From contig NC_086106.1 in the NCBI RefSeq assembly GCF_963921235.1, positions 22,444,144 through 22,508,000 of the forward strand: a stretch of DNA of 63,857 nucleotides. The letters run 5' to 3'. Shown here piece after piece: positions 1-63,857 of the stretch. Under the pieces are notes generated by a model. The model was given only the letters and a program-made list of their open reading frames with translations. It was not told where the DNA came from and made no database searches. The DNA comes from Mobula hypostoma. Lineage: Eukaryota. The translations under genes were made by a program, and so were the position numbers. Every line of letters begins with the position of its first letter. Positions within the stretch are counted from its first letter, which is position 1.

Positions 1-892
1 ATTGGTATGTTGATTATATTGGTTCTGTGACGGCGATATTCAAAATCATTCGACGTAGTGACACTCAAAATGTACGTCAGCGATTATTTTGCCTTATACT
101 GGAGCACACAATCCGTCCACAAGTCGAGCTCTTCACACTAAAAGATTCACCCCAATGTCCTGATGTGCTTGAGATTTTCACCATGATCACACGTGCTCTG
201 AATCCAGATGCCTCTTTTGAATAATCCGTTGTGATGACAAATGCACTGCATCATGTATGTTAGAACTGAGTCGGAGCTTGTAAGGCTTCCAATTGAGCCA
301 GTGCGTGAGTAGCCGAGACTTAAGCCGAAACTAGATGAAATAATTTCTTCATGCAGATTCTAACAACCTCACAGGATGGATAACGCGCAAAGTTAGGGAT
401 GTAATCAAGAGAAAGTAAGTTTATAGAAGATTAGGTGAGGTTAGGAAATGTTTCGCATTCGTTTTAACAGCGATATGCAAGAGCTGTATCAGTGCTCAGT
501 GTCTTGATCCTGTTACGATTATACCTTCTCCTGTCTTCGCATGACGACTGCAGTCAAGCTATTGACGCATAAAATTCGGTCATGATATGACTGATCAAAG
601 TGTACAGTCAAACTTCCCGTTCCTCCTTTTCCCTATCAAACTCTGTCCGGGAAAAAAAAAAAAAAAACTTTGATAAAATAAACCTGAGAATCTTTAAAAC
701 ATTGAATTGGACCAGCCTTGTAATACTTCGGTGTGGCTTTACATTAAAAAAAAAACTCTATGCTTGATATGTTGCTGTTTGACAATGCCCTCCTTAAATA
801 CTGATGCAACATCATCCATTACCTTTCTTAACTGACTTTCGTTTCACTCTATTCCAGAGAACATAGCATTTAACTAGTGGATGGATCTCCAA

Positions 893-917
893 AATATATA
901 TATATATATATATATAT
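893..917. repeat. (TA)n microsatellite
   Basis: Direct run of atatatat... Confidence 0.9.
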
Positions 918-1942
918 TTCTCCCCCAGCATTAGCTGTTAATTGTATAGCTGTAGGCTACATTTTAATATATATTAATATAGACTAACATATCGTTTGTG
1001 GGAATACTGAAACATCCTAGAAATTGTCCAAGTCTATTTTAACCACTTTACTTCAGGGTTCTGGGGTAAGCCATTTAGAATTTTTATTCTTAGTTGTTAT
1101 TTTTTGGAATGTAAGTCCCAGGCTTACATAGTCCTGTATCATTCTCATCATGATCAAATTTTTCATCAAATCATGCAGCTCTGTATTCTTTTTTGATCAA
1201 GATTTTTTTTTGGTCTTTGATCTTTTTGAACATTTTCGCTTCCCTGTGCAGTTCATTAATGTTTGTCAGCCCGAAATGCTCCTGATATGCCCCTGCTGTG
1301 TAGCATTTATTGCCAGGACCGTCATAAAGTCTGCTTTGCTATGATATCTGATCGACCCTGCCACGATCGCAACACAATTTCGTCAACCAGGCCGGTTTCC
1401 ATTTCGAAGTTACATCTTCGTTCATGCTCACAATCATTGCTGCTTGAAACACAATGGCGTCTGCGTCTGCTGCTTCCATTGATATAACTATAACAACTGC
1501 CCTTTTAAATGTTTTTCAGGAGTCGTTTTTGAATGTGTTATTGTAAGATTCCACAAGCTAATCAGTTCTCCGTTCATCATTAAGCCCATTACTGAACTGA
1601 CAAAGATCCCATTACCCTTCTGTTCAGCCATTAAGCCAAACTGCATTCCACTTTGTTTTGATTCAGCTCTTGAAACATAACGCGTCTGCAATCAACAATG
1701 TTTTCTATTCCAAAAGTCTTGTATTGCTCTAAAGATATTAGCAAACCTCCTTTCGGCTCGTATGATTAAAGCAATTACATTTCTGAACAAAGTTATATGT
1801 ACAAAAACTTGATCGTTAGACTATATAAATGTTTTTCCACATCTATGGGATATATGGACAAAGCACGTAATCGTGATAATATGTCGTGAGGTGGATATTG
1901 TCTGCAGATGATGGAAGTTAAAGAAAAACACAAAATAGCTAG

Positions 1943-2768
1943 AGAAACATAGAAACATAGAAACATAGAAAATAGGTGCAGGAGTAGGCCATTCGGCCCT
2001 TCGAGCCTGCACCGCCATTTATTATGATCATGGCTGATCATCCAACTCAGAGCCCCGCCCCAGCCTTCCCTCCATATCCCCTGACCCCTGTGGCCACAAG
2101 GGCCATATCTAACTCCCTCTTAAACATAGCCAATGAACTGGCCTCAACAGTTTGCTGTGGCAGAGAATTACACAGATTCACAACTCTCTGTGTGAAGAAG
2201 TTTTTCGTAATCTCGGTCCTAAAAGGCTTCCCCTCTATCCTCAAACTGTGACCCCTCGTTCTGGATTTCCCCAACATTGGGAACAATCTTCCTGCATCTA
2301 GCCTGTCCAATCCCTTTAGGATCTTATACGTTTCAATCAGATCCCCCTCAATCTTCTCAATTCCAACGAGTACAAGCCCAGTTCATCCAGTCTTTCTTCA
2401 TATGAAAGTCCTGCCATCCCAGGAATCAATCTGGTGAATCTTCTTTGTACTCCCTCTATGGCAAAGATGTCTTTCCTCAGATTAGGGGACCAAAACTGCA
2501 CACAATACTCCAGGTGTGGTCTCACCAAGGCCTTGTACAACTGCAGTAGTACCTCCCTGCTCCTGTACTCGAATCCTCTCGCTATAAATGCCAGCATACC
2601 ATTCGCCTTTTTCACCGCCTGCTGTACCTGCATGCCCACGTTCAATGACTGGTGTATAATGACACCCAGGTCTCGTTGCACCTCCCCTTTTCCTCATCGG
2701 CCACTATTCAGATAATAATCTGTTTTCATATTTTTGCCACCAAAGTGGATAACTTCACATTTATCCAC
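1943..2768 (-). mobile_element. CR1-clade LINE, 5'-truncated (RT C-terminus, 3'UTR, (TTTCTATG)n tail)
   Basis: ORFs 2337-2681 and 2047-2310 (RPHLEYCVQFWSP, TRGHSLRI, KNFFTQRVV); tandem AGAAACAT tail. Near-identical to 56400-57140. Confidence 0.92.
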
Positions 2769-2769
2769 A

Positions 2770-3570
2770 CGAAACTCAGCAGGGCAGGCAACACATATCG
2801 AACAATATAATCGGTCGACGTTTCTTGCCAAGGTTTCTTTACCACTGAGGGGGGGAGGGGGGAAGTAATGGCAGATGAAACGGCGGGTAGCTGAAAGAAG
2901 TTAGCAGGTAGGTGATTGGTGAAGCGTCATGGGTTGGAGAGGAAGGAATCTGAAAGGAGTTGAAAATAAACAACAAGGGGTGGAGAAACTGGAGGCGATG
3001 AAGGGGGAAGTAATAGGTAGGAGAGAAGAAGTGAGCGGACAGAGTGGGGGATAGAGGAGACTAAGAGAGCGATGTGCGGCCGCTGTGGTTCACTGAATGG
3101 AGAAATAGATATTGACGGCATCAGCATGGAGGGCACCAAGACGGAATATACGAATTTCCAAGTTGGAAATAAATAAGCTGTTGCTCCAGCAACCAGAGAG
3201 AGCCTTCTCCTGGCACGTAGATCGATATGCTGGAACGGAAATGGGAATCGCAATGAAAATTCTTGGCCAGAGCGAAGTCACGTTGATAGGGATGGTACCG
3301 TTGTGCTTCCGGAAATGGACTCCAAATCTCGCCCGGACTCACCAATGCAGCGTGGGTACGTATACAATGGACAATACCAGTAATTTGCAGGTTAAGTGTT
3401 GCCTCGCTTGGAAAAACGGCTTGGCTCTAAATGGAAGTGAGAGAAGAGATGCATCAATGGTGTAGTATTTGAAACTCTTTCAGGGATAAGTGCCGAAACG
3501 GAGATTAATAAGGAAAAAAAGATAAACATGTGAATCCCGGAGGGAGCAATCCTCCGGAATTGGACAGGGG
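2770..3570 (-). mobile_element. Penelope-like element fragment (GIY-YIG end), decayed
   Basis: Reverse-complement similarity to 38150-38925, including the terminal ctcagcagg..gtcgacgttt motif. Confidence 0.65.
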
Positions 3571-3799
3571 GTGGTAAAGGTACGTTTACAGCTGGGATCC
3601 ATTTGGAGTTCGCAGGAGCTGCGGAAGATTTTGTGTCGGTATAACTTGTTTTTTACTACAATAACATTTGCATCTGTACTGTGGCAGAAAGGTAGGACCC
3701 AGATGCCTCAACGATGCCCTTGCAATGCAATGCTACGTGGGCACATATTGTTTTTACCGGTAAAGATGACAGGAAACACCGCCAAAATCTAAAGTGAGC

Positions 3800-4550
3800 G
3801 TAAAAACATGGGAGGATTATGCCCTCGGAGAACGACGCAACAAATGTGTTTCTTGAGCAATCATCCCGTACTGTAATCACACCATTGAGAAAATGTTTAC
3901 ACAATTATGCTGATAAAATTCAAGTAGCGTTTACTGCGATAACATCAAACGACGTGTTCAGAGTTGCGTTCCATTTCTCATGGTATGTGAATTACTATAC
4001 GAGATCTTTGTCAAACCTGTCGACTCTGTTCCAACTCCTAAACTCATTACTGCGTATCGGGATGAAATAACGATGGACAAAGAAATGCGAGGTGGTTTTC
4101 CAAATTGTAAAGAAAGTGGTGTCGACTGGCACTTTTTGTACACCTATGATTCACATACTCCTTTAGATCTTGCATTGTCTGTGACCGCTCGCATTATGGT
4201 ACAGCAATACATACCAGCGATGTACATGAAGGTCTCCGAGCCTTTGCGTGATGTTCCCATACCGATGCAGAGTAAAGATATGCACACATTAATAAAGAAA
4301 CATTGAGTCCGGCTTGAGATTTCCAGCTCTTTCATATGAACCTATTAAAGACGTGAATGTTGCAGCCTTCAGACATTATACAACGTTTAGTTATTTTTGC
4401 TACGAATCGATACATTTTGCTCGTATCGTGCCCGCATTGAATATTCTGCTTACTTGAAGAGGGAATTGTCTTTCAAAGCGATTCGAGTTGCTCGCAGGAA
4501 TAATTGGCACAGTTTTTTTTTTCAATAAATCTTGTGTAGGCACTACTGTT
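3800..4550 (+). mobile_element. Possible MULE/MuDR DNA-transposase fossil
   Basis: PKLITAYRDEITMDKEMRGGFPNCKESGVDWHF resembles the MULE P-x-I-x-D..FP..GC-x-FHF motif; downstream FPALSYEPIKDV..AF and FSYF. Recognised from memory only. Confidence 0.45.
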
Positions 4551-5229
4551 CTGTATGAGCCAAGTAGCTTCCAGCTTGTGCTTGGGATTTGGCGCTGTCT
4601 TCGCTATGGCCACTGGTCGACTCTGGGCCCGAGAAATTTTCTTTCAAGATTCTAAGTAATGGGCCTAACCCGAATGAGCAGCGTAGTTCCGAGGTAACTT
4701 GAGGATTTCCCGTTCTCTGAACTGGTTGCAAATTATTATTATGAGAGCGACCAGCGAACCCAGGTGCAAGGAACAAAGCGGCGTTCGCAGTTCAGACAAA
4801 ATTAAGAATTTAACACATAAAGGTAACGAGCAAAAACTAAAAAGAACTAAGGTGAACTGTACATAATCTCGATGAACCTCAAAGACCGAGCCGAGGCGCT
4901 TGCCCCCACACGCTCACGCTATACCAGCTGGAGCACGTTCGAATTCAGGAGCACACAGATAACATATATGTCAAGGCGAAACTATAATCCCCTAAAGCAA
5001 ACAACTTCTGTAGAAGACGTAAAAAAATACCGAGCTAATTAAAGTTATCCCGAATCGAATACTGGTAATAAATTCAAAGGGCCTAAAATCCACACAATAC
5101 CAAATGAGACTCTTGCAAAGCAAAGGAAAGAAACAGAGATAGCAAGAACAAACAATTACACAGAAATGTATATTACGCCTTTCTGCAAGTTGGCATTTTG
5201 CAAATACTGAACACCAAGCTACTGCCAAA

Positions 5230-7450
5230 AAAAAAGCTAACAAACAGACTATTATTTGTAGATCACCCCTGTTTGTGAGGGAGACGGGTACCCTCCATCA
5301 CCAAATCTAAGGCCCCCAGGGGACGGATTCGGCACATTGTGAGAAGTCGGGGAAATTGAATAATCAGATTTGGATCGAATATATCCAGGCCCGGAACAAA
5401 CCTCCTTTCCTTGGGACCATACCTCTAGCAATCCTCTGAATAATGGATATACCCCATAAGCTGCCGGGACTCAGTCAATCTACAGACAATTTAAGCCAGT
5501 ACTCCGTCTTTGATCATACATGGAGAGAGAGGCTTCAGTGTAGGCTCAAGAGTAATGGCAGAAGTATTACTGGTTTGAAGGGAAGCACTGAGACCTGGGA
5601 AGCTGTAATCAATGTTATACAGAATTGATCCACTGAACAATCTTCAAGGGCCTAATGAAGCAAGGAGCTATGTTCCGGGATTCTGTCTTAAACGGCAGGT
5701 CTGAGTCAGAAAGCCCATGCCGTAGACACATGCAGAATGAAGGAAGCAGACGTCTCTTCCTGTTACATTGGAACTGCTGCCTCAGCGAAGTAATTTCAAA
5801 CGTCCTCTTGCATTTCAGCTATCTCTGCTTACAACATTCGACAAACTGTATTGCAGACAGAACATTTCTTTTCACTTCCAACTGAGGGAAAATCGAAGGC
5901 ATACACTCAAAAATTGGCGTTTGAAAGGAGACATCTGAAGCCAAGAGTGGTGAAGGGTGGCATGAGCTATCTATGTCCAAACTAAATGTTCACTGCAGAA
6001 GAACTGGATAGAATCAACTGGGCAACGAAGTGTATGTTCCAAATTTTGCTTAGTCTGGTTGTTCATTTGTGGGTGAAAACCATCAGAAAGGCTGGAAGAA
6101 ATTCTAATAAGTTTACAAAGTGCTTGCCAAACATGCACGTAAATTGTAGGCCCCTTTCAGAGTCAAATTCAGAAGGAAGTCAAAGCACGCCAAACAGTCG
6201 CTCAAACAAAGTCTAAACGGATGTCAGCCACTCCTAACCAGTAAGGCACTCTACTGAGGTGAATCTAACAGCAGACAACTCCCGGCTACCCAAAACATAA
6301 CTGGAATCATATGGTGAGAGTGATTTCGAGAACAACNNNNNNNNNNNNNNNNNNNNNNNNNNNNNNNNNNNNNNNNNNNNNNNNNNNNNNNNNNNNNNNN
6401 NNNNNNNNNNNNNNNNNNNNNNNNNNNNNNNNNNNNNNNNNNNNNNNNNNNNNNNNNNNNNNNNNNNNNNNNNNNNNNNNNNNNNNNNNNNNNNNNNNNN
6501 NNNNNNNNNNNNNNNNNNNNNNNNGGACAGCACTGCCTCTACTCCGATGTTTGAGTGTCGAAAGCAAACAACAAAGGCTAGATCGGGATTAGGTGGGCGC
6601 AATATGTGATTATTGACAAAGCGATTCTTTATCTTGTTTACGGCCCGGCACCGCGTCTGCTGTACAACAAAAATGACTCGCCCATTTCATGCATGATAAA
6701 ATTTGGACAGCGGCAACAGAGCGAAAATTCCTAATGAATTTCCTGAACAAAAGTTTGCAAAAACAAGGATTTTTTCAAAATGCTTGACAGTGTTTGGACT
6801 GGGCAGGAGATTTATTGACATCGATAAATAGGTTTCTCTTGCAAATAACAAATCCTAAAAAGAAGACTTTAGGGAAATGGCATTTATACTTCACAAGACT
6901 GGCGAATATTTGGTTATCTATTAAGCACGATGCCGTTAACAAGCTCAAAAAGCATAACGGCTTATGCCTAATGACAATGGGAGTATGGAATGCCGTCTTC
7001 TATTTAACAACCAAATGAATCCAAATTTTATCATATGCCTTTTTTTGCTATCTTGCTTACCATACAGCATTGAGATTCTAAGGTTTTGAGCACATGCTTT
7101 TAATAATCAATACCTTAACGAGATTTGTTAAAACCCCTATGTTTTCGGTTTAATCTTGTTAAATTTATTGTGGCTGAAAGAGGTTCTCGCCGTTCTATAC
7201 TTATTGAAAAATATCCTCCATTAAATGTCTTAGTGGACTCTCAGTGCTGAGGAGGATGAACCGCCTCGTGGTGTTACTGATTTGCTCTTCACAGGCTCTG
7301 ATTCTGACGATTAATCTCTTGTTACCTTCTCTTCCTGGTGATTCCACCGTTCCTCCACACATGTGCGCAGGCCTTCCTGAGAGGCACAATGACCAAATGA
7401 ACCCACAGCAGCATACGGTCCCAGGGTTATTCTGAGTTTTCTCAGTCTTT
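5230..7450 (-). mobile_element. Ty3/gypsy chromovirus-type LTR retrotransposon internal region (gag remnant, RT, RNase H, integrase, chromodomain), decayed, spans a gap
   Basis: Minus-strand translations resemble FLGFANFYRKFIRNF (RT), PDLAFVV..IGVEAVLS (RNase H), DSERGLQFT..SDGFHPQ (integrase) and GYGPEERSWVP-like chromodomain remnants. Confidence 0.75.
6337..6524. other. Assembly gap (N run)
   Basis: Run of n. Confidence 1.
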
Positions 7451-7966
7451 GTTCAGGATTTATTTCGCGGTTCTCTCAGTCAACGAAGTCCGTATGGTCT
7501 CTCATGTTAAGTTCTTTTTTGCACTATTTATATGATCTGTTTCAGAGTCAAATGTTACATTGCGTAATCAAGTACAGTGTTTCCAATCATCGGCTTTGAT
7601 TTCCAGTTATATATAACGGATAAAAGTTGTATGCTATGTATCCGAGGTACAAAGCTAAACTTCCGTGTTATATGCTCTGTTTCTGATATGTATGTAGTTT
7701 CCGAGTTATATGCTATAATTCGATGTCCAGATCTGCCTTCTGTTTTACAGACCTTACTCTAGAGCTCCAGCTCTGTACCGTATTTTCCATCCCTGTACCA
7801 AGAGATCTGCTCAGTGCTTTTCTGAAATGTCTCGGCTCCATTACACCTGTTCCAGATTATCTAGCGCTGTTCGAGCTTCATATATGCCTTACGTCTTTTA
7901 GGCCTGCCTTAAGAGTCTCAAGCATTTTTTTTTTGTATTTGAGACCTACCTCGAATGCTACAGATC

Positions 7967-9180
7967 TAGAAACATAAAAATAATAGAAAACATACAGCAG
8001 AATACAGACCTTTGGTTTAATAGTGATGTCGATCATGAACTTACTTTAGAAATGACCTAATGTTACCCTTTGCTCTCTATATTTTTGAGCCGTAGGTACC
8101 TATCTAGGGGTCTCTTAAAATACTCTATTTTATCCGCCTTCATTACCAGAGCCGGTAGCCCATTCCACGCGTTCACCAAGCTCTGCGTAAAAAAAAAAAA
8201 CAACAAAAAAATACTACCCTTAACATCCCGTCTGTACTTATTTCCAAGCACCTTAAAACTGTGCCGTCGCGTGTCAATCATTTCAGCCTTGGGAAATAAA
8301 GTCTCTGACTATCCACACAATCAATACCTCTCATCGTCTTATACACCTCTATCAGGTCACACCTCATCCTCCGCATCTCCAAGGAGAAAAGCCCGAGTTC
8401 ACTGAATCTATTCTCATAAGGCGTGCTCCACAATCCACACAACATCCTTATCTCATCTGCACTGTTTCTACAGTTTTCACATTCTTCCTGTAGTGAGGTG
8501 ACAAGAACTGAGCACAGTATTCCAAGTGGAGTCTGACCAGGAAACCATATAGCTGCAACATTACCTCTCGGCTCATAACCTCAATCCCACGGTTGGTGAA
8601 GGTAAATGCACCGTATGCCTTCTTAACCAGAGAGTCAACATTCAGCATTTTGAGTGTTCTATGCACTCTTACCCCAAGGTTTCTCTGTTCCTCCATACAT
8701 GGTAATAAGTGTTGCCATTGACATTTTCTTTTGCCTCATACTTGATCTACCAAAATGGACTAGCTCACAGATACTGAGTAGCAGGCTAATAGCCTATTCT
8801 CTGCCCAGTTTTACATCCTATCGATTTCCTGCTATAACTTCTTTTAGCTCTCCATACTATATACAACACCTCCAGCGTTTGTGTCAGCAGGAAATTTACT
8901 AACGCATCTCTCCACTTCCTCATCGAAGTCATTTATAAAAGTCATGAAGAGAAGGGGTTCCCGAACAGATCCCTAAGTTAAGGTGGTGGTCACAAACTCC
9001 ATACAGACTTGACCCGTCTGCGCCTACATCTTTCCCTTTTGTGGCAAGCCAATTCTGGATCCACAAAGCAAGTGTCCCTTGGATTCCATGCCTCCTTACA
9101 TTTTCAGAAGCCTTGTTTGGGTAACTTACCAAAAAGCTTGCTGAAATCCATATGCACTACATCTACTGCAGTACCTAAAT
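7967..9180 (-). mobile_element. CR1-clade LINE 3' fragment, old
   Basis: ORFs 8448-8696 (RLHLEYCAQFLSPHYRK) and 8063-8281 (TRRHSFKV); AGAAACAT-like tail remnant. Confidence 0.85.
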
Positions 9181-9899
9181 CAATCTGTTCAGGATTTTCC
9201 AGCTCTGTTCGACGATTTCTGTCTTGCGTTTTACAGATGTGTCCCAATAACAGGCCAGACCGTCAGCTGCCGGGCTTAGAATTCAGTTTGGAATCTATAG
9301 GTATTAGCATGTACCCTGTGATGTACTATAGAGCGTTGGATTTCTAGGTCTTTTCAGCAGCTGTATTAAATAATCCGTATCTTATCTAGTTTTACTGCTT
9401 TCTTTGATTCATAAAACAGTCTCCCGTTCAGTTCCTTAGTGTACGGTTATAGATGATGGATTGTCTCCTGGTATCGTTCAGTCTCTGCTCCAAGTCTCTA
9501 AGCATGATCTTCCTTCTTTTTCCTGGGGATCCAGTCGTTTCTCTGCACTTGGGTCCAATCCATCTTGTGTGGTGCCATGGCGTTTCAGACATTCAAGCTA
9601 GTGAAACATTGCTTCCTTGCAGCAAATCAGAGACTGTGGGGAAACATTTCGTATTGAAGGCCTGTTCGGATTCCGATAATTAACAGAGAATATCATACTG
9701 CCACCCTTATTTATGACGGAGACAAATTTGCTTCATACAGGTATAGTCTAAGGACCTGTAAACCACGCCGCGCAAACCATTTTGAGTTAATCATCCACTG
9801 CCCGTCTCTGAGGACCAGATGGAAATAACGGAAACGTCGGGAAGTGCGGGAATACAGTAATAACTTTATAGTACAGTCACGTCATTGGGAGACAGTGGG

Positions 9900-11600
9900 G
9901 TAGCGATTTTCTTCCTTAAACTGTTAGGATATCTGAGTATTTACGAGAGACTCTCTTAATCTCATTAATAACTTCAAACACAGGGAGATCGGACACAGTT
10001 TCAAATATTTTTTGATATGAGCCCGGTCGTCAGGATCGTACTCCTGATTCAAGAGAACGGCTGAACATAAACATTCCCACAAACAGTGCGGCAACCAACA
10101 ATAAAGACCATGGCCTTGTCTGTCGTGGGGATATGCTGAGGCACGCCTGGATAACCACGAAAAAAAAAGGATCTCCGTGAAAAAATCAAATGGATATTTA
10201 AAGTTTAATTGTGAATAACTATCCGAAAGAATAACAAGTGTCACAAAATGGCTCAAGATATATATCAAACAGAGTAGTAGCGGGAAGAGGATGATCAAAC
10301 TACGGGATAGCGACTTCCATTTTCGTGCCATGCCTAAATTTGTAATATTATCATCTCACCCGAGTTAACACATACCCCAATGGGAATATTGTCTTCACTG
10401 ATTATCCAGCAGGATTGTAATTGTGACCCCGAGGATGTACTTATGCGTGTAGCTACCGGAACCGTCAAAGACGGCCCCTGGGGTTTTCTGATCTCTTGGT
10501 GCACATGAGAAGATAATGGCTAAAGCCTTACAGTACGAACGACGTCTCTCTTTAAGTCATCTTTCACGTTGAACAGCTGAGAGCTCTCTTTTTTCCCAGC
10601 TGCATGGGGTCCACAGCATCCTGCGAGTAGGTCTGCGAAAGTTCTGCAGGGAAAAAAAAAAGAGTCAGGTTGTTTCTGGTCGACGATAGATAGCAGAGAA
10701 CCTTGTGATCTATTGAAGCTACTTTCGCCAACGTACTGACAGACGGATATCCAGACGAATGGTAAAATCGATTATCCCCATTACTTTTTTTTTCACATGG
10801 CCGCGAGCTCCCAGTTCATCTTCAAAATTATTTGTGAGCCCTTTCTATAAAAATAGCCACCAACGTTTCGTCATTTCTCCCTCTCTCTGGAGCCAAAATT
10901 CTAAATTTGACTGAAAAGTCGAGCATGCTTCCTGATTCTTGTCCGATACCAAGACGTCTCTCAGCCGATGCTGTCCATCGCTGGGGTGGTTAAACATTCA
11001 AATTAGGGCTTCGATAATATGACAAATGAAGGAACAGTCCGGATCTCTCTCCCCTGCCTCGCTGTAGCCCATTCCAAACCATTTTCGGAGGCAGTGAAAA
11101 TAATGTAAGCCACTTTACATTATACTGGCGGGAATTTGTGCGACGTCAGTTTAAAGAATTGAGAACACGGGTTGACAAATACGCGGCTTGATGAGGTAAT
11201 GCCGCCAAAGTAGTCCAGAGTAGGAGCTATCGGCACACTCCTCCCAAGACCCTGGAACACTTGATTCCTAGGCTTTTAGATTTCCCTCGATTACAAACGG
11301 AGACCTGGCCACGTCCCACAACTGCTCCCCGTGTCTGCAGACATTGTTAGTACATTTAGCTAGATCTGGTCACAGGAAGTAACCTCTTGAGATCCTTTTT
11401 CATGGTTAGGTCGTCCAGTAAGAGCCACTAACCAGCTGGACTGCAGGACTGACGGCGATACAATCAGTTCAGACACAGCTAATGGTTTATCAGAAGAAGT
11501 TACCGAGAAACACGAACAAAAGCGAATAGAAACTACACAGAATCGAGGAGAACATAAGTCTGAACTGAAGCACCGAAAAACTTGATCTGAGTTTCACTCT
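9900..11600 (-). mobile_element. Decayed retroviral-like (ERV or LTR) gag-pol remnant
   Basis: Degenerate zinc knuckle (SYCKAL..H..C) near 10510-10550 and RNase H/tether-like fragments near 9950-10150. Heavily frameshifted. Confidence 0.4.
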
Positions 11601-13249
11601 TCACTCAAGCATGCAAGAGGGCTTGGCATGCACCCCACTTCTCCCCCTCCCCTACCAGTAAATACACAGTAGAGCTCGTAGAAATTCATTACCAATTTGA
11701 AATTAAAAAACGGAACAATCTTCCCTAAAAGCAATGGTGCAATAATTTGAAAAAAATACCCTCACGGAATGCAAGTAATAAACGTAAGGGTATTAAAACT
11801 CTCTATCATACCAAATGACCGCCTGGAAACCAGTGGCTAATCAAAGTGGCAAATTACCTAGTGCTAGTCAAAAGAGAAAAATAAATAGACTTAAAAGATA
11901 AGTAATCTAAGGAAAATGCGTCTCAATGAGATTACTGTAGGAAACTATAGAGCACGTAATAACTGTTTTTAACGACCCTGATTTTGACAATTATTTACCC
12001 ACTTGTCCTTGATGAAACTATTTCTTATAAAACCGGGATATAAGAATGTGACGATCAGTAGAAAGAAAGGACAGAATGGCCAATTATAAGTGATTATCTG
12101 CCTTACCAATGTTATATTTCCATGGCATATACAACAGCAGGCGATGAAACACATTTCGATTCACCTCCCCATAACTGATTTTGCAGATATTCAAATTTAA
12201 ATTACCATTTAGAAATAATAATTCAAATGCACCTTGTAAAATCTGTGGCAATGTATTAGAATTCACAATGTGTTGTCCGCCACAACTGAATCAAAAACGA
12301 TGGCAGATTCGATGAGAGTTGTACAGTGTATCTTTGTCAGGCCGCAGGAGCCTTCATTGGCTTCCAATTACGCAACACTGCAAATTCCCATCTCACTCCC
12401 ACTCTTAGTTCTCCACCCATCATTTTAGGTACGTAACGATAAGTTTGAACTTGTATAAAGTCGAGGAATTTATCCTTCATCTTTGCACTTTGCAGAACTC
12501 GTCTCTCCACCTAGTATTGATCTCTATAAGTGCACGAGTGCGCGCCTGCTCAGTAACTAAATTGCGCCTGCACACCTACACTTAGTTGCCACGCATCTTA
12601 TAATTTGTTTTATACAATATTAATATAATTTTGAAATGTATGTTAATATAATTGTGTAACACCCTCTCACGGATTGTGTTCATGAATGTATTCCATAAGT
12701 TTTTCATATAACGAACATATCAATATATTGATTTTGAAACATTTTAGGGCTTCAACCTATTGATATTATCAGTGTTTCAAGTTAAACACTGTTCCAAACT
12801 GTAATAATAAACACAGAGTGGAAGTGGCTAGCTCATTACTAATAAGCGCCCAACGCCGTCTCCTCAAAATATGTTACATTTACCATTGCGCCCGTCTGTT
12901 GATTTGACTACCTGACCTCAAATGCATGTCTTGTGAGTTGTGGTTTGCGACTGTTGAATGTGACAGATTCCATATTCTGACTGGTTCTATCAGTAATATT
13001 TCGAAGAAGTCACAATTTAATAAGAATTTTGCAATTAGGTCATTGTTATACCTTGGTTGAAATATTTTTGATTTAACCTTGTTAATTATTTCATTATAAT
13101 GATATTGTTTCATGTATTCACAAATAATAATATGTGTTTCTTTTTGTATCCAGGAAAGGTCGAAAATTAAAGTAGCAGAGATAAGTTAAACTCCAAATTA
13201 GCGTGAAGCAACTTACAGGAATGAAGGCTACCTCTGATAGTATCCAAGT

Positions 13250-13760
13250 GAATATTCATGGAGTTATTAACAATGTTATCAATACTACTTTGTTGCATTC
13301 TGTGCAATAAATGTGGGCAAATATTTCAATATACAAGAGAGTTGCTGCGGCAAGAACTGTGCATTTAAATGTGTTAAGTACATCTGGAATTCATAAAAAA
13401 AAACTAACTGAAGTAATGTGCTTGACGAAAGCACTGACATTTCTGTACGGAAAAAGTTGCAACATTGTTTTAAGTTCCGACTGGAAATGAAATTCCCTAT
13501 AACACTGTATGTTCGTATATTTGAAACAAACTCCATTTGACTGTATCACTATTGTTGACGCAATAACATTATATATCAAAACAAGTTGTTTTACTCGAAA
13601 GATGATTATGTTTAGATTCGACGGGATATATCATGTCGGAATATAGTTCTTGGAACAATATAATGTTGCTGCTGCAATCCTCCGAGAAAAAAAAAGTCAA
13701 TCAAACAAACATCTGTCTGGACTGCATTGCTTTTCACAAGAGGAAAACATATAAATCACA
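13250..13760 (+). mobile_element. hAT-superfamily transposase fossil
   Basis: LDESTDISVRKKL (cttgacgaaagcactgacatttct, ~13420), then IVDAI, NVAAAI and a HC-x-AH-like remnant in the expected order. Confidence 0.55.
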
Positions 13761-15299
13761 GAAAACTGCTACAAAAGTGTGCAATGTTCAGCAGATCGTC
13801 GATTAAAAACGAGTCTCAAGTTGTGGTGTGTTATCTGTTGTGCCATTGCGATCACTGAGGAGAGTAAGACATTCCCCTTGCTGTTGTAATGAGGACTTGC
13901 ACAGAGTAATTCAATGCATGTGACTATCCAACCTGAAGTTTATCAACACTCTATAATATCGACTGACATTACCTGTATTTAGTGATGTTGACCAGGCTAT
14001 ATTTTACGATTAAGAACTCGTGCAGATGTTTTGGAAATTACTTTTTCTCAAGTGAATAATTTATTGCATTTTGAACTACGTGTTCGTGGTTCACAAATCA
14101 TCAATCTATTTGGTTCAGGATGAAAATTGAAATGTCAGACTAATTTGATCACACTGATCAGTGGGAATAATTCACATTGAGCCCTTCTCCAAGCACGCGG
14201 TGCTTAACTTTCCGTCTCTTCATCCCCACTCTTCCTTAATACGGTCAACAAGCCATCTGCAACCAAACCCTCAGGTATTAATTTGTTTTTCAAACCACTC
14301 ACTAGCTGGAGAGGAGACAGTTATCTTCCATCTAAATACCTTTACTTATTTTCTTGAAACAGAGCTCATCTGGGTTCATATAACTCTGATATTAAGACTA
14401 CTTTTCTTTCAAACTACTTTGGCTATGCCCGTCATTTTACTGGTAAAAGCATGGGTATGGGTATGATTATTATTCTCAAATGCGTTCCGAATCTGTGAAA
14501 CACCGTTTTTTTTCAATACAAACACGGTATCTGGAGGATAGGGGCTACGAAGATCTATGAGTTAAAAGCTCCAAATCTAATTTTGATCGCTTAACATGTT
14601 TAATACGACAAAATAGAACAGTTGCTAACATCGATGGAATAATGCAATACTTTTGCCTCAAACTGAATTTCGTGTCAGTGCCTTAAGTTTAGAATATAAA
14701 ACATAAAGAAATGAACAGCTGAAGAGTTTCAACTGAGGAAAGCACAGGTACAAGACCATCTTGGATTCAGAACCATGACAAGGCAGAGAACAAATTCTGA
14801 ATATTATTTACTACATTGATTTGACCTTCAATTTTAATACTGGCCGCTGGGCGAAGGTAACTGAAGAAAATGGGAAAAATGCCGGAAAAATAGAGCGTTT
14901 CAGATAACATTGGGATATCAGTTGTATTACCTGAACGTTCTTTTTCAATAGATTGTTTTAATCAGCTGTCTTATCAGAATTACCCTTAACATTCTAAAAT
15001 TAAATTATCCGTGGTATCTCATAATATTTTCTACGTATTTTAATGATGGTGTCTTCGAATCTGCAATTTCCTATCAGACCGGAGGGGCATTTGATTATTT
15101 CGGACATTCTGAGTATTCCACCTAACATTTTCTGCTCACATCAGCTCATGAAACAAACCCTTTATCAAGAATTGTCAGTGTTTCTGTGATGAGGAACAGC
15201 ACAAAATTTCATTGCGTCTATCAGGAGATTTATATTTATTTCGCAAATTGTATTTTATTTCTATATTTATTTTCGTGTTTCTATATTTATATGTCAAAT

Positions 15300-15915
15300 A
15301 TCGGCAAGCTAATTATTTTAATCTTCCGTTGGATCGTCGAATTCGCTACTGGAATCCAACTGTACTTCCTACATAAATCCAGGTTAACCAACTATATTGA
15401 CTGTCTCCAATTAGAATATGGTTTTCGAAATGCTCTTGAGTCCGATCCATGTGATTATTCTCAAGTAACGTCTTACCCACAATTGTTAGGCGTCCTCGAT
15501 GATATTTTCCACGATTATCCAGATTGCCCTTCATGAGTATTAAAAAAAAAATACTTTAACTACATTTAAGTCCACGTTGATCTGTCATGCGGCTCGAGAG
15601 GACACCAGAGATCGGTTTAGCAGTTGCAAACGCTTTTTCTGGCCTATTTCAATAACTTGGTATATACCATCAGGTCTTGGGAAAGTTTGGATCTTAATGT
15701 TCAATCCGATTCGGAACACTACATCCTCCTTTGTGCGCAGATATTCTTTCCAAGTCATCACGCTCCACACTCATCTGCGTATCGAGGTTTGTGTCAAACT
15801 TATATCGGCTGGCAATTTTCAGGGGATTGGTGTGAAACAAATCTGCAAATATTTTAAAACACACCAGTTTAAAGGAATAATGGAAAAATGGCAAAATTTA
15901 CGTTTGCATATGTTT
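15300..15915 (-). mobile_element. Possible gypsy integrase C-terminal fossil
   Basis: EDVVFR..GIYQVIEIGQKKRLQLLNRSL resembles the GD-V..Y-V..LHRN-L tail of gypsy integrases. Weak. Confidence 0.3.
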
Positions 15916-16061
15916 NNNNNNNNNNNNNNNNNNNNNNNNNNNNNNNNNNNNNNNNNNNNNNNNNNNNNNNNNNNNNNNNNNNNNNNNNNNNNNNNNNNNN
16001 NNNNNNNNNNNNNNNNNNNNNNNNNNNNNNNNNNNNNNNNNNNNNNNNNNNNNNNNNNNNN
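15916..16061. other. Assembly gap (N run)
   Basis: Run of n. Confidence 1.
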
Positions 16062-16280
16062 TGCTGCGAATTTCCGAACCTTTCAGCAGTCACTATAGGA
16101 ACGTGTGGACTCTCTTCGTACCGCTCGTGTTTTTTGCCTCTGCCTGTCCGCTTGCCTGCTTTTGCATTCAAGTGATTGCTGCAGCCGATCACCCATTGTG
16201 CCTGGCTGTGTCATTCGGGTGGAGGGCACGGGATATTCTGAGCAGAAAGCACATTTCAAAGTTACGGATTCACGAGAAAT

Positions 16281-16812
16281 ATGTCTCAATTTGTGACTCC
16301 AATTTTCATCATCATATCAATCCGAAGTAACTTCTGCCAGTGATATATATATTTATCGTGAATTTCCGTGTAAGTTCCAACTCTAATTGCAGGTGTTGTA
16401 TCATTATAGTTATTAATTGCATTGGGCTTAGTACTGATGTTGGGATTGTTTTTTCCTTTTTTTTTCTTGGCTTGGGGCCTTCAAGGAGAAGTCTACAATC
16501 TGAAGATGAGATATCCTTTGAAGAGGGAAGCAATGCCTCACGAAACCGTAGGTTAATAACCAACTATAAAATTCCATTCGTTTACTGGTACACCCAAAGC
16601 AATGGACTTTCTCCGCAGTACCTGCTTCAGATTATCGGTGAGAGCGTGTTAATAAGGAAGCAAATTAAAGATCGATTCACCACAACATTCAATAAAACCA
16701 CCTTGATCGCCTGGCTCATGTTCCCATCGGTTGTGGTCGCCGATTCCGTCCTTTATGTTTGTGCCATGAGATTAACAGTACAGCAGAGTTGTGGCTCACT
16801 CGAACAACAAAC
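16281..16812 (+). pseudogene. TRAV/TRDV: TCR V alpha/delta pseudogene segment (leader 16281-16326, V exon ~16470-16773, degenerate 23-RSS 16774-16812)
   Basis: Leader MSQFVTPIFIIISIR with a phase-1 GTAACT donor. V frame ..SLQSEDEISFEEGSNASRNRRLITNYKIPFVYWYTQSNGLSPQYLLQ..DRFTTTFNKTTLIAWLMFPSVVVADSVLYVCAMRL. The first Cys is CGT (Arg), the acceptor reads TG instead of AG, and the RSS is AACAGTA + 23 nt + ACAACAAAC. Confidence 0.85.
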
Positions 16813-18220
16813 GTACTTTCAGTAGTTGCATATCTACTGCTTAATTTAGAAACATATTTAGTTTAATTATTGAGATGCAATGCAGAATAGTGTATCTCAA
16901 TTTCGTCCACTTTAATCCGCGCTGCCAAGCCAGCACGACTGACAATACACTAATAACAGGAAAATTTATAATGGCGATTAAAAATACTAATTTATTTGTG
17001 CTGTGGATTTAAGTGGATCATCCAGAGGAATATTACTACTTCCACAAGGCGTACGTAATCGTGTCGGAATTGAATTTTGATCTCCCACGCATCGAGCACG
17101 AATAGCGCAGTAAATAAATGGACCATTCATTTGAAATAATGTCTTGTTTTTTTAAGACAGCTCAGTGCGAAAGTTGCTGTTGCTTAGAGTGGATAAAACA
17201 ATAATCTGTGGGTGGTCTTTGACAAAGGAACAGTGATGAATTAGTGGATATTCAAACGGTTTTTCTAGTTTTTGTTTAATAGTTCCTGGTCTTGAGCATC
17301 CTGTTTCGAAAGTATACGTTACTGTAAGTGGAGTTAAATACAGTTAATTATATTTACATTTACAATTAGATGCATTGCAGAAAGGCTGAATTCATTTCCA
17401 TTAACTTTGATTAGATCTATGGGGAACACCAGTTGTCATAGTAGCCAAAAATAAAGGGTGGTATTTTTAATTCACCGTCAACCAAATACTAAATATGCAT
17501 CAATGCATTCTTTCCAAGATGGAAGATAGTTACGCAAACCATTCTGATGGGAAATTGTTCAGAATACAAAGCAAGAATGAAACAAGAAACGCCTAAACTG
17601 ATGACTATACGCAGATGCGTGTGGTGGCTTGTAGGTGAACTCGTGATTAGGACCAGAACCACACAGAAAAGACTGATTCGCTAAAATAGGGCTCTGTTTA
17701 CAGTAGCATCTGTACCACCAAACTGGTAGTCAGCTATGAACTAAGTGCTTCGTGTTTGTTCAAACATTTTTTGTTACTTGGATGACATCATTGTTAACGT
17801 TAGGTTGATGAGGACAATCACACAAAGTGGTGAATTCTTTAAATTTAGCATCTTTTTTTGTTTTTTTTTGTCGTCGCATCATTGATGCCCAACTACCACA
17901 AAAGCGTGCTGACAAACTTCAAACAGTGGTGGATGACTCAAGGAGAAGGGTGTGTCGCAGTGGCAGTCCATTTTAAACTTTACCAACTACGATAACAATT
18001 TACTATCTCACCTGCTTACTGTGCCCTACCTCATCAACCAGTTACCATAGAAGTAGCAATGGAGAAAGAAGTGTGAGGAAACCTACACCAGATCTCTCGA
18101 GTTTCTTCCCTCTCCATCTCCTGCGGAGAAAGACCACAACCCACATCAGAATACGTCACAAAATCTCTCCATCCGGCGTATTCTAGAATTTTCCACCAAT
18201 TCCACCATCTTGATTGGATG

Positions 18221-18688
18221 ACATAGAAACATAGAAACATTGAAAATAGGTGCAGGAGCAGACCATTCGGCCCTTCGAGCCTGCACCGCCATTCGGTATG
18301 ATCATGGCTGATCATCCAACTCAGAACCCCGTACCCGCACTCTCTCCATAACCCCTGATCCCTATCGCTACAAGGGCCGTATATAACTCCCTCTTAAACA
18401 TCGGCAATAAACTGGCCTCAACTGTTTCTTGTGGCAGAAAATTCCACAGATTCAGCATTCTCTGTGTAAAGAAGTTTTTCCTAATCTCGGTCCTAAAAGG
18501 CTTCCCCTTTATCCTCAAACTATGACCCCTCGTTCTGCACTTCCTCAACATCGGGAACAATCTTCCTGCATCTAGCCTGTCCAATCCCTTTAGGGTTTTA
18601 TATGTTTCAATAAGATCCCCCTGTCAGTCTTGTAAATTCCAACGAGTATAAGCCCAGTTGATCCAGTCTTTCATCATATGAAAGTCCT
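18221..18688 (-). mobile_element. CR1-clade LINE short 3' copy
   Basis: ORF 18321-18584 (MDRLDAGRLFPML..TRGHSLRI); (AGAAACAT)n tail; same subfamily as 1943-2768. Confidence 0.92.
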
Positions 18689-19979
18689 GACACGACATTC
18701 ATAAGTATGAACATCACATCTCGTTACATTTTACGGTAACCCAGACACTACCAGCAGAACACACGGTTTCTACAGAAAGCCATATAAGGAAATACCCTAC
18801 AACATCAGAAGTAAAATTTTAACCAGGGTATTACACGGTCCCCACAAATAAAAATTCATATCCTCATAACTTTGAAAATTATCAACCGATCATTAATAAA
18901 ACAGTTTTCAAAGAAATGCTGTGATGCCATAACTACCAATCTATTTGTAAATGGCAGTGGAGAATCTCCCTCAGGTATTAAACTTAACTCCCTGTTTCGT
19001 CGGTGCATCAAGGAGAGCATATTACGGGGATTCCTGACAGTTTAAATCTTCCTGATACACTATCGGTTTCTCCAGTCTCAGACATTCCTTGGGATCTTTC
19101 CTATCTACCTGAAGCAGCTTGCCAACTCCGCTCTCTATGCCACTTAGCTAGCTCAGTTTCAAGATCGACTACTTTGGAGCACGTTTTTCTTTCATTGTCC
19201 AGTCACCATTCTGCCTGCGAACTGTTAGCAGCACCACCTTCGCCCGTCCAACCTCTCTAGCCATAACCGATTTAATATGGGGTGGCTCGGAATTCTCTTC
19301 ATTAATTGTTGGGAAATTTGTTTAATGTAAGCAATACCACAAAGCCATTTTCTCATCCTTTGAGTCCTTCCAATATTCAATCGTTACGTCTGCTCAGGAC
19401 CCCTCTACTGATTGTATTTCTGTGTTCCCATTGTTGTGTAGACCTCCTGCTAGGCGTAGCGCCTATGCCGTGCTCCTGTTCAACACGTGCCTCCTGTATC
19501 AGAGGTAAAAACATCGTTCCGATGGCATATTTTGACTGGTTCAGTCCTGTCTTTAAGCTTCAACTGGAAAAGTGGCTCATTTGGCAATGACTCTCCACAA
19601 CGAAAGGCGTGGCTATCCAGCGGTAGGCCAATTTATGATTTTCTGGCAGCATCAACGTTCGGATTCAAACTCTGTCTCCAGGCATCAGGTCGGAAAATAT
19701 AATATTTTGATCATATTTACTTTGTTTCCTTGATTCTACATGGTAGTAGAGAAATTTGCCAATTCATTAGCCTGTTGCAAATCTTTTCACACGTACATAA
19801 GATTTGTCTCCTTTCACTTCCCCGCCAGTTTAAAACCATACGTCTACAAGTATTACCGACTCGCGCCCAAACATCAAATGTCATGGCAAAGTTCTTGTAG
19901 CTTAATTCTGTATTCAGTAGCTACCCTACATAATACAGTTGTTACCATAAACAAGAGGCGTGCCTTTAGAACGTAGATC

Positions 19980-22340
19980 CAAAATGGAACTGTAAAATTG
20001 TGGACATTACAGTGACTTGATTGTCTCAGGAGCAGGAATCGGTCTGAGTGTGCCAGGCTTTAGATGTTTCAAAAAGAGTAGAGAGTGGGGCAAAAGAGGA
20101 GGGAGCTAATTAAGGATAGTGTCACAGCTGCAGAAAAAAGAGGAAGTTATGGAGGGATGGTCCATTGACTCAGTATGGGTGGAATTTAGAATCAATAAGT
20201 ACACGCCCCCCCCCCCCCCCCCGAATAGTAACAGGCATTCGTGGACCAGGTAGTGATGCAGATTTTGGAAATGTGCAATAATATTAGGGTTATTGTGATG
20301 GGCGATTTTAACTTTCGTAATATTTTTGGCATCTTGAAGCGCAAGGGTTTTTGATAGGGTCGAGCTTTTTAGATGTGTTCAGGAAGGTTTTCTGACGCAA
20401 TATACAGATAAGCCAACTAAATATCTCGGTGGGAGCGCATTTTGCACGTAGTGATCACAGCACAATCACCTTCACCATAGCGCCGGAGAGGGATAGGAAT
20501 ACATAATTTGGGCCGAAAGATAATCAGTATTTGGCATATGGTGAAATATATTTTTTTCTATTATGCAGGTACTTGGGAGCAGATGCTCACAGGGAAAGGC
20601 ACAGCGGAAATGTGGCAAATGTTCAGGGAAAATTTGTATGCAGTTCTGCATTGGTATGTTCCATCAGGGCAACGAATGGACATTAGGGCGAAAAAAATCG
20701 TGATAGAACATTTAGATAAGAAGAAAAGAAAAGATTACGAAAGGTTCAAGAAACTCGGTACCTTTAGGACTCTAGAAATTACAAGGTTCCTCGGAAGCAG
20801 CTGGTAAATAGAATTAGCAGGACCAGAAGGGGTGATGAGAAGGCCGTGATGAGCAGGCTTATGTGCTACATGCCTCATGGATATCCTGTGACTATCTTTA
20901 GACCATGATACAATTGGGTATCTTCCGAGCATGAGGTAACTTGATGAGCAGGGTTATGTGTTGCATACCTCATGGATATCTTGTGACTGTCTTAAGATCA
21001 TGATGTAATTGGGTATCTTATGAGCATTAGGTACTGGTTCTGTGATGGTGGGGTGACGTATTTCTCCCGCCAGTATGAGGTCACGTGACGACATGTTCAC
21101 CACGGGTATAAAAGGGAGACCCCTGGGGTGAGGCAGTTGGTTTTAAGTTTCGCTCGTTATTTTATTCGTCAGAGACACCATTATGCGGCGTATTCGTCTT
21201 ATTACGCAGTTTGTTTTTTAAAGTGGAGTTCTACTTTTTGATTGCAGGTACTATTGGAGAGTAAAGACATTACCAAAGTACAGGAATTCGCCGAGTCGAG
21301 TAAAGCTGAATTCGTTTGGCGGGTTTGGAGAGGATCGACCGTTACTGAATCTTCGTTCAGGAAAAAGTGACCTGCATTTCAGATATCTTCTGCTAAAGCT
21401 GCCAAGACACCCGCAGTGTCTATTTTCCAGAGGAAAAGTTCAGTTGCTTTAAATTGTTTTATTTCCGTCGTTGTGTATCCTGCAGACAAAGCAGGTTCCG
21501 GCTGGGATCAGCAGTAACGTCATGTCTCCGAGGAATACTTCACTTCAGAAAAGTCTCTCCCAATTGACTATATAAATTTCTTGGACTTTCCAATTTACCA
21601 TTCTAAGAACTGTGTTCGAATTTACCTCTTTAAGAAGTGTTTTTCGCATTTAGCCTTATAAGACCCGTTCCAGAGTTTCCGTATAACAGTTAATTTACGG
21701 TTAAATTAGTCGTTTGAATATTTTTCGCTACTGTTGAGAAGAGTTTAATAAAAGTTTGTTTCTTTCTATTAAGCCTGACTCAATTGATAGTCATTGTTGC
21801 CGGTCACGTGACATATTGAAAACCCCAAGGCGTTCTACAAGTATGTGAAGAGCAAGAGGAAACGCCTTGTGAAAATAGGACCATTCAGGTGCGATAGTGG
21901 AAACCTGTGCATGGAGTCGCAGGAGGTAGTGGAGATGTTTGATGAATACTTTTCTTCAGTATTCAAAAGGGAGAAACAAAACCTTGGCAGCTGCGGGGAT
22001 GACTTACTACCGTCTGAAGGGATTGAGCATGTTGACGTTACGAAACGAGATATCCTTTAGCATTTGAAAAGCATTAAATTAGATAACTCACCGCAGCGGA
22101 TGAGTTATACCCTGTGGATGAGATATATTCTGTGGAAGCAATGGACGAGGAAGGAGAATGTTGACCCTTCTGCGATGAATTTTGCTTCACCAGTAGGGAC
22201 GGAAAAAGTCCGGAAGCATTGGAGGATTGCAAGAAAGGGAGTAGAGATAACCCAGGAAATTATAAATCAGTGATTCTGACGTATTGGTGGCCATGTTATT
22301 GGAGAAGATTCTGAGAGGCAACATTCATGATAATTTACAG
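19980..22340 (+). mobile_element. Old CR1 ORF2 fragment (endonuclease to RT N-terminus), interrupted by an LTR insertion
   Basis: Similar to 34100-35600 (VIVMGDFNF; gagaaggcc...gaaaaccccaaggc split by the insertion). Confidence 0.75.
20847..21813 (+). mobile_element. Solo LTR inserted in CR1, with an internal 95-bp tandem duplication
   Basis: TG...CA ends (tgatgagc / cacgtgaca), GGTATAAAAGGG TATA box near 21105, AATAAA near 21748; repeat units begin at 20847 and 20942. No clear TSD. Confidence 0.7.
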
Positions 22341-25200
22341 AGACATAACCTGATTACTTGAGAAACCGGCAGGTCTCTTCTAATTTTGCTCCGAAGGCAC
22401 CGATGGGCGAGGTTGAACTTTACCTTCTTCGCTCTTAGTCTTTCTCCCTTTCTTCCCCAAGGGAAAGTAGTCACGCACAGGTTAATTCAAAAAGTGGCTT
22501 ACTTTGGAGAATCCACCAGGAACCTCCGGTAATATGCACAGAATCCACGGATCGAACGCATTAGCACTCACATTCTTGGGGCTTGAACATGGGCACACCG
22601 CTTCTATCTTGGAAAGATTCGTAGCTACTCTGTCCCGGGAGGCCATGGACCCCACATGGTTGACAGAGGTTTTGCAGTTCTGGCACTTGTCCCGTGACAG
22701 TTTAACCCTTCAGCTTTCAATGGTCAAATATCTTCTGTAGCCTCTTCTCGGGCTCTTCTAGCTATGACCCAAACGCGATCAGATCATCAGGCAAACCAAA
22801 TCCTCATTAAGTTCATGACCCCAACAGTTTTCTGAGTGATTCTTTGGAAAGAACCTGGTGCACCCAATATTCCCTGGGACATTATTTGAAACTAAAAGAA
22901 CCCCAGAGGGCAAATGATTGCCTTCTCCTCTTGGTCAGCTGCACTCATGCGTATCAGATAACTCCCACCCCTTAGGTCCAGTACGCTCAAACATTTTGTT
23001 CCATTCAAGCAGGCTGACGCATCCTCGATCCACGGAACAGTATAGCGAGCTGGGACTTTACGTCGCCTCAGTATCAGAGACTCAAGACACAAAAGCACCT
23101 TCCCATTATTCATTGCGACCAACACTACCAGTGACGGATAAGGTGTCCGTGACTCGGAGATATTCTTAGATTCCTTCAGTTTCAGCAGAGTAGGCCGAAC
23201 ATCCTCTACCTGTGCTGGTGCTGATAGTCGAGACCTTTATCTGAAAGGGCTATCTTCTGTGATTCGGATGTTATAGGGAGTACAACCCAGATCAACTCGT
23301 TTTCGAACTTTAATTTCTTCTCTATGAATTTATTTTATAACACCCAGGCACTGAGGTATCACCAAAGTTGAATGACTTGGCTGTCAAACTTTCTAATCCA
23401 GAAGGTCGTGTACCTCCTGGTTTTCTAGCAGACCTCAAAAATATCTAGTAATAATAAAAAAAAGAAACAACAAGGCATTACAGTCATTTGTAAAGGATAT
23501 GACATCGTCTATTCCCCCACCCTGAGGGTGACCACTCTCAGGAGGTGTCCCTGATAATCACTGTCATCCTGTCTATATGCACACCTGACGGTCTCTGCAG
23601 TTCAGGGCTAACCACTACCCCAGTAGTTAAGCGTGACTGGCTTAGTTCCATTCCGCCTTCAGGAATAGGGCTTCGCACTGTGGAGTGCTCCTTAATACAT
23701 TGACAGGAATGTGCTCTTTCTAGGTGTCAGGCCGTTTGCTGTCTGGTTCTTTCGAAGGTTTCTCGAATTCTCCCTCTGTTTATGTAACCGTGGGCACACT
23801 TCCCGAAGGTATATCCGTCCTTCAGAAGTCCATTTGATATGATCTTCTCACCACAGTTGTAACAAAAAATACCCACCGATCCCCTTTTTCACGGAATTCG
23901 CTCTGTAGCAGCCCTCTCTTGCTGGCGTCGGCATTTGTCATAGTTGATAACTGCAACAGCCGATATTAACGGAGATACCACGGCTATGAACACTTGCACA
24001 AAATCCCTTGAAACCTCCGCCTGTGCGACATCAGGTGTCACTTCAGCAACAGAAGCTACAACCCGATCGTGGCTTGCTGACGGAAGCATCCACTCCTCCA
24101 GCGCGTTTTGCTTGTCTCTTACTTTCCTTATCATGTTAACAGACGATGGAGGGGGACGCGTCCTACGGGACATTCTGGGGATCAAAGCAATCATGTCACA
24201 TGGCTGTGCGCCCTTAGCCCTTGGTCCATCCTGTATTGATTCATTCTCTGAGTGGGATAGCCGGTGCGCATTGCCATTTATCCATCTGGCACATATTTGG
24301 CCGTAAACTTTCAGATTTTCACTCGTCCCTGAAGGAAATATTGGGGAACTATATCCCCATCACTCCCCAAAAACGAGAGCATCCTCACTTTAAAGTTCCC
24401 CCCTCAACTACGGGAATATCGACTTCAAAATTGCCAGCCTTGCAGGCACCCCTCGCTTTTCTGATGATATGGACGGCCCATGGCCCGCCTCTCCAGGTAC
24501 CACTAACTGAACACGCAGATCCATTCCAGCCACGTCATTCCATGTCCGAACTAATACGACATATATGCCGTCATTTGGCCATGATCGTATCTCTTTTTGT
24601 AGTGGAAACGAACTCAAAACTCTTATTATTAATTCTTCTGGGCTGCAGATATGTATTCTGTTCATAACACCGGCCTTAGTTTAGATTAACCAGTTTGAAT
24701 AGCACCAACGTTTAATATCTGTGACGTTTGTTATCAATAAACTTAATCGCTTTCCCAGACAATAGTTCATTACAGGCTTAAACACAGAAACCACCCAATG
24801 ACTTCACGTAGGGATACTGCAGTATACAGGTAAACAAATTCCGGACGAGCCGCCAGGATAAAATCTATTTTTACCTGGCGACTCTGGAGATGTGTCTGAA
24901 TAAAGCCTCAGTAACAGCCACGGGCCTCACGAGTGAGAAAAGCACGAGATACAGAATCCGTACGTCAAGGGTTGAATAGAATAGGTCCAAGCAACACTTT
25001 GACCGACTGAATGTCTGTCAGAAATCCTGTCCGCCCTGTGTTCTCCAGAAACTGATTGTATGACACGGCATTCCTCGCATGAACGTCAGAAAGCCGTTCC
25101 TTTATCGGTAACCCAATTATTAGTAGCAATGCACACTCGTCCTTTTGTAAGTCATTGAAAGAAATACCTTACAACATTAGTAGCAAAATATGAACCAGGG
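22340..25200 (-). mobile_element. Ty3/gypsy retrotransposon 5' half (LTR remnant, PBS, gag with zinc knuckle, protease, RT), decayed
   Basis: CLSVLDLRGG..EEKAIICPLGFF (RT, ORF 22892-23125); GYFCYNCGE knuckle near 23850; minus-strand TGGCGGCTCGTCCGGAAT at 24838-24855, resembling the tRNA-Pro PBS. The LTR boundary is uncertain. Confidence 0.75.
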
Positions 25201-25507
25201 TGTTACGCTCTGTTATGATGCCTACGTGCCTAGAAGATGTCAATAACAGTATCGCTTCATACCCGGTATTGCTCTGGCAGTACATTGGTGTCGATTTTCT
25301 CCACATCTTCGCAATTGTTTTCACTGCAGCCTCATACATTGGTGATGTTGTGAGAAGCTTCTTCTCAGGCAGTTCTGGTACACTTAGTCAGTTAAAATGA
25401 AGCACAGCGTGTTGCGGATCTGTTTCAGTCATTCCTGAAAATAAATGGATTTCATCGGGTGACGGCACAACGAGCAACTGAGGAGAGCAGAGTCAATGGT
25501 TAGAGAA

Positions 25508-25775
25508 TTAGAAACATAGAAACATAGAAAAACTACAGCTCAACACAGGCGCTTCCGTCGACAATGCTGTGCCGAACAAATACTTACCTTAGAAAGTACC
25601 TAGGGTTACCCATCGCTCTCTATTTTTCTAAGCAACATGTGCCTATGCCGGAGTCTCTTAAAAAAAGAAACTCTGTCGTATCCACCTCCAGCTCCGTCAC
25701 CGGCAGTCCATTCCACACACTCACTATTCTCTGCGGAAGAAACTTACCCCTGACATCTGCTCTGTACCTACCTAA
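25508..25775 (-). mobile_element. Short CR1 3'-end fragment or CR1-tailed SINE
   Basis: (AGAAACAT)n tail followed by a CR1-type 3'UTR. Confidence 0.7.
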
Positions 25776-26849
25776 TTAAAAATGGCCAGAGCTCTCGGAA
25801 TGACGGAGGAGGCCTCATAAACTGAGACTCTTACGCACTGTCACCTGTCAAGCAGAGTGAAAACGCGTGACAGAAAATACGTTTTTCCACCAGTGTACGA
25901 CAACCTCCACAGCGATCAATTCGTCAGGTCCGAATGTGGATTTTAAAATTTACTTTGCTGACCATGTCTGTATAGTAGGCGTATTACGTAGTTACTCGCA
26001 TGTGATAAAAATATTTTTTTCACTAGATTTACAGGTTATAACTAACCTGGTAGAGCAGTTGTGTTTTAAATCGTTAGTGATATTCGGGTATCATTATAAA
26101 TGTATTTTTAAACACTCTTTTTGATTAAATGATGCATTGCAGGTTGTAAATGCCATATATCAGTACGCCACAAAGTGATAGGCGCTCGCCTCGCTTTAGG
26201 GGAAAAAAAAACAAGCGCTGCTGCAGTCACATTTCAGACTTCCGACTTTCGACAAGTGTAAGAAAACCTCCGGAGCGGTTTATTCGTCCGTTCCTAAAGG
26301 AACAATTAAAAATTTACCATGCTGTGGCTATTTTGTATAGTAGCTGTATTATGGAGAGTTTTATTCTGTAGATATTTTGTTGATAGATAAAATGAAACCA
26401 ATGCAGATTTGGAGTTTATAACTAAGCAGAGAGGAGTGATGATTAAATATATATATATATATTTCAGTGCTTTTGGAGTTTTATTGTAAAGATATAGTTT
26501 AATTATGCATTATTTGTTGTTTGCATAAGGCATTACTAGTTGTCTGTAAAAGTACATAAATCCCACGCGTCATCACGACACTAAGTGATACGTGCATGTC
26601 TCCACTGAGGAAAGCATACAGAAGTTAGTCTCAAATTTCTGCATTCCTATTTTTCCTTGAAGTTAGGTTAATGTTTTGAAGTCACAAACATAACAAAACT
26701 GAAAGTTCAAAGCTCTATAGAATGCCTCTACTTGGACAATAATAGTTGTGGTATTTGTGAGAGTTTAGAATGTATTGGTTAACATAGTTGCCTTCGTAAA
26801 TAATCAAAAAGGAGCAGATTTAATATGTTGACCTACGGACGGGTTAATC

Positions 26850-27560
26850 GTAGTCAACCCGAGCACCACACTTGTATATCGGTTTTGTAAAGAAGCAAAA
26901 GGATTTTATCGTTTCGCTCACTTTCCTCAGTGTGTTCTTTGGAAGACATTTCGGACGTGATTTCCAACGAGGGCAGAATATGCCATTCAACCAATCGAAT
27001 GCGCTCTTCTTTGAAATATCAATCTTCTAATCAATGTACTGGAAAATTTGTTTTCCTCTGCTAGTCCCACATATTTTGTGGCTTGCATGCAATGACATTT
27101 CAGCTGCAATATATAGCTTCCGCTCAGTACTTTTGCTACTATACGGAATAAATATGTGCCTTGTCGGGAATAATATTGCATAACTACCATCATCCCCCAT
27201 TGCAGTGGAGTATAAAAAAATATAATATTGCTTCACAATTTCCATGTCACTCAGTTTTAAGTCTGTTCTCCCTTTCTTTAGATTGTTAGAAGTCGGGAAA
27301 TTATTTTTTTTATATATCGTTTGTGGCAAACAGATAATAGATTTTAGGTATTGTAAACAATCAGTTTTGACCACCGTCTGTAGATATGGTAATGTTTTGA
27401 ATACCTATGCAATGGCACTCCATTTAACTGACATTTTTTTTTTCTTCCTTGTAAACTGGTTATCTCACTCCAATCTTTTGATGAACGGAATTGTGTTAAT
27501 ACCAATGCAGGCATTTTATACATATGACATCATGGGCCAAATTTCCTCAGATTAGTTGAA
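26850..27560 (-). mobile_element. piggyBac-like transposase fossil
   Basis: ORF 27027-27374 has LKKGRT.., YSTAMGDDG (cf. YN..MGGVD) and RKLYIAAEMSLHASH (cf. KLFF..LEM-L-NA). Confidence 0.5.
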
Positions 27561-27869
27561 TCCAGAATTAACAGGTTTCATTTTACTTAACTGCAAAAGA
27601 TAAAAAAAAAACATTTTAACAACTTGCATTTGAAAAAGAAAGACTAAATCCAGATGAAACCGGGTAGACGGCCACAGATATGTGAGTCAGTATGTCCCAT
27701 CTGCCTCTTGATTAAAAGTTTCAAATTTGCAGGCTTACATTTCGCTTTAATCATTGAATGTCATCAGATCAATAAAACATACGTTGTCTGACTCAAATTA
27801 AAACGATAAAAAAGGAGAATAATAAATTAAATGAACACATGTGACACGAGACTCAATCTTTAAGGTTTA

Positions 27870-28520
27870 ATCAACACCAGAAATGCTGGAAGAACTCAAG
27901 GGGAGAACCAGCATGTTTGAAGAAAATTATGCATCCAAAGATCCTTTATCAGCACAAAAATGGAAGGGGAAAGAAGCCATAATAATAAGGACTGGTTTGA
28001 AGGACGAACGTTTCATTTGATGATTCCATGTGGGAGACGGTCAGGGTGGTGGCGGAAATGGGGCTTCGTAAGAAAGAATATCAGAAGGTTGGATGTGATA
28101 GGTATGGAAGGCCAAATATTGATGAAAGTTTTAGCTGAGAGAATGGCAGAACAAAGGGTAACCTGAAATATTTCGGGGAGCAATTTGTCAACTCTAGAGG
28201 ACGGTAGACTGAATAGACGAGAGACAATGGGGACATAGATGTATTCGTAAAAACGGGCGGGAAATCAGGACCCGGTGTAGTTATCAGTATAAAATCTGAT
28301 GATTATGCTGTTTCGAGCACGAACTGTGAGGTGCTACTCATCCTATTCACCTTTGGCATCAATGTTGTGATGGATAGTGCCATGGACAGCCGTGGATTCG
28401 ACATATCATTGTAAATAAATTCTGCCATTTCTAACTGATCCAGCACCAGGTATTCATTCCGCCCATTGGCCTCTCAGGTGTCTACAAGCATCCCTCGCCT
28501 GAAACTCTGTTGCCGGCACG
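27870..28520 (-). mobile_element. Penelope-like element fragments
   Basis: Starts with the family end motif accagaaatgctggaagaactca; remainder is decayed similarity to 37400-38900. Confidence 0.5.
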
Positions 28521-28979
28521 ATTTCTACTCCCCCTTAACATGTAGCTAATAATCCGTGCAGCAGAGCTATATCTGACACCTGATTGTAAATATCATCTCA
28601 TACCAGCATTTAGTACAACATCCAGTATATCGAGATGAAATTCATGTGAGATTGAATTGGTATAATTTATAGACAGTCGTTTCCTGCACTCCTATGTAGT
28701 ATCATCGGCGTGTCTGAATATTGACCTAGATTGGCCTCGACCTTCGTTACTCCACCTGCGGCAACCGACGTATTCTGGTAGCGAACAGATTTAACTGTTT
28801 TTTCGACCGACACAACAGTGTTTTAATTACCTTACACGTGCAACCTAGATGCATTTTTTGTAACAATACCAAATATTTCGAGCAGAAAACATCAGGCTCA
28901 AGATATTAATATTGATTTTCTTTGCTCGGGTAAACACTCCATTCCAGTTTCCTCCACTCCTCTCTACACTTATTGTTAT

Positions 28980-29295
28980 GACACGTGCCTTCTTTGCCTA
29001 AGAGTTCCTATTCACTATTTTCAACAGCCGTTCTCCCCTTTCCAGCATCCTTCCTTATATTGCATGAAACCTGTTATTGTCGATTAGATTTTTTTAATAG
29101 ATATTTTTTTCTGCTCTTTGTCGCCATCACCTTTATACTATCAGTATTTTATATGATTAAGTTCCTGTGCACTGTTGCCTTCCCGTATTGCTTGTATCCC
29201 ATTATCACCCGCCAGCTCCTGCTCCTCCCCACGCATTATTCCGGCATTTGACCCCTTTGTATCAGGATGAGAAGTCTCGGTCAGAAATATCTATT
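28980..29295 (+). mobile_element. Penelope-like element 3' end fragment
   Basis: Pyrimidine-rich stretch ending in tcaggatgagaagtctcggtcagaaa, like 51490 and 38800. Confidence 0.45.
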
Positions 29296-29424
29296 GCTCA
29301 CATTTTCTGCAATAAATGCTACTGAATTCGCTGTGGCTCCAGGTTTTGCGTGTGTTGAATGAAATATAACTAAGCAAAACAAAGTTACTGAAATAAACAT
29401 ATGTAAAAAGTTTGAGGCACAAAT

Positions 29425-29590
29425 CGGGCAGTGGGGTTATGGGGAGATGGAGACAGAGGCAGAAAGAGAGGGGCAGAAAGTGAGAGAAGAGAGAGAGAAG
29501 GAGAGGGAGATTGAGATATAGAGACAGAGAGAGAGAGAGAGAGAGAAAGGGGGGGGGGAGAGGAGGGTAGAGAGATAGATTCAGAGAGGC
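29425..29590. repeat. Purine-rich (GA)n / G-run low-complexity tract
   Basis: gagagagaga.. and ggggggggg runs, read directly. Confidence 0.85.
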
Positions 29591-29624
29591 AGTAATCAAG
29601 TGCACGCAATGACAAAAATTCCAG

Positions 29625-29652
29625 TAGCGTCAGCTGCGAGAGAACAGCCAAT
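29625..29652 (+). promoter_or_regulatory. Possible V-gene promoter elements (CRE-like TAGCGTCA and CCAAT box)
   Basis: TAGCGTCA at 29625-29632 and AGCCAATCAG around 29646-29655, about 135-160 bp upstream of the leader ATG. These are short motifs, so position is the only support. Confidence 0.35.
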
Positions 29653-29785
29653 CAGACACCTCGAAAACAATACTTTCTCTCTAGAACAACAAAGGAAACT
29701 GCCTCTGAAAATCAAACATGCTCTATGCGTTGGAAGCACAAACATCATGCATTTTTTCTTCTCCATCCGTTCTATCACGAAACCT

Positions 29786-30217
29786 ATGCTCAACTGTCTT
29801 TGGCCATTACTGATCAATATCTTGACTGCTCCCGGTGAGTGTCTGATTCAATGCTGGTTTTGAGTTTGATTCACTTACAGATTTATCAACGTCTTTGTCA
29901 TGTGTTGTAGGAACCGTTGCCGTTGATTTAATATCCCAGTCTCCGCCTGAGTTAATGGTTGGAGAACGACGAACTTTAATAATGACCTGCACCTACCCTG
30001 AAGCATATGATGGTTATACGGCATTCTGGTACATGGAATTTCCCGAAGAAGCGCCGAGATATATACTGAAGATATTCCCCAGCGGGTCCATAGACCGGTC
30101 AGCACAAACTTCGAATCGGTTTTCGGCTGTTTATCAGAGATCGAACAAGAAGTTACATTTAACCATCTCCGGCGCCCTTGTCTCTGACTCTGCCTTGTAT
30201 CTCTGCGCAATGACGAG
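29786..30217 (+). CDS. TRAV/TRDV: T-cell receptor V alpha/delta gene segment, apparently functional (leader exon 29786-29834, intron 29835-29910, V exon 29911-30217)
   Basis: Leader ATG..MLNCLWPLLINILTAP-G followed by GTGAGT donor; acceptor tgtgttgtAG at 29910; phase-1 splice gives an open V exon GTVAVDLISQSPPELMVGERRTLIMTCTYPEAYDGYTAFWYMEFPEEAPRYILKIFPSGSIDRSAQTSNRFSAVYQRSNKKLHLTISGALVSDSALYLCAMTS with the canonical Cys, Trp and DSALYLC motifs, directly followed by an RSS. Confidence 0.93.
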
Positions 30218-30256
30218 CACGGTGCAGCAGACAAGCAGTGGATCCGTACAAAAACT
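30218..30256 (+). other. 23-bp-spacer recombination signal sequence of the V segment
   Basis: Heptamer CACGGTG (30218-30224), 23-nt spacer, nonamer ACAAAAACT (30248-30256). Confidence 0.93.
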
Positions 30257-32599
30257 ACCACTCCAGCAGTTTGAGATAGTGGTCTCGAGGTGGCGTTTTC
30301 AGATGTGTGACCATGCGAACAAATTAAGAAACTAATGGCAATTCTCAGAAAATCTATTGCAGACATGCTCTCCAGTTAAAAAAAAAGACTCAAAACTGCT
30401 CCTTTATTTTTTTCCAGACTGTGCGTTAACCCTTCCAATTCAATTGGTTGCGACTCTGAAATTCAAAGTCATGCTTTTAACAATGATATCATACCTTCAA
30501 CCGCTGAGTCTCAGTCCAGATCATCTTCCTTTATGTTCACCAAAAACGGTCTTCTTGATTAAGCCGTTACAATCAGCAGATCAACATACGGAGATTTGAA
30601 TTTGAATCTCTAAGAGTCCCTACCTAACATTGTATCCTTATTTTCTCTCTTACCCGGGTATCTGGGCAAAGATGTATTTTGTAATAATTAGGCGCAATTT
30701 TCACATGCATCTGCTTGCACTTGAACTATTTCTGTTATATACCATGAGGTTGACACCATTTACGTGTCTTTGCCGGAGGAGCTAATTCTGCCCCATCTTA
30801 CAAACTCTTCCGTGATTGTTGTCTAACTCTGCAAGGGAATTTTGCTGCTCTGTACGGGTATGCGCAGCGAACTCTGCGGATCGATGCAAAGGAGTGTCAG
30901 ATAAAAATTGTAGCCGTATATTGTTAGTATACATACAGATTTGAAAATGGTGCTAAAACACGATCGTGTGTTGGTTGCCCGGGTGCTGCTTGAAAAACCT
31001 GTGATTGAGTTAGTTAGTTTTCCTGTAGAATTATTGCCTGGCATGTAGCATTTGACGCTGTTTGCGACAAGTTCAAACTGCTTCTGCGAGACCGAACCTG
31101 TTGCATACATACAGAAGTTTGATAGCAGAAACGAATGCAGTTTCTGAGAAAATCGAATGACTGTGGTTTTAGATCATACGTATGACCTTTTGTTTATATA
31201 AACTGCATTCGTTAGTAATCAATAATATTTTCGTTGAACTAGAAACGTCATAGAAAACGGACTGTGGAGCAAAATTTGCTGGTCGTAGATTTTGCTGTCC
31301 ACCTTCTCGTTGGCTTCCTCGCTAAGTAGTCTGCCGGTGATTTCTAATCAGGTACAATGCACTTTACTTGTACAATCCAATCTAATATGTTGTTCTACGT
31401 TTTGCACATCAACGTAATGCCTTTTTCTTCCTTAATCAGCACACGTTTCCCCATAGATGTTACTTATATGTATATCATATAGTCTCAACTTATTTGATTC
31501 AGCTTCACAGGGAATATCTTCTGCAGTCTCTGTATATGACTGGAGAATATATAGTCTCAGTGCCTGCTGCTCAGAAAGTAGTTTACAGTTTGGTGGCAAT
31601 ATACGCCAATTTCTTAGTTCAGACGTTACACGACTCCTGGAAATTGCCGCATAAAAATATCCTCAATATCGAGTATGACAAAAGGATATGGAAGTCAACA
31701 AGATGAGTCCTTTCATGCCTGTTGGTTACGTTGCCTAGCTCACCTGGAACCGGTTTAATACTGCAATGATTGGATTTAAACAGCCACGAGGATGATGACC
31801 GACAATTCCCATGGCATATCAAATGGAAGGCACTTGATCTCGGGATTTTCCAGATCGTATGAATTTGACTGCGACGTCACTACCAAGTTTGTGCACTAAA
31901 AGCAGTTGATCAGAAATCATAATCTTTCTCTTCTACCGTTGATGAACTCATCGGCCCAATATTGACGGTACGTGAAAAGCAGGAATACAACAAAATAAAC
32001 ATACGAAAAAAAAACGAAACAGTTCTCAATATCTCTCTAGTACAGGAAGCTTGCTATGAGGTATTCACAATTATTTACCAGAGAATGCACCTTTGCTATC
32101 AGGAAAAAATGCAATTGGGGGTAGGAAGCCTCTTTTCCTGAAGTAAACTTCCAAACCAGCGTGGCGTGCGCTCTTTCACTGCCTCAATGGGAAACCTCAC
32201 CAGCTACAAGAGTCCACTCAGGATTCCCCGAATTTGAATAAGGATAGGTTTTGATAGATGGCTGTAAAATGATGTTACTTACTGCACAGTCCATGACCGT
32301 AGATATGGATTTCAGATGCAGCAATCAAAAAAGAGAATGTTTACTTATTTCTATCGGATCTGCTCCCACAATTCGCTTTTTAATGGCGTATTTACTCAAA
32401 AGTATTGCTTCCTTAGGTTATTTTGTGTGATTATGATTGACTGTAATAAAATGTTAGACTACATTAAACTCATTCGAATTTGAAAAAAAAGTTAACTTTT
32501 AGTGAATATAATGCAGTTAATTGCACAACGGTGCAAACGCTTTATAATTAGTTCTAGTCGGTAAAAAATGTTTTGTCGATCTCTTACTAATGTACTCAC

Positions 32600-35500
32600 C
32601 CAGTGGAAAGCGGCCGGTGCTTGAGTGGGCCAGTGAATGAGTGGAGCTTTAAGTTTTTGTCTCGAGAGATTCTGGCAGTTTTGCAGTTGGTCTGTGCAAT
32701 CAAGTCAATCAAGATTTCAATAGATCAGCAGAAAGCCGTTGATTAGACAATCAAGATTTGAATAGCTCAGACTCAGCAGAAATGAGCTGATTGGGCAGTC
32801 GAGGTCAGGTGACCAAACATTTTGAAAAGCTCAAACAGCTAAATTAAGGGATAGCTCAAACGAAGCGGCCAGTGCGTGATTGGACAAGTGAAGGAGTGGA
32901 GCTTTGAGGCTTTGACTCCAGAGGCTTCGACGAGAAGAGGCGGAGGACAAGCTAGCTCGCAGTTAGTTTTTACAATGTCTCCTGAGACGGTAATGTGCCT
33001 CTTATGTGAAATGTGGCAGTCTTGGGGGAACTCCCCTCTCCCGCAGCGTCACATCTGCCAGAAATGCAAACGGCTGGGCGATCTGGAAGACCGTGTAAGG
33101 AATCTGGAGCAGCAGCTGGATGACCTTCGACTCATAAGGGAGAATGAGGCAGTCATAGATGAGAGCTACAGGGAGGTAGTCACACCTAGGCTGTCTGAAG
33201 CAGGTCGTTGGGTGACAGTCAGAGGGGGGAAAGCGAAGGTGAGCAGATAGGTCGTGCAGAGCAGCCCTGTAGCCATTCCCCTGAATAATAAGTTACCGTC
33301 CTGGATACTGTTGGCGGAGACGAGCAACCAGATGTGAGAGACGGTGGCAGAGTCTCCGGCACTGAGTCTGACCCTGTGGTGCAGAAGGGTGGGACGGAGA
33401 AAAGGAGAGCTGTCGTCATTGGAGACTCTATACTCGGGGGAGCAGACAGGAGATTTTGTGGACGTGAGAAGGACACCCGCATGGTTTGTTGCCTCCCGGG
33501 TGCCAGGGTCCGGGATGTCTTTGACCGGGTGCACGACATCCTGGGATGAGAGGGAAAGCAACCAGAAGTCCTGATACATGTTGGTACCAACGACATAGGC
33601 AGGAAGAGGGATGAGGTCCTGAAGTGTGAGTTTCGCGAACTAGGCAGCAGGCTGAAGAGCAGGACCTCAAGGGTGGCGTTCTCAGGATTGCTGCCAGAGT
33701 TACGTGACAGTGATGGTAATAATTGGAGGAGATGGCAGTTGAATGCGTGGCTGAGGAGTTGGTGTAGGGAGGAGAGTTTTAGATATTTAGATCATTGGGA
33801 TCTGTTCTGGGGAAGGTGGGACCTGTACACATTGGATGGGTTGCACCTGAACTCGAAGGGGAGCAATATCCTTGCAGGTAGGTTTGCAGGCTTGGTTCGG
33901 GAGGGTTTAAACTAATTTGCGAGGGGGATGGGACCCAGAGCGATAGAGCAGTGAAAGAAATTGCATGGAGTAAAGCCAGATAAAACATACAGAGCGGCTT
34001 TGAGGAACGAGAAACAGAATAAACGGTGTAAAGACAGTAAGGTACAAAGGCTGAAATGTGTGTTCCTCAATGCAAGACGCATCAGGAAAAAAAGGTGATG
34101 AACTGAGAGCTTGGATACATACATGGAATTATGATGTAGAAGCCATTACAGAGACTTGGCTGGCACCAGGGCAGGAATGGATTTTCCATCTGCCTGGATT
34201 TCAGTGCTTTAAAAGCGATAGAGAGAGCAGAAAAAGAGGAGGAGGGGTGGGATTACTGTTCAGGGATACTATTACAGCTATCGAAAGGGTGGGTAATGTA
34301 GCAGGATCCTCTTTTGAGTCAATATGAGTGGAAGTCAGGAACAGGAAGGGAGCAGTTACTCTATTGGGGGTATTCTATGGGCCCCCTGGTAGCAGCAGAG
34401 ATACAGAGGAGCAGATTGGGATGCAGATTTTTGAAAGGTGCAAAAATAACAGGGTTGTTATCATGAGTAACTTTAACTTCCCTAGCACTGATTGGCACCT
34501 GCTTAGTTCCAAGTGTTTAGATGGGGCAGTGTTTGTTAAGTGTGTCCAGGTCGGATTCCTGTCACGGTGTGTGAACATGCCGACCAGGGGGAATGCTATA
34601 CTGGATCTAGTCCCAGGAAATGAACCGGGTCAGGTCACAGATCTCTCAGTGGGTGAGCATCTGGGGGACAGTGACCATCTCTCCCTGGCCTTTAGCATTA
34701 CATCGGAAAAGGATAGAATCAGAGAGGACAGGAAAATGTTTAATTGGGGAAATCAAATTGTGAGGCTATAAGGCTAGAACTTGCGGGTGGAAAATGTACT
34801 ATAGACATGTGGTAGATGTTTAGAGATCTCTTGCGGGATGTTAGGGATAAATTTGTCCCGGTGAGGAAGATAAAGTATTATAGGGTGAAGGAACCATGGG
34901 TGACAAGTGAGGTGGAAAATCTAGTCAGGTGGAAGAAGGCAGCACACATGAGGTTTAGGAAGCAAGGATCAGATGGATCTATTGATGAATATAGGGAAGC
35001 AAGAAAGCTTAAGAAGGGGCTGAAAAGAGAAAGAAGGGGGCATGAGAAGGACTTGGCGAGTAGGGTAAAAGAAAACCCCAAGGCATTCTTCAATTATGTG
35101 AAGAAAAAAAGGATGACAGGAGTGAAGATAGGACCGATTAAGGATAAAGGTGGGAAGCTGTGCCTGGAGGCTATGGAAGTCAGCGAGGTCCTCAATGCAT
35201 GCTTCTCTTCGGTATTCACAAGTGAGAGGGAATTTGATGATGGTGAGGACAATATGATAAGTTGATATTCTGCAGCATGTTGATAGTAAGGGAGAGGAGG
35301 TGTTGGAGTTCTTAAAATACATTAGGACAGATAAGTTCCCGGGCCCTGATGGAATATTCCTCAGGCTGCTCCAGGAGGCGAGAGAAGAGATTGCTGAGCC
35401 TCTGGCAAGATCTTTATGTCGTCGTTGTCCATGGGAATGGTACCGGAGGAATGTAGGGAGCCGAATGTTGTCCCCTTGATCAAAAAAGGTAGTAGGGATA

Positions 35501-36867
35501 GTCCGGGTCTTTATAGACCAGTAAGCCTTACGTCTGTGGTGGGAAAGCGGTTGGAAAAGATTCTTAGAGATAGGATCTATAGGCATTTCGAGAATCATGG
35601 TCTGATCAGAGACAGTCAGCGTGGCTTTTTGAAGGGCATATCGTGTCTAACAAGCCTGGTAGAGTTATTTGAGGAGGTGACCAGGCATATAGATGAGGAT
35701 AGTGCAGTAGATGTGGTCTATATGGATTTTAGTAAGTTCCGCACGGTCGGCTTATTCAGAAAGTTAGTAGGCATGGGATCCTGGGAGGTTTGGCCAGGTG
35801 GATTCAGAATTGGCTTGCCTGCAGAAGGCAGAGTGTGGTGCTGGAGGGAGTACATTCAGATTGGAGGATTTTGACTAGTGGTGTCCCACAAGTATCTGTT
35901 CTGGGACCTCTACTTTTCGTGATTTTTATTAAGGACCTGGATGTGGGGGTAGAAGGGTGGGTTGGCAATTTTGTACACGACTCAAAGGTTGGTGGTGTTG
36001 CATATAGTGTAGACGATTGTCAAAAATTGCAGACAGACTTTGATAGGATGCAGGGATGGGCTGAGAAGTGGCAGATGGAGTTCAACCCAGAGAAGTGTGA
36101 GGTGGTACACTTTGGAAGGACAAACTCCAAGGCAGAGAACAAAGTAAATGGCAGGATACTTGGTAGTGTAGAGGAGCAGAGGGTTCTCGGGGTACATGTT
36201 CACAGATCCCTGAAAGTTGCCTCACAGGTGGATAGGGTTGTTAAGAAAGTTTATGGTGTGTTAGCTTTCATAAGTCGAGTGATAGAGTTTAAGATTCGCG
36301 ATGTAATGATGCAACTCTATAAAACTCTGGTTATGCCACACTTGGAGTACTGTGTCCAGTTGTGGTCACCTCACTATAGGCAGGATGTGGAAGCATTGGA
36401 AAGGGTACAGAGGAGCTTTACCAGGATGCTGCCTGGTTTAGAAAGTTTGCATTACGATCAGAGATTAAGGGAGCCAGGGCTTTACTCTTTGGAGAGAAGG
36501 AGGATGAGAGGAGACATGATAGAGGTGTACAAGATAAGAAGAGGAATAGATAGAGTGGATAGCCAGCGCCTGTTCCCCAGTGCACTACTGCTCAGTACAA
36601 GAGGACATGGCTTTAAGGTAAGGGGTGGGAAGTTCAAGGGGAATATTAGAGGAAGGTTTTTTACTCAGAGAGTGGTTGGTGCTTGGAATGCACTGCCTGA
36701 GTCAGTGGTGGAGGCAGATGCACTAGTGAAGTTTAAGAGACTACTAGACAGATATATGGAGGAATTTAAGTTGGGGGCTTATATGGGAGGCAGGGTTTGA
36801 GAGTCGGCACAGCATTGTGTGCCGAAGTGCCTGTACTGTGCTGTACTATTCTATGTTCTATGTTCTG
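32600..36867 (+). mobile_element. Near full-length CR1-clade LINE (5'UTR; ORF1 ~32975-33915 with zinc finger, coiled coil and SGNH esterase; ORF2 ~34050-36800 with APE and RT; (TTCTATG)n tail), multiply disabled
   Basis: ORF1: CLLCEMW..CQKCKRL..LEQQLDDLRLIRE and RRAVVIGDSILGGADRRFC..LPGAR. ORF2: [50 protein letters not shown]. Contains stops and frameshifts. Confidence 0.95.
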
Positions 36868-37364
36868 TACAGCTTCTCGGTTAATTGTTCGAATATAATC
36901 TGCCAGCATTGGTAGACTCAAATTGCCGTAGCAGCAGTTCTCCATGACCGTAATGTCTAGGTGAAACCTTTCACCATGTTGATCACTGACAGTGCCAAGA
37001 TTTGTAGAGCAGAATTCCAAATGGGAATGGAGAATATGAAATTTTCAGTGGAGAAAAAGCACGCACAAGAGAGTATAGCATGGATAAACAGAAGAAGTAC
37101 GGATACAGTGACGCATAGACAAAATGGTGGAGGATATCAGCAGCCCAGGTAGTATCTATGCAAAATAATATGGCGGACGTATTAGGCCGAGATCCTTTCG
37201 CAGTACAGAAGGAGAAAAAAATATATGAGGCGTAGGTTTAAAAGGTGAGGCGAGGATAGCAAGAAATACAACTTGGTAGGTTAAACCGGCAAGGGAAAAA
37301 TAAGTAAAGAGTTAGGTAGTTACTTGGTTAAAGAGATATAGGGCGGAAGAAGTAAGAATCAAAA

Positions 37365-38925
37365 AAAAAATGTGTATCCATGGACTCAGTCATGGGTCCT
37401 GGCGATGCCTTACTTTTTGTCGGCTATGCAGAACAGTCTACGCTCTAAGCATAAACTGGTGTCCGTTCCCCAATTTTCCTACGCAACATGGACGAGTGCA
37501 TTGTTGCTTCTTTCTGCAACAGTGCGGACCACGTCAACGTCATCAACTTTGCCTAGATATTCCAGCTTGCCCTCAAAGGTACCTGGTTGATTTCAGACAC
37601 AAACCTCCTGTTCTGGATCTCCCTGTCTTTGCCTTTGTAGACAACTTATCTAGAGATGTCTATTAGAATCTCGTCGACTCTCACAGCTACTTGGACTATA
37701 TATCTTCCATGCTGTTTGTTGTGAAAAACGTGATGTGTTTCTCTCAATTTCTCCGTATCCACGGCATCTACTCTCAGGTATTTCAACCTTTACGAAGGAG
37801 GTATCCTCCTATTTCAAAAAAAGTGGTTTCCCTTCATCTGACATCAAAGCTGCCTTCAACAGCATCTCTTCAGTTTCACGCAGATTTTCCTACCAAGGAT
37901 AGGATTCCCCTTGCTCGCACTTACTACATCACTATTCTCTGTGCTCAGCGCTTAATTTTCCGTAAACTCCGCTACTTGAAAATGGATCCCACCATTAACC
38001 ACATTGCCCTCTGTCCCCCAACCCCATTTCTGCTTTCCACAGGGATCGCTCCTAATCCGACACTCTTGTCCGTCCCTCCCTTCCCTCTGATCTCCCATCT
38101 GGCTCTTATTCTTCAAAGCGGAACAGGTACTACACATCCCACTATACATTCTCACTGACTACCATTCAGAGCCCCAAACTGTACTTTCAGGTAGCGCGAC
38201 ACTTCACCTGTGAATCTGTTATGCCATATACTGTGTTCGGTGCTCCCGGTGTGGCATCCTGTATATCACTGAGACCCAACATACACTGGGAGACTATTTG
38301 GCCGAGCACCTGGGTCAGTCCGTCAGAAGAAGCGGGATCTTCCAGTGGCTACTCATTATAATCACTCTTTCCCTTCCTATCCCGATTTGAATATACGTGG
38401 CCTCCTCTACTAACAGGATGAGGTGTCTCTCAGGTTGAGGAACACCACCTTATATTCCTTCTGTGTAGCTTCTAGACGGAGGAGATAAACATCATTTTTT
38501 TCGAACTTCCGTTAATGCCCCCACACATTCACAATTCCCCATCCCCTTTTCCATTCCTCACCTTACACACCTTATCGCCTTGCCTGTCCATTACCTTCCT
38601 CTGGTGAACTCTTCACTTTCCCTTGTTCCAAAGCCTTCCTACTAGATTCCCCCTTTCCATCACTGTATCTCTTCCACCAATCAAATTACGAGATGGTTTA
38701 CTTCCTCCTCCCTTGCCGATTACACCCATCAATTTATGTTTCTCCTACTCCTCATCCCACATTTTTATTCTACTCAACATTTATTTCGCAGCCCTGCTGA
38801 AGTGTCTCGACGCGAACCGTCGACTGTACCTTTTCCATAGATGTTGTCTGGCCGGCTTAGTTCGTCCAGAATTGTTTGTGTGTTGCTTGAATTTCCGGCA
38901 TCTTCAGATTGTCCCTTGTTGGTAA
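37365..38925 (+). mobile_element. Penelope-like element (RT and GIY-YIG endonuclease), decayed
   Basis: RT-like LFVGYAEQS near 37420; HFTCES, IYCVRCSRCGILYITETQ..LAEHL (GIY-YIG) at ~38200-38310. Confidence 0.8.
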
Positions 38926-40899
38926 CAATGTGAAGGGAGACTATAAGGAAGTACTATGAAAATATAGGTCCTAAACAAGATACGAGGAAACTGAAAATAT
39001 AACTAAATAACTTATGGATGGAATACAGTTGAATATTGTTTCCTACGAAGCCAGACTAAAGAGATTAAGGAAATCTGCCAGATGTCCAAAACAGAATTAT
39101 CAAATCAGGAACAATGAAAATGCTTGTACTGAAATTCGACAGGGCAGAAAGTCACCCACACCGACACTGAATTAACAACAAACAATTAGCAATGGACGAA
39201 TATTCTCATATCTTGTCAAACACGTTGACAGATAACCACCAATAAAGCTGGATTAGAAAGGATAAAGAACACACTCACTCAAATACAGTCAAGCAAGCAC
39301 AGTTACAGGTGATCTGCTAAACGTGGTTATAAGAGATACGGATAGTTGGAAAAGTACCGGCAGGTGTACAGCGGATTGACCTGAACAGTTTACTCCATGC
39401 CCATTTACTGATCGTTTTATTACGTCACGAATGAAAAATAGAGAGATACAGATTTAAGTCATTCGAAGGTTGGACCAACTTTGCTTCAAATAACTACGGG
39501 ACCTGTTGCTTTAGAGACAGTTAGTATTCAGACATTTTCGATATTCGATTCTACAACAGGCAGGAAATAAAACAGTTCAAAGCAGTCTTTCCAATCTGTT
39601 GCTTCTGAAGAACTCACAATCACTTCCAGGAGAGTTCCAAATTGAAATTATTTACGCTCGCAGAAAATGGAAGCATCTGCAAGATATGTCGAAATTGATT
39701 TTGAAACGGTGAGTGAATGAATAGCTATCAATGTTACAAAGACGTCAGAAAATGTTAAGTATACAGCGCAATATCCTCCCAGAAGACATTCTTGACAATA
39801 CAATGCCTCGCAACACAAGGGACATTGAATCCTTTCAATAAAGAAGAGGAATTCTGCAGCTTCTGCGCATCAAATCGAATTGTCTGGACAGTCCTATAAT
39901 AAAAGATCGGTATTTCAGAAGCGGCAGAGGCTTGATAAGCTATAGCACTAGTGGCGTCGTCTACGTCTACTGATGGTCTTGATGTTTTTGACTTGACAGA
40001 GAGTTGTCGGAAAGATCACTCCGTCCTGGGGTATGTGATCATAACCTGTTTTCTAGATGACTATGACATGACTTGGTTAAAAAAAAAAATGACGATAGAG
40101 GATATTTCCATGTATGTTAGATGTTTATCGTTGAACGTGTCACATTTACTATTTAAGTAAACTGTAATAAATATGATAGTGCAAGAACTGGTGGCAAAGA
40201 CGTAGCAGGCTGTCTCAGTTTTCTGTCCTTCCGTATGATGTTGTGTTTTGCGATTTATTATCGGTTACGATCATTTATCATGTGGGATTGGGCGTGGTAG
40301 AACGAAATTTGTATGGCCACATTTGCAGATTTTGTGCCGTTGTTTTATCTCAGCTTTGATTTTTTTTTTTGAGACTACTGATTGTTGCACTTTTTTGGCT
40401 TTTTTTTATCGTTTTCACTTGGAGTTGCTTAATATCGATAAGTTTGATCAGTCGTCTTGCTGGTTTCATTATAAATTGTCGAGCGTGTGTTTGTCGACTT
40501 GATACTCCGTTATTTTGAAGCGCGTAATACAGTGATAATTACCTCATCGATTCTCTTCTTTCTGTTAGTTTGTGTTGTCAACTGGCCGCCACAAGTAACG
40601 ACGAGGTGGTTTTTAAACGAACCCGAGGCAGTTGCCTAACTATTGATGTGTAGCATTGTTTCTTCTGTTTCGTTATTCAAAAGGACAGAGAGACCTTCCA
40701 GTTAAGGGAAAAAATAATAACACAATAACGCAGCACATGATTCCTGGTAAGAGGCGGGGAGGGGGAGGGAGAGACTGAGAGGGAGAGAAGAGAGAGTGAG
40801 GGGGGGGCGGAGAGATAGAATTTGCAGTGAGAAATAAAACAACTCCCAGGTTCATAAACAGTGAGTAACCTTTAATAACAATAAAACAGAAGCAGAAAG

Positions 40900-43250
40900 T
40901 GACAGTTGGTTCATGATATTTGGGATACACTGAGAGATCATTTTTTGTGTGGCTATTACAAAAGAACATTTCGAAAGCACATGCTGCTAACGGAAGCCTA
41001 CTTACATTTAAAAAAAGACAGTTAAAGTGCCTGCATCAATGAAAACCGCAGAAAGAGACGCAACGGCTTGCAGACAAGAATCAAATTGAGCGTGGAAGAA
41101 TTGCAACGTCCTTACAGACACGTGTCTGCCAAAAGAAAATGTGTTTCCCTTTTGTTTGGGGCACAAAAACATCACAACAATTGAATTTTAAAGGTAAGCC
41201 TTGCAGAAAATGCAATATGGTAAGGCATGTTGGGCAGACAGAACTCCACTGACTGGATGTGGAAAACAACGAGATGAAAAGTCAAGCTTCAGTTTCCAGA
41301 GGAGCACCAATGCGCCTGCTTCGATAAAAGCATCAGAGAAGATGAGAGTGTCAACAGAATGCGTATCCTTGAGATTAACAACCTGTAAACAAACAAGGAA
41401 CAAACAATAAGGCTTAAAACAGAGTTCAACGGAAATTTAATTGAAATCAGATTGGACACTGGGTTGGCTGCTGCCGCCAGTCTATTAAATGAAACCTGCA
41501 GATATTTAACAAACTACCTGGCTCTTGTATGCTGTTAGAGAAAAAAAAAATCAAACAAACAAACAATAAAAATCAGAAGACCAGCAGTGTGGCGTCGGTA
41601 TTGAGACAACTACAGCTTCATTGGAGATAAGTTCATCATTTGCATACCATGTCCGCTGCAATTTTGTCAACAGACACCGAAATAAGAAATATGTGTGAAT
41701 GATAGCCCAACAGTATTCAATATAGCATTGGAAATCTCAAGCATATCAAGCGTAAAATAACATCATTTGAAAATTTCACACACAAGATTCACAAAGCAGA
41801 TTCTTCCTTGCACCATCCCTAATAATATAAGATCTCATGGCGGCTGAGGGAACTCATTCTAAGTTTCAGTAGAGCACATGAAGCATGAAATAACTCATCA
41901 GGTAGTCGGGAACGACGATGGATCTGTCAGGATCTATAGTAAATTTGATGTCGTCACCAATCCAGTACTGAACGTAAATCAACCTCTTTACCCATAATAT
42001 AAGATATCCCTGCAAACGTTTCTCCAGTGAAACACTTCATCAAAGTGGAATTAGCTGAAACCTGACTACAGTCGGAATTCGAAGAAGAGTCCAAAAGTAA
42101 TTCACACAAGAAACTCTCACAACGGTCGTAGTTGCTATACTAGACTTCTGTTTGGAGTGGTATCCAAAAAAGCACTCCAGAAAAAGGTATGGACCATGTG
42201 CTGCAAAGGGGCACAGGCACTGTATTGTACGGGGATGATATTATTGCAAAAGATGAAGATGTATAGGAACGTCTCCAAAATCATAAGACACGGTTAAAAT
42301 GATTAGAAAACCACGCTCCCCAAGTGTGGAAACCTGAAGTCAATCGTCACTGCCTGAGATCATAACATTAAAGCACTCAGATTAAACTCGTATGTTGAGA
42401 AAATTAAAGCATTGGCGAATTTCACAAGAACAAACCAAGTATCACAGTGGTTGTACGTTCTTAACCTTTTATCAATTGTTGCAGCATGTTCCTTTTAATG
42501 TTGCTCCACGCCTTCAAATTATTACTACAACACTGGAAATAATGGACAATGCAGGATGTTGCAGCTTACCAAAAGACATAAAAAAGACACTGAACTCACG
42601 CATTGACGAACAACGTCCATCAGCCGATCACGTCCCTTCAAGTGGGATACGAGGGCTGTCTTGGCTCAGTAATTAGAATACAAAGATGGATGGGCCTGCA
42701 CGGTAAGAGGCACTTGGATAGGAGTTTGCAGCATCGGATTGCGGATCCGTCGAAGCCTGAACTCCCAGGCTGGAGGTTGCCTGGCCTGGTATTGCTGTTG
42801 CGAGACGCACATTTGTTGGAGATTTGGGAGCAGCTGGTCAATGCTTTCCTCTTAATTTGCAACCCTCTGTTCCTGGACACCATATTTTCTGGGTCAATCA
42901 CTGTTTCACCCACCGTATAAGCAATATAGAGCAGGCTTCATTTTAAACCAGAACAGAGGATACTATGTATCCGTAAACGATATTGTACAGATAAACTCTA
43001 AACTAACAACCGACTTAGCGCCATAAATGGACAAGGAAGAGGTACTTAGCACGATAAGGCATCAAAGTAAATGGAAACCTGGTTGCAAATGGTTAAGGTT
43101 GTCTGCTTCGATGGGTGAATAATAGACTGTGAATGAAACCTGTGTTTCCGTACACTGTACTTGCTAATTGGCAAATAAGTGGCATGAGATTACTTTTCTC
43201 TCTATGGAGCCTGAAAGGTTCCTGCATGCGCTAGCCTGATACGAAAGAAT
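40900..43250 (+). mobile_element. Ty3/gypsy internal region (zinc knuckle, protease, RT), decayed
   Basis: CRKC..RH knuckle near 41200; RLDTG protease motif near 41450; DGSVRI; LFGV and GDDII (cf. YLDDI) near 42150-42245. Confidence 0.6.
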
Positions 43251-44200
43251 GGAGGATCTTTCTTCAGAACGAAGGTCGATTTAAATTCTACATTAAGGAC
43301 TTTGAGGAGAGGGCCCAGAGCGCATCAGCCTTACTCAACTAAACCCTCTTCAGATATTTCGATTACCTTTCGTCGTAAAGATACATGGGCTCTAGGCTCT
43401 GAAATAGTTCCACGCCAATCTGAACAGCATACATCCAAATAGTCATTTGACGATGGAGATGGAGAAGTATGATTGCCTCCCGTTCCTAGACATTATAATA
43501 CGACTGAAACCGGATCGTAGCCTAGGCATGGCGTCTATCGGATGCCAGCTCAGTTAAACCTCAATATAACAGTCACTATCACGCCTCGCAAAGTAGAGCG
43601 ATGCTTTCAACAGCAGAGTCTCCACAAGGAAATAATACAGTCAAACACAATGTTCCTACAGAATGGTTACCATACGAAGGGTAGACGAAAGAGGAAAAAA
43701 CATCAGTACACCTAAAAACGAGGAAGAAACCGTCGCTACGGTCTGCCTTCCCAATTTCACAATGGCATGGGCAACGATTGTCAGGATCCTGAAAAATCCC
43801 ACCCACAAAGACGAATGGAAGCTCACATTCCGGATTATGCGGGTCTAAAATGGCCCAGGTCCCAGTGTGGCATGCCTATATTTTTGGATTCCCTGTGCGT
43901 ACAGTGCATTGAAAATCGCCCAGATGGGGCGTGCGCTGGATACCATATGAAAGGATAGAGGAGCTGTATTATTTTGCATTCGTCGGAGAATATCGGCGGT
44001 AGCAGAACATGACCTACGCAATGATCACAGGATTTAATTCGACGGCACAACGCTGTTGCACTGTTGCAATGGCGTTTCGAACCGTTTGGTAAAGGAAGCG
44101 TTGAAATAAGACAAGAGAATAAGGAGTTCAACATGGCTGATGATCTCTCTTTAGAAGTAAGTACTTGAACGCAATTTTAACCAAGGTAGGACAGCTTAAA
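43250..44200 (+). mobile_element. Second Penelope-like family fragment (RT C-terminus and GIY-YIG)
   Basis: LNSIHPN..TMEMEK..CLPFLDIII; SAVAEHDLRNDHRI; RLVKEA. Confidence 0.65.
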
Positions 44201-44289
44201 CCTCTTTGGTTGAGGACTAACCAATCAAGAGGGACGGCACATGCCACCGGATTAGACATGCCTAGCATCATCGCTGATAAAGATGGCGT

Positions 44290-44860
44290 TGTATTATTTT
44301 TTAGATTAGATTATTAGGACATTCAGTCCTCGTTTTATTTTGCCATTTAGAAATGCATGCATGCAACAAGAAATGATACAATGTTCCTCCAGTGTGATAT
44401 CACAAAAAAACAGGACAAAGCAAAGACTAGCACCGACAAGACCACATAATTATAACATATAGTTACAGCCGTGCAAGGCGATGCTATAATTTGATTAAAA
44501 AAACAGACCAAGGGAACGGTAAAAAAAGTATCTAAGTTCCGATCGACTCCCGATAGACCACGATAGCAGGCGGCAGAAGGGAGAAACGTTCTCTGCCATA
44601 AACCTCGAAGCACCGACAACTGTCGATGCATTGGAAGCACCCGACCCCAGCCGACTCTGAGTCCGTCCGAAAACATCCAGCCACTGGCCATCCCTGAGAC
44701 ACCGAGCACCGAACAACATCTCTGTCCAGCGCTTTGACCCCGTCCCGGCCGCCGAGCAACAAGCAACGCCAAGGATTCGGGGCCCTCACCTCCGGAGGAT
44801 CAAGATCACACAGTAACATCGAACGTCCATTAAAATCCACACTTGTACTCAACTGGCAGC
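44290..44860. repeat. Interspersed repeat (probably LINE-derived or non-autonomous), unclassified
   Basis: Starts with a tagattagatt tandem tail, then a GC-rich body. Family not identified. Confidence 0.4.
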
Positions 44861-45480
44861 TGAGGAGTGTTTATGCGGCATCAAGTGTCGCACAATCTCT
44901 CATTTGGAACTTCTACTTCTGCGGACAGTTTAAAGAAAATTTCCTGAGCACAACTGACAAACTCTATAACATATAATCCTTTTAACACATTGGAGTCCCG
45001 GTCAATATGTGGGAAGTTAAAGTCATCGACTACAACAAATTTAGGTTTCTTGCAAAAGGTGTGATCACTCGACATTTTTTTTTCCCTATGAATCCCAGGT
45101 AATTGGGTTGTCTGTAACATAGTCCCATTAATGTGGTCATAAATTTATTAAGTCTCAGTCTAGCCATAACGTCTCAGCAGAGGAGTTATTCAGTCTGTTC
45201 TGTGAGCATTCCAGTGACATTTTACTGTTAGTGCCAGCGCTTCCACTTGAATCCCTCTCGTTGTATCGCGCCTAAAGCATTGGAACTGCAGAACACTGAT
45301 CTGCTTCTCCTGCCATTTCTGCAACTAAGTCTCACTAATGGCTACAGTATTATAATTCCCGATGTCTACCCATGCCCTGAGCCCAGATGACTTTCTTGCA
45401 ATACCGCTGGCATGGAAATATACGCACCTCGGAAAATTCTGTGCAACATCCTCGTCGTTTTGATTTCTGACTTTGTCGAA
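44860..45480 (-). mobile_element. CR1 endonuclease fragment
   Basis: ORF 44881-45120 (VVVDDFNFPHIDRD..FVSCAQE). Confidence 0.65.
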
Positions 45481-47640
45481 ATACTTTATAACACCTGTCG
45501 TTCTATTGACTAGTCTGGCACTCTACCGTGCAGAACTGACAAATATCCCGAATAGGATATTAGTCCCTTTCCAGCTTAGATTCAAACCGTCTGTTCCTTA
45601 CAAGAGAAAAAAAAAAATGATCGAAATCTCTGACGCCATTTCTCCTAGAACAACTCCGTAGCCACATATTACACTGCATCATTCTTCGACTGCTAGACTC
45701 ACGGGTACATGTGACGAGAAACGATACTGAGATCACATCTGTGGATATGCTGAACCTCAGCTTAGCACCTAATTACTTTAAATATCTGCAGAACTTGGTG
45801 AGTCTTCCCAGCATTTTCATTTGCACCTACATGTGCAACGACCTGTGGCTCTTCAAACACCCATCTAACATTCAGAAAACTGGATCTCGTTATCCAGACA
45901 CTGGCACTCGAGGATCAACATGCCATCCATCAATCACTTTCACATCCACAACCCTATCAACAAAGCTCACTAATTCTCTCCACATCCCTTCTTCCTTGCT
46001 GAACCAGCTCTGTGCCAGAGAGTTGACCATTGGGACTTTTCTCCGCTACTTCATACCCCCAAAGTATTCAAAGCAGTACAGCTGTTTGTGACGAAGATGT
46101 CCACAGCGCGCATTGTACAGGCTGTCATAATCATTTTTCGTTTTGGACTCGCAATTCCCTGTGTATTGTAACTTGAGGACAGCTACTTCTCTTTATGCCC
46201 AATCTGTCACGCTCTCAGGTTCCGAAAAAAAAACCCAGCGTTCATTCGATTCCAGTTCCAGCTTTTTAAAACGTAGTGTTAGAAACTGAAATTGGATGCA
46301 TTTCACCCATGATAAATAGTGAGAATTAAATCTCCTAGTCGTTCCACATGCCGTAGGGAGTGCTCTCAAAAACTATGATCCTGATGAAAATCCTCAGCCA
46401 GAAGATTCAATTGTTGACACTTTCCATGCAGGTTGCGTGGCCTGCTGAGTTACTACTGCGTTTTGCTTGTATTGCGTTCAAATATCATGCCAGGCACACT
46501 TCCAGTTCATTCTGAACAAATATATAGAAGGAAAATCAATACATAAACTGTGGGAAAAAATATTTCCCTATACCTTTTCTCTTACTGAAGCCTATCCTCG
46601 TTGAAGCATTGAAGAGCCAATGCCTCAGGTTCGCTCTCTTACACTGATAACGCGACCGAGGGCAGCTACGCTTATCCCTACTTTATTCTAATAGCTTTTT
46701 AAAATCAATCCCCATCACTGATTGACCGTTTTTCATAAACCGAAATGATGGCTTATGCATTCAATCGGGGAGCCTCCGTGAACTTCGTAACTCTGGGTAA
46801 AACACCAAACTGCTGACATTTTGCGCCATGTATACTGAACAGGCTAACTTAAGGGAGCTGCACCTTATCAGGCTTGGCATCTCCGAGTGGCCGCAGTTTA
46901 AATGCAAATTGTATGACTTTTTATTTCCAACATTTCGCGTATGCGACTTCACCATTCTGAAACCCATATTTCCCTTTGTTTTTATATTTTATTTCAGTAT
47001 AGTAGATGGCACAATACCCAACAATATATATAAAACAATCTACAGCAGTGGTAGTACAAGGGAATTAAAACGTTGCAGAATAATTTCTGTAAGATCTCAC
47101 CGGGCCTCAATAAGGGAATCATAGTCAAATCCAAACACAGTTAACAAACAACAACAACAACAACAATAACAGCAACAACTGCACGAACATTTGTATTCCT
47201 AATCGACTGTGACACTTTTGCATTTCCACTTCGACGACCTTGTCCCGCCTCACAAGAGTTAATAAGTTTTATGTCGTATTACTTTCGTTCTGCAGAACAC
47301 TGCTTCAAATGCTATATGATCTGTTCTGAATTTGCCACTGTCTTGTGCATAAGTTGTGCTTTTCTGTGTTTCCTTGTGGCCTCTTTAAATCCAGGAAATA
47401 TAGGTTGAACAGGAGACATGGAACAGTACAGCACAATATTGAGCCTGCGGAGTACGTTGCAGCGCAGACCAATACAACCACTTCATGATTAACCTAATGC
47501 TTGACATACCCTGAACATGCCTCTGCACTCAACTTTTCCTTTTTCCATATGTGAACGGTTCTGGTGGTGCTGTGTATCGCTAACATTTGCTGCGGAGTTC
47601 AGATAAGAATTTTTGATGAATAATAATAGTATTTTCCAAG

Positions 47641-47781
47641 AATACTACTACTACTACTACCACTACTACTACTACTACTACTACGACCACCACTATTACT
47701 ACTGTTGCTTCTACAACTAATAACAACAACAACAACAACAACAATAATCATAATAATAATAATAAAATATAATTATTATTA

Positions 47782-47821
<40 letters not shown>

Positions 47822-47850
47822 CATCATCATTACAGAATAATAATAAATAT
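47641..47850. repeat. Compound trinucleotide microsatellite (TAC/CAC/AAC/AAT/TAT/CAT)
   Basis: Direct reading of successive triplet runs. Confidence 0.95.
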
Positions 47851-47879
47851 AACACCTGACACCTCACTAGAAGTTTCTT

Positions 47880-48200
47880 CCACCCAGCTTACTGTAAGCC
47901 ACCTTTCTCGGGCGTTGACTTTTGCCACAATGGATATCAACTTTATTTTATCCTAAAGACACTTTTCCATTCTCCAATCCCAACTCCACCAGCAGCCCCC
48001 AGTAACAGCTCCCTGGACACCAACGATGCGATTCATATATACTGTGAATAGAGAGGAACAGGTACGGTTGCTTGTGATAGACCTTTTGTCAAACACACAC
48101 AGATTGAACCTGTTTGGCGAAAGTTTTATTCTCATCCCACTTTCTATGAAAGCAATTCGTGAGCGAATGGTGCATCCAAAAGAACCAAAATGCCATCACA
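47880..48200 (-). mobile_element. RTE-like non-LTR RT fragment
   Basis: Remnants of GL-x-QG..SP-LF..YMNRI..VQG in minus-strand frames. Confidence 0.4.
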
Positions 48201-48633
48201 CTCCTCCTAGCTTGAGGGAGGGCTTATTAACTCATCCCGCCTACCTGCCGTCATGATTAGGGAAGAGACTGAGTTCCGTCACGAATGGTCTAAGAAGTAA
48301 GACTTTCTGTACCGGCTTAGGGCACACGTGTCAACATCGATAAATACAAAATAAGCACCTACTGTTGTCGAAATATCGTCCAGTTCATGGCGAAGGCGAC
48401 AGATGCATTCGCTTATAGGACATCTGCATTACAGATATTGAACGTTAGGGGGCCATGGGAGGGACTTAATCATCCGGTAGAAACAGAATTAAAAGCACCA
48501 GTTGACCCTCAGAATGCTGTCCTGTAGAGGTCACTGTCCAACTCCGAAGTAAATTCAAACTTTAAATTTGAAGATTGTGAGCTCCATTTCCTCGTTACTT
48601 AAGAAATCTTCCCCGCTGACGAGGGGCGTCTTT

Positions 48634-49018
48634 ATGTTTTTCACACTAGGGCTCTGCATGTTAGTTTCTCTACGTGATTCGCCACTGACCCAAGTTCACT
48701 TTCCCATCTTTTTTTTAATTCACCCTTCATTGAGTTAGATAGTGACTCAGAGTCCATCGACTGTAAACTTGAAGTATTGTCATTCCGTTACTATCGCCTG
48801 CAGTTTCCTACCACCATCTTCTGGTGAATACCACTTTGTGAATGGAAAATTCTTCAAGCAGACCCAGTCACCGGCCGAAGGGAAGGAGAAGGCCACCGAG
48901 GGGTGATTTGTTACTAGGATTAAGAAAATTAACATGCAGTTTTCTTTGGAAATTCGGGATCTCGGAGTGGAAGACAGCGGCATCTGTTACTGGCATGTTG
49001 TGTACAGACTTGGTGAAG
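48634..49018 (+). pseudogene. NTCRV: NAR-TCR V (VNAR-like) segment, pseudogene; probable leader exon 48634-48673, V from ~48739
   Basis: Frame from 48742: VTQSPSTVNLKYCHSVTIACSFLPPSSGEYHFVNGKFFKQTQSPAEGKEKATEG*FVTRIKKINMQFSLEIRDLGVEDSGICYWHVVYRLGE. FR2 to FR3 spacing is short, as in VNAR (no CDR2 strand), and FSLEIRDLGVEDSG resembles the IgNAR motif FSLRINDLTVEDSG. Stop TGA at 48904; second canonical Cys is TGG at 48991. Leader candidate MFFTLGLCMLVSL followed by GT; its acceptor is degenerate. Confidence 0.85.
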
Positions 49019-49056
49019 CACAATGATGGTCGTCAGATTCCCGTTGCACAAAAAGT
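49019..49056 (+). other. RSS of the NAR-TCR V (22-nt spacer)
   Basis: CACAATG (49019-49025), 22-nt spacer, ACAAAAAGT (49048-49056). Confidence 0.88.
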
Positions 49057-49365
49057 TTTGCTGTAGGTTATTCCTGAAGCAGAGAGAGCAGAATGGATCT
49101 GCTGGTAAAGTAAACAGACCCACCTCGCTCCAAACGTCCTACAGTCTAGATTATAGTCAGTTTCTTGTGTTTTACTTACAGTCTATGTGTTCCCTCCCGG
49201 ATTCTGCTGCGTTCCCAGAGGCTTGCGTCTATGAATGTCGACAGGGAATTAACAAAAACACATTCCCGTCGGGAAATACATGTGGATTCGATCCTAGGCA
49301 CTTTGTTCAGGAAAAGACCATCGTTGGGAATGTGCTTTACCCTCGCCTCACATCCCTTCCCAGGG

Positions 49366-49438
49366 GGGCTTTGAAATTGCCCTGAGGAATTGTGTATACT
49401 TTGGGAGACACTCAGTGCAAGAGATCTGAAGAAAATTA
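49366..49438 (+). other. NTCRD: D segment (49395-49410, TATACTTTGGGAGACA) flanked by degenerate 12/12 RSSs
   Basis: 5' side: GGGCTTTGA, 13 nt, AATTGTG (49388-49394). 3' side: CTCAGTG (49411-49417), 12 nt, AGAAAATTA (49430-49438). It sits between the V and the J. Confidence 0.65.
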
Positions 49439-49769
49439 ATAACATTTAAATAAATAACTTAGTTAACTATGTATTCTATATGCCCTAATCAAAATTTACG
49501 AACTTGGCGATGGCCGCTCAGTTATCTGATTACATAAGTTTTATTTTTTATATTTCAGGTATATTTTGACGGACGCCGTTGCTGATTTGTTTCCTTTCTG
49601 AGTCAGTCTGCGGCGCGTGTACAGGCTTCAATTTAATGAGGCCCTGCTTTTTCAGATCATATCGACCCGTCAGGAAATTAGGAAAACTGCATGCTATCTG
49701 TTGAATTAACGTTAGAGGAAACATTGGGCATCCTATTCTGACGTTTGTTATGCAGATTCACGTGACTGT

Positions 49770-49872
49770 AGTTGTTGTATTCGGGAGATTGAAAACAGGT
49801 TCAGTGTGTATATGTGGAAGTATGATAATCTTGTTGGAGCAGGGACAAAGGTCACGGTCAGTCCCGGTATGT
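49770..49872 (+). other. NTCRJ: J segment (coding 49809-49866) with 23-RSS and splice donor
   Basis: AGTTGTTGT (49770-49778), 23-nt spacer, CAGTGTG (49802-49808); open frame YMWKYDNLVGAGTKVTVSP-G; phase-1 donor GTATGT at 49867. Confidence 0.9.
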
Positions 49873-50025
49873 ATCCACAAACATCGCCGTTTATTCTAAT
49901 TTTTCCCCATATTCAGTTTCATTTAATAGATGATCGAATAATCAAAAAAATCTTTAATTTTTAAAAATCCAATCTAAAATCTCGTTTCTGCAAATTGTGT
50001 CAGAGGCGTCGTTAGCACACGGTGT

Positions 50026-51455
50026 CTTAGACAATAGTCAGTAGACAATAGACAATATAATATAGGCAATAGGTGCAGGAGTAGGCCATTCGGCTTTTCG
50101 AGCCAGCACCGGCATTCACTGTGATCATGGCTGATCATCCACAATCAGCACCCCGTTCACGCCTTCTCCCCATATCTCTTGACTCCGCTATTTTTAAGAG
50201 CTCTATCTAACTCTTTCTTGAACACATCCAGAGAAATGGCCTCCACTGCTTTCTGAGGCAGAACATTCCACAGATCCACAACTCTCTGGTGAAAAAGTCT
50301 TTTTTCCCCTCAACTCCGTTCTAAATGGCCTACCCCTTATTCTAAAATTGTGGCCTCTGGTTCTGGACTCCACCAACATCGGGAACATGTTTCCTGCCTC
50401 CAGCGTGTCCAACCACTTAATAATCTTATTTGTTTGAATCAGATCCCCTCACATCCTTCTACATTTCAGTGTATACAAGACCAGTCGCTCCAATCTTTCA
50501 ACATATCACAGTCCCTCCAACCCGGGAATTACCCTCTTGAACCTCCGCTGAACTCCCTCAATAGCAAGAATGTTCTTCCTCTAATTTGGATACCAAAACT
50601 ATACACAATACTTCAGGTGTGGTCTCACCAGGGCCCTGTACACTGCAGACGGACCCCTTGTCTCCTATACTCAATTCCCCTTGTTATGAAGACGAACAGG
50701 CGATTAGATTTCTTCCTTTCCTGCTGTACCTGCATGCCTACTTTCAGTGACTGATGAACAGGGACAGCAAGATCTCGTTGTACTTCCCCAGTTCCTAACT
50801 TGATACCATTCCAATAGTAATCTGCCTTCCTGTTCTTGCCACCAAAATGGATAACCTCACATTTGTCCACAACAAACTACATCTGTCATGCATCTGCCCA
50901 CTTACCCAACCTGTTCAAGTCATCCTTCTTATCTCAACATCCTCCGCACATTTCACACTGCCGCCCAGCTTTGTGTCATCTGCAAATTTGTTAATTTTAC
51001 CTTTTATCCCTTCATCTATATCATGTATATATATATAGTAAATAGCTACGGTCCCAGCACCGAGCCCTGAAGTACCCCATTAATCACGGCCTGCCTTTCT
51101 AAAAATAACTAGTTAACCCCTACTCTTTGTTTCCTGTCTGCCAACCAACTTACAATCCATGTCTGTATCCTACCCCCAATAGCGTGTGCTCTAATTTTGC
51201 CCACTAATCTCCTATGTGGGACCTTATCAAAGGCTTTCTGAAAGTACAGGTACACTAGATCTACCGGCTCTCCCTTGTCCCTTGTCCATTTTCATAGTTA
51301 CATCCTCAAAAACTTCCAGAAGATTAGTCAAGCATGATTTTCCCTTTGTAAATCCAAGCTGACTCGGACCGAGCCTGTTACCGCTATCCAAATGTGCCGC
51401 TATTTCATCCTTTATAATTGTGTTCAGCATCATCCCCACCACTGATTGCAGGCTA
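50026..51455 (-). mobile_element. CR1-clade LINE, 5'-truncated and internally deleted, (TTGTCTA)n tail
   Basis: ORFs 51227-51442 (GFTKGKSCLTNLLE), 50625-50870 (KCEVIHFG) and 50203-50412 (TRGHNFRI). Confidence 0.9.
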
Positions 51456-51469
51456 ACTCGAGTCAGTCA

Positions 51470-51610
51470 AACAGATTCTGGCTTGTCATCCTGTTGAAGG
51501 GTCTCGGCCTGAAATATTGACTGTATTCGTTTCCACTGATGTTGCCTGGTCTGCTGAGTTCCTGTGTGCGTTGCCAAGATTTCCAGCATCTGCAGGTTTT
51601 CTCTGGTTTA
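51470..51610 (+). mobile_element. Penelope-like terminal fragment
   Basis: tcctgttgaagggtctcggcctgaaa..gcctggtctgctgagttcc..gatttccagcatctgcag. Confidence 0.6.
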
Positions 51611-52016
51611 TGGCTTGTCATCTGCTGAGTGGACACAGGGGCACTGAATCAGCTCCAGTTTGGACGCTGTGCCACACGGCCCCTGACACTCGGGTGGAGC
51701 GCACCAACTCCGAAGCTTTTCTGTTGAGCAGTTGTAAACAGGCAACACCATGATTTGAGGCTTTATCCTCCTACAACTGAGGTCATGCAGCTTCCCTGCC
51801 ATTTGCCAATAAATCACTGAATCGGACTTTCAGCACTCAACATTAACAATGTTCAACAGGATCTTCCAATAATTATTATTTAATTGTCATGATTGCTTAT
51901 AAGATCAGCCACACAAAACAAAATCAAATACTTGCAATAAAAAAACAAAATAATTTGATACTGTATTTTGCTCATCAAGTTACCTATTCCATCTTTCTTC
52001 GCATACTTATTCACGC

Positions 52017-52560
52017 ATAATCATCATCATCATCAGGTGCCGTGCCCAGATTGAGCTTTTTCTGCCTAGGCCAGACACTCCTGTTTTGGGTCAAGTGGAT
52101 TAATTCATTGGTATTCATTTCCGGCTCTCTGGCTGCTGTCTCCATCATCATGACTTTGTCTTCCTCTTGCTTTCTTCCCTTCAATCTTTCCCATAATTAC
52201 CGTGCATTCTAACTGGTCTTTCCTAATCACATGTCCAAAGAAGTTGCCTTGCCTTTTCATGATCTCATACATTATTTTTTTGTGTGTGTGTGTGTTTGCT
52301 CTGTTCATGATATCATTATTAGATATTCGTTTCGTCCATGATATTTTTTGTAATCATCCTCAAGGACCACGACTCTGCTGCTACAATCCGTTTCCTCATG
52401 TTACTAGATATTGCCCAACATTCTGAACCATATAACATAACTGGATAAACGTAACATTTCAGTACTCTGAGGCGGGTTGTAATGCCTAGTTTAGTCTTCA
52501 AGCATAATAACCCATTAAAAACACTTCTACTGAAGTTCATCTCTTACGTTTGAAACGTTG
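52017..52560 (-). mobile_element. RTE-clade (BovB-like) LINE 3' fragment
   Basis: RLRVLKCYVYPVMLYGSECW; FFGHVIRKDQLE..GKIEGKKARGRQ; (ATG)n tail. Confidence 0.85.
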
Positions 52561-53134
52561 TACAGTCTACAACAGGTATCCTTTTTCTGTAATGTCCAGC
52601 AGCAAGTGATCTCCATTTAATAGTTCTTCGATATTATTGAAAGTCACATAATATAAGGGAGTAGAGTGAAAACAGGGCAGATAGTCTAGTAAATTAACTA
52701 GACCACTGAATATATACTGTGAAGTTTGCTGTTTTGCAACAGTTGTAGAGTGCAGTACAATAATATTATAAATTACTTTAGGAAATTATATAAATTAAAT
52801 TAGCGCATAAAGAGAGCAATATAGTGTTGTAATGTTCATCGGTTAAATCTCCATTCAGAAATCTTATGGCGCAGGGGAAGAAGCTGTCTTAAACATTGAG
52901 TTAGAAGCAAAGCTATGAAGAAAATTGCAGGGATCTTGAGAAAGAAGGACCAGGTGTGGCAAGGTTCAAAACTTAAGATTAAGGACGAGGCAAAAGTAAC
53001 TTTGCTATTAGTCTGCTCTTTATAGGTCATGGACAATCCATAGGAAGGAGCACTCTGGGAGCTTAGAGAAATAAAATAATTTATAATTTACGCAACTTTC
53101 CTATCAAACTCAATCTTGATAGAACAATACTAGA

Positions 53135-54730
53135 TGGCAAGGTGGCGCCAGTGCACCACTGCAACATTCTCAAAGTTACATACAATACCTTGAAATATAC
53201 TTTTAGAATTGCTCTCACTGTAACCTGCATTTAATTTTCCTTTGTTTAAGCAAGGCACTTTTAATTTGATTTAATGGACTACAGATTTTACTGTCTTCTG
53301 GAGGATTTGCAAACTGAACTCTCAAACAAGCAGCCACAGGACCTTTAAGTGGACGAAAGCACATTGCCATTGCCAGAAGATGGGGCGGGGACACGATTCC
53401 AAGCCAGACTGGAACAAAAGGAACAAGAACCCATCTACCCAGCATCTTGATATCAAACACGAAGTCATTAGCAAACAAAATTGAGGACCAGATGATAAGT
53501 TTCATGTATCAAACGAAAATGAGAGTGTGTTGTGTTCTGTTTTACCAAGAGATGACTTACATCCAACATGCCAAAAACAGCAATGAGTCTCAAAGGCTTC
53601 TCGACACAGAGGATAGACCGAACACATGATTTGAACAAAGCAAAAGGTGGAGTTGTGTGTTTCATGATAAACTCTGTGATACTCCAATGTAGAGGTTTGT
53701 CAAACTCGTATTCCCCTGACCGTGAATACCCAATGATCAAATGTTGTAGGTTCTATTTACCAAGGGCGGTCTCATCTGTGATCCTGACCACAGTTTGCAT
53801 ACAGCCAGCGGCTGACTATGGTCAAGCACTTGAGACACTGCATGAGGCAGTCACCGAACAGCAGTCCATCCTAACACATTTCATATCCGAGTCTGGAATT
53901 CCAATCAGACTTGTTTAAAGAATTCCCTGCCTAATTATCATCAGCATATAACCTAGTGCACCAGAGGTCTCAACACACCAGACCACTGTCATACTAAAGT
54001 AAACAATGTCTCCTGTTCCATGCACAGACTACCTGTTGGGAAATCTGATCACTTGACTGTCCTTCACCTACCTGCATACAGGCAGAGACTAAAGAGCAAG
54101 ACTCCAGAGATTACGACAATGAAAAGACTATCACGTGAGGCAGAGGATCGGCAACAGGATTAATATAAGTTGGTGGACTGGGCCATCTATGGATCTGAAT
54201 GAATACACCCGTTGTAGATGAGTACGTCCCCACAAAATCAGTCTCCCCTAGTCATAAGCCTCCGATGAACCAAGATATCTGCAATCTGTTGAGGTACAAA
54301 TCAGAGGCATTCAAGTCTGGTGATCAAGAAAATTACAAGAGGTCCAGGTAAGGTCTCTTAAAAGCCATTTATGTGCAAAGTGTTAATTCCAGACTAAACA
54401 TGAATCAATGAAGCATTCTCTGCTCACTTTGACCATCACATCTCCCACATCCTCCGATGACCCTATAATTTCAGTCTGAGGCCATCGTGCGAGCATCCTT
54501 TAGGACGGTGAACTTATGGAAAGCATTCAACCCAGATGGAGTACCTGGTCAGCTACTAAAGATCTAGCTGATCAACTGGCTGCAATGTCCATTAATATTT
54601 TTAACCTCTTGATTTGGCAATCTGATGTACCCACTTGTTTCAAGCTGGATTCAATTACACAGGTGCACAAGAAGAATGTAGTAACCTGCCCCAATGACTA
54701 TCATCCAGTAGCACTTAAATCCACAGTCGT
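53135..54730 (+). mobile_element. Rex1/Babar-like LINE 5' part (APE and RT N-terminus), decayed
   Basis: LPSILISNTKSLANKIED; KAKGGVVCFMIN; RFYLPRAVSSVILTTV; KSDHLTV; NDYHPVALKS. Confidence 0.75.
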
Positions 54731-55039
54731 TTCTGGATGTGCTATTACAGTAAACGTATTCAACACTTCGGGAACTTTCGCATTGGTGTTGCTGCTTCAA
54801 ACTTTAATAAATATGAAGAAAAACTCAAATTAGACAGATATCATATGGAAAATAAAACACAAACCGCAGGAGATCTATGAGCCACCAAGATGATGCGGGA
54901 AATAATAAAACACGTTTTCTCCAATGCATTCTCAAGTAAGATGGAGAATTCCATGCACCCTGATTAAAACAATTCAGAAAAGGGAAGAGAACAGAAAGAA
55001 CTTTTATTTCGGAAACCTCAGATGCTTAGCATTTAAAGG

Positions 55040-57140
55040 TTGCATGGATGAACTACACCAATTGTTCATCCCAGTTTGGCAAATGAATAAATCAAGGAAG
55101 GTAGTGCACCCGTGGCTGACAAGAGAAATTAGGAATAGCATCAATTCCAAAGAAGAAGCATACAAATTAGCCAGAGAAAGTAGCTCACCTGAGGACTGGG
55201 AGAAATTCGGAGTTCAGCAGAGGAGGGCAAAGGGCTTAATTAGGAAGGGGAAAAAGATTATGAGAGAAAACTGGCAGGGAACATAAAAACGGACTGTAAA
55301 AGCTTTTATAGATATGTAAAAAGGGAAAGACTGGTAAAGACAAATGTCGGTCCCCTGCAGACAGAAACAGGTGAATTGATTATGGGGAGCAAGGACATGT
55401 CAGACCAATTGAATAATTACTTTGGTTCTGTCTTCACTAAGGAGGACATAAATAATCTTCCAGAAATAGCAGGGGACAGAGGGTCCAGTAAGATGGAGGA
55501 ACTGAGCGAAATACATGTTAGTATGGAAGTGGTGTTAGGTAAATTGAAGGGATTGAAGGCAGATAAATCCCCAGGGCCAGATGGTTTGCATCCTAGAGTG
55601 CTTAAGGAAGTAGCCCAAGAAATAGTGGATGCATTAGTGATAATTTTTCAAAACTCGTTAGATTCTGGGCTAGTTCCTGAGGATTGGAGGGTGGCTAATG
55701 TAACCCCACTTTTTTTAAAAAGGAGGGAGAGAGAAACCGGGGAATTATAGACAGGTTAGCCTAACGTCGGTGGTGGGGAAACTGCTGGAGTTACTTATCA
55801 AGGATGTGATAACAGCACATTTGGAAAGCGGTGAAATCATCGGACAAAGTCAGCATGGATTTGTGAAAGGAAAATCACATCTGACGAATCTCATAGAATT
55901 TTTTGAGGATATAACTAGTAGAGCGGATAGGGGAGAACCAGTGGATGTGGTATATTTGGATTTTCAAAAGGTTTTTGACAAGGTCCCACACAGGAGATTA
56001 GTGTGCAAACTTAAAACACACGGTATTGGGGGTAAGGTATTGGTGTGGGTGGAGAATTGGTTAGCAGACAGGAAGCAAAGAGTGGGAATAAACGGGACCT
56101 TATCAGAATGGCAGGCAGTGACTAGTGGGGTACCTCAAGGCTCACTGCTGGGACCCCAGTTGTTTACAATATATATTAATTACTTGGATGAGGGAATTGA
56201 ATGCAGCATCCCCAAGTTTGCGGATGACACGAAGCTGGGTGGCAGTGTTAGCTGTGAGGAGGATGCTAAGAGGATGCAGGGTGAATTGGATAGGTTGGGT
56301 TAGTGGGCAAATTCATGGCAGATGCAAATTAATGTGGATAAATGTGAAGTTATCCACTTTGGTAGCAAAAATAGGAAAACCGATTATTATCTGAATGGTG
56401 GCCGATTAGGAAAAGGGGAGGTGCAACGAGACCTTGGTGTCATTATACGGCAGTCATTGAAAGTGGGCACGCAGGTACAGCAGGCGGTGAAAAAGGCGAA
56501 TGGTATGCTGGCATTTATAGCGAGAAGATTCGAGTACAAGAGCAGGGAGGTACTACTGCAGTTGTACAAGGCCTTGGTGAGACCACACCTGGAGTATTTT
56601 GTGCAGTTTTGGTCCCCTAATCTGAGGAAAAACATCCTTGCCATACAGGGAGTACAAAGAAGGTTCACCAGTTTGATTCCTGGGATGGCAGGACTTTCAT
56701 ATGAAGAAAGACTGGATGAACTGGGCTTGTACTCGTTGGAATTTAGAGATTGAGGGGGGATATGATTGAAACGTATACAATCCTTAATGGATTGGACAGG
56801 CTAGATGCAGGAAGATTGTTCCCGATGTTGTGTAAGTCCAGAACGAGGGGCCGCAGTTTGAGGATAGAGGGGAAGCCTTTTAGGACCGAGATGAGGAAAA
56901 ACTTCTTCACACATGGGAATAGTGAATCTGTGGAATTCTCTGCCACAGGAAACATTTGAGGCCAGTTCATTAGCTATGTTTAAAAGGAAGTTAGATATGG
57001 CCCTTGTGGCTACAGGGGTCAGGGGGTATGGAGGGAAGGCTGGGTTCTGAGTTGGATGATCAGCCATGATCATAATAAATGGCGGTGCAGGTTCGAAGGG
57101 CCGAATGGCTTACTCCTGCACCCATTTTCTATGTTTCTAT
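55040..57140 (+). mobile_element. CR1-clade LINE, 5'-truncated, relatively young
   Basis: KSPGPDGLHPRVLKE; [13 protein letters not shown]; KFADDTKL; RPHLEYFVQFWSP; tttctatgtttctat tail. Confidence 0.95.
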
Positions 57141-57679
57141 ATTTCTTAAACAACCATCTGACCAGTCAACATTTCTCAGTCTCAGTACTGTGATGAACAT
57201 TTTATAATGCAAGAGGCTAAAACTACTAGCGGCAAAATGTATAGGGGGATAACATCTCGATAAAACTTCTGTCAATTGGGTAAAGAAAAAAAAAACATCT
57301 GATCATCATTGTTACGATTTGTTATTCAATAAGGAATTGCACTCCAGAGATTTACAGAACCAAGAAAATTATTTTGGCAGTTTATGAGTTCGGCGGCTCT
57401 CTCAAATTGCTCCTTGAATTCAATTTATTTCTTCCACGTAGATTAACAAAATATGATGCGATTTCTTTATTATAGCAACATTTCCCCATTATATAATTGT
57501 CGTTAACTTTTTATATCGCAGTAGTTCCTTGTAATAATTGGTAACGGGAGTAAAGATTGCTTACACATATTTCAAATGAAACAGGTTTGCCTGAAAATAA
57601 AGTCTCTTTAGCTTCTTTGGGAAGCTTTTTCTAACGGTCATCGATAAACCAGTCATGATCTTCCTTTATATTCCTGCAG

Positions 57680-57920
57680 AATCCATTTCTCCAGCGTCTC
57701 AGAGATCTGAACTATAAACAACACTTGCCGACACTTTCACTTTAAGCTGTGAATATCATGTGTATTGCACAACACATTACACTGGTATCGGCAGCCTCCA
57801 GGGCAGGTACCCATGTCGCTGCTTCAGAAACAAACAGTTGGATCACAAGCAAAGAAAGACAGGAATAGCATGGAAACGAATTACTGGTTTTCTCGATTCT
57901 GATAACAAAATCAGCCGGTT
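57680..57920 (+). pseudogene. STCRdV: Leaderless 'supporting' TCR delta V exon of NAR-TCR, pseudogene, 3'-truncated
   Basis: Polypyrimidine tract and acceptor ttcctttatattcctgcAG at 57679. Phase-1 frame (E)SISPASQRSEL*TTLADTFTLSCEYHVYCTTH, then a -1 frameshift to LHWYRQPPGQVPMSLLQKQTVGSQAKKD, then RITGFLDSDNKISRL. Extra Cys in CDR1 at 57766. No leader exon was seen upstream. The second Cys and the RSS are absent. Confidence 0.85.
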
Positions 57921-60900
57921 GTTGTAACAGATCAGCGGGTGACCGATTAGAATTATTGCCTTGACAGCAGATCGAGCAGGCTGAGACGAAGTCGCGGATG
58001 CCATTCCCCATGGTGCGGGGGGTGGGGGGAGGGGCGAGGGGGGGTGTGCTCGCCAGAGCCACCGACTGATGAAAGCCTGAGAACACCTAGTTCCAGGCTG
58101 ACAAGATAACAGGGAAGAATGACCGGACTACAGTACCTGTGAGCGGACAGAGCTGGGAACATAAACACGGTTACTGGGGCATTGAGTAGGCGCTGCTTCG
58201 CTCTGTTGAGCAGCAAGCAGAATGGATTCAATATGCACAGGGGTCCAGTCTCACACCGACGGATTACTTGATAAAGATTCTGAGGAAATCGCAGAGGAAA
58301 TTCCAGACGAGTTAAGTCACAGGGTTCCGACGTGATTCTGACGGTACTGACGGGGATCTGTAGTGGTGAATACCGGGGTGATTAACGAATATTACTGATG
58401 CAGAACTTCCGATGAACAACAAGCAAAGCACCTCTGTAACCCGGAGACTTTTTTGGTAGCCAGCTCCAAACAAGAATCAGGCGCCGAAATCAATGTGCCC
58501 AATGGAACACAGGAATAACGGTATAACCGTTTTACGAATCAACAGACCGGATCGTGAACCGGAATGCTGACTTCAAGGACCGGACCCTGACAGTACCCAC
58601 CGTAACCCACCAACGGGACCATCCTGACGATCAACAGACTTGCCTGGATTATCGGCGACCGATCAGGATGGTTTGGTTCCAACAAGAGGGGACCCTGGAT
58701 GGTAAGAGTTAAAAGACAGTGCCTGTGAAGCTCGGTCGATATTTTGACTAGTCCGTTCTGTTGCAAAGAGGGCGCTGGTAACGGACCCAAATGCAAGATA
58801 CAGACACTGAAGTACGAAGAACTGCGAAATTAGTTTATCAAGAATGTAAGGGAGTAGGAAACCAAGCATTGATCAGAGGGTAATCCAGGAGAGAGCAAAA
58901 GCAAAAGCGGGAAGAAACGTAGATGGACAGGGACATATGCCCTGGAGAGGACTGGGATTCAGTTTCTAGGCTAGGACTTCGACTAGGAACACTGGACACG
59001 GAGGTGAACCTTAGAACTAGGAGTCTGGACACGGAGTCCAACCCAGAAACTGGACAGGAACTCGGAACCTGGGTCTAGGCTAGGTCTCGGGACTCCGATC
59101 TTGGCTAGGACTCGGGACTAGGATGCACTCGACTGGAAATTGGATCGGACTCGACACAGGACTGGGACGCAAAGCCTTGACATGGACTGAACTAGGGTCT
59201 TGACGCTTGGACACGACTCGGCCCTTGACTCAGGCTAGACACAAACACAAAACACTGAGCCAGGCCTCTTCCTTGGATACAAGACGTTGAGCCGGGTCCT
59301 CTTTCAGACATAGAACACAGAGCCAGGACTCCTCCTTAGGTACAGGACATAGGGCCGAGACTTTTTCCATACACAGATAACTGAACACCAAGAGATAGAT
59401 CTCTACTCAATGTAGTGGTAATCGGCCGGAAATACCCAGCGGAGGCAAGGACAGAAAGAAATGGCTACCAACTCAACATATCGGCAAACGGTCGTACCTA
59501 CCAAGCGAAGGCGAGGACACAAAGAAACATTTCCAAACAACGATAGACTGTACCTAATCTTGACGCGACAAGGGTGCAGTCTCACTCCGGCAGCTTACTT
59601 GACTGGGATTCTGACGAAGTTGCAGACGAGGTTCCAGACGTGGAAACGCATGGGGTTCCGAAGGGATTCTGACGGTACTGTCGAGGAACTGCCGTGGTAA
59701 CTGCTGGGGTGAGTGACGGCTGTTAGTGATGCTGATTTTCCGATGAAGAACCAGCAAAGAGCCGCTGTAATGCGGAGCATTTTATATAGCCAGCCCCAAA
59801 CGAAAATCACGCGGATCAATCAAGACGCCCAACGGAACACAGGGAAAACTGAATAGCCGGAGTACGGGACCCGACGGTGAAATGGAATGTCAAATTCACA
59901 CATCGGACCGCGACACCCACTGCCCTGAACCCACGAGACAGTGAGCAGAGAGAATGACATCCGATACGTTAGGGGTCTCAGGGAAGCAAAATCATCTGGA
60001 GAGTGCATCAAGTTTTTCATTCTTGGAACCAGGGTGGAAATACAGAGTAAAATTGAATCTTCAGAAAAATAGGGGTCAACGATCTTGACGGGAATTGAGA
60101 CTCCAGACACTACGGATATATTCCAGATTCTTATGGTTATTCCGCACCAAGTATCGCACCTAGGATCCCTGCAACCTCTACCTCAACTCCACCAGCGCTA
60201 GAACGAGCAAGTCCCGTTTTCCGATCGCTTAATTCTGCTCCGTCAGAGTGAGGAGCTGAGAGAAGAAGGCGCAGGTGCGCACTCAGAGAGAACAGCTCCT
60301 ACGCCAATGTCAGACGCATAAACCTTCACAATGAACTGCCCGTCCGTGCCGGTTGAATCAGGATGGGGGCAGGGTTGGAACGTTGCATTAGGACTGAGAA
60401 TGTTTTTTTTTCAGCAGCAGGGGAGCAAGAGAAACTGACAGCAGATCAGGAAACAGTAGTGATTGGTGCACCACTGTTCTGTGATGTCTAAAGAGCGGCC
60501 ATAGAACTTATTAAATTACAAGAAGCTTTGCTACTCCGATAGACTAAGTTCGGGGTCACTCGACCACCGCCTTGCCCTTCTGTTGGTTCATCTGAATGGA
60601 ACTGCCTGAAATTACATACCCCGGGAGGAGAATGTATTGCGATGAAACTCACATCTCTCAGCCTTCACAAACAGCTGTTTCTCCAGAAGGCACTGGAAAA
60701 CTTTGGGGACGTGACCTGTGTGTTCAGGAATAGATTTAGCAAAAACAATCTAAGTGTCTTCGAGATAGACAGAAACAATTTGGTTCAACATGTACCTGAG
60801 ATCTTCATTTCCCAGGGATTTGAAGACGAGGGGGCATTGGTGCGACCTAATGGTATAACCAGGTATCTGCAGCGGCCAGAGGTGGTTTGCAGGCCGTCTT

Positions 60901-62587
60901 CCATTTGTCTCCTTCGCAGATGTGGCCAAGATGATAGCCGTTATGAATATGATCCTTGGTGAAAACAAAGGGTGCTTGTGGTATTTCAACTGCCCAAGTC
61001 ATGAGCAGAAGCCTTTTTTGCAGTGATTTTATTGAGATCCCGGTAATCAATGCAGAGATGTAAGGAACCGTCCTTCTTTTCAGCAAAGGGAAAAACGGCA
61101 CAAGGAGGGGAAGAAGGCTGCCGGGTAATACCCTCAGCCAGATACTCTTGAATGTACTTATTCATGGCTCCTGTTCCAAGTAGGGACTGGGAGTACAGGT
61201 GACGACTTGGGGGAAATATACCAGGCAATAAATCAAAATCGCAGTCGATTGGACAATGAGGCGGCAGGGAAGCCGTCCGGGACTTGCTGAACATAGCCGT
61301 GAGATCTATGAAATCAGGAGCGATGACACTAAGCTGCGGAAATTTCTCGGGAAGATCTGTGCTTGATGACAAAGGGATCTGTGCATGGCGGAGTCAGTGG
61401 AAGGAACAGAATGGGCTCCAGCCTACAATCTTGCGACTGAGCCAGTCAATGTGGGAGCAGTGTTTAATCAACTAGGGTGGCCCATGACAATTGTAACTTC
61501 AAGAGAGTCAATAATGTAAAGGGTTTACAGTTCATGATAGTTTCCGAATAAACTGAAACTCACCGGGGCCGGGACATGGGTGATGTTAGCCAGTCTCTGA
61601 CCAATCAAGGCGTTGACCATCAATCGTGAATGGAGAGCAAATATGGGTAACCCCACTGGGCAGCCAAGCCGGAATCAACAAAACTCCCTATCCGCACCAA
61701 GATCGACCGAGGCGGAGACTTCTCGCCATTGGGGGTTCCTCTCCAGAGAATCAGGTGTGTGAGAGAGAGTCTTGTCGAGGAGAACAGGACGGGTGTGACG
61801 TTCACCAGTAATGAACGTCCTACTGGCGAGCGCAGGCTTTTACTGGGCAGGTGGCGATGAAGTGGCCTGATTGGCCACAGTACAGGCAGTAACGGTACTG
61901 TTTCTCCTTTGTGTTTCAGTCGGCTTCAGGCAGTTACGGTCAACCTGCATAGCTACGGGCTCTGGAACGGGAGGTATACATAGCGCCAAATCGCATGGGA
62001 ATGCAGACGGACGAGGAGTTTGGAATTATCTCGGTGTCCCCAGGAACCCTCTGGAACCCCTCCCTCTACGGCGCTGCTGAACGCGAACATGTTTCGGATG
62101 GCCAAATCGACCAGGGCTTCAAAGGTAATAGGAGGGTCCGGAGTGACCAGCTGATCTTGGATGGCTTCGAAGAGGCCTTTACGGAGAGGTGACCTACAGT
62201 GCCTCCTCGGAAATTTTGCTGGTTGTATTTTTTTTTTTAATGAGTGTGCACTGGAAAGAAGAACAAAAAAAAACAAACAAACAAATAAAAAAAAAAAAGC
62301 GGCGTTTACCGGGTTCACTTGAGTATTTCTTTGGAGGAGGCAGAAGGGAAGAGCACGCGAGTCGTGGTGGGGGTGGCGGTAAGTGCAATCGCAAACAGTT
62401 CGTGGGCGCTCTGAAACAGGTGCAGTGACCCAGTGCGGTCCGAAAGTGCGGTTACATTGGCAGAAGATATTTCACACACTTAACACGGCTTTCAGCGGTT
62501 TTTGGTGTCTCCCCAGCACCAATCCCTGTTGTTCCAGGATAGCTCTCGGACGACCGGGTCTATTGGATCCATACTGGGCAGATTGTA
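57921..62587 (-). mobile_element. Ty3/gypsy chromovirus-type internal region (gag from MDP.., protease, RT, RNase H, integrase zinc-binding part), 3'-truncated, interrupted at ~58250-59890
   Basis: Minus strand: ATGGATCCA gag start just inside the LTR; DLIVEKDGSLHLCIDYRDLNKIT-like RT (read EKKDGSLHLCIDYRDLNKIT); FIVKVYASDIGVGAVLS; HKNLEYI; DFVSACSICCQ..LLQ. Confidence 0.85.
58250..59890 (-). repeat. LTR-related sequence (~1.2 copies of a ~1.34-kb unit) inserted within gypsy pol
   Basis: 58250-58915 resembles 63180-63857; 59300-59880 resembles 62840-63470; 58250-58520 resembles 59590-59860. Confidence 0.65.
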
Positions 62588-63857
62588 CTGTCAGGGAGAT
62601 GAAGCAGAGACAAATACCAGACCAAGTGCAGTTGTTGTTGTTTTCTTGTCTTTTTATTGAGTGACAAATCCAGAGGGGCAACGAAGTCGGCGTTAAAGCT
62701 CAGGCGAATATCAGAACATCCAGACAAATCCAGAGTTCAGAATCGGGAAACCGGCTGACTCGATACCCAGAAGGTCATAGTATTGATAGGAATGCCAGAA
62801 AGGCTCTTGGACTGGACTCGGCTGTGGACTCAGACTAGACACAGGACACAAAATCCTCCTCCTTGAGTACAGGACATAGGGCGGGCACTCTTCTTATACA
62901 CGGAGACAGAGCCAGGAAACCTCCTTGTGTACAGGACATAGTGCGGTGACTCTTTCTATACACAGATCACTGAAAACGAAGAGATAGTTGTCCACACAAG
63001 GTAGTGGCAAACGGCGGATCTACCAAGTGGAAGCGAGGACACAAAGAGACAGTTCCAAAATCAAGGTAGCAGCAAACGGCCGGAACTACCAACTGAAGGC
63101 GAGGATAGAAAGAGATAGGTCCAAACAACGATAGACTGCACATTATCCTGACGCGATAAGGGTCCAGTATCACTCCTGCCGCTTACTTGACGGCGATTCT
63201 GACGAAGTCGCCGATGAGGTTCCAGACGAGGTTATTCACGGGGTATCGACGGGATTCTGAAGGTAGTGACGCGGAACTGCCGTGTTGGCAGCCACGGTGA
63301 CTACCGTGGTGACTGCCGGGGAGACCCTCGAATATTACTGATGCCGAGCTTCCGACGACGAACCAACAAAGAGCCGCTGTAACCCGGAGTCTGTTTATGC
63401 AGCCAGCCCCAACCAAGAATCAGGCGCCTCAGTCATTGCGTCCAACGGAACTCAGGAAAAACGGATTAACCACAATACCGAATCCAAGGACTAGATAGTG
63501 AACCAAAATGACGACTTCACGGACTTGATCGTAACAGTAACGTCCCTCCCTGTCTGGGACCCCCCGGCGATCAACAAGCTTGCCCCGATTATCGGTGACC
63601 CGAGCAGGATGGGTGGTGGGGTGTTCAGCAAGAGGGGACAGTGGAAGGCGAGATTTAAAAGACAGTGTCTGTGTCGCTGGGTCCATGTTTTGACTGGTCC
63701 GTTGTGTTGAAAAGGGGGCGCTGGTAGTATACCCACATGTAAGACACAGACACTGAAGTACTAGTAGCTGGACAATGAGTTTATCAAGAATGCAAGGGAA
63801 GTCGGGACGCAAGGATTGATCAGAGGGTAATCCCGGAGAGAACAAAGCAGAAGCGGG
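62588..63857 (-). mobile_element. Long 5' LTR of the gypsy element (continues past the window end)
   Basis: On the minus strand it ends ...CCCTGACA immediately before gtacaatctgcccagtATGGATCC; internally repetitive. Confidence 0.7.

What the first reader, a model, noticed from the sequence alone, without database searches (positions are those of the whole stretch)
48634..57920. Complete NAR-TCR-type double-V cassette (VNAR-like V, D, J, then a leaderless TCRdelta V) hidden among TEs
Seen: a VNAR-like V with an RSS, a 12/12 D, a 23-RSS J with a phase-1 donor, and 7.8 kb downstream a TCRdelta-like V exon that starts at a phase-compatible acceptor with no leader. Established: in sharks, NAR-TCR encodes a TCRdelta chain with two independently rearranged V domains, an IgNAR-like VDJ spliced onto a leaderless supporting Vdelta. 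Inference: this is such a cassette, now a pseudogene. It is invisible in the ORF track. The system is known; this copy, and possibly this species' version of it, may be unannotated.
Basis: partly seen in the sequence, partly recalled or inferred. Interest (0 to 1): 0.85.

Follow-up and report, generated by a model that had tools for sequence, protein, structure and literature searches.

The report
Dead NAR-TCR double-V gene cassette
This is a decayed, transposon-riddled germline copy of the shark-and-ray "NAR-TCR" gene unit, in which an antibody-like V domain with its own D and J is spliced onto a leaderless T-cell-receptor delta V. The kind has been known since 2006 and the same genome holds intact copies, so this copy is ordinary.

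Summary
All five parts are present in order on the + strand: leader, NAR-type V with 23-class RSS, D with 12/12 RSS, J with 23-RSS and a phase-1 donor, and a leaderless supporting V at a phase-1 acceptor.

Each part is homologous to the matching part of double-V gene models and loci from sawfish, skates and sharks. The V is 47-49% identical at E 1e-18 to 1e-23. The supporting V matches at 41 of 84 residues. The D and both flanking RSSs align across species. Both non-canonical cysteines and the missing FR2 tryptophan are present.

A transcript of a paralogue in an RNA run of the same species is V-D-J joined. It is spliced from the homologous J donor (49866) onto a sequence nearly identical to 57680 onward.

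The copy is dead:
- start codon and leader-intron acceptor lost;
- two stops and Cys to Trp in the V;
- a crippled D heptamer;
- a 7.8-kb intron swollen by LINE pieces;
- one stop, two frameshifts and a 3' truncation at about 57921 in the supporting V, with no RSS.

The scan has already found intact, expressed cassettes 1.1-4.5 Mb away in this genome. This is a new pseudogene member of a known kind, of low interest.

The parts
48622..48673 (+). Leader exon of the NAR-type V. The ancestral ATG is now AGG (48622-48624) and the first in-frame ATG is at 48634 (MFFTLGLCMLVSL). A GT donor follows at 48674, phase 1.
   Evidence: tblastn aligns residues 2 onward of the conserved leader (MGILLVFTLC.CL..) of about 20 double-V models to 48625 onward. 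Leader scan.
48674..48724 (+). Leader intron, about 50 nt. The homologous acceptor CAG of sawfish is ACC here. A cryptic AG lies at 48741-48742.
   Evidence: Pairwise alignment with Pristis L001 and sequence reading.
48725..49018 (+). NAR-TCR-type V exon, a pseudogene. It carries the a-b loop Cys (TGT 48778-48780) and FFKQ in place of WYRK. Lesions are TAG at 48736-48738, TGA at 48904-48906 (CGA in sawfish), and the canonical second Cys changed from TGT to TGG (48991-48993).
   Evidence: 54/110 identity to P0005 and 42-46/88-97 to other models. tblastn E 1.7e-23. phmmer hit P0003 at E 9.5e-5 among 1.84 billion proteins. Nearly all of the 20 PDB hits of the FR3 piece are VNAR domains, though no E-value is below 0.06.
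49019..49056 (+). V recombination signal: CACAATG, 22-nt spacer, ACAAAAAGT (23-class).
   Evidence: RSS scan. The heptamer, the 22-nt spacer (shared start ATGG) and the nonamer align with sawfish and skate V-RSSs.
49367..49438 (+). D segment with 12/12 RSSs. 5' signal: GGCTTTGAA, 12-nt spacer, AATTGTG. Coding part: 49395-49410. 3' signal: CTCAGTG, 12-nt spacer, AGAAAATTA. The 3' heptamer has lost the essential CAC (CTC here; CACAGTG or CACAGCG in relatives).
   Evidence: Four-way alignment with L001, L002 (Pristis pectinata) and L003 (Amblyraja radiata) shows a conserved island exactly here. Local RSS scan.
49770..49808 (+). J recombination signal: AGTTGTTGT, 23-nt spacer, CAGTGTG.
   Evidence: RSS scan, aligned with GGTTCTTGT-23-CACTGTG of relatives.
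49809..49866 (+). J segment (..WKYDNLVGAGTKVTVSP), with donor G|GTATGT in phase 1. Val replaces the aromatic residue before GxG.
   Evidence: A paralogue's RNA contig ends its J match exactly at 49866 and continues into supporting-V sequence.
49867..57679 (+). Intron between J and supporting V, 7,813 nt. It is swollen by LINE pieces at 50059-51457 (- strand) and about 54516-57146 (+ strand; the reverse transcriptase match is at 55770-56300).
   Evidence: Pfam RVT_1 at 2.2e-19. Inverted repeats. Copies elsewhere in the window at up to 93% identity. From the coordinates found, the same interval comes to about 1.4-3.7 kb in sawfish and skate loci.
57680..57921 (+). Leaderless supporting TCR-delta-type V exon, a pseudogene. 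The acceptor is cctgcag|AA, phase 1, and the CDR1 Cys (TGC 57766-57768) is present in SCEYHVYC. Lesions are TAA at 57715-57717, a -1 frameshift at about 57764-57770, a +1 frameshift at about 57845-57865, and truncation after ..KISRL. The FR3 end, the second Cys and the RSS are missing.
   Evidence: Frameshift-aware alignment: 41/84 to P0018 and 43/85 to P0016, all ending at 57921. DNA alignment with L001. A paralogue's RNA and DNA contigs carry one extra base behind 57764. No leader candidate. No remnant of the 3' end elsewhere in the window.
57922..58265 (.). High-copy repeat that replaces the 3' end of the supporting V.
   Evidence: Summed DNA contig depth rises from about 50 to 385-3400 at 80% likeness, and many RNA contigs map here.

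Best explanation
The stretch 48622-57921 is a germline NAR-TCR cassette that has become a pseudogene.

How intact copies work (established knowledge plus evidence here on paralogues and orthologues):
- RAG joins the IgNAR-like V (23-class RSS) to its private D (12/12) and J (23-RSS).
- Independently, the downstream leaderless V-delta rearranges to D-delta/J-delta.
- The transcript is spliced leader, then NAR VDJ exon, then supporting VDJ exon, then C-delta.
- The result is a three-domain TCR delta chain whose distal V is held to the supporting V by a disulfide between the a-b loop Cys and the CDR1 Cys.

This copy descends from such a unit but cannot make the chain:
- The ancestral start codon and the leader-intron acceptor are gone.
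- The V has two nonsense codons and has lost its second canonical cysteine.
- The D 3' heptamer lacks CAC.
- LINE insertions stretch the J-to-supporting-V intron to 7.8 kb.
- The supporting V has a nonsense codon and two frameshifts, and a repeat cuts it off before its second Cys and RSS. It can therefore never be joined to D-delta/J-delta/C-delta.

Shown: homology of each part, the lesions, the TE content, and use of the homologous splice sites by an expressed paralogue. Inferred: that decay followed duplication of a working cassette (birth-and-death evolution), and that the copy is silent.
For: - Locus context: an intact conventional TCR V lies at about 29747-30217, with leader, Pfam V-set at 1.9e-9 and RSS CACGGTG-23-ACAAAAACT.
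- NAR V homology: phmmer hit to XP_051882926.1 of Pristis pectinata. tblastn E 1e-18 to 1e-23. 54/110 identity including leader remnants.
- Hallmarks from PMC1845163 are met.
- VNAR relation: nearly all of the 20 PDB hits of the FR3 piece are VNAR. The best single-domain hits of the intact homologue's N-terminal V are also VNAR, at 3.6e-12.
- D and RSS geometry is conserved across four loci.
- Supporting V: 41-43 of 84-85 residues identical to the second V of double-V models.
- Paralogue transcript: V 3' end, then 52 nt, then J ending at 49866, followed by AATCAATTTCTCCACCGTCTCAGAG. This compares with the window's 57680 AATCCATTTCTCCAGCGTCTCAGAG. A second contig covers 57679-57814.
- The family's C region matches human TCR delta C at 1e-11, against TCR alpha C at 2e-4.
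- The lesions and the truncation are documented.
- LINE reverse transcriptase lies in the intron.
Against: - No bona fide, author-named NAR-TcR or IgNAR germline sequence could be fetched for a direct tree. The link to 'NAR-TCR' rests on published hallmarks, on VNAR hits in the PDB and on misnamed RefSeq double-V models.
- The first 55 residues of the V have no hit in Pfam or the PDB on their own.
- Absence of a leader before the supporting V is weaker evidence than usual, because a LINE ends 544 nt upstream and could have displaced one.
- Silence of this copy rests on three small RNA runs of unknown tissue kept as contigs.
- The DNA contigs that reproduce the lesions may come from the same sample as the assembly.
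Confidence: 0.93

Rival explanations
1. Two unrelated V pseudogenes lie side by side by chance. One is an orphan NAR-type V-D-J. The other is a conventional TCR V-alpha/delta whose leader was removed by the LINE insertion.
For: The two parts are 7.8 kb apart with TEs between them. The window holds conventional V genes. A LINE ends 544 nt upstream of 57680.
Against: - The 57680 exon is 49% identical to supporting V domains, against about 31% over 36 residues to the conventional V at 30 kb.
- It carries the supporting-V-specific CDR1 Cys in the conserved SCEYSGFC context.
- Its first 25 bases match what an expressed paralogue splices directly to its J.
- Order, strand and splice phase are those of the cassette.
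Confidence: 0.03
2. A decayed IgNAR heavy-chain cluster (V, three D segments, J, C exons), not a NAR-TCR cassette.
For: The FR3 piece hits VNAR domains in the PDB. The J carries a 23-RSS, as Ig heavy-chain J segments do.
Against: - Only one D, with 12/12 RSSs, at the position conserved in NAR-TCR cassettes.
- FFKQ replaces the WYRK tryptophan and an a-b loop Cys is present. Both are NAR-TcRV hallmarks (PMC1845163).
- Identity is 47-49% to N-terminal V domains of double-V models, against only FR3-limited matches to VNAR with no E-value below 0.06.
- A supporting V follows the J, not C exons.
- Conventional TCR V genes flank it.
Confidence: 0.02
3. A working cassette whose apparent lesions are assembly or sequencing errors.
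For: The frameshifts sit in short stretches where a single-base error is conceivable. The window also has two N gaps elsewhere.
Against: - There are at least ten independent lesions of different kinds: substitutions creating three stops, Cys to Trp, loss of ATG and of the acceptor, a heptamer change, two indels, TE insertions and a truncation.
- Logan contigs of DNA run X1 reproduce the stretch with 0-2 differences.
- No RNA contig matches at 90% or more.
Confidence: 0.02

Closest known systems
NAR-TCR (NAR-TcR) doubly rearranging TCR delta genes of cartilaginous fish (Criscitiello, Saltis & Flajnik 2006, PNAS 103:5036; hallmarks restated in Venkatesh et al. 2007, PMC1845163)
   Same: - The layout matches: leader, IgNAR-like V, D, J, then a leaderless supporting V-delta, on one strand within a TCR V region.
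- The NAR V has the a-b loop Cys and lacks the FR2 Trp.
- The supporting V has the CDR1 Cys.
- The J carries a phase-1 donor facing a phase-1 acceptor.
   Different: This copy is non-functional. It has stops, frameshifts, a lost Cys, a lost start codon and acceptor, and a crippled D heptamer. Its intron is 7.8 kb and filled with LINE pieces. The supporting V is truncated and has no RSS.
RefSeq double-V gene models in sawfish, skates and sharks. Examples: XP_051882926.1 'immunoglobulin kappa light chain-like' and LOC127576469 of Pristis pectinata, LOC116981485 of Amblyraja radiata, LOC144601361 of Rhinoraja longicauda.
   Same: They share 47-49% protein identity over the N-terminal V and about 49% over the supporting V. 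The D, the RSS geometry and the splice sites are conserved at the DNA level.
   Different: Those are open reading frames in compact cassettes, about 2.2-4.6 kb from V end to supporting V. Their names are automatic and do not say NAR-TCR. Several models read through the V heptamer.
IgNAR V domains (VNAR; PDB entries such as 1VER, 2Z8V, 8HGI)
   Same: Both are short V domains without a CDR2-type C'-C'' region. They share the FR3 motif ..FSLxIxDLxVEDSG...
   Different: VNAR keeps the FR2 tryptophan, sits in IgNAR clusters with three D segments and C exons, and has no supporting V.
TCR mu of marsupials and monotremes
   Same: It is also a three-domain TCR chain, with an antibody-like distal V on a supporting V. 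A TCR mu chain appears among the weak PDB hits.
   Different: It is regarded as convergent (PMC3457774). Its distal V is VH-related, it lies in a different locus, and it belongs to a different lineage.

Membership tests
NAR-TCR cassette | N-terminal V related to IgNAR V | tested here: met
   Nearly all of the 20 PDB hits of the FR3 piece are VNAR, with no E-value below 0.06. The V is 54/110 identical to the N-terminal V of P0005, whose best single-domain PDB hits are VNAR at 3.6e-12.
NAR-TCR cassette | NAR V has its own leader peptide | tested here: met
   The leader remnant GVFMFFTLGLCMLVSL aligns to the conserved MGILLVFTLCVCL leader. The ancestral ATG is now AGG, and an in-frame ATG lies at 48634.
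NAR-TCR cassette | Cysteine in the a-b loop of the NAR V (PMC1845163) | tested here: met
   In KYCHSVTIAC the Cys aligns with the conserved (E/K)C of all models.
NAR-TCR cassette | Canonical Trp of the WYRK motif absent in the NAR V (PMC1845163) | tested here: met
   FFKQ aligns with FFK/FFR of all models.
NAR-TCR cassette | Private D and J between the two V segments, with RSS geometry V-23, 12-D-12, 23-J | tested here: met
   The geometry is present and aligns with two sawfish loci and one skate locus. The D 3' heptamer is degraded to CTCAGTG. The spacer pattern is taken from those aligned loci, because the founding paper (Criscitiello 2006) was not held and could not be read.
NAR-TCR cassette | J exon spliced in phase 1 onto the supporting V | tested here: inconclusive
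   The donor (49866|GT) and acceptor (AG|57680) are present and phase-compatible. An expressed paralogue uses the homologous sites. No transcript of this copy itself was seen.
NAR-TCR cassette | Supporting V-delta lacks a leader exon | tested here: met
   No hydrophobic ATG-started exon with a usable phase-1 donor lies in the 780 nt upstream. Caveat: a LINE ends 544 nt upstream.
NAR-TCR cassette | Conserved Cys in CDR1 of the supporting V (PMC1845163) | tested here: met
   SCEYHVYC aligns with SCEYSGFC/SGIC of all models.
NAR-TCR cassette | Supporting V has its own RSS for joining to D-delta/J-delta | tested here: not met
   The exon is cut off at about 57921 by a high-copy repeat. The FR3 end, the second Cys and the RSS are absent from the window. 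The feature has been lost, so this is a member by descent only, a pseudogene.
NAR-TCR cassette | Lies in the TCR alpha/delta locus and is expressed with C-delta | tested here: inconclusive
   Conventional TCR-type V genes flank it. No C exon is in the window. Homologous three-domain models carry a C region that matches TCR delta C best.
IgNAR cluster | Three D segments and IgNAR C exons after the J; FR2 Trp present | tested here: not met
   There is one conserved D. LINE pieces and a V exon follow the J. The FR2 reads FFKQ.

The most novel reading that the evidence does not exclude
The cassette is dead as a coding unit, but its V and J keep near-consensus RSSs (CACAATG-22-ACAAAAAGT and AGTTGTTGT-23-CAGTGTG). 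The novel reading is that it is still cut by RAG in thymocytes, or used as a gene-conversion donor. It would then contribute non-productive or hybrid joints with neighbouring NAR-TCR or TCR delta segments, so a 'fossil' cassette would still shape the repertoire or the stability of the locus.
Probability: 0.05. Interest if true: 0.35.

Novelty: new member of a known kind. Interest (0 to 1): 0.15.

Why it matters
This adds one annotated pseudogene to the NAR-TCR family of a ray-like genome. It shows concretely how such cassettes die: CpG-type nonsense mutation, loss of the structural cysteine, LINE insertion into the inter-V intron, and truncation of the supporting V by a repeat. That is useful for a complete map of the TCR alpha/delta locus and for counting working against dead cassettes (birth-and-death evolution). 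It does not change what is known about the receptor. A practical by-product is that public RefSeq annotations give these double-V genes misleading names (kappa light chain-like, lachesin-like, DSCAM-like, TCR alpha MC.7.G5-like). Name-based surveys will therefore miss them.

Tried and rejected
- Pfam and PDB searches of the first 55 residues of the V alone gave only chance hits, to DCC and Mmc1_C.
- The ESM Atlas gave only generic V-set neighbours, with a VNAR cluster at rank 53.
- The search for homologous proteins found no candidate with the intact conventional V. With the isolated NAR domain of P0005 it found one unnamed fragment. No author-named NAR-TcR or IgNAR germline sequence could therefore be fetched, and no tree against IgNAR was made.
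- My first reading of 57906-57965 as the FR3 end of the supporting V ('VVVTDQRVTD*NYC') was rejected. Homology stops at 57921 and the rest is a high-copy repeat.
- The pairwise MAFFT alignment placed the window's leader against the sawfish intron. Protein-level alignment showed that the leader is in fact homologous.
- CACTCAG at 49409 was my first choice for the D 3' heptamer. The four-way alignment favours CTCAGTG at 49411.
- A search for the missing 3' end of the supporting V elsewhere in the window found only the conventional V at 30 kb.
- Rfam found nothing in 47-63.9 kb.
- Pfam found nothing in ten flanking ORFs except a weak V-set match at 16.3-16.8 kb.
- PDB hits of the supporting V domain were dominated by multi-domain scFv constructs and did not discriminate TCR from Ig.
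- The J-to-supporting-V joint of this copy could not be tested directly, because the two sites are further apart than the 6,000-letter limit of read laying.
- The founding paper (PMC1458790) and the review PMC7909615 are not held.


Full report
**1. What is in the sequence**

The window is vertebrate-like DNA of about 35-50% GC, rich in repeats, with two N gaps.

It holds an intact conventional TCR-type V gene. This gene has a leader, an intron and a V exon up to 30217, followed by CACGGTG-23-ACAAAAACT. Pfam scores it as V-set at 1.9e-9. A second, degraded V lies at about 16.3-16.8 kb. The finding therefore sits among TCR V segments.

**2. The observation**

The parts on the + strand are as follows.
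- A hydrophobic leader, MFFTLGLCMLVSL, starts at ATG 48634 and has a GT donor at 48674.
- A V-like frame follows..VTQSPSTVNLKYCHSVTIACSF..KFFKQ..FSLEIRDLGVEDSGICYW...
- The V signal is CACAATG-22-ACAAAAAGT at 49019.
- A short element at 49395-49410 is flanked by weak 12-spacer signals.
- The J (..VGAGTKVTVSP) has AGTTGTTGT-23-CAGTGTG upstream and G|GTATGT after 49866.
- At 57680 a good acceptor (cctgcag|AA) opens a TCR V-like reading..TFTLSCEYHVYC..HWYRQPPGQ..RITGFLDSDNKISRL, spread over two frames.

The coordinates of the finding are correct.

**3. Homology**

*The V.* A phmmer search of the first 55 residues of the V against 1.84 billion representatives returned four proteins. One of them, P0003 (E 9.5e-5, 52% identity), is XP_051882926.1 of the sawfish Pristis pectinata, automatically named 'immunoglobulin kappa light chain-like'. 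It is a double-V protein.

Searching with P0003 gave 81 proteins. About 65 of them are the same double-V type (E 1e-52 or lower) and come from sawfish, skates, horn shark, catsharks, white shark, basking shark, smooth-hound, epaulette shark and others. Most are 'uncharacterized' or misnamed.

Back on the window, these models match the V at E 2.7e-18 to 1.7e-23, at 47-49% identity. A frameshift-tolerant alignment gives 54/110 identity to P0005. About 20 models also align their conserved leader (MGILLVFTLC.CL) to 48625 onward. The ancestral start codon therefore corresponds to AGG at 48622.

*The supporting V.* The 57680 exon aligns to the second V of the models at 41/84 (P0018), 43/85 (P0016) and 39/85 (P0011, a skate). 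Every alignment stops at 57921. The conventional V at 30 kb matches it at only about 31% over 36 residues.

*D and J.* I fetched the sawfish and skate loci (L001-L004) and aligned the V-to-J intervals. Most of the intergenic sequence aligns poorly, but three islands are conserved:
- the V-RSS, with a 22-nt spacer in all four;
- a D flanked by 12-spacer signals, exactly at the window's 49367-49438;
- the J with its 23-spacer signal.

The D is thus real by conservation, although its own signals are weak.

**4. Hallmarks**

Venkatesh et al. 2007 (PMC1845163), restating Criscitiello et al. 2006, list the hallmarks.
- NAR-TcRV has a leader, a Cys in the a-b loop, and lacks the Trp of 'WYRK'.
- The associated TcR-delta V lacks a leader and has a conserved CDR1 Cys.

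All four are met here: KYC..IAC, FFKQ, no credible leader within 780 nt upstream of 57680, and SCEYHVYC.

The FR3 piece of the V hits almost only VNAR domains in the PDB, weakly, with E from 0.06 upward. The intact homologue's N-terminal V has VNARs as its best single-domain hits, at 3.6e-12.

A full-length Mustelus model (P0052) reads NAR V, supporting V, J, C and transmembrane region. Its C region matches human TCR delta C at about 1e-11, against TCR alpha C at about 2e-4.

**5. Transcript evidence, from paralogues only**

No RNA run was listed as holding the stretch. At 80% likeness, one contig of RNA run X5 (same species label) covers these parts in turn:
- the V 3' end (48967-49008);
- 52 other letters;
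- the J (49825-49866);
- then AATCAATTTCTCCACCGTCTCAGAGTCCGG.

The window's 57680 onward reads AATCCATTTCTCCAGCGTCTCAGAGATCTG. Another X5 contig covers 57679-57814 at about 84% identity and has one extra base behind 57764.

So an expressed relative in this species is V-D-J joined and spliced from the homologous donor to the homologous acceptor. The window's copy lacks one base in CDR1. No RNA contig matches this copy at 90% or more. That is weak evidence of silence: the runs are small, kept as contigs, and of unknown tissue.

**6. Lesions**

Leader and NAR V:
- ATG changed to AGG at 48622.
- The homologous acceptor CAG is ACC at about 48722-48724.
- TAG at 48736.
- TGA at 48904, where sawfish has CGA.
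- The second canonical Cys changed from TGT to TGG at 48991.

D, J and intron:
- The D 3' heptamer reads CTCAGTG where relatives have CACAGTG or CACAGCG.
- Val replaces the aromatic residue of the J.
- The intron is 7,813 nt. By subtraction of the coordinates, the same interval comes to about 1.4-3.7 kb in L001-L003.
- The intron holds LINE pieces at 50059-51457 (- strand) and about 54516-57146 (+ strand). Pfam scores RVT_1 at 2.2e-19 there, and one copy elsewhere in the window is 93% identical.

Supporting V:
- TAA at 57715.
- A -1 frameshift and then a +1 frameshift.
- Truncation at about 57921 by a repeat whose summed DNA contig depth reaches 385-3400.
- Its FR3 end, second Cys and RSS are nowhere in the window.

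Contigs of DNA run X1 reproduce the sequence with 0-2 differences, but they may come from the assembly's own sample.

**7. Mechanism and verdict**

The stretch is a NAR-TCR cassette by descent that can no longer make a chain. Without an RSS the supporting V cannot be joined to D-delta/J-delta/C-delta. The distal V is also closed several times over.

The rival readings each get a few percent at most:
- chance neighbours;
- a decayed IgNAR cluster;
- assembly error.

**8. Novelty**

The kind has been known since 2006. Earlier notes of this scan report many intact and transcribed cassettes 1.1-4.5 Mb from this window in the same, ray-like genome. The paralogue contigs seen here agree with that.

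This is a new pseudogene member of a known kind, and its interest is low. One first-stage note on this very stretch (s1-144567) points to the matched non-canonical cysteines. I confirm that both lie at the family's conserved positions.

Noticed in passing
window 29747-30250 (+): An apparently intact conventional TCR V-alpha/delta-type gene. The leader is MHFFF..LTAP with a G|GTGAGT donor. The V exon ends ..DSALYLCAMTS. The RSS is CACGGTG-23-ACAAAAACT. Pfam scores it as V-set at 1.9e-9.
   Followed up: partly
window 16340-16825 (+), next to the N gap at 15916-16061: A second V-like stretch, ..VYWYTQSNGLSPQYLLQ..ADSVLYVCAM, with a weak Pfam V-set match (0.0043). FR1 is not recognisable and no CAC heptamer follows the Cys codon. 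It is probably a V pseudogene.
   Followed up: partly
L004 6693-7060 (Rhinoraja longicauda, GCA_053455715.1 CM130178.1): In this skate cassette the NAR-type V, D and J are contiguous in the genome assembly (..YYCKAKYKWDDMAAGRYWSTYYKDGTGTTVTVTG), with no RSS between them. It is either a germline-joined NAR-TCR VDJ or a rearranged allele captured by the assembly.
   Followed up: partly
P0003-P0070 (RefSeq models of sharks and rays): Double-V NAR-TCR cassettes are annotated under misleading automatic names: immunoglobulin kappa light chain-like, lachesin-like, DSCAM-like, Ig heavy chain Mem5-like, and T cell receptor alpha chain MC.7.G5-like. Several models read through the V heptamer into the RSS (..KHSDGP..) before a cryptic splice to the J.
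   Followed up: partly
window 1951-2776, 18225-18692, 35790-36800, 50059-51457, 54516-57146: Several copies of one LINE family lie in the window. The 3' ends at 56333-57146 and 1951-2769 are 93% identical, which suggests fairly recent activity within the TCR V region.
   Followed up: partly
window 58237-59872 and 62858-63857: Dispersed or tandem repeat blocks at 74-84% identity lie downstream of the truncated supporting V. No protein domain was found in their ORFs.
   Followed up: partly
same genome, from 1.25 Mb before to 4.53 Mb beyond the window (earlier notes): NAR-TCR cassettes are reported over a span of more than 5.7 Mb around this window. If all lie in one locus, the TCR alpha/delta V region of this genome is very large.
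   Followed up: no
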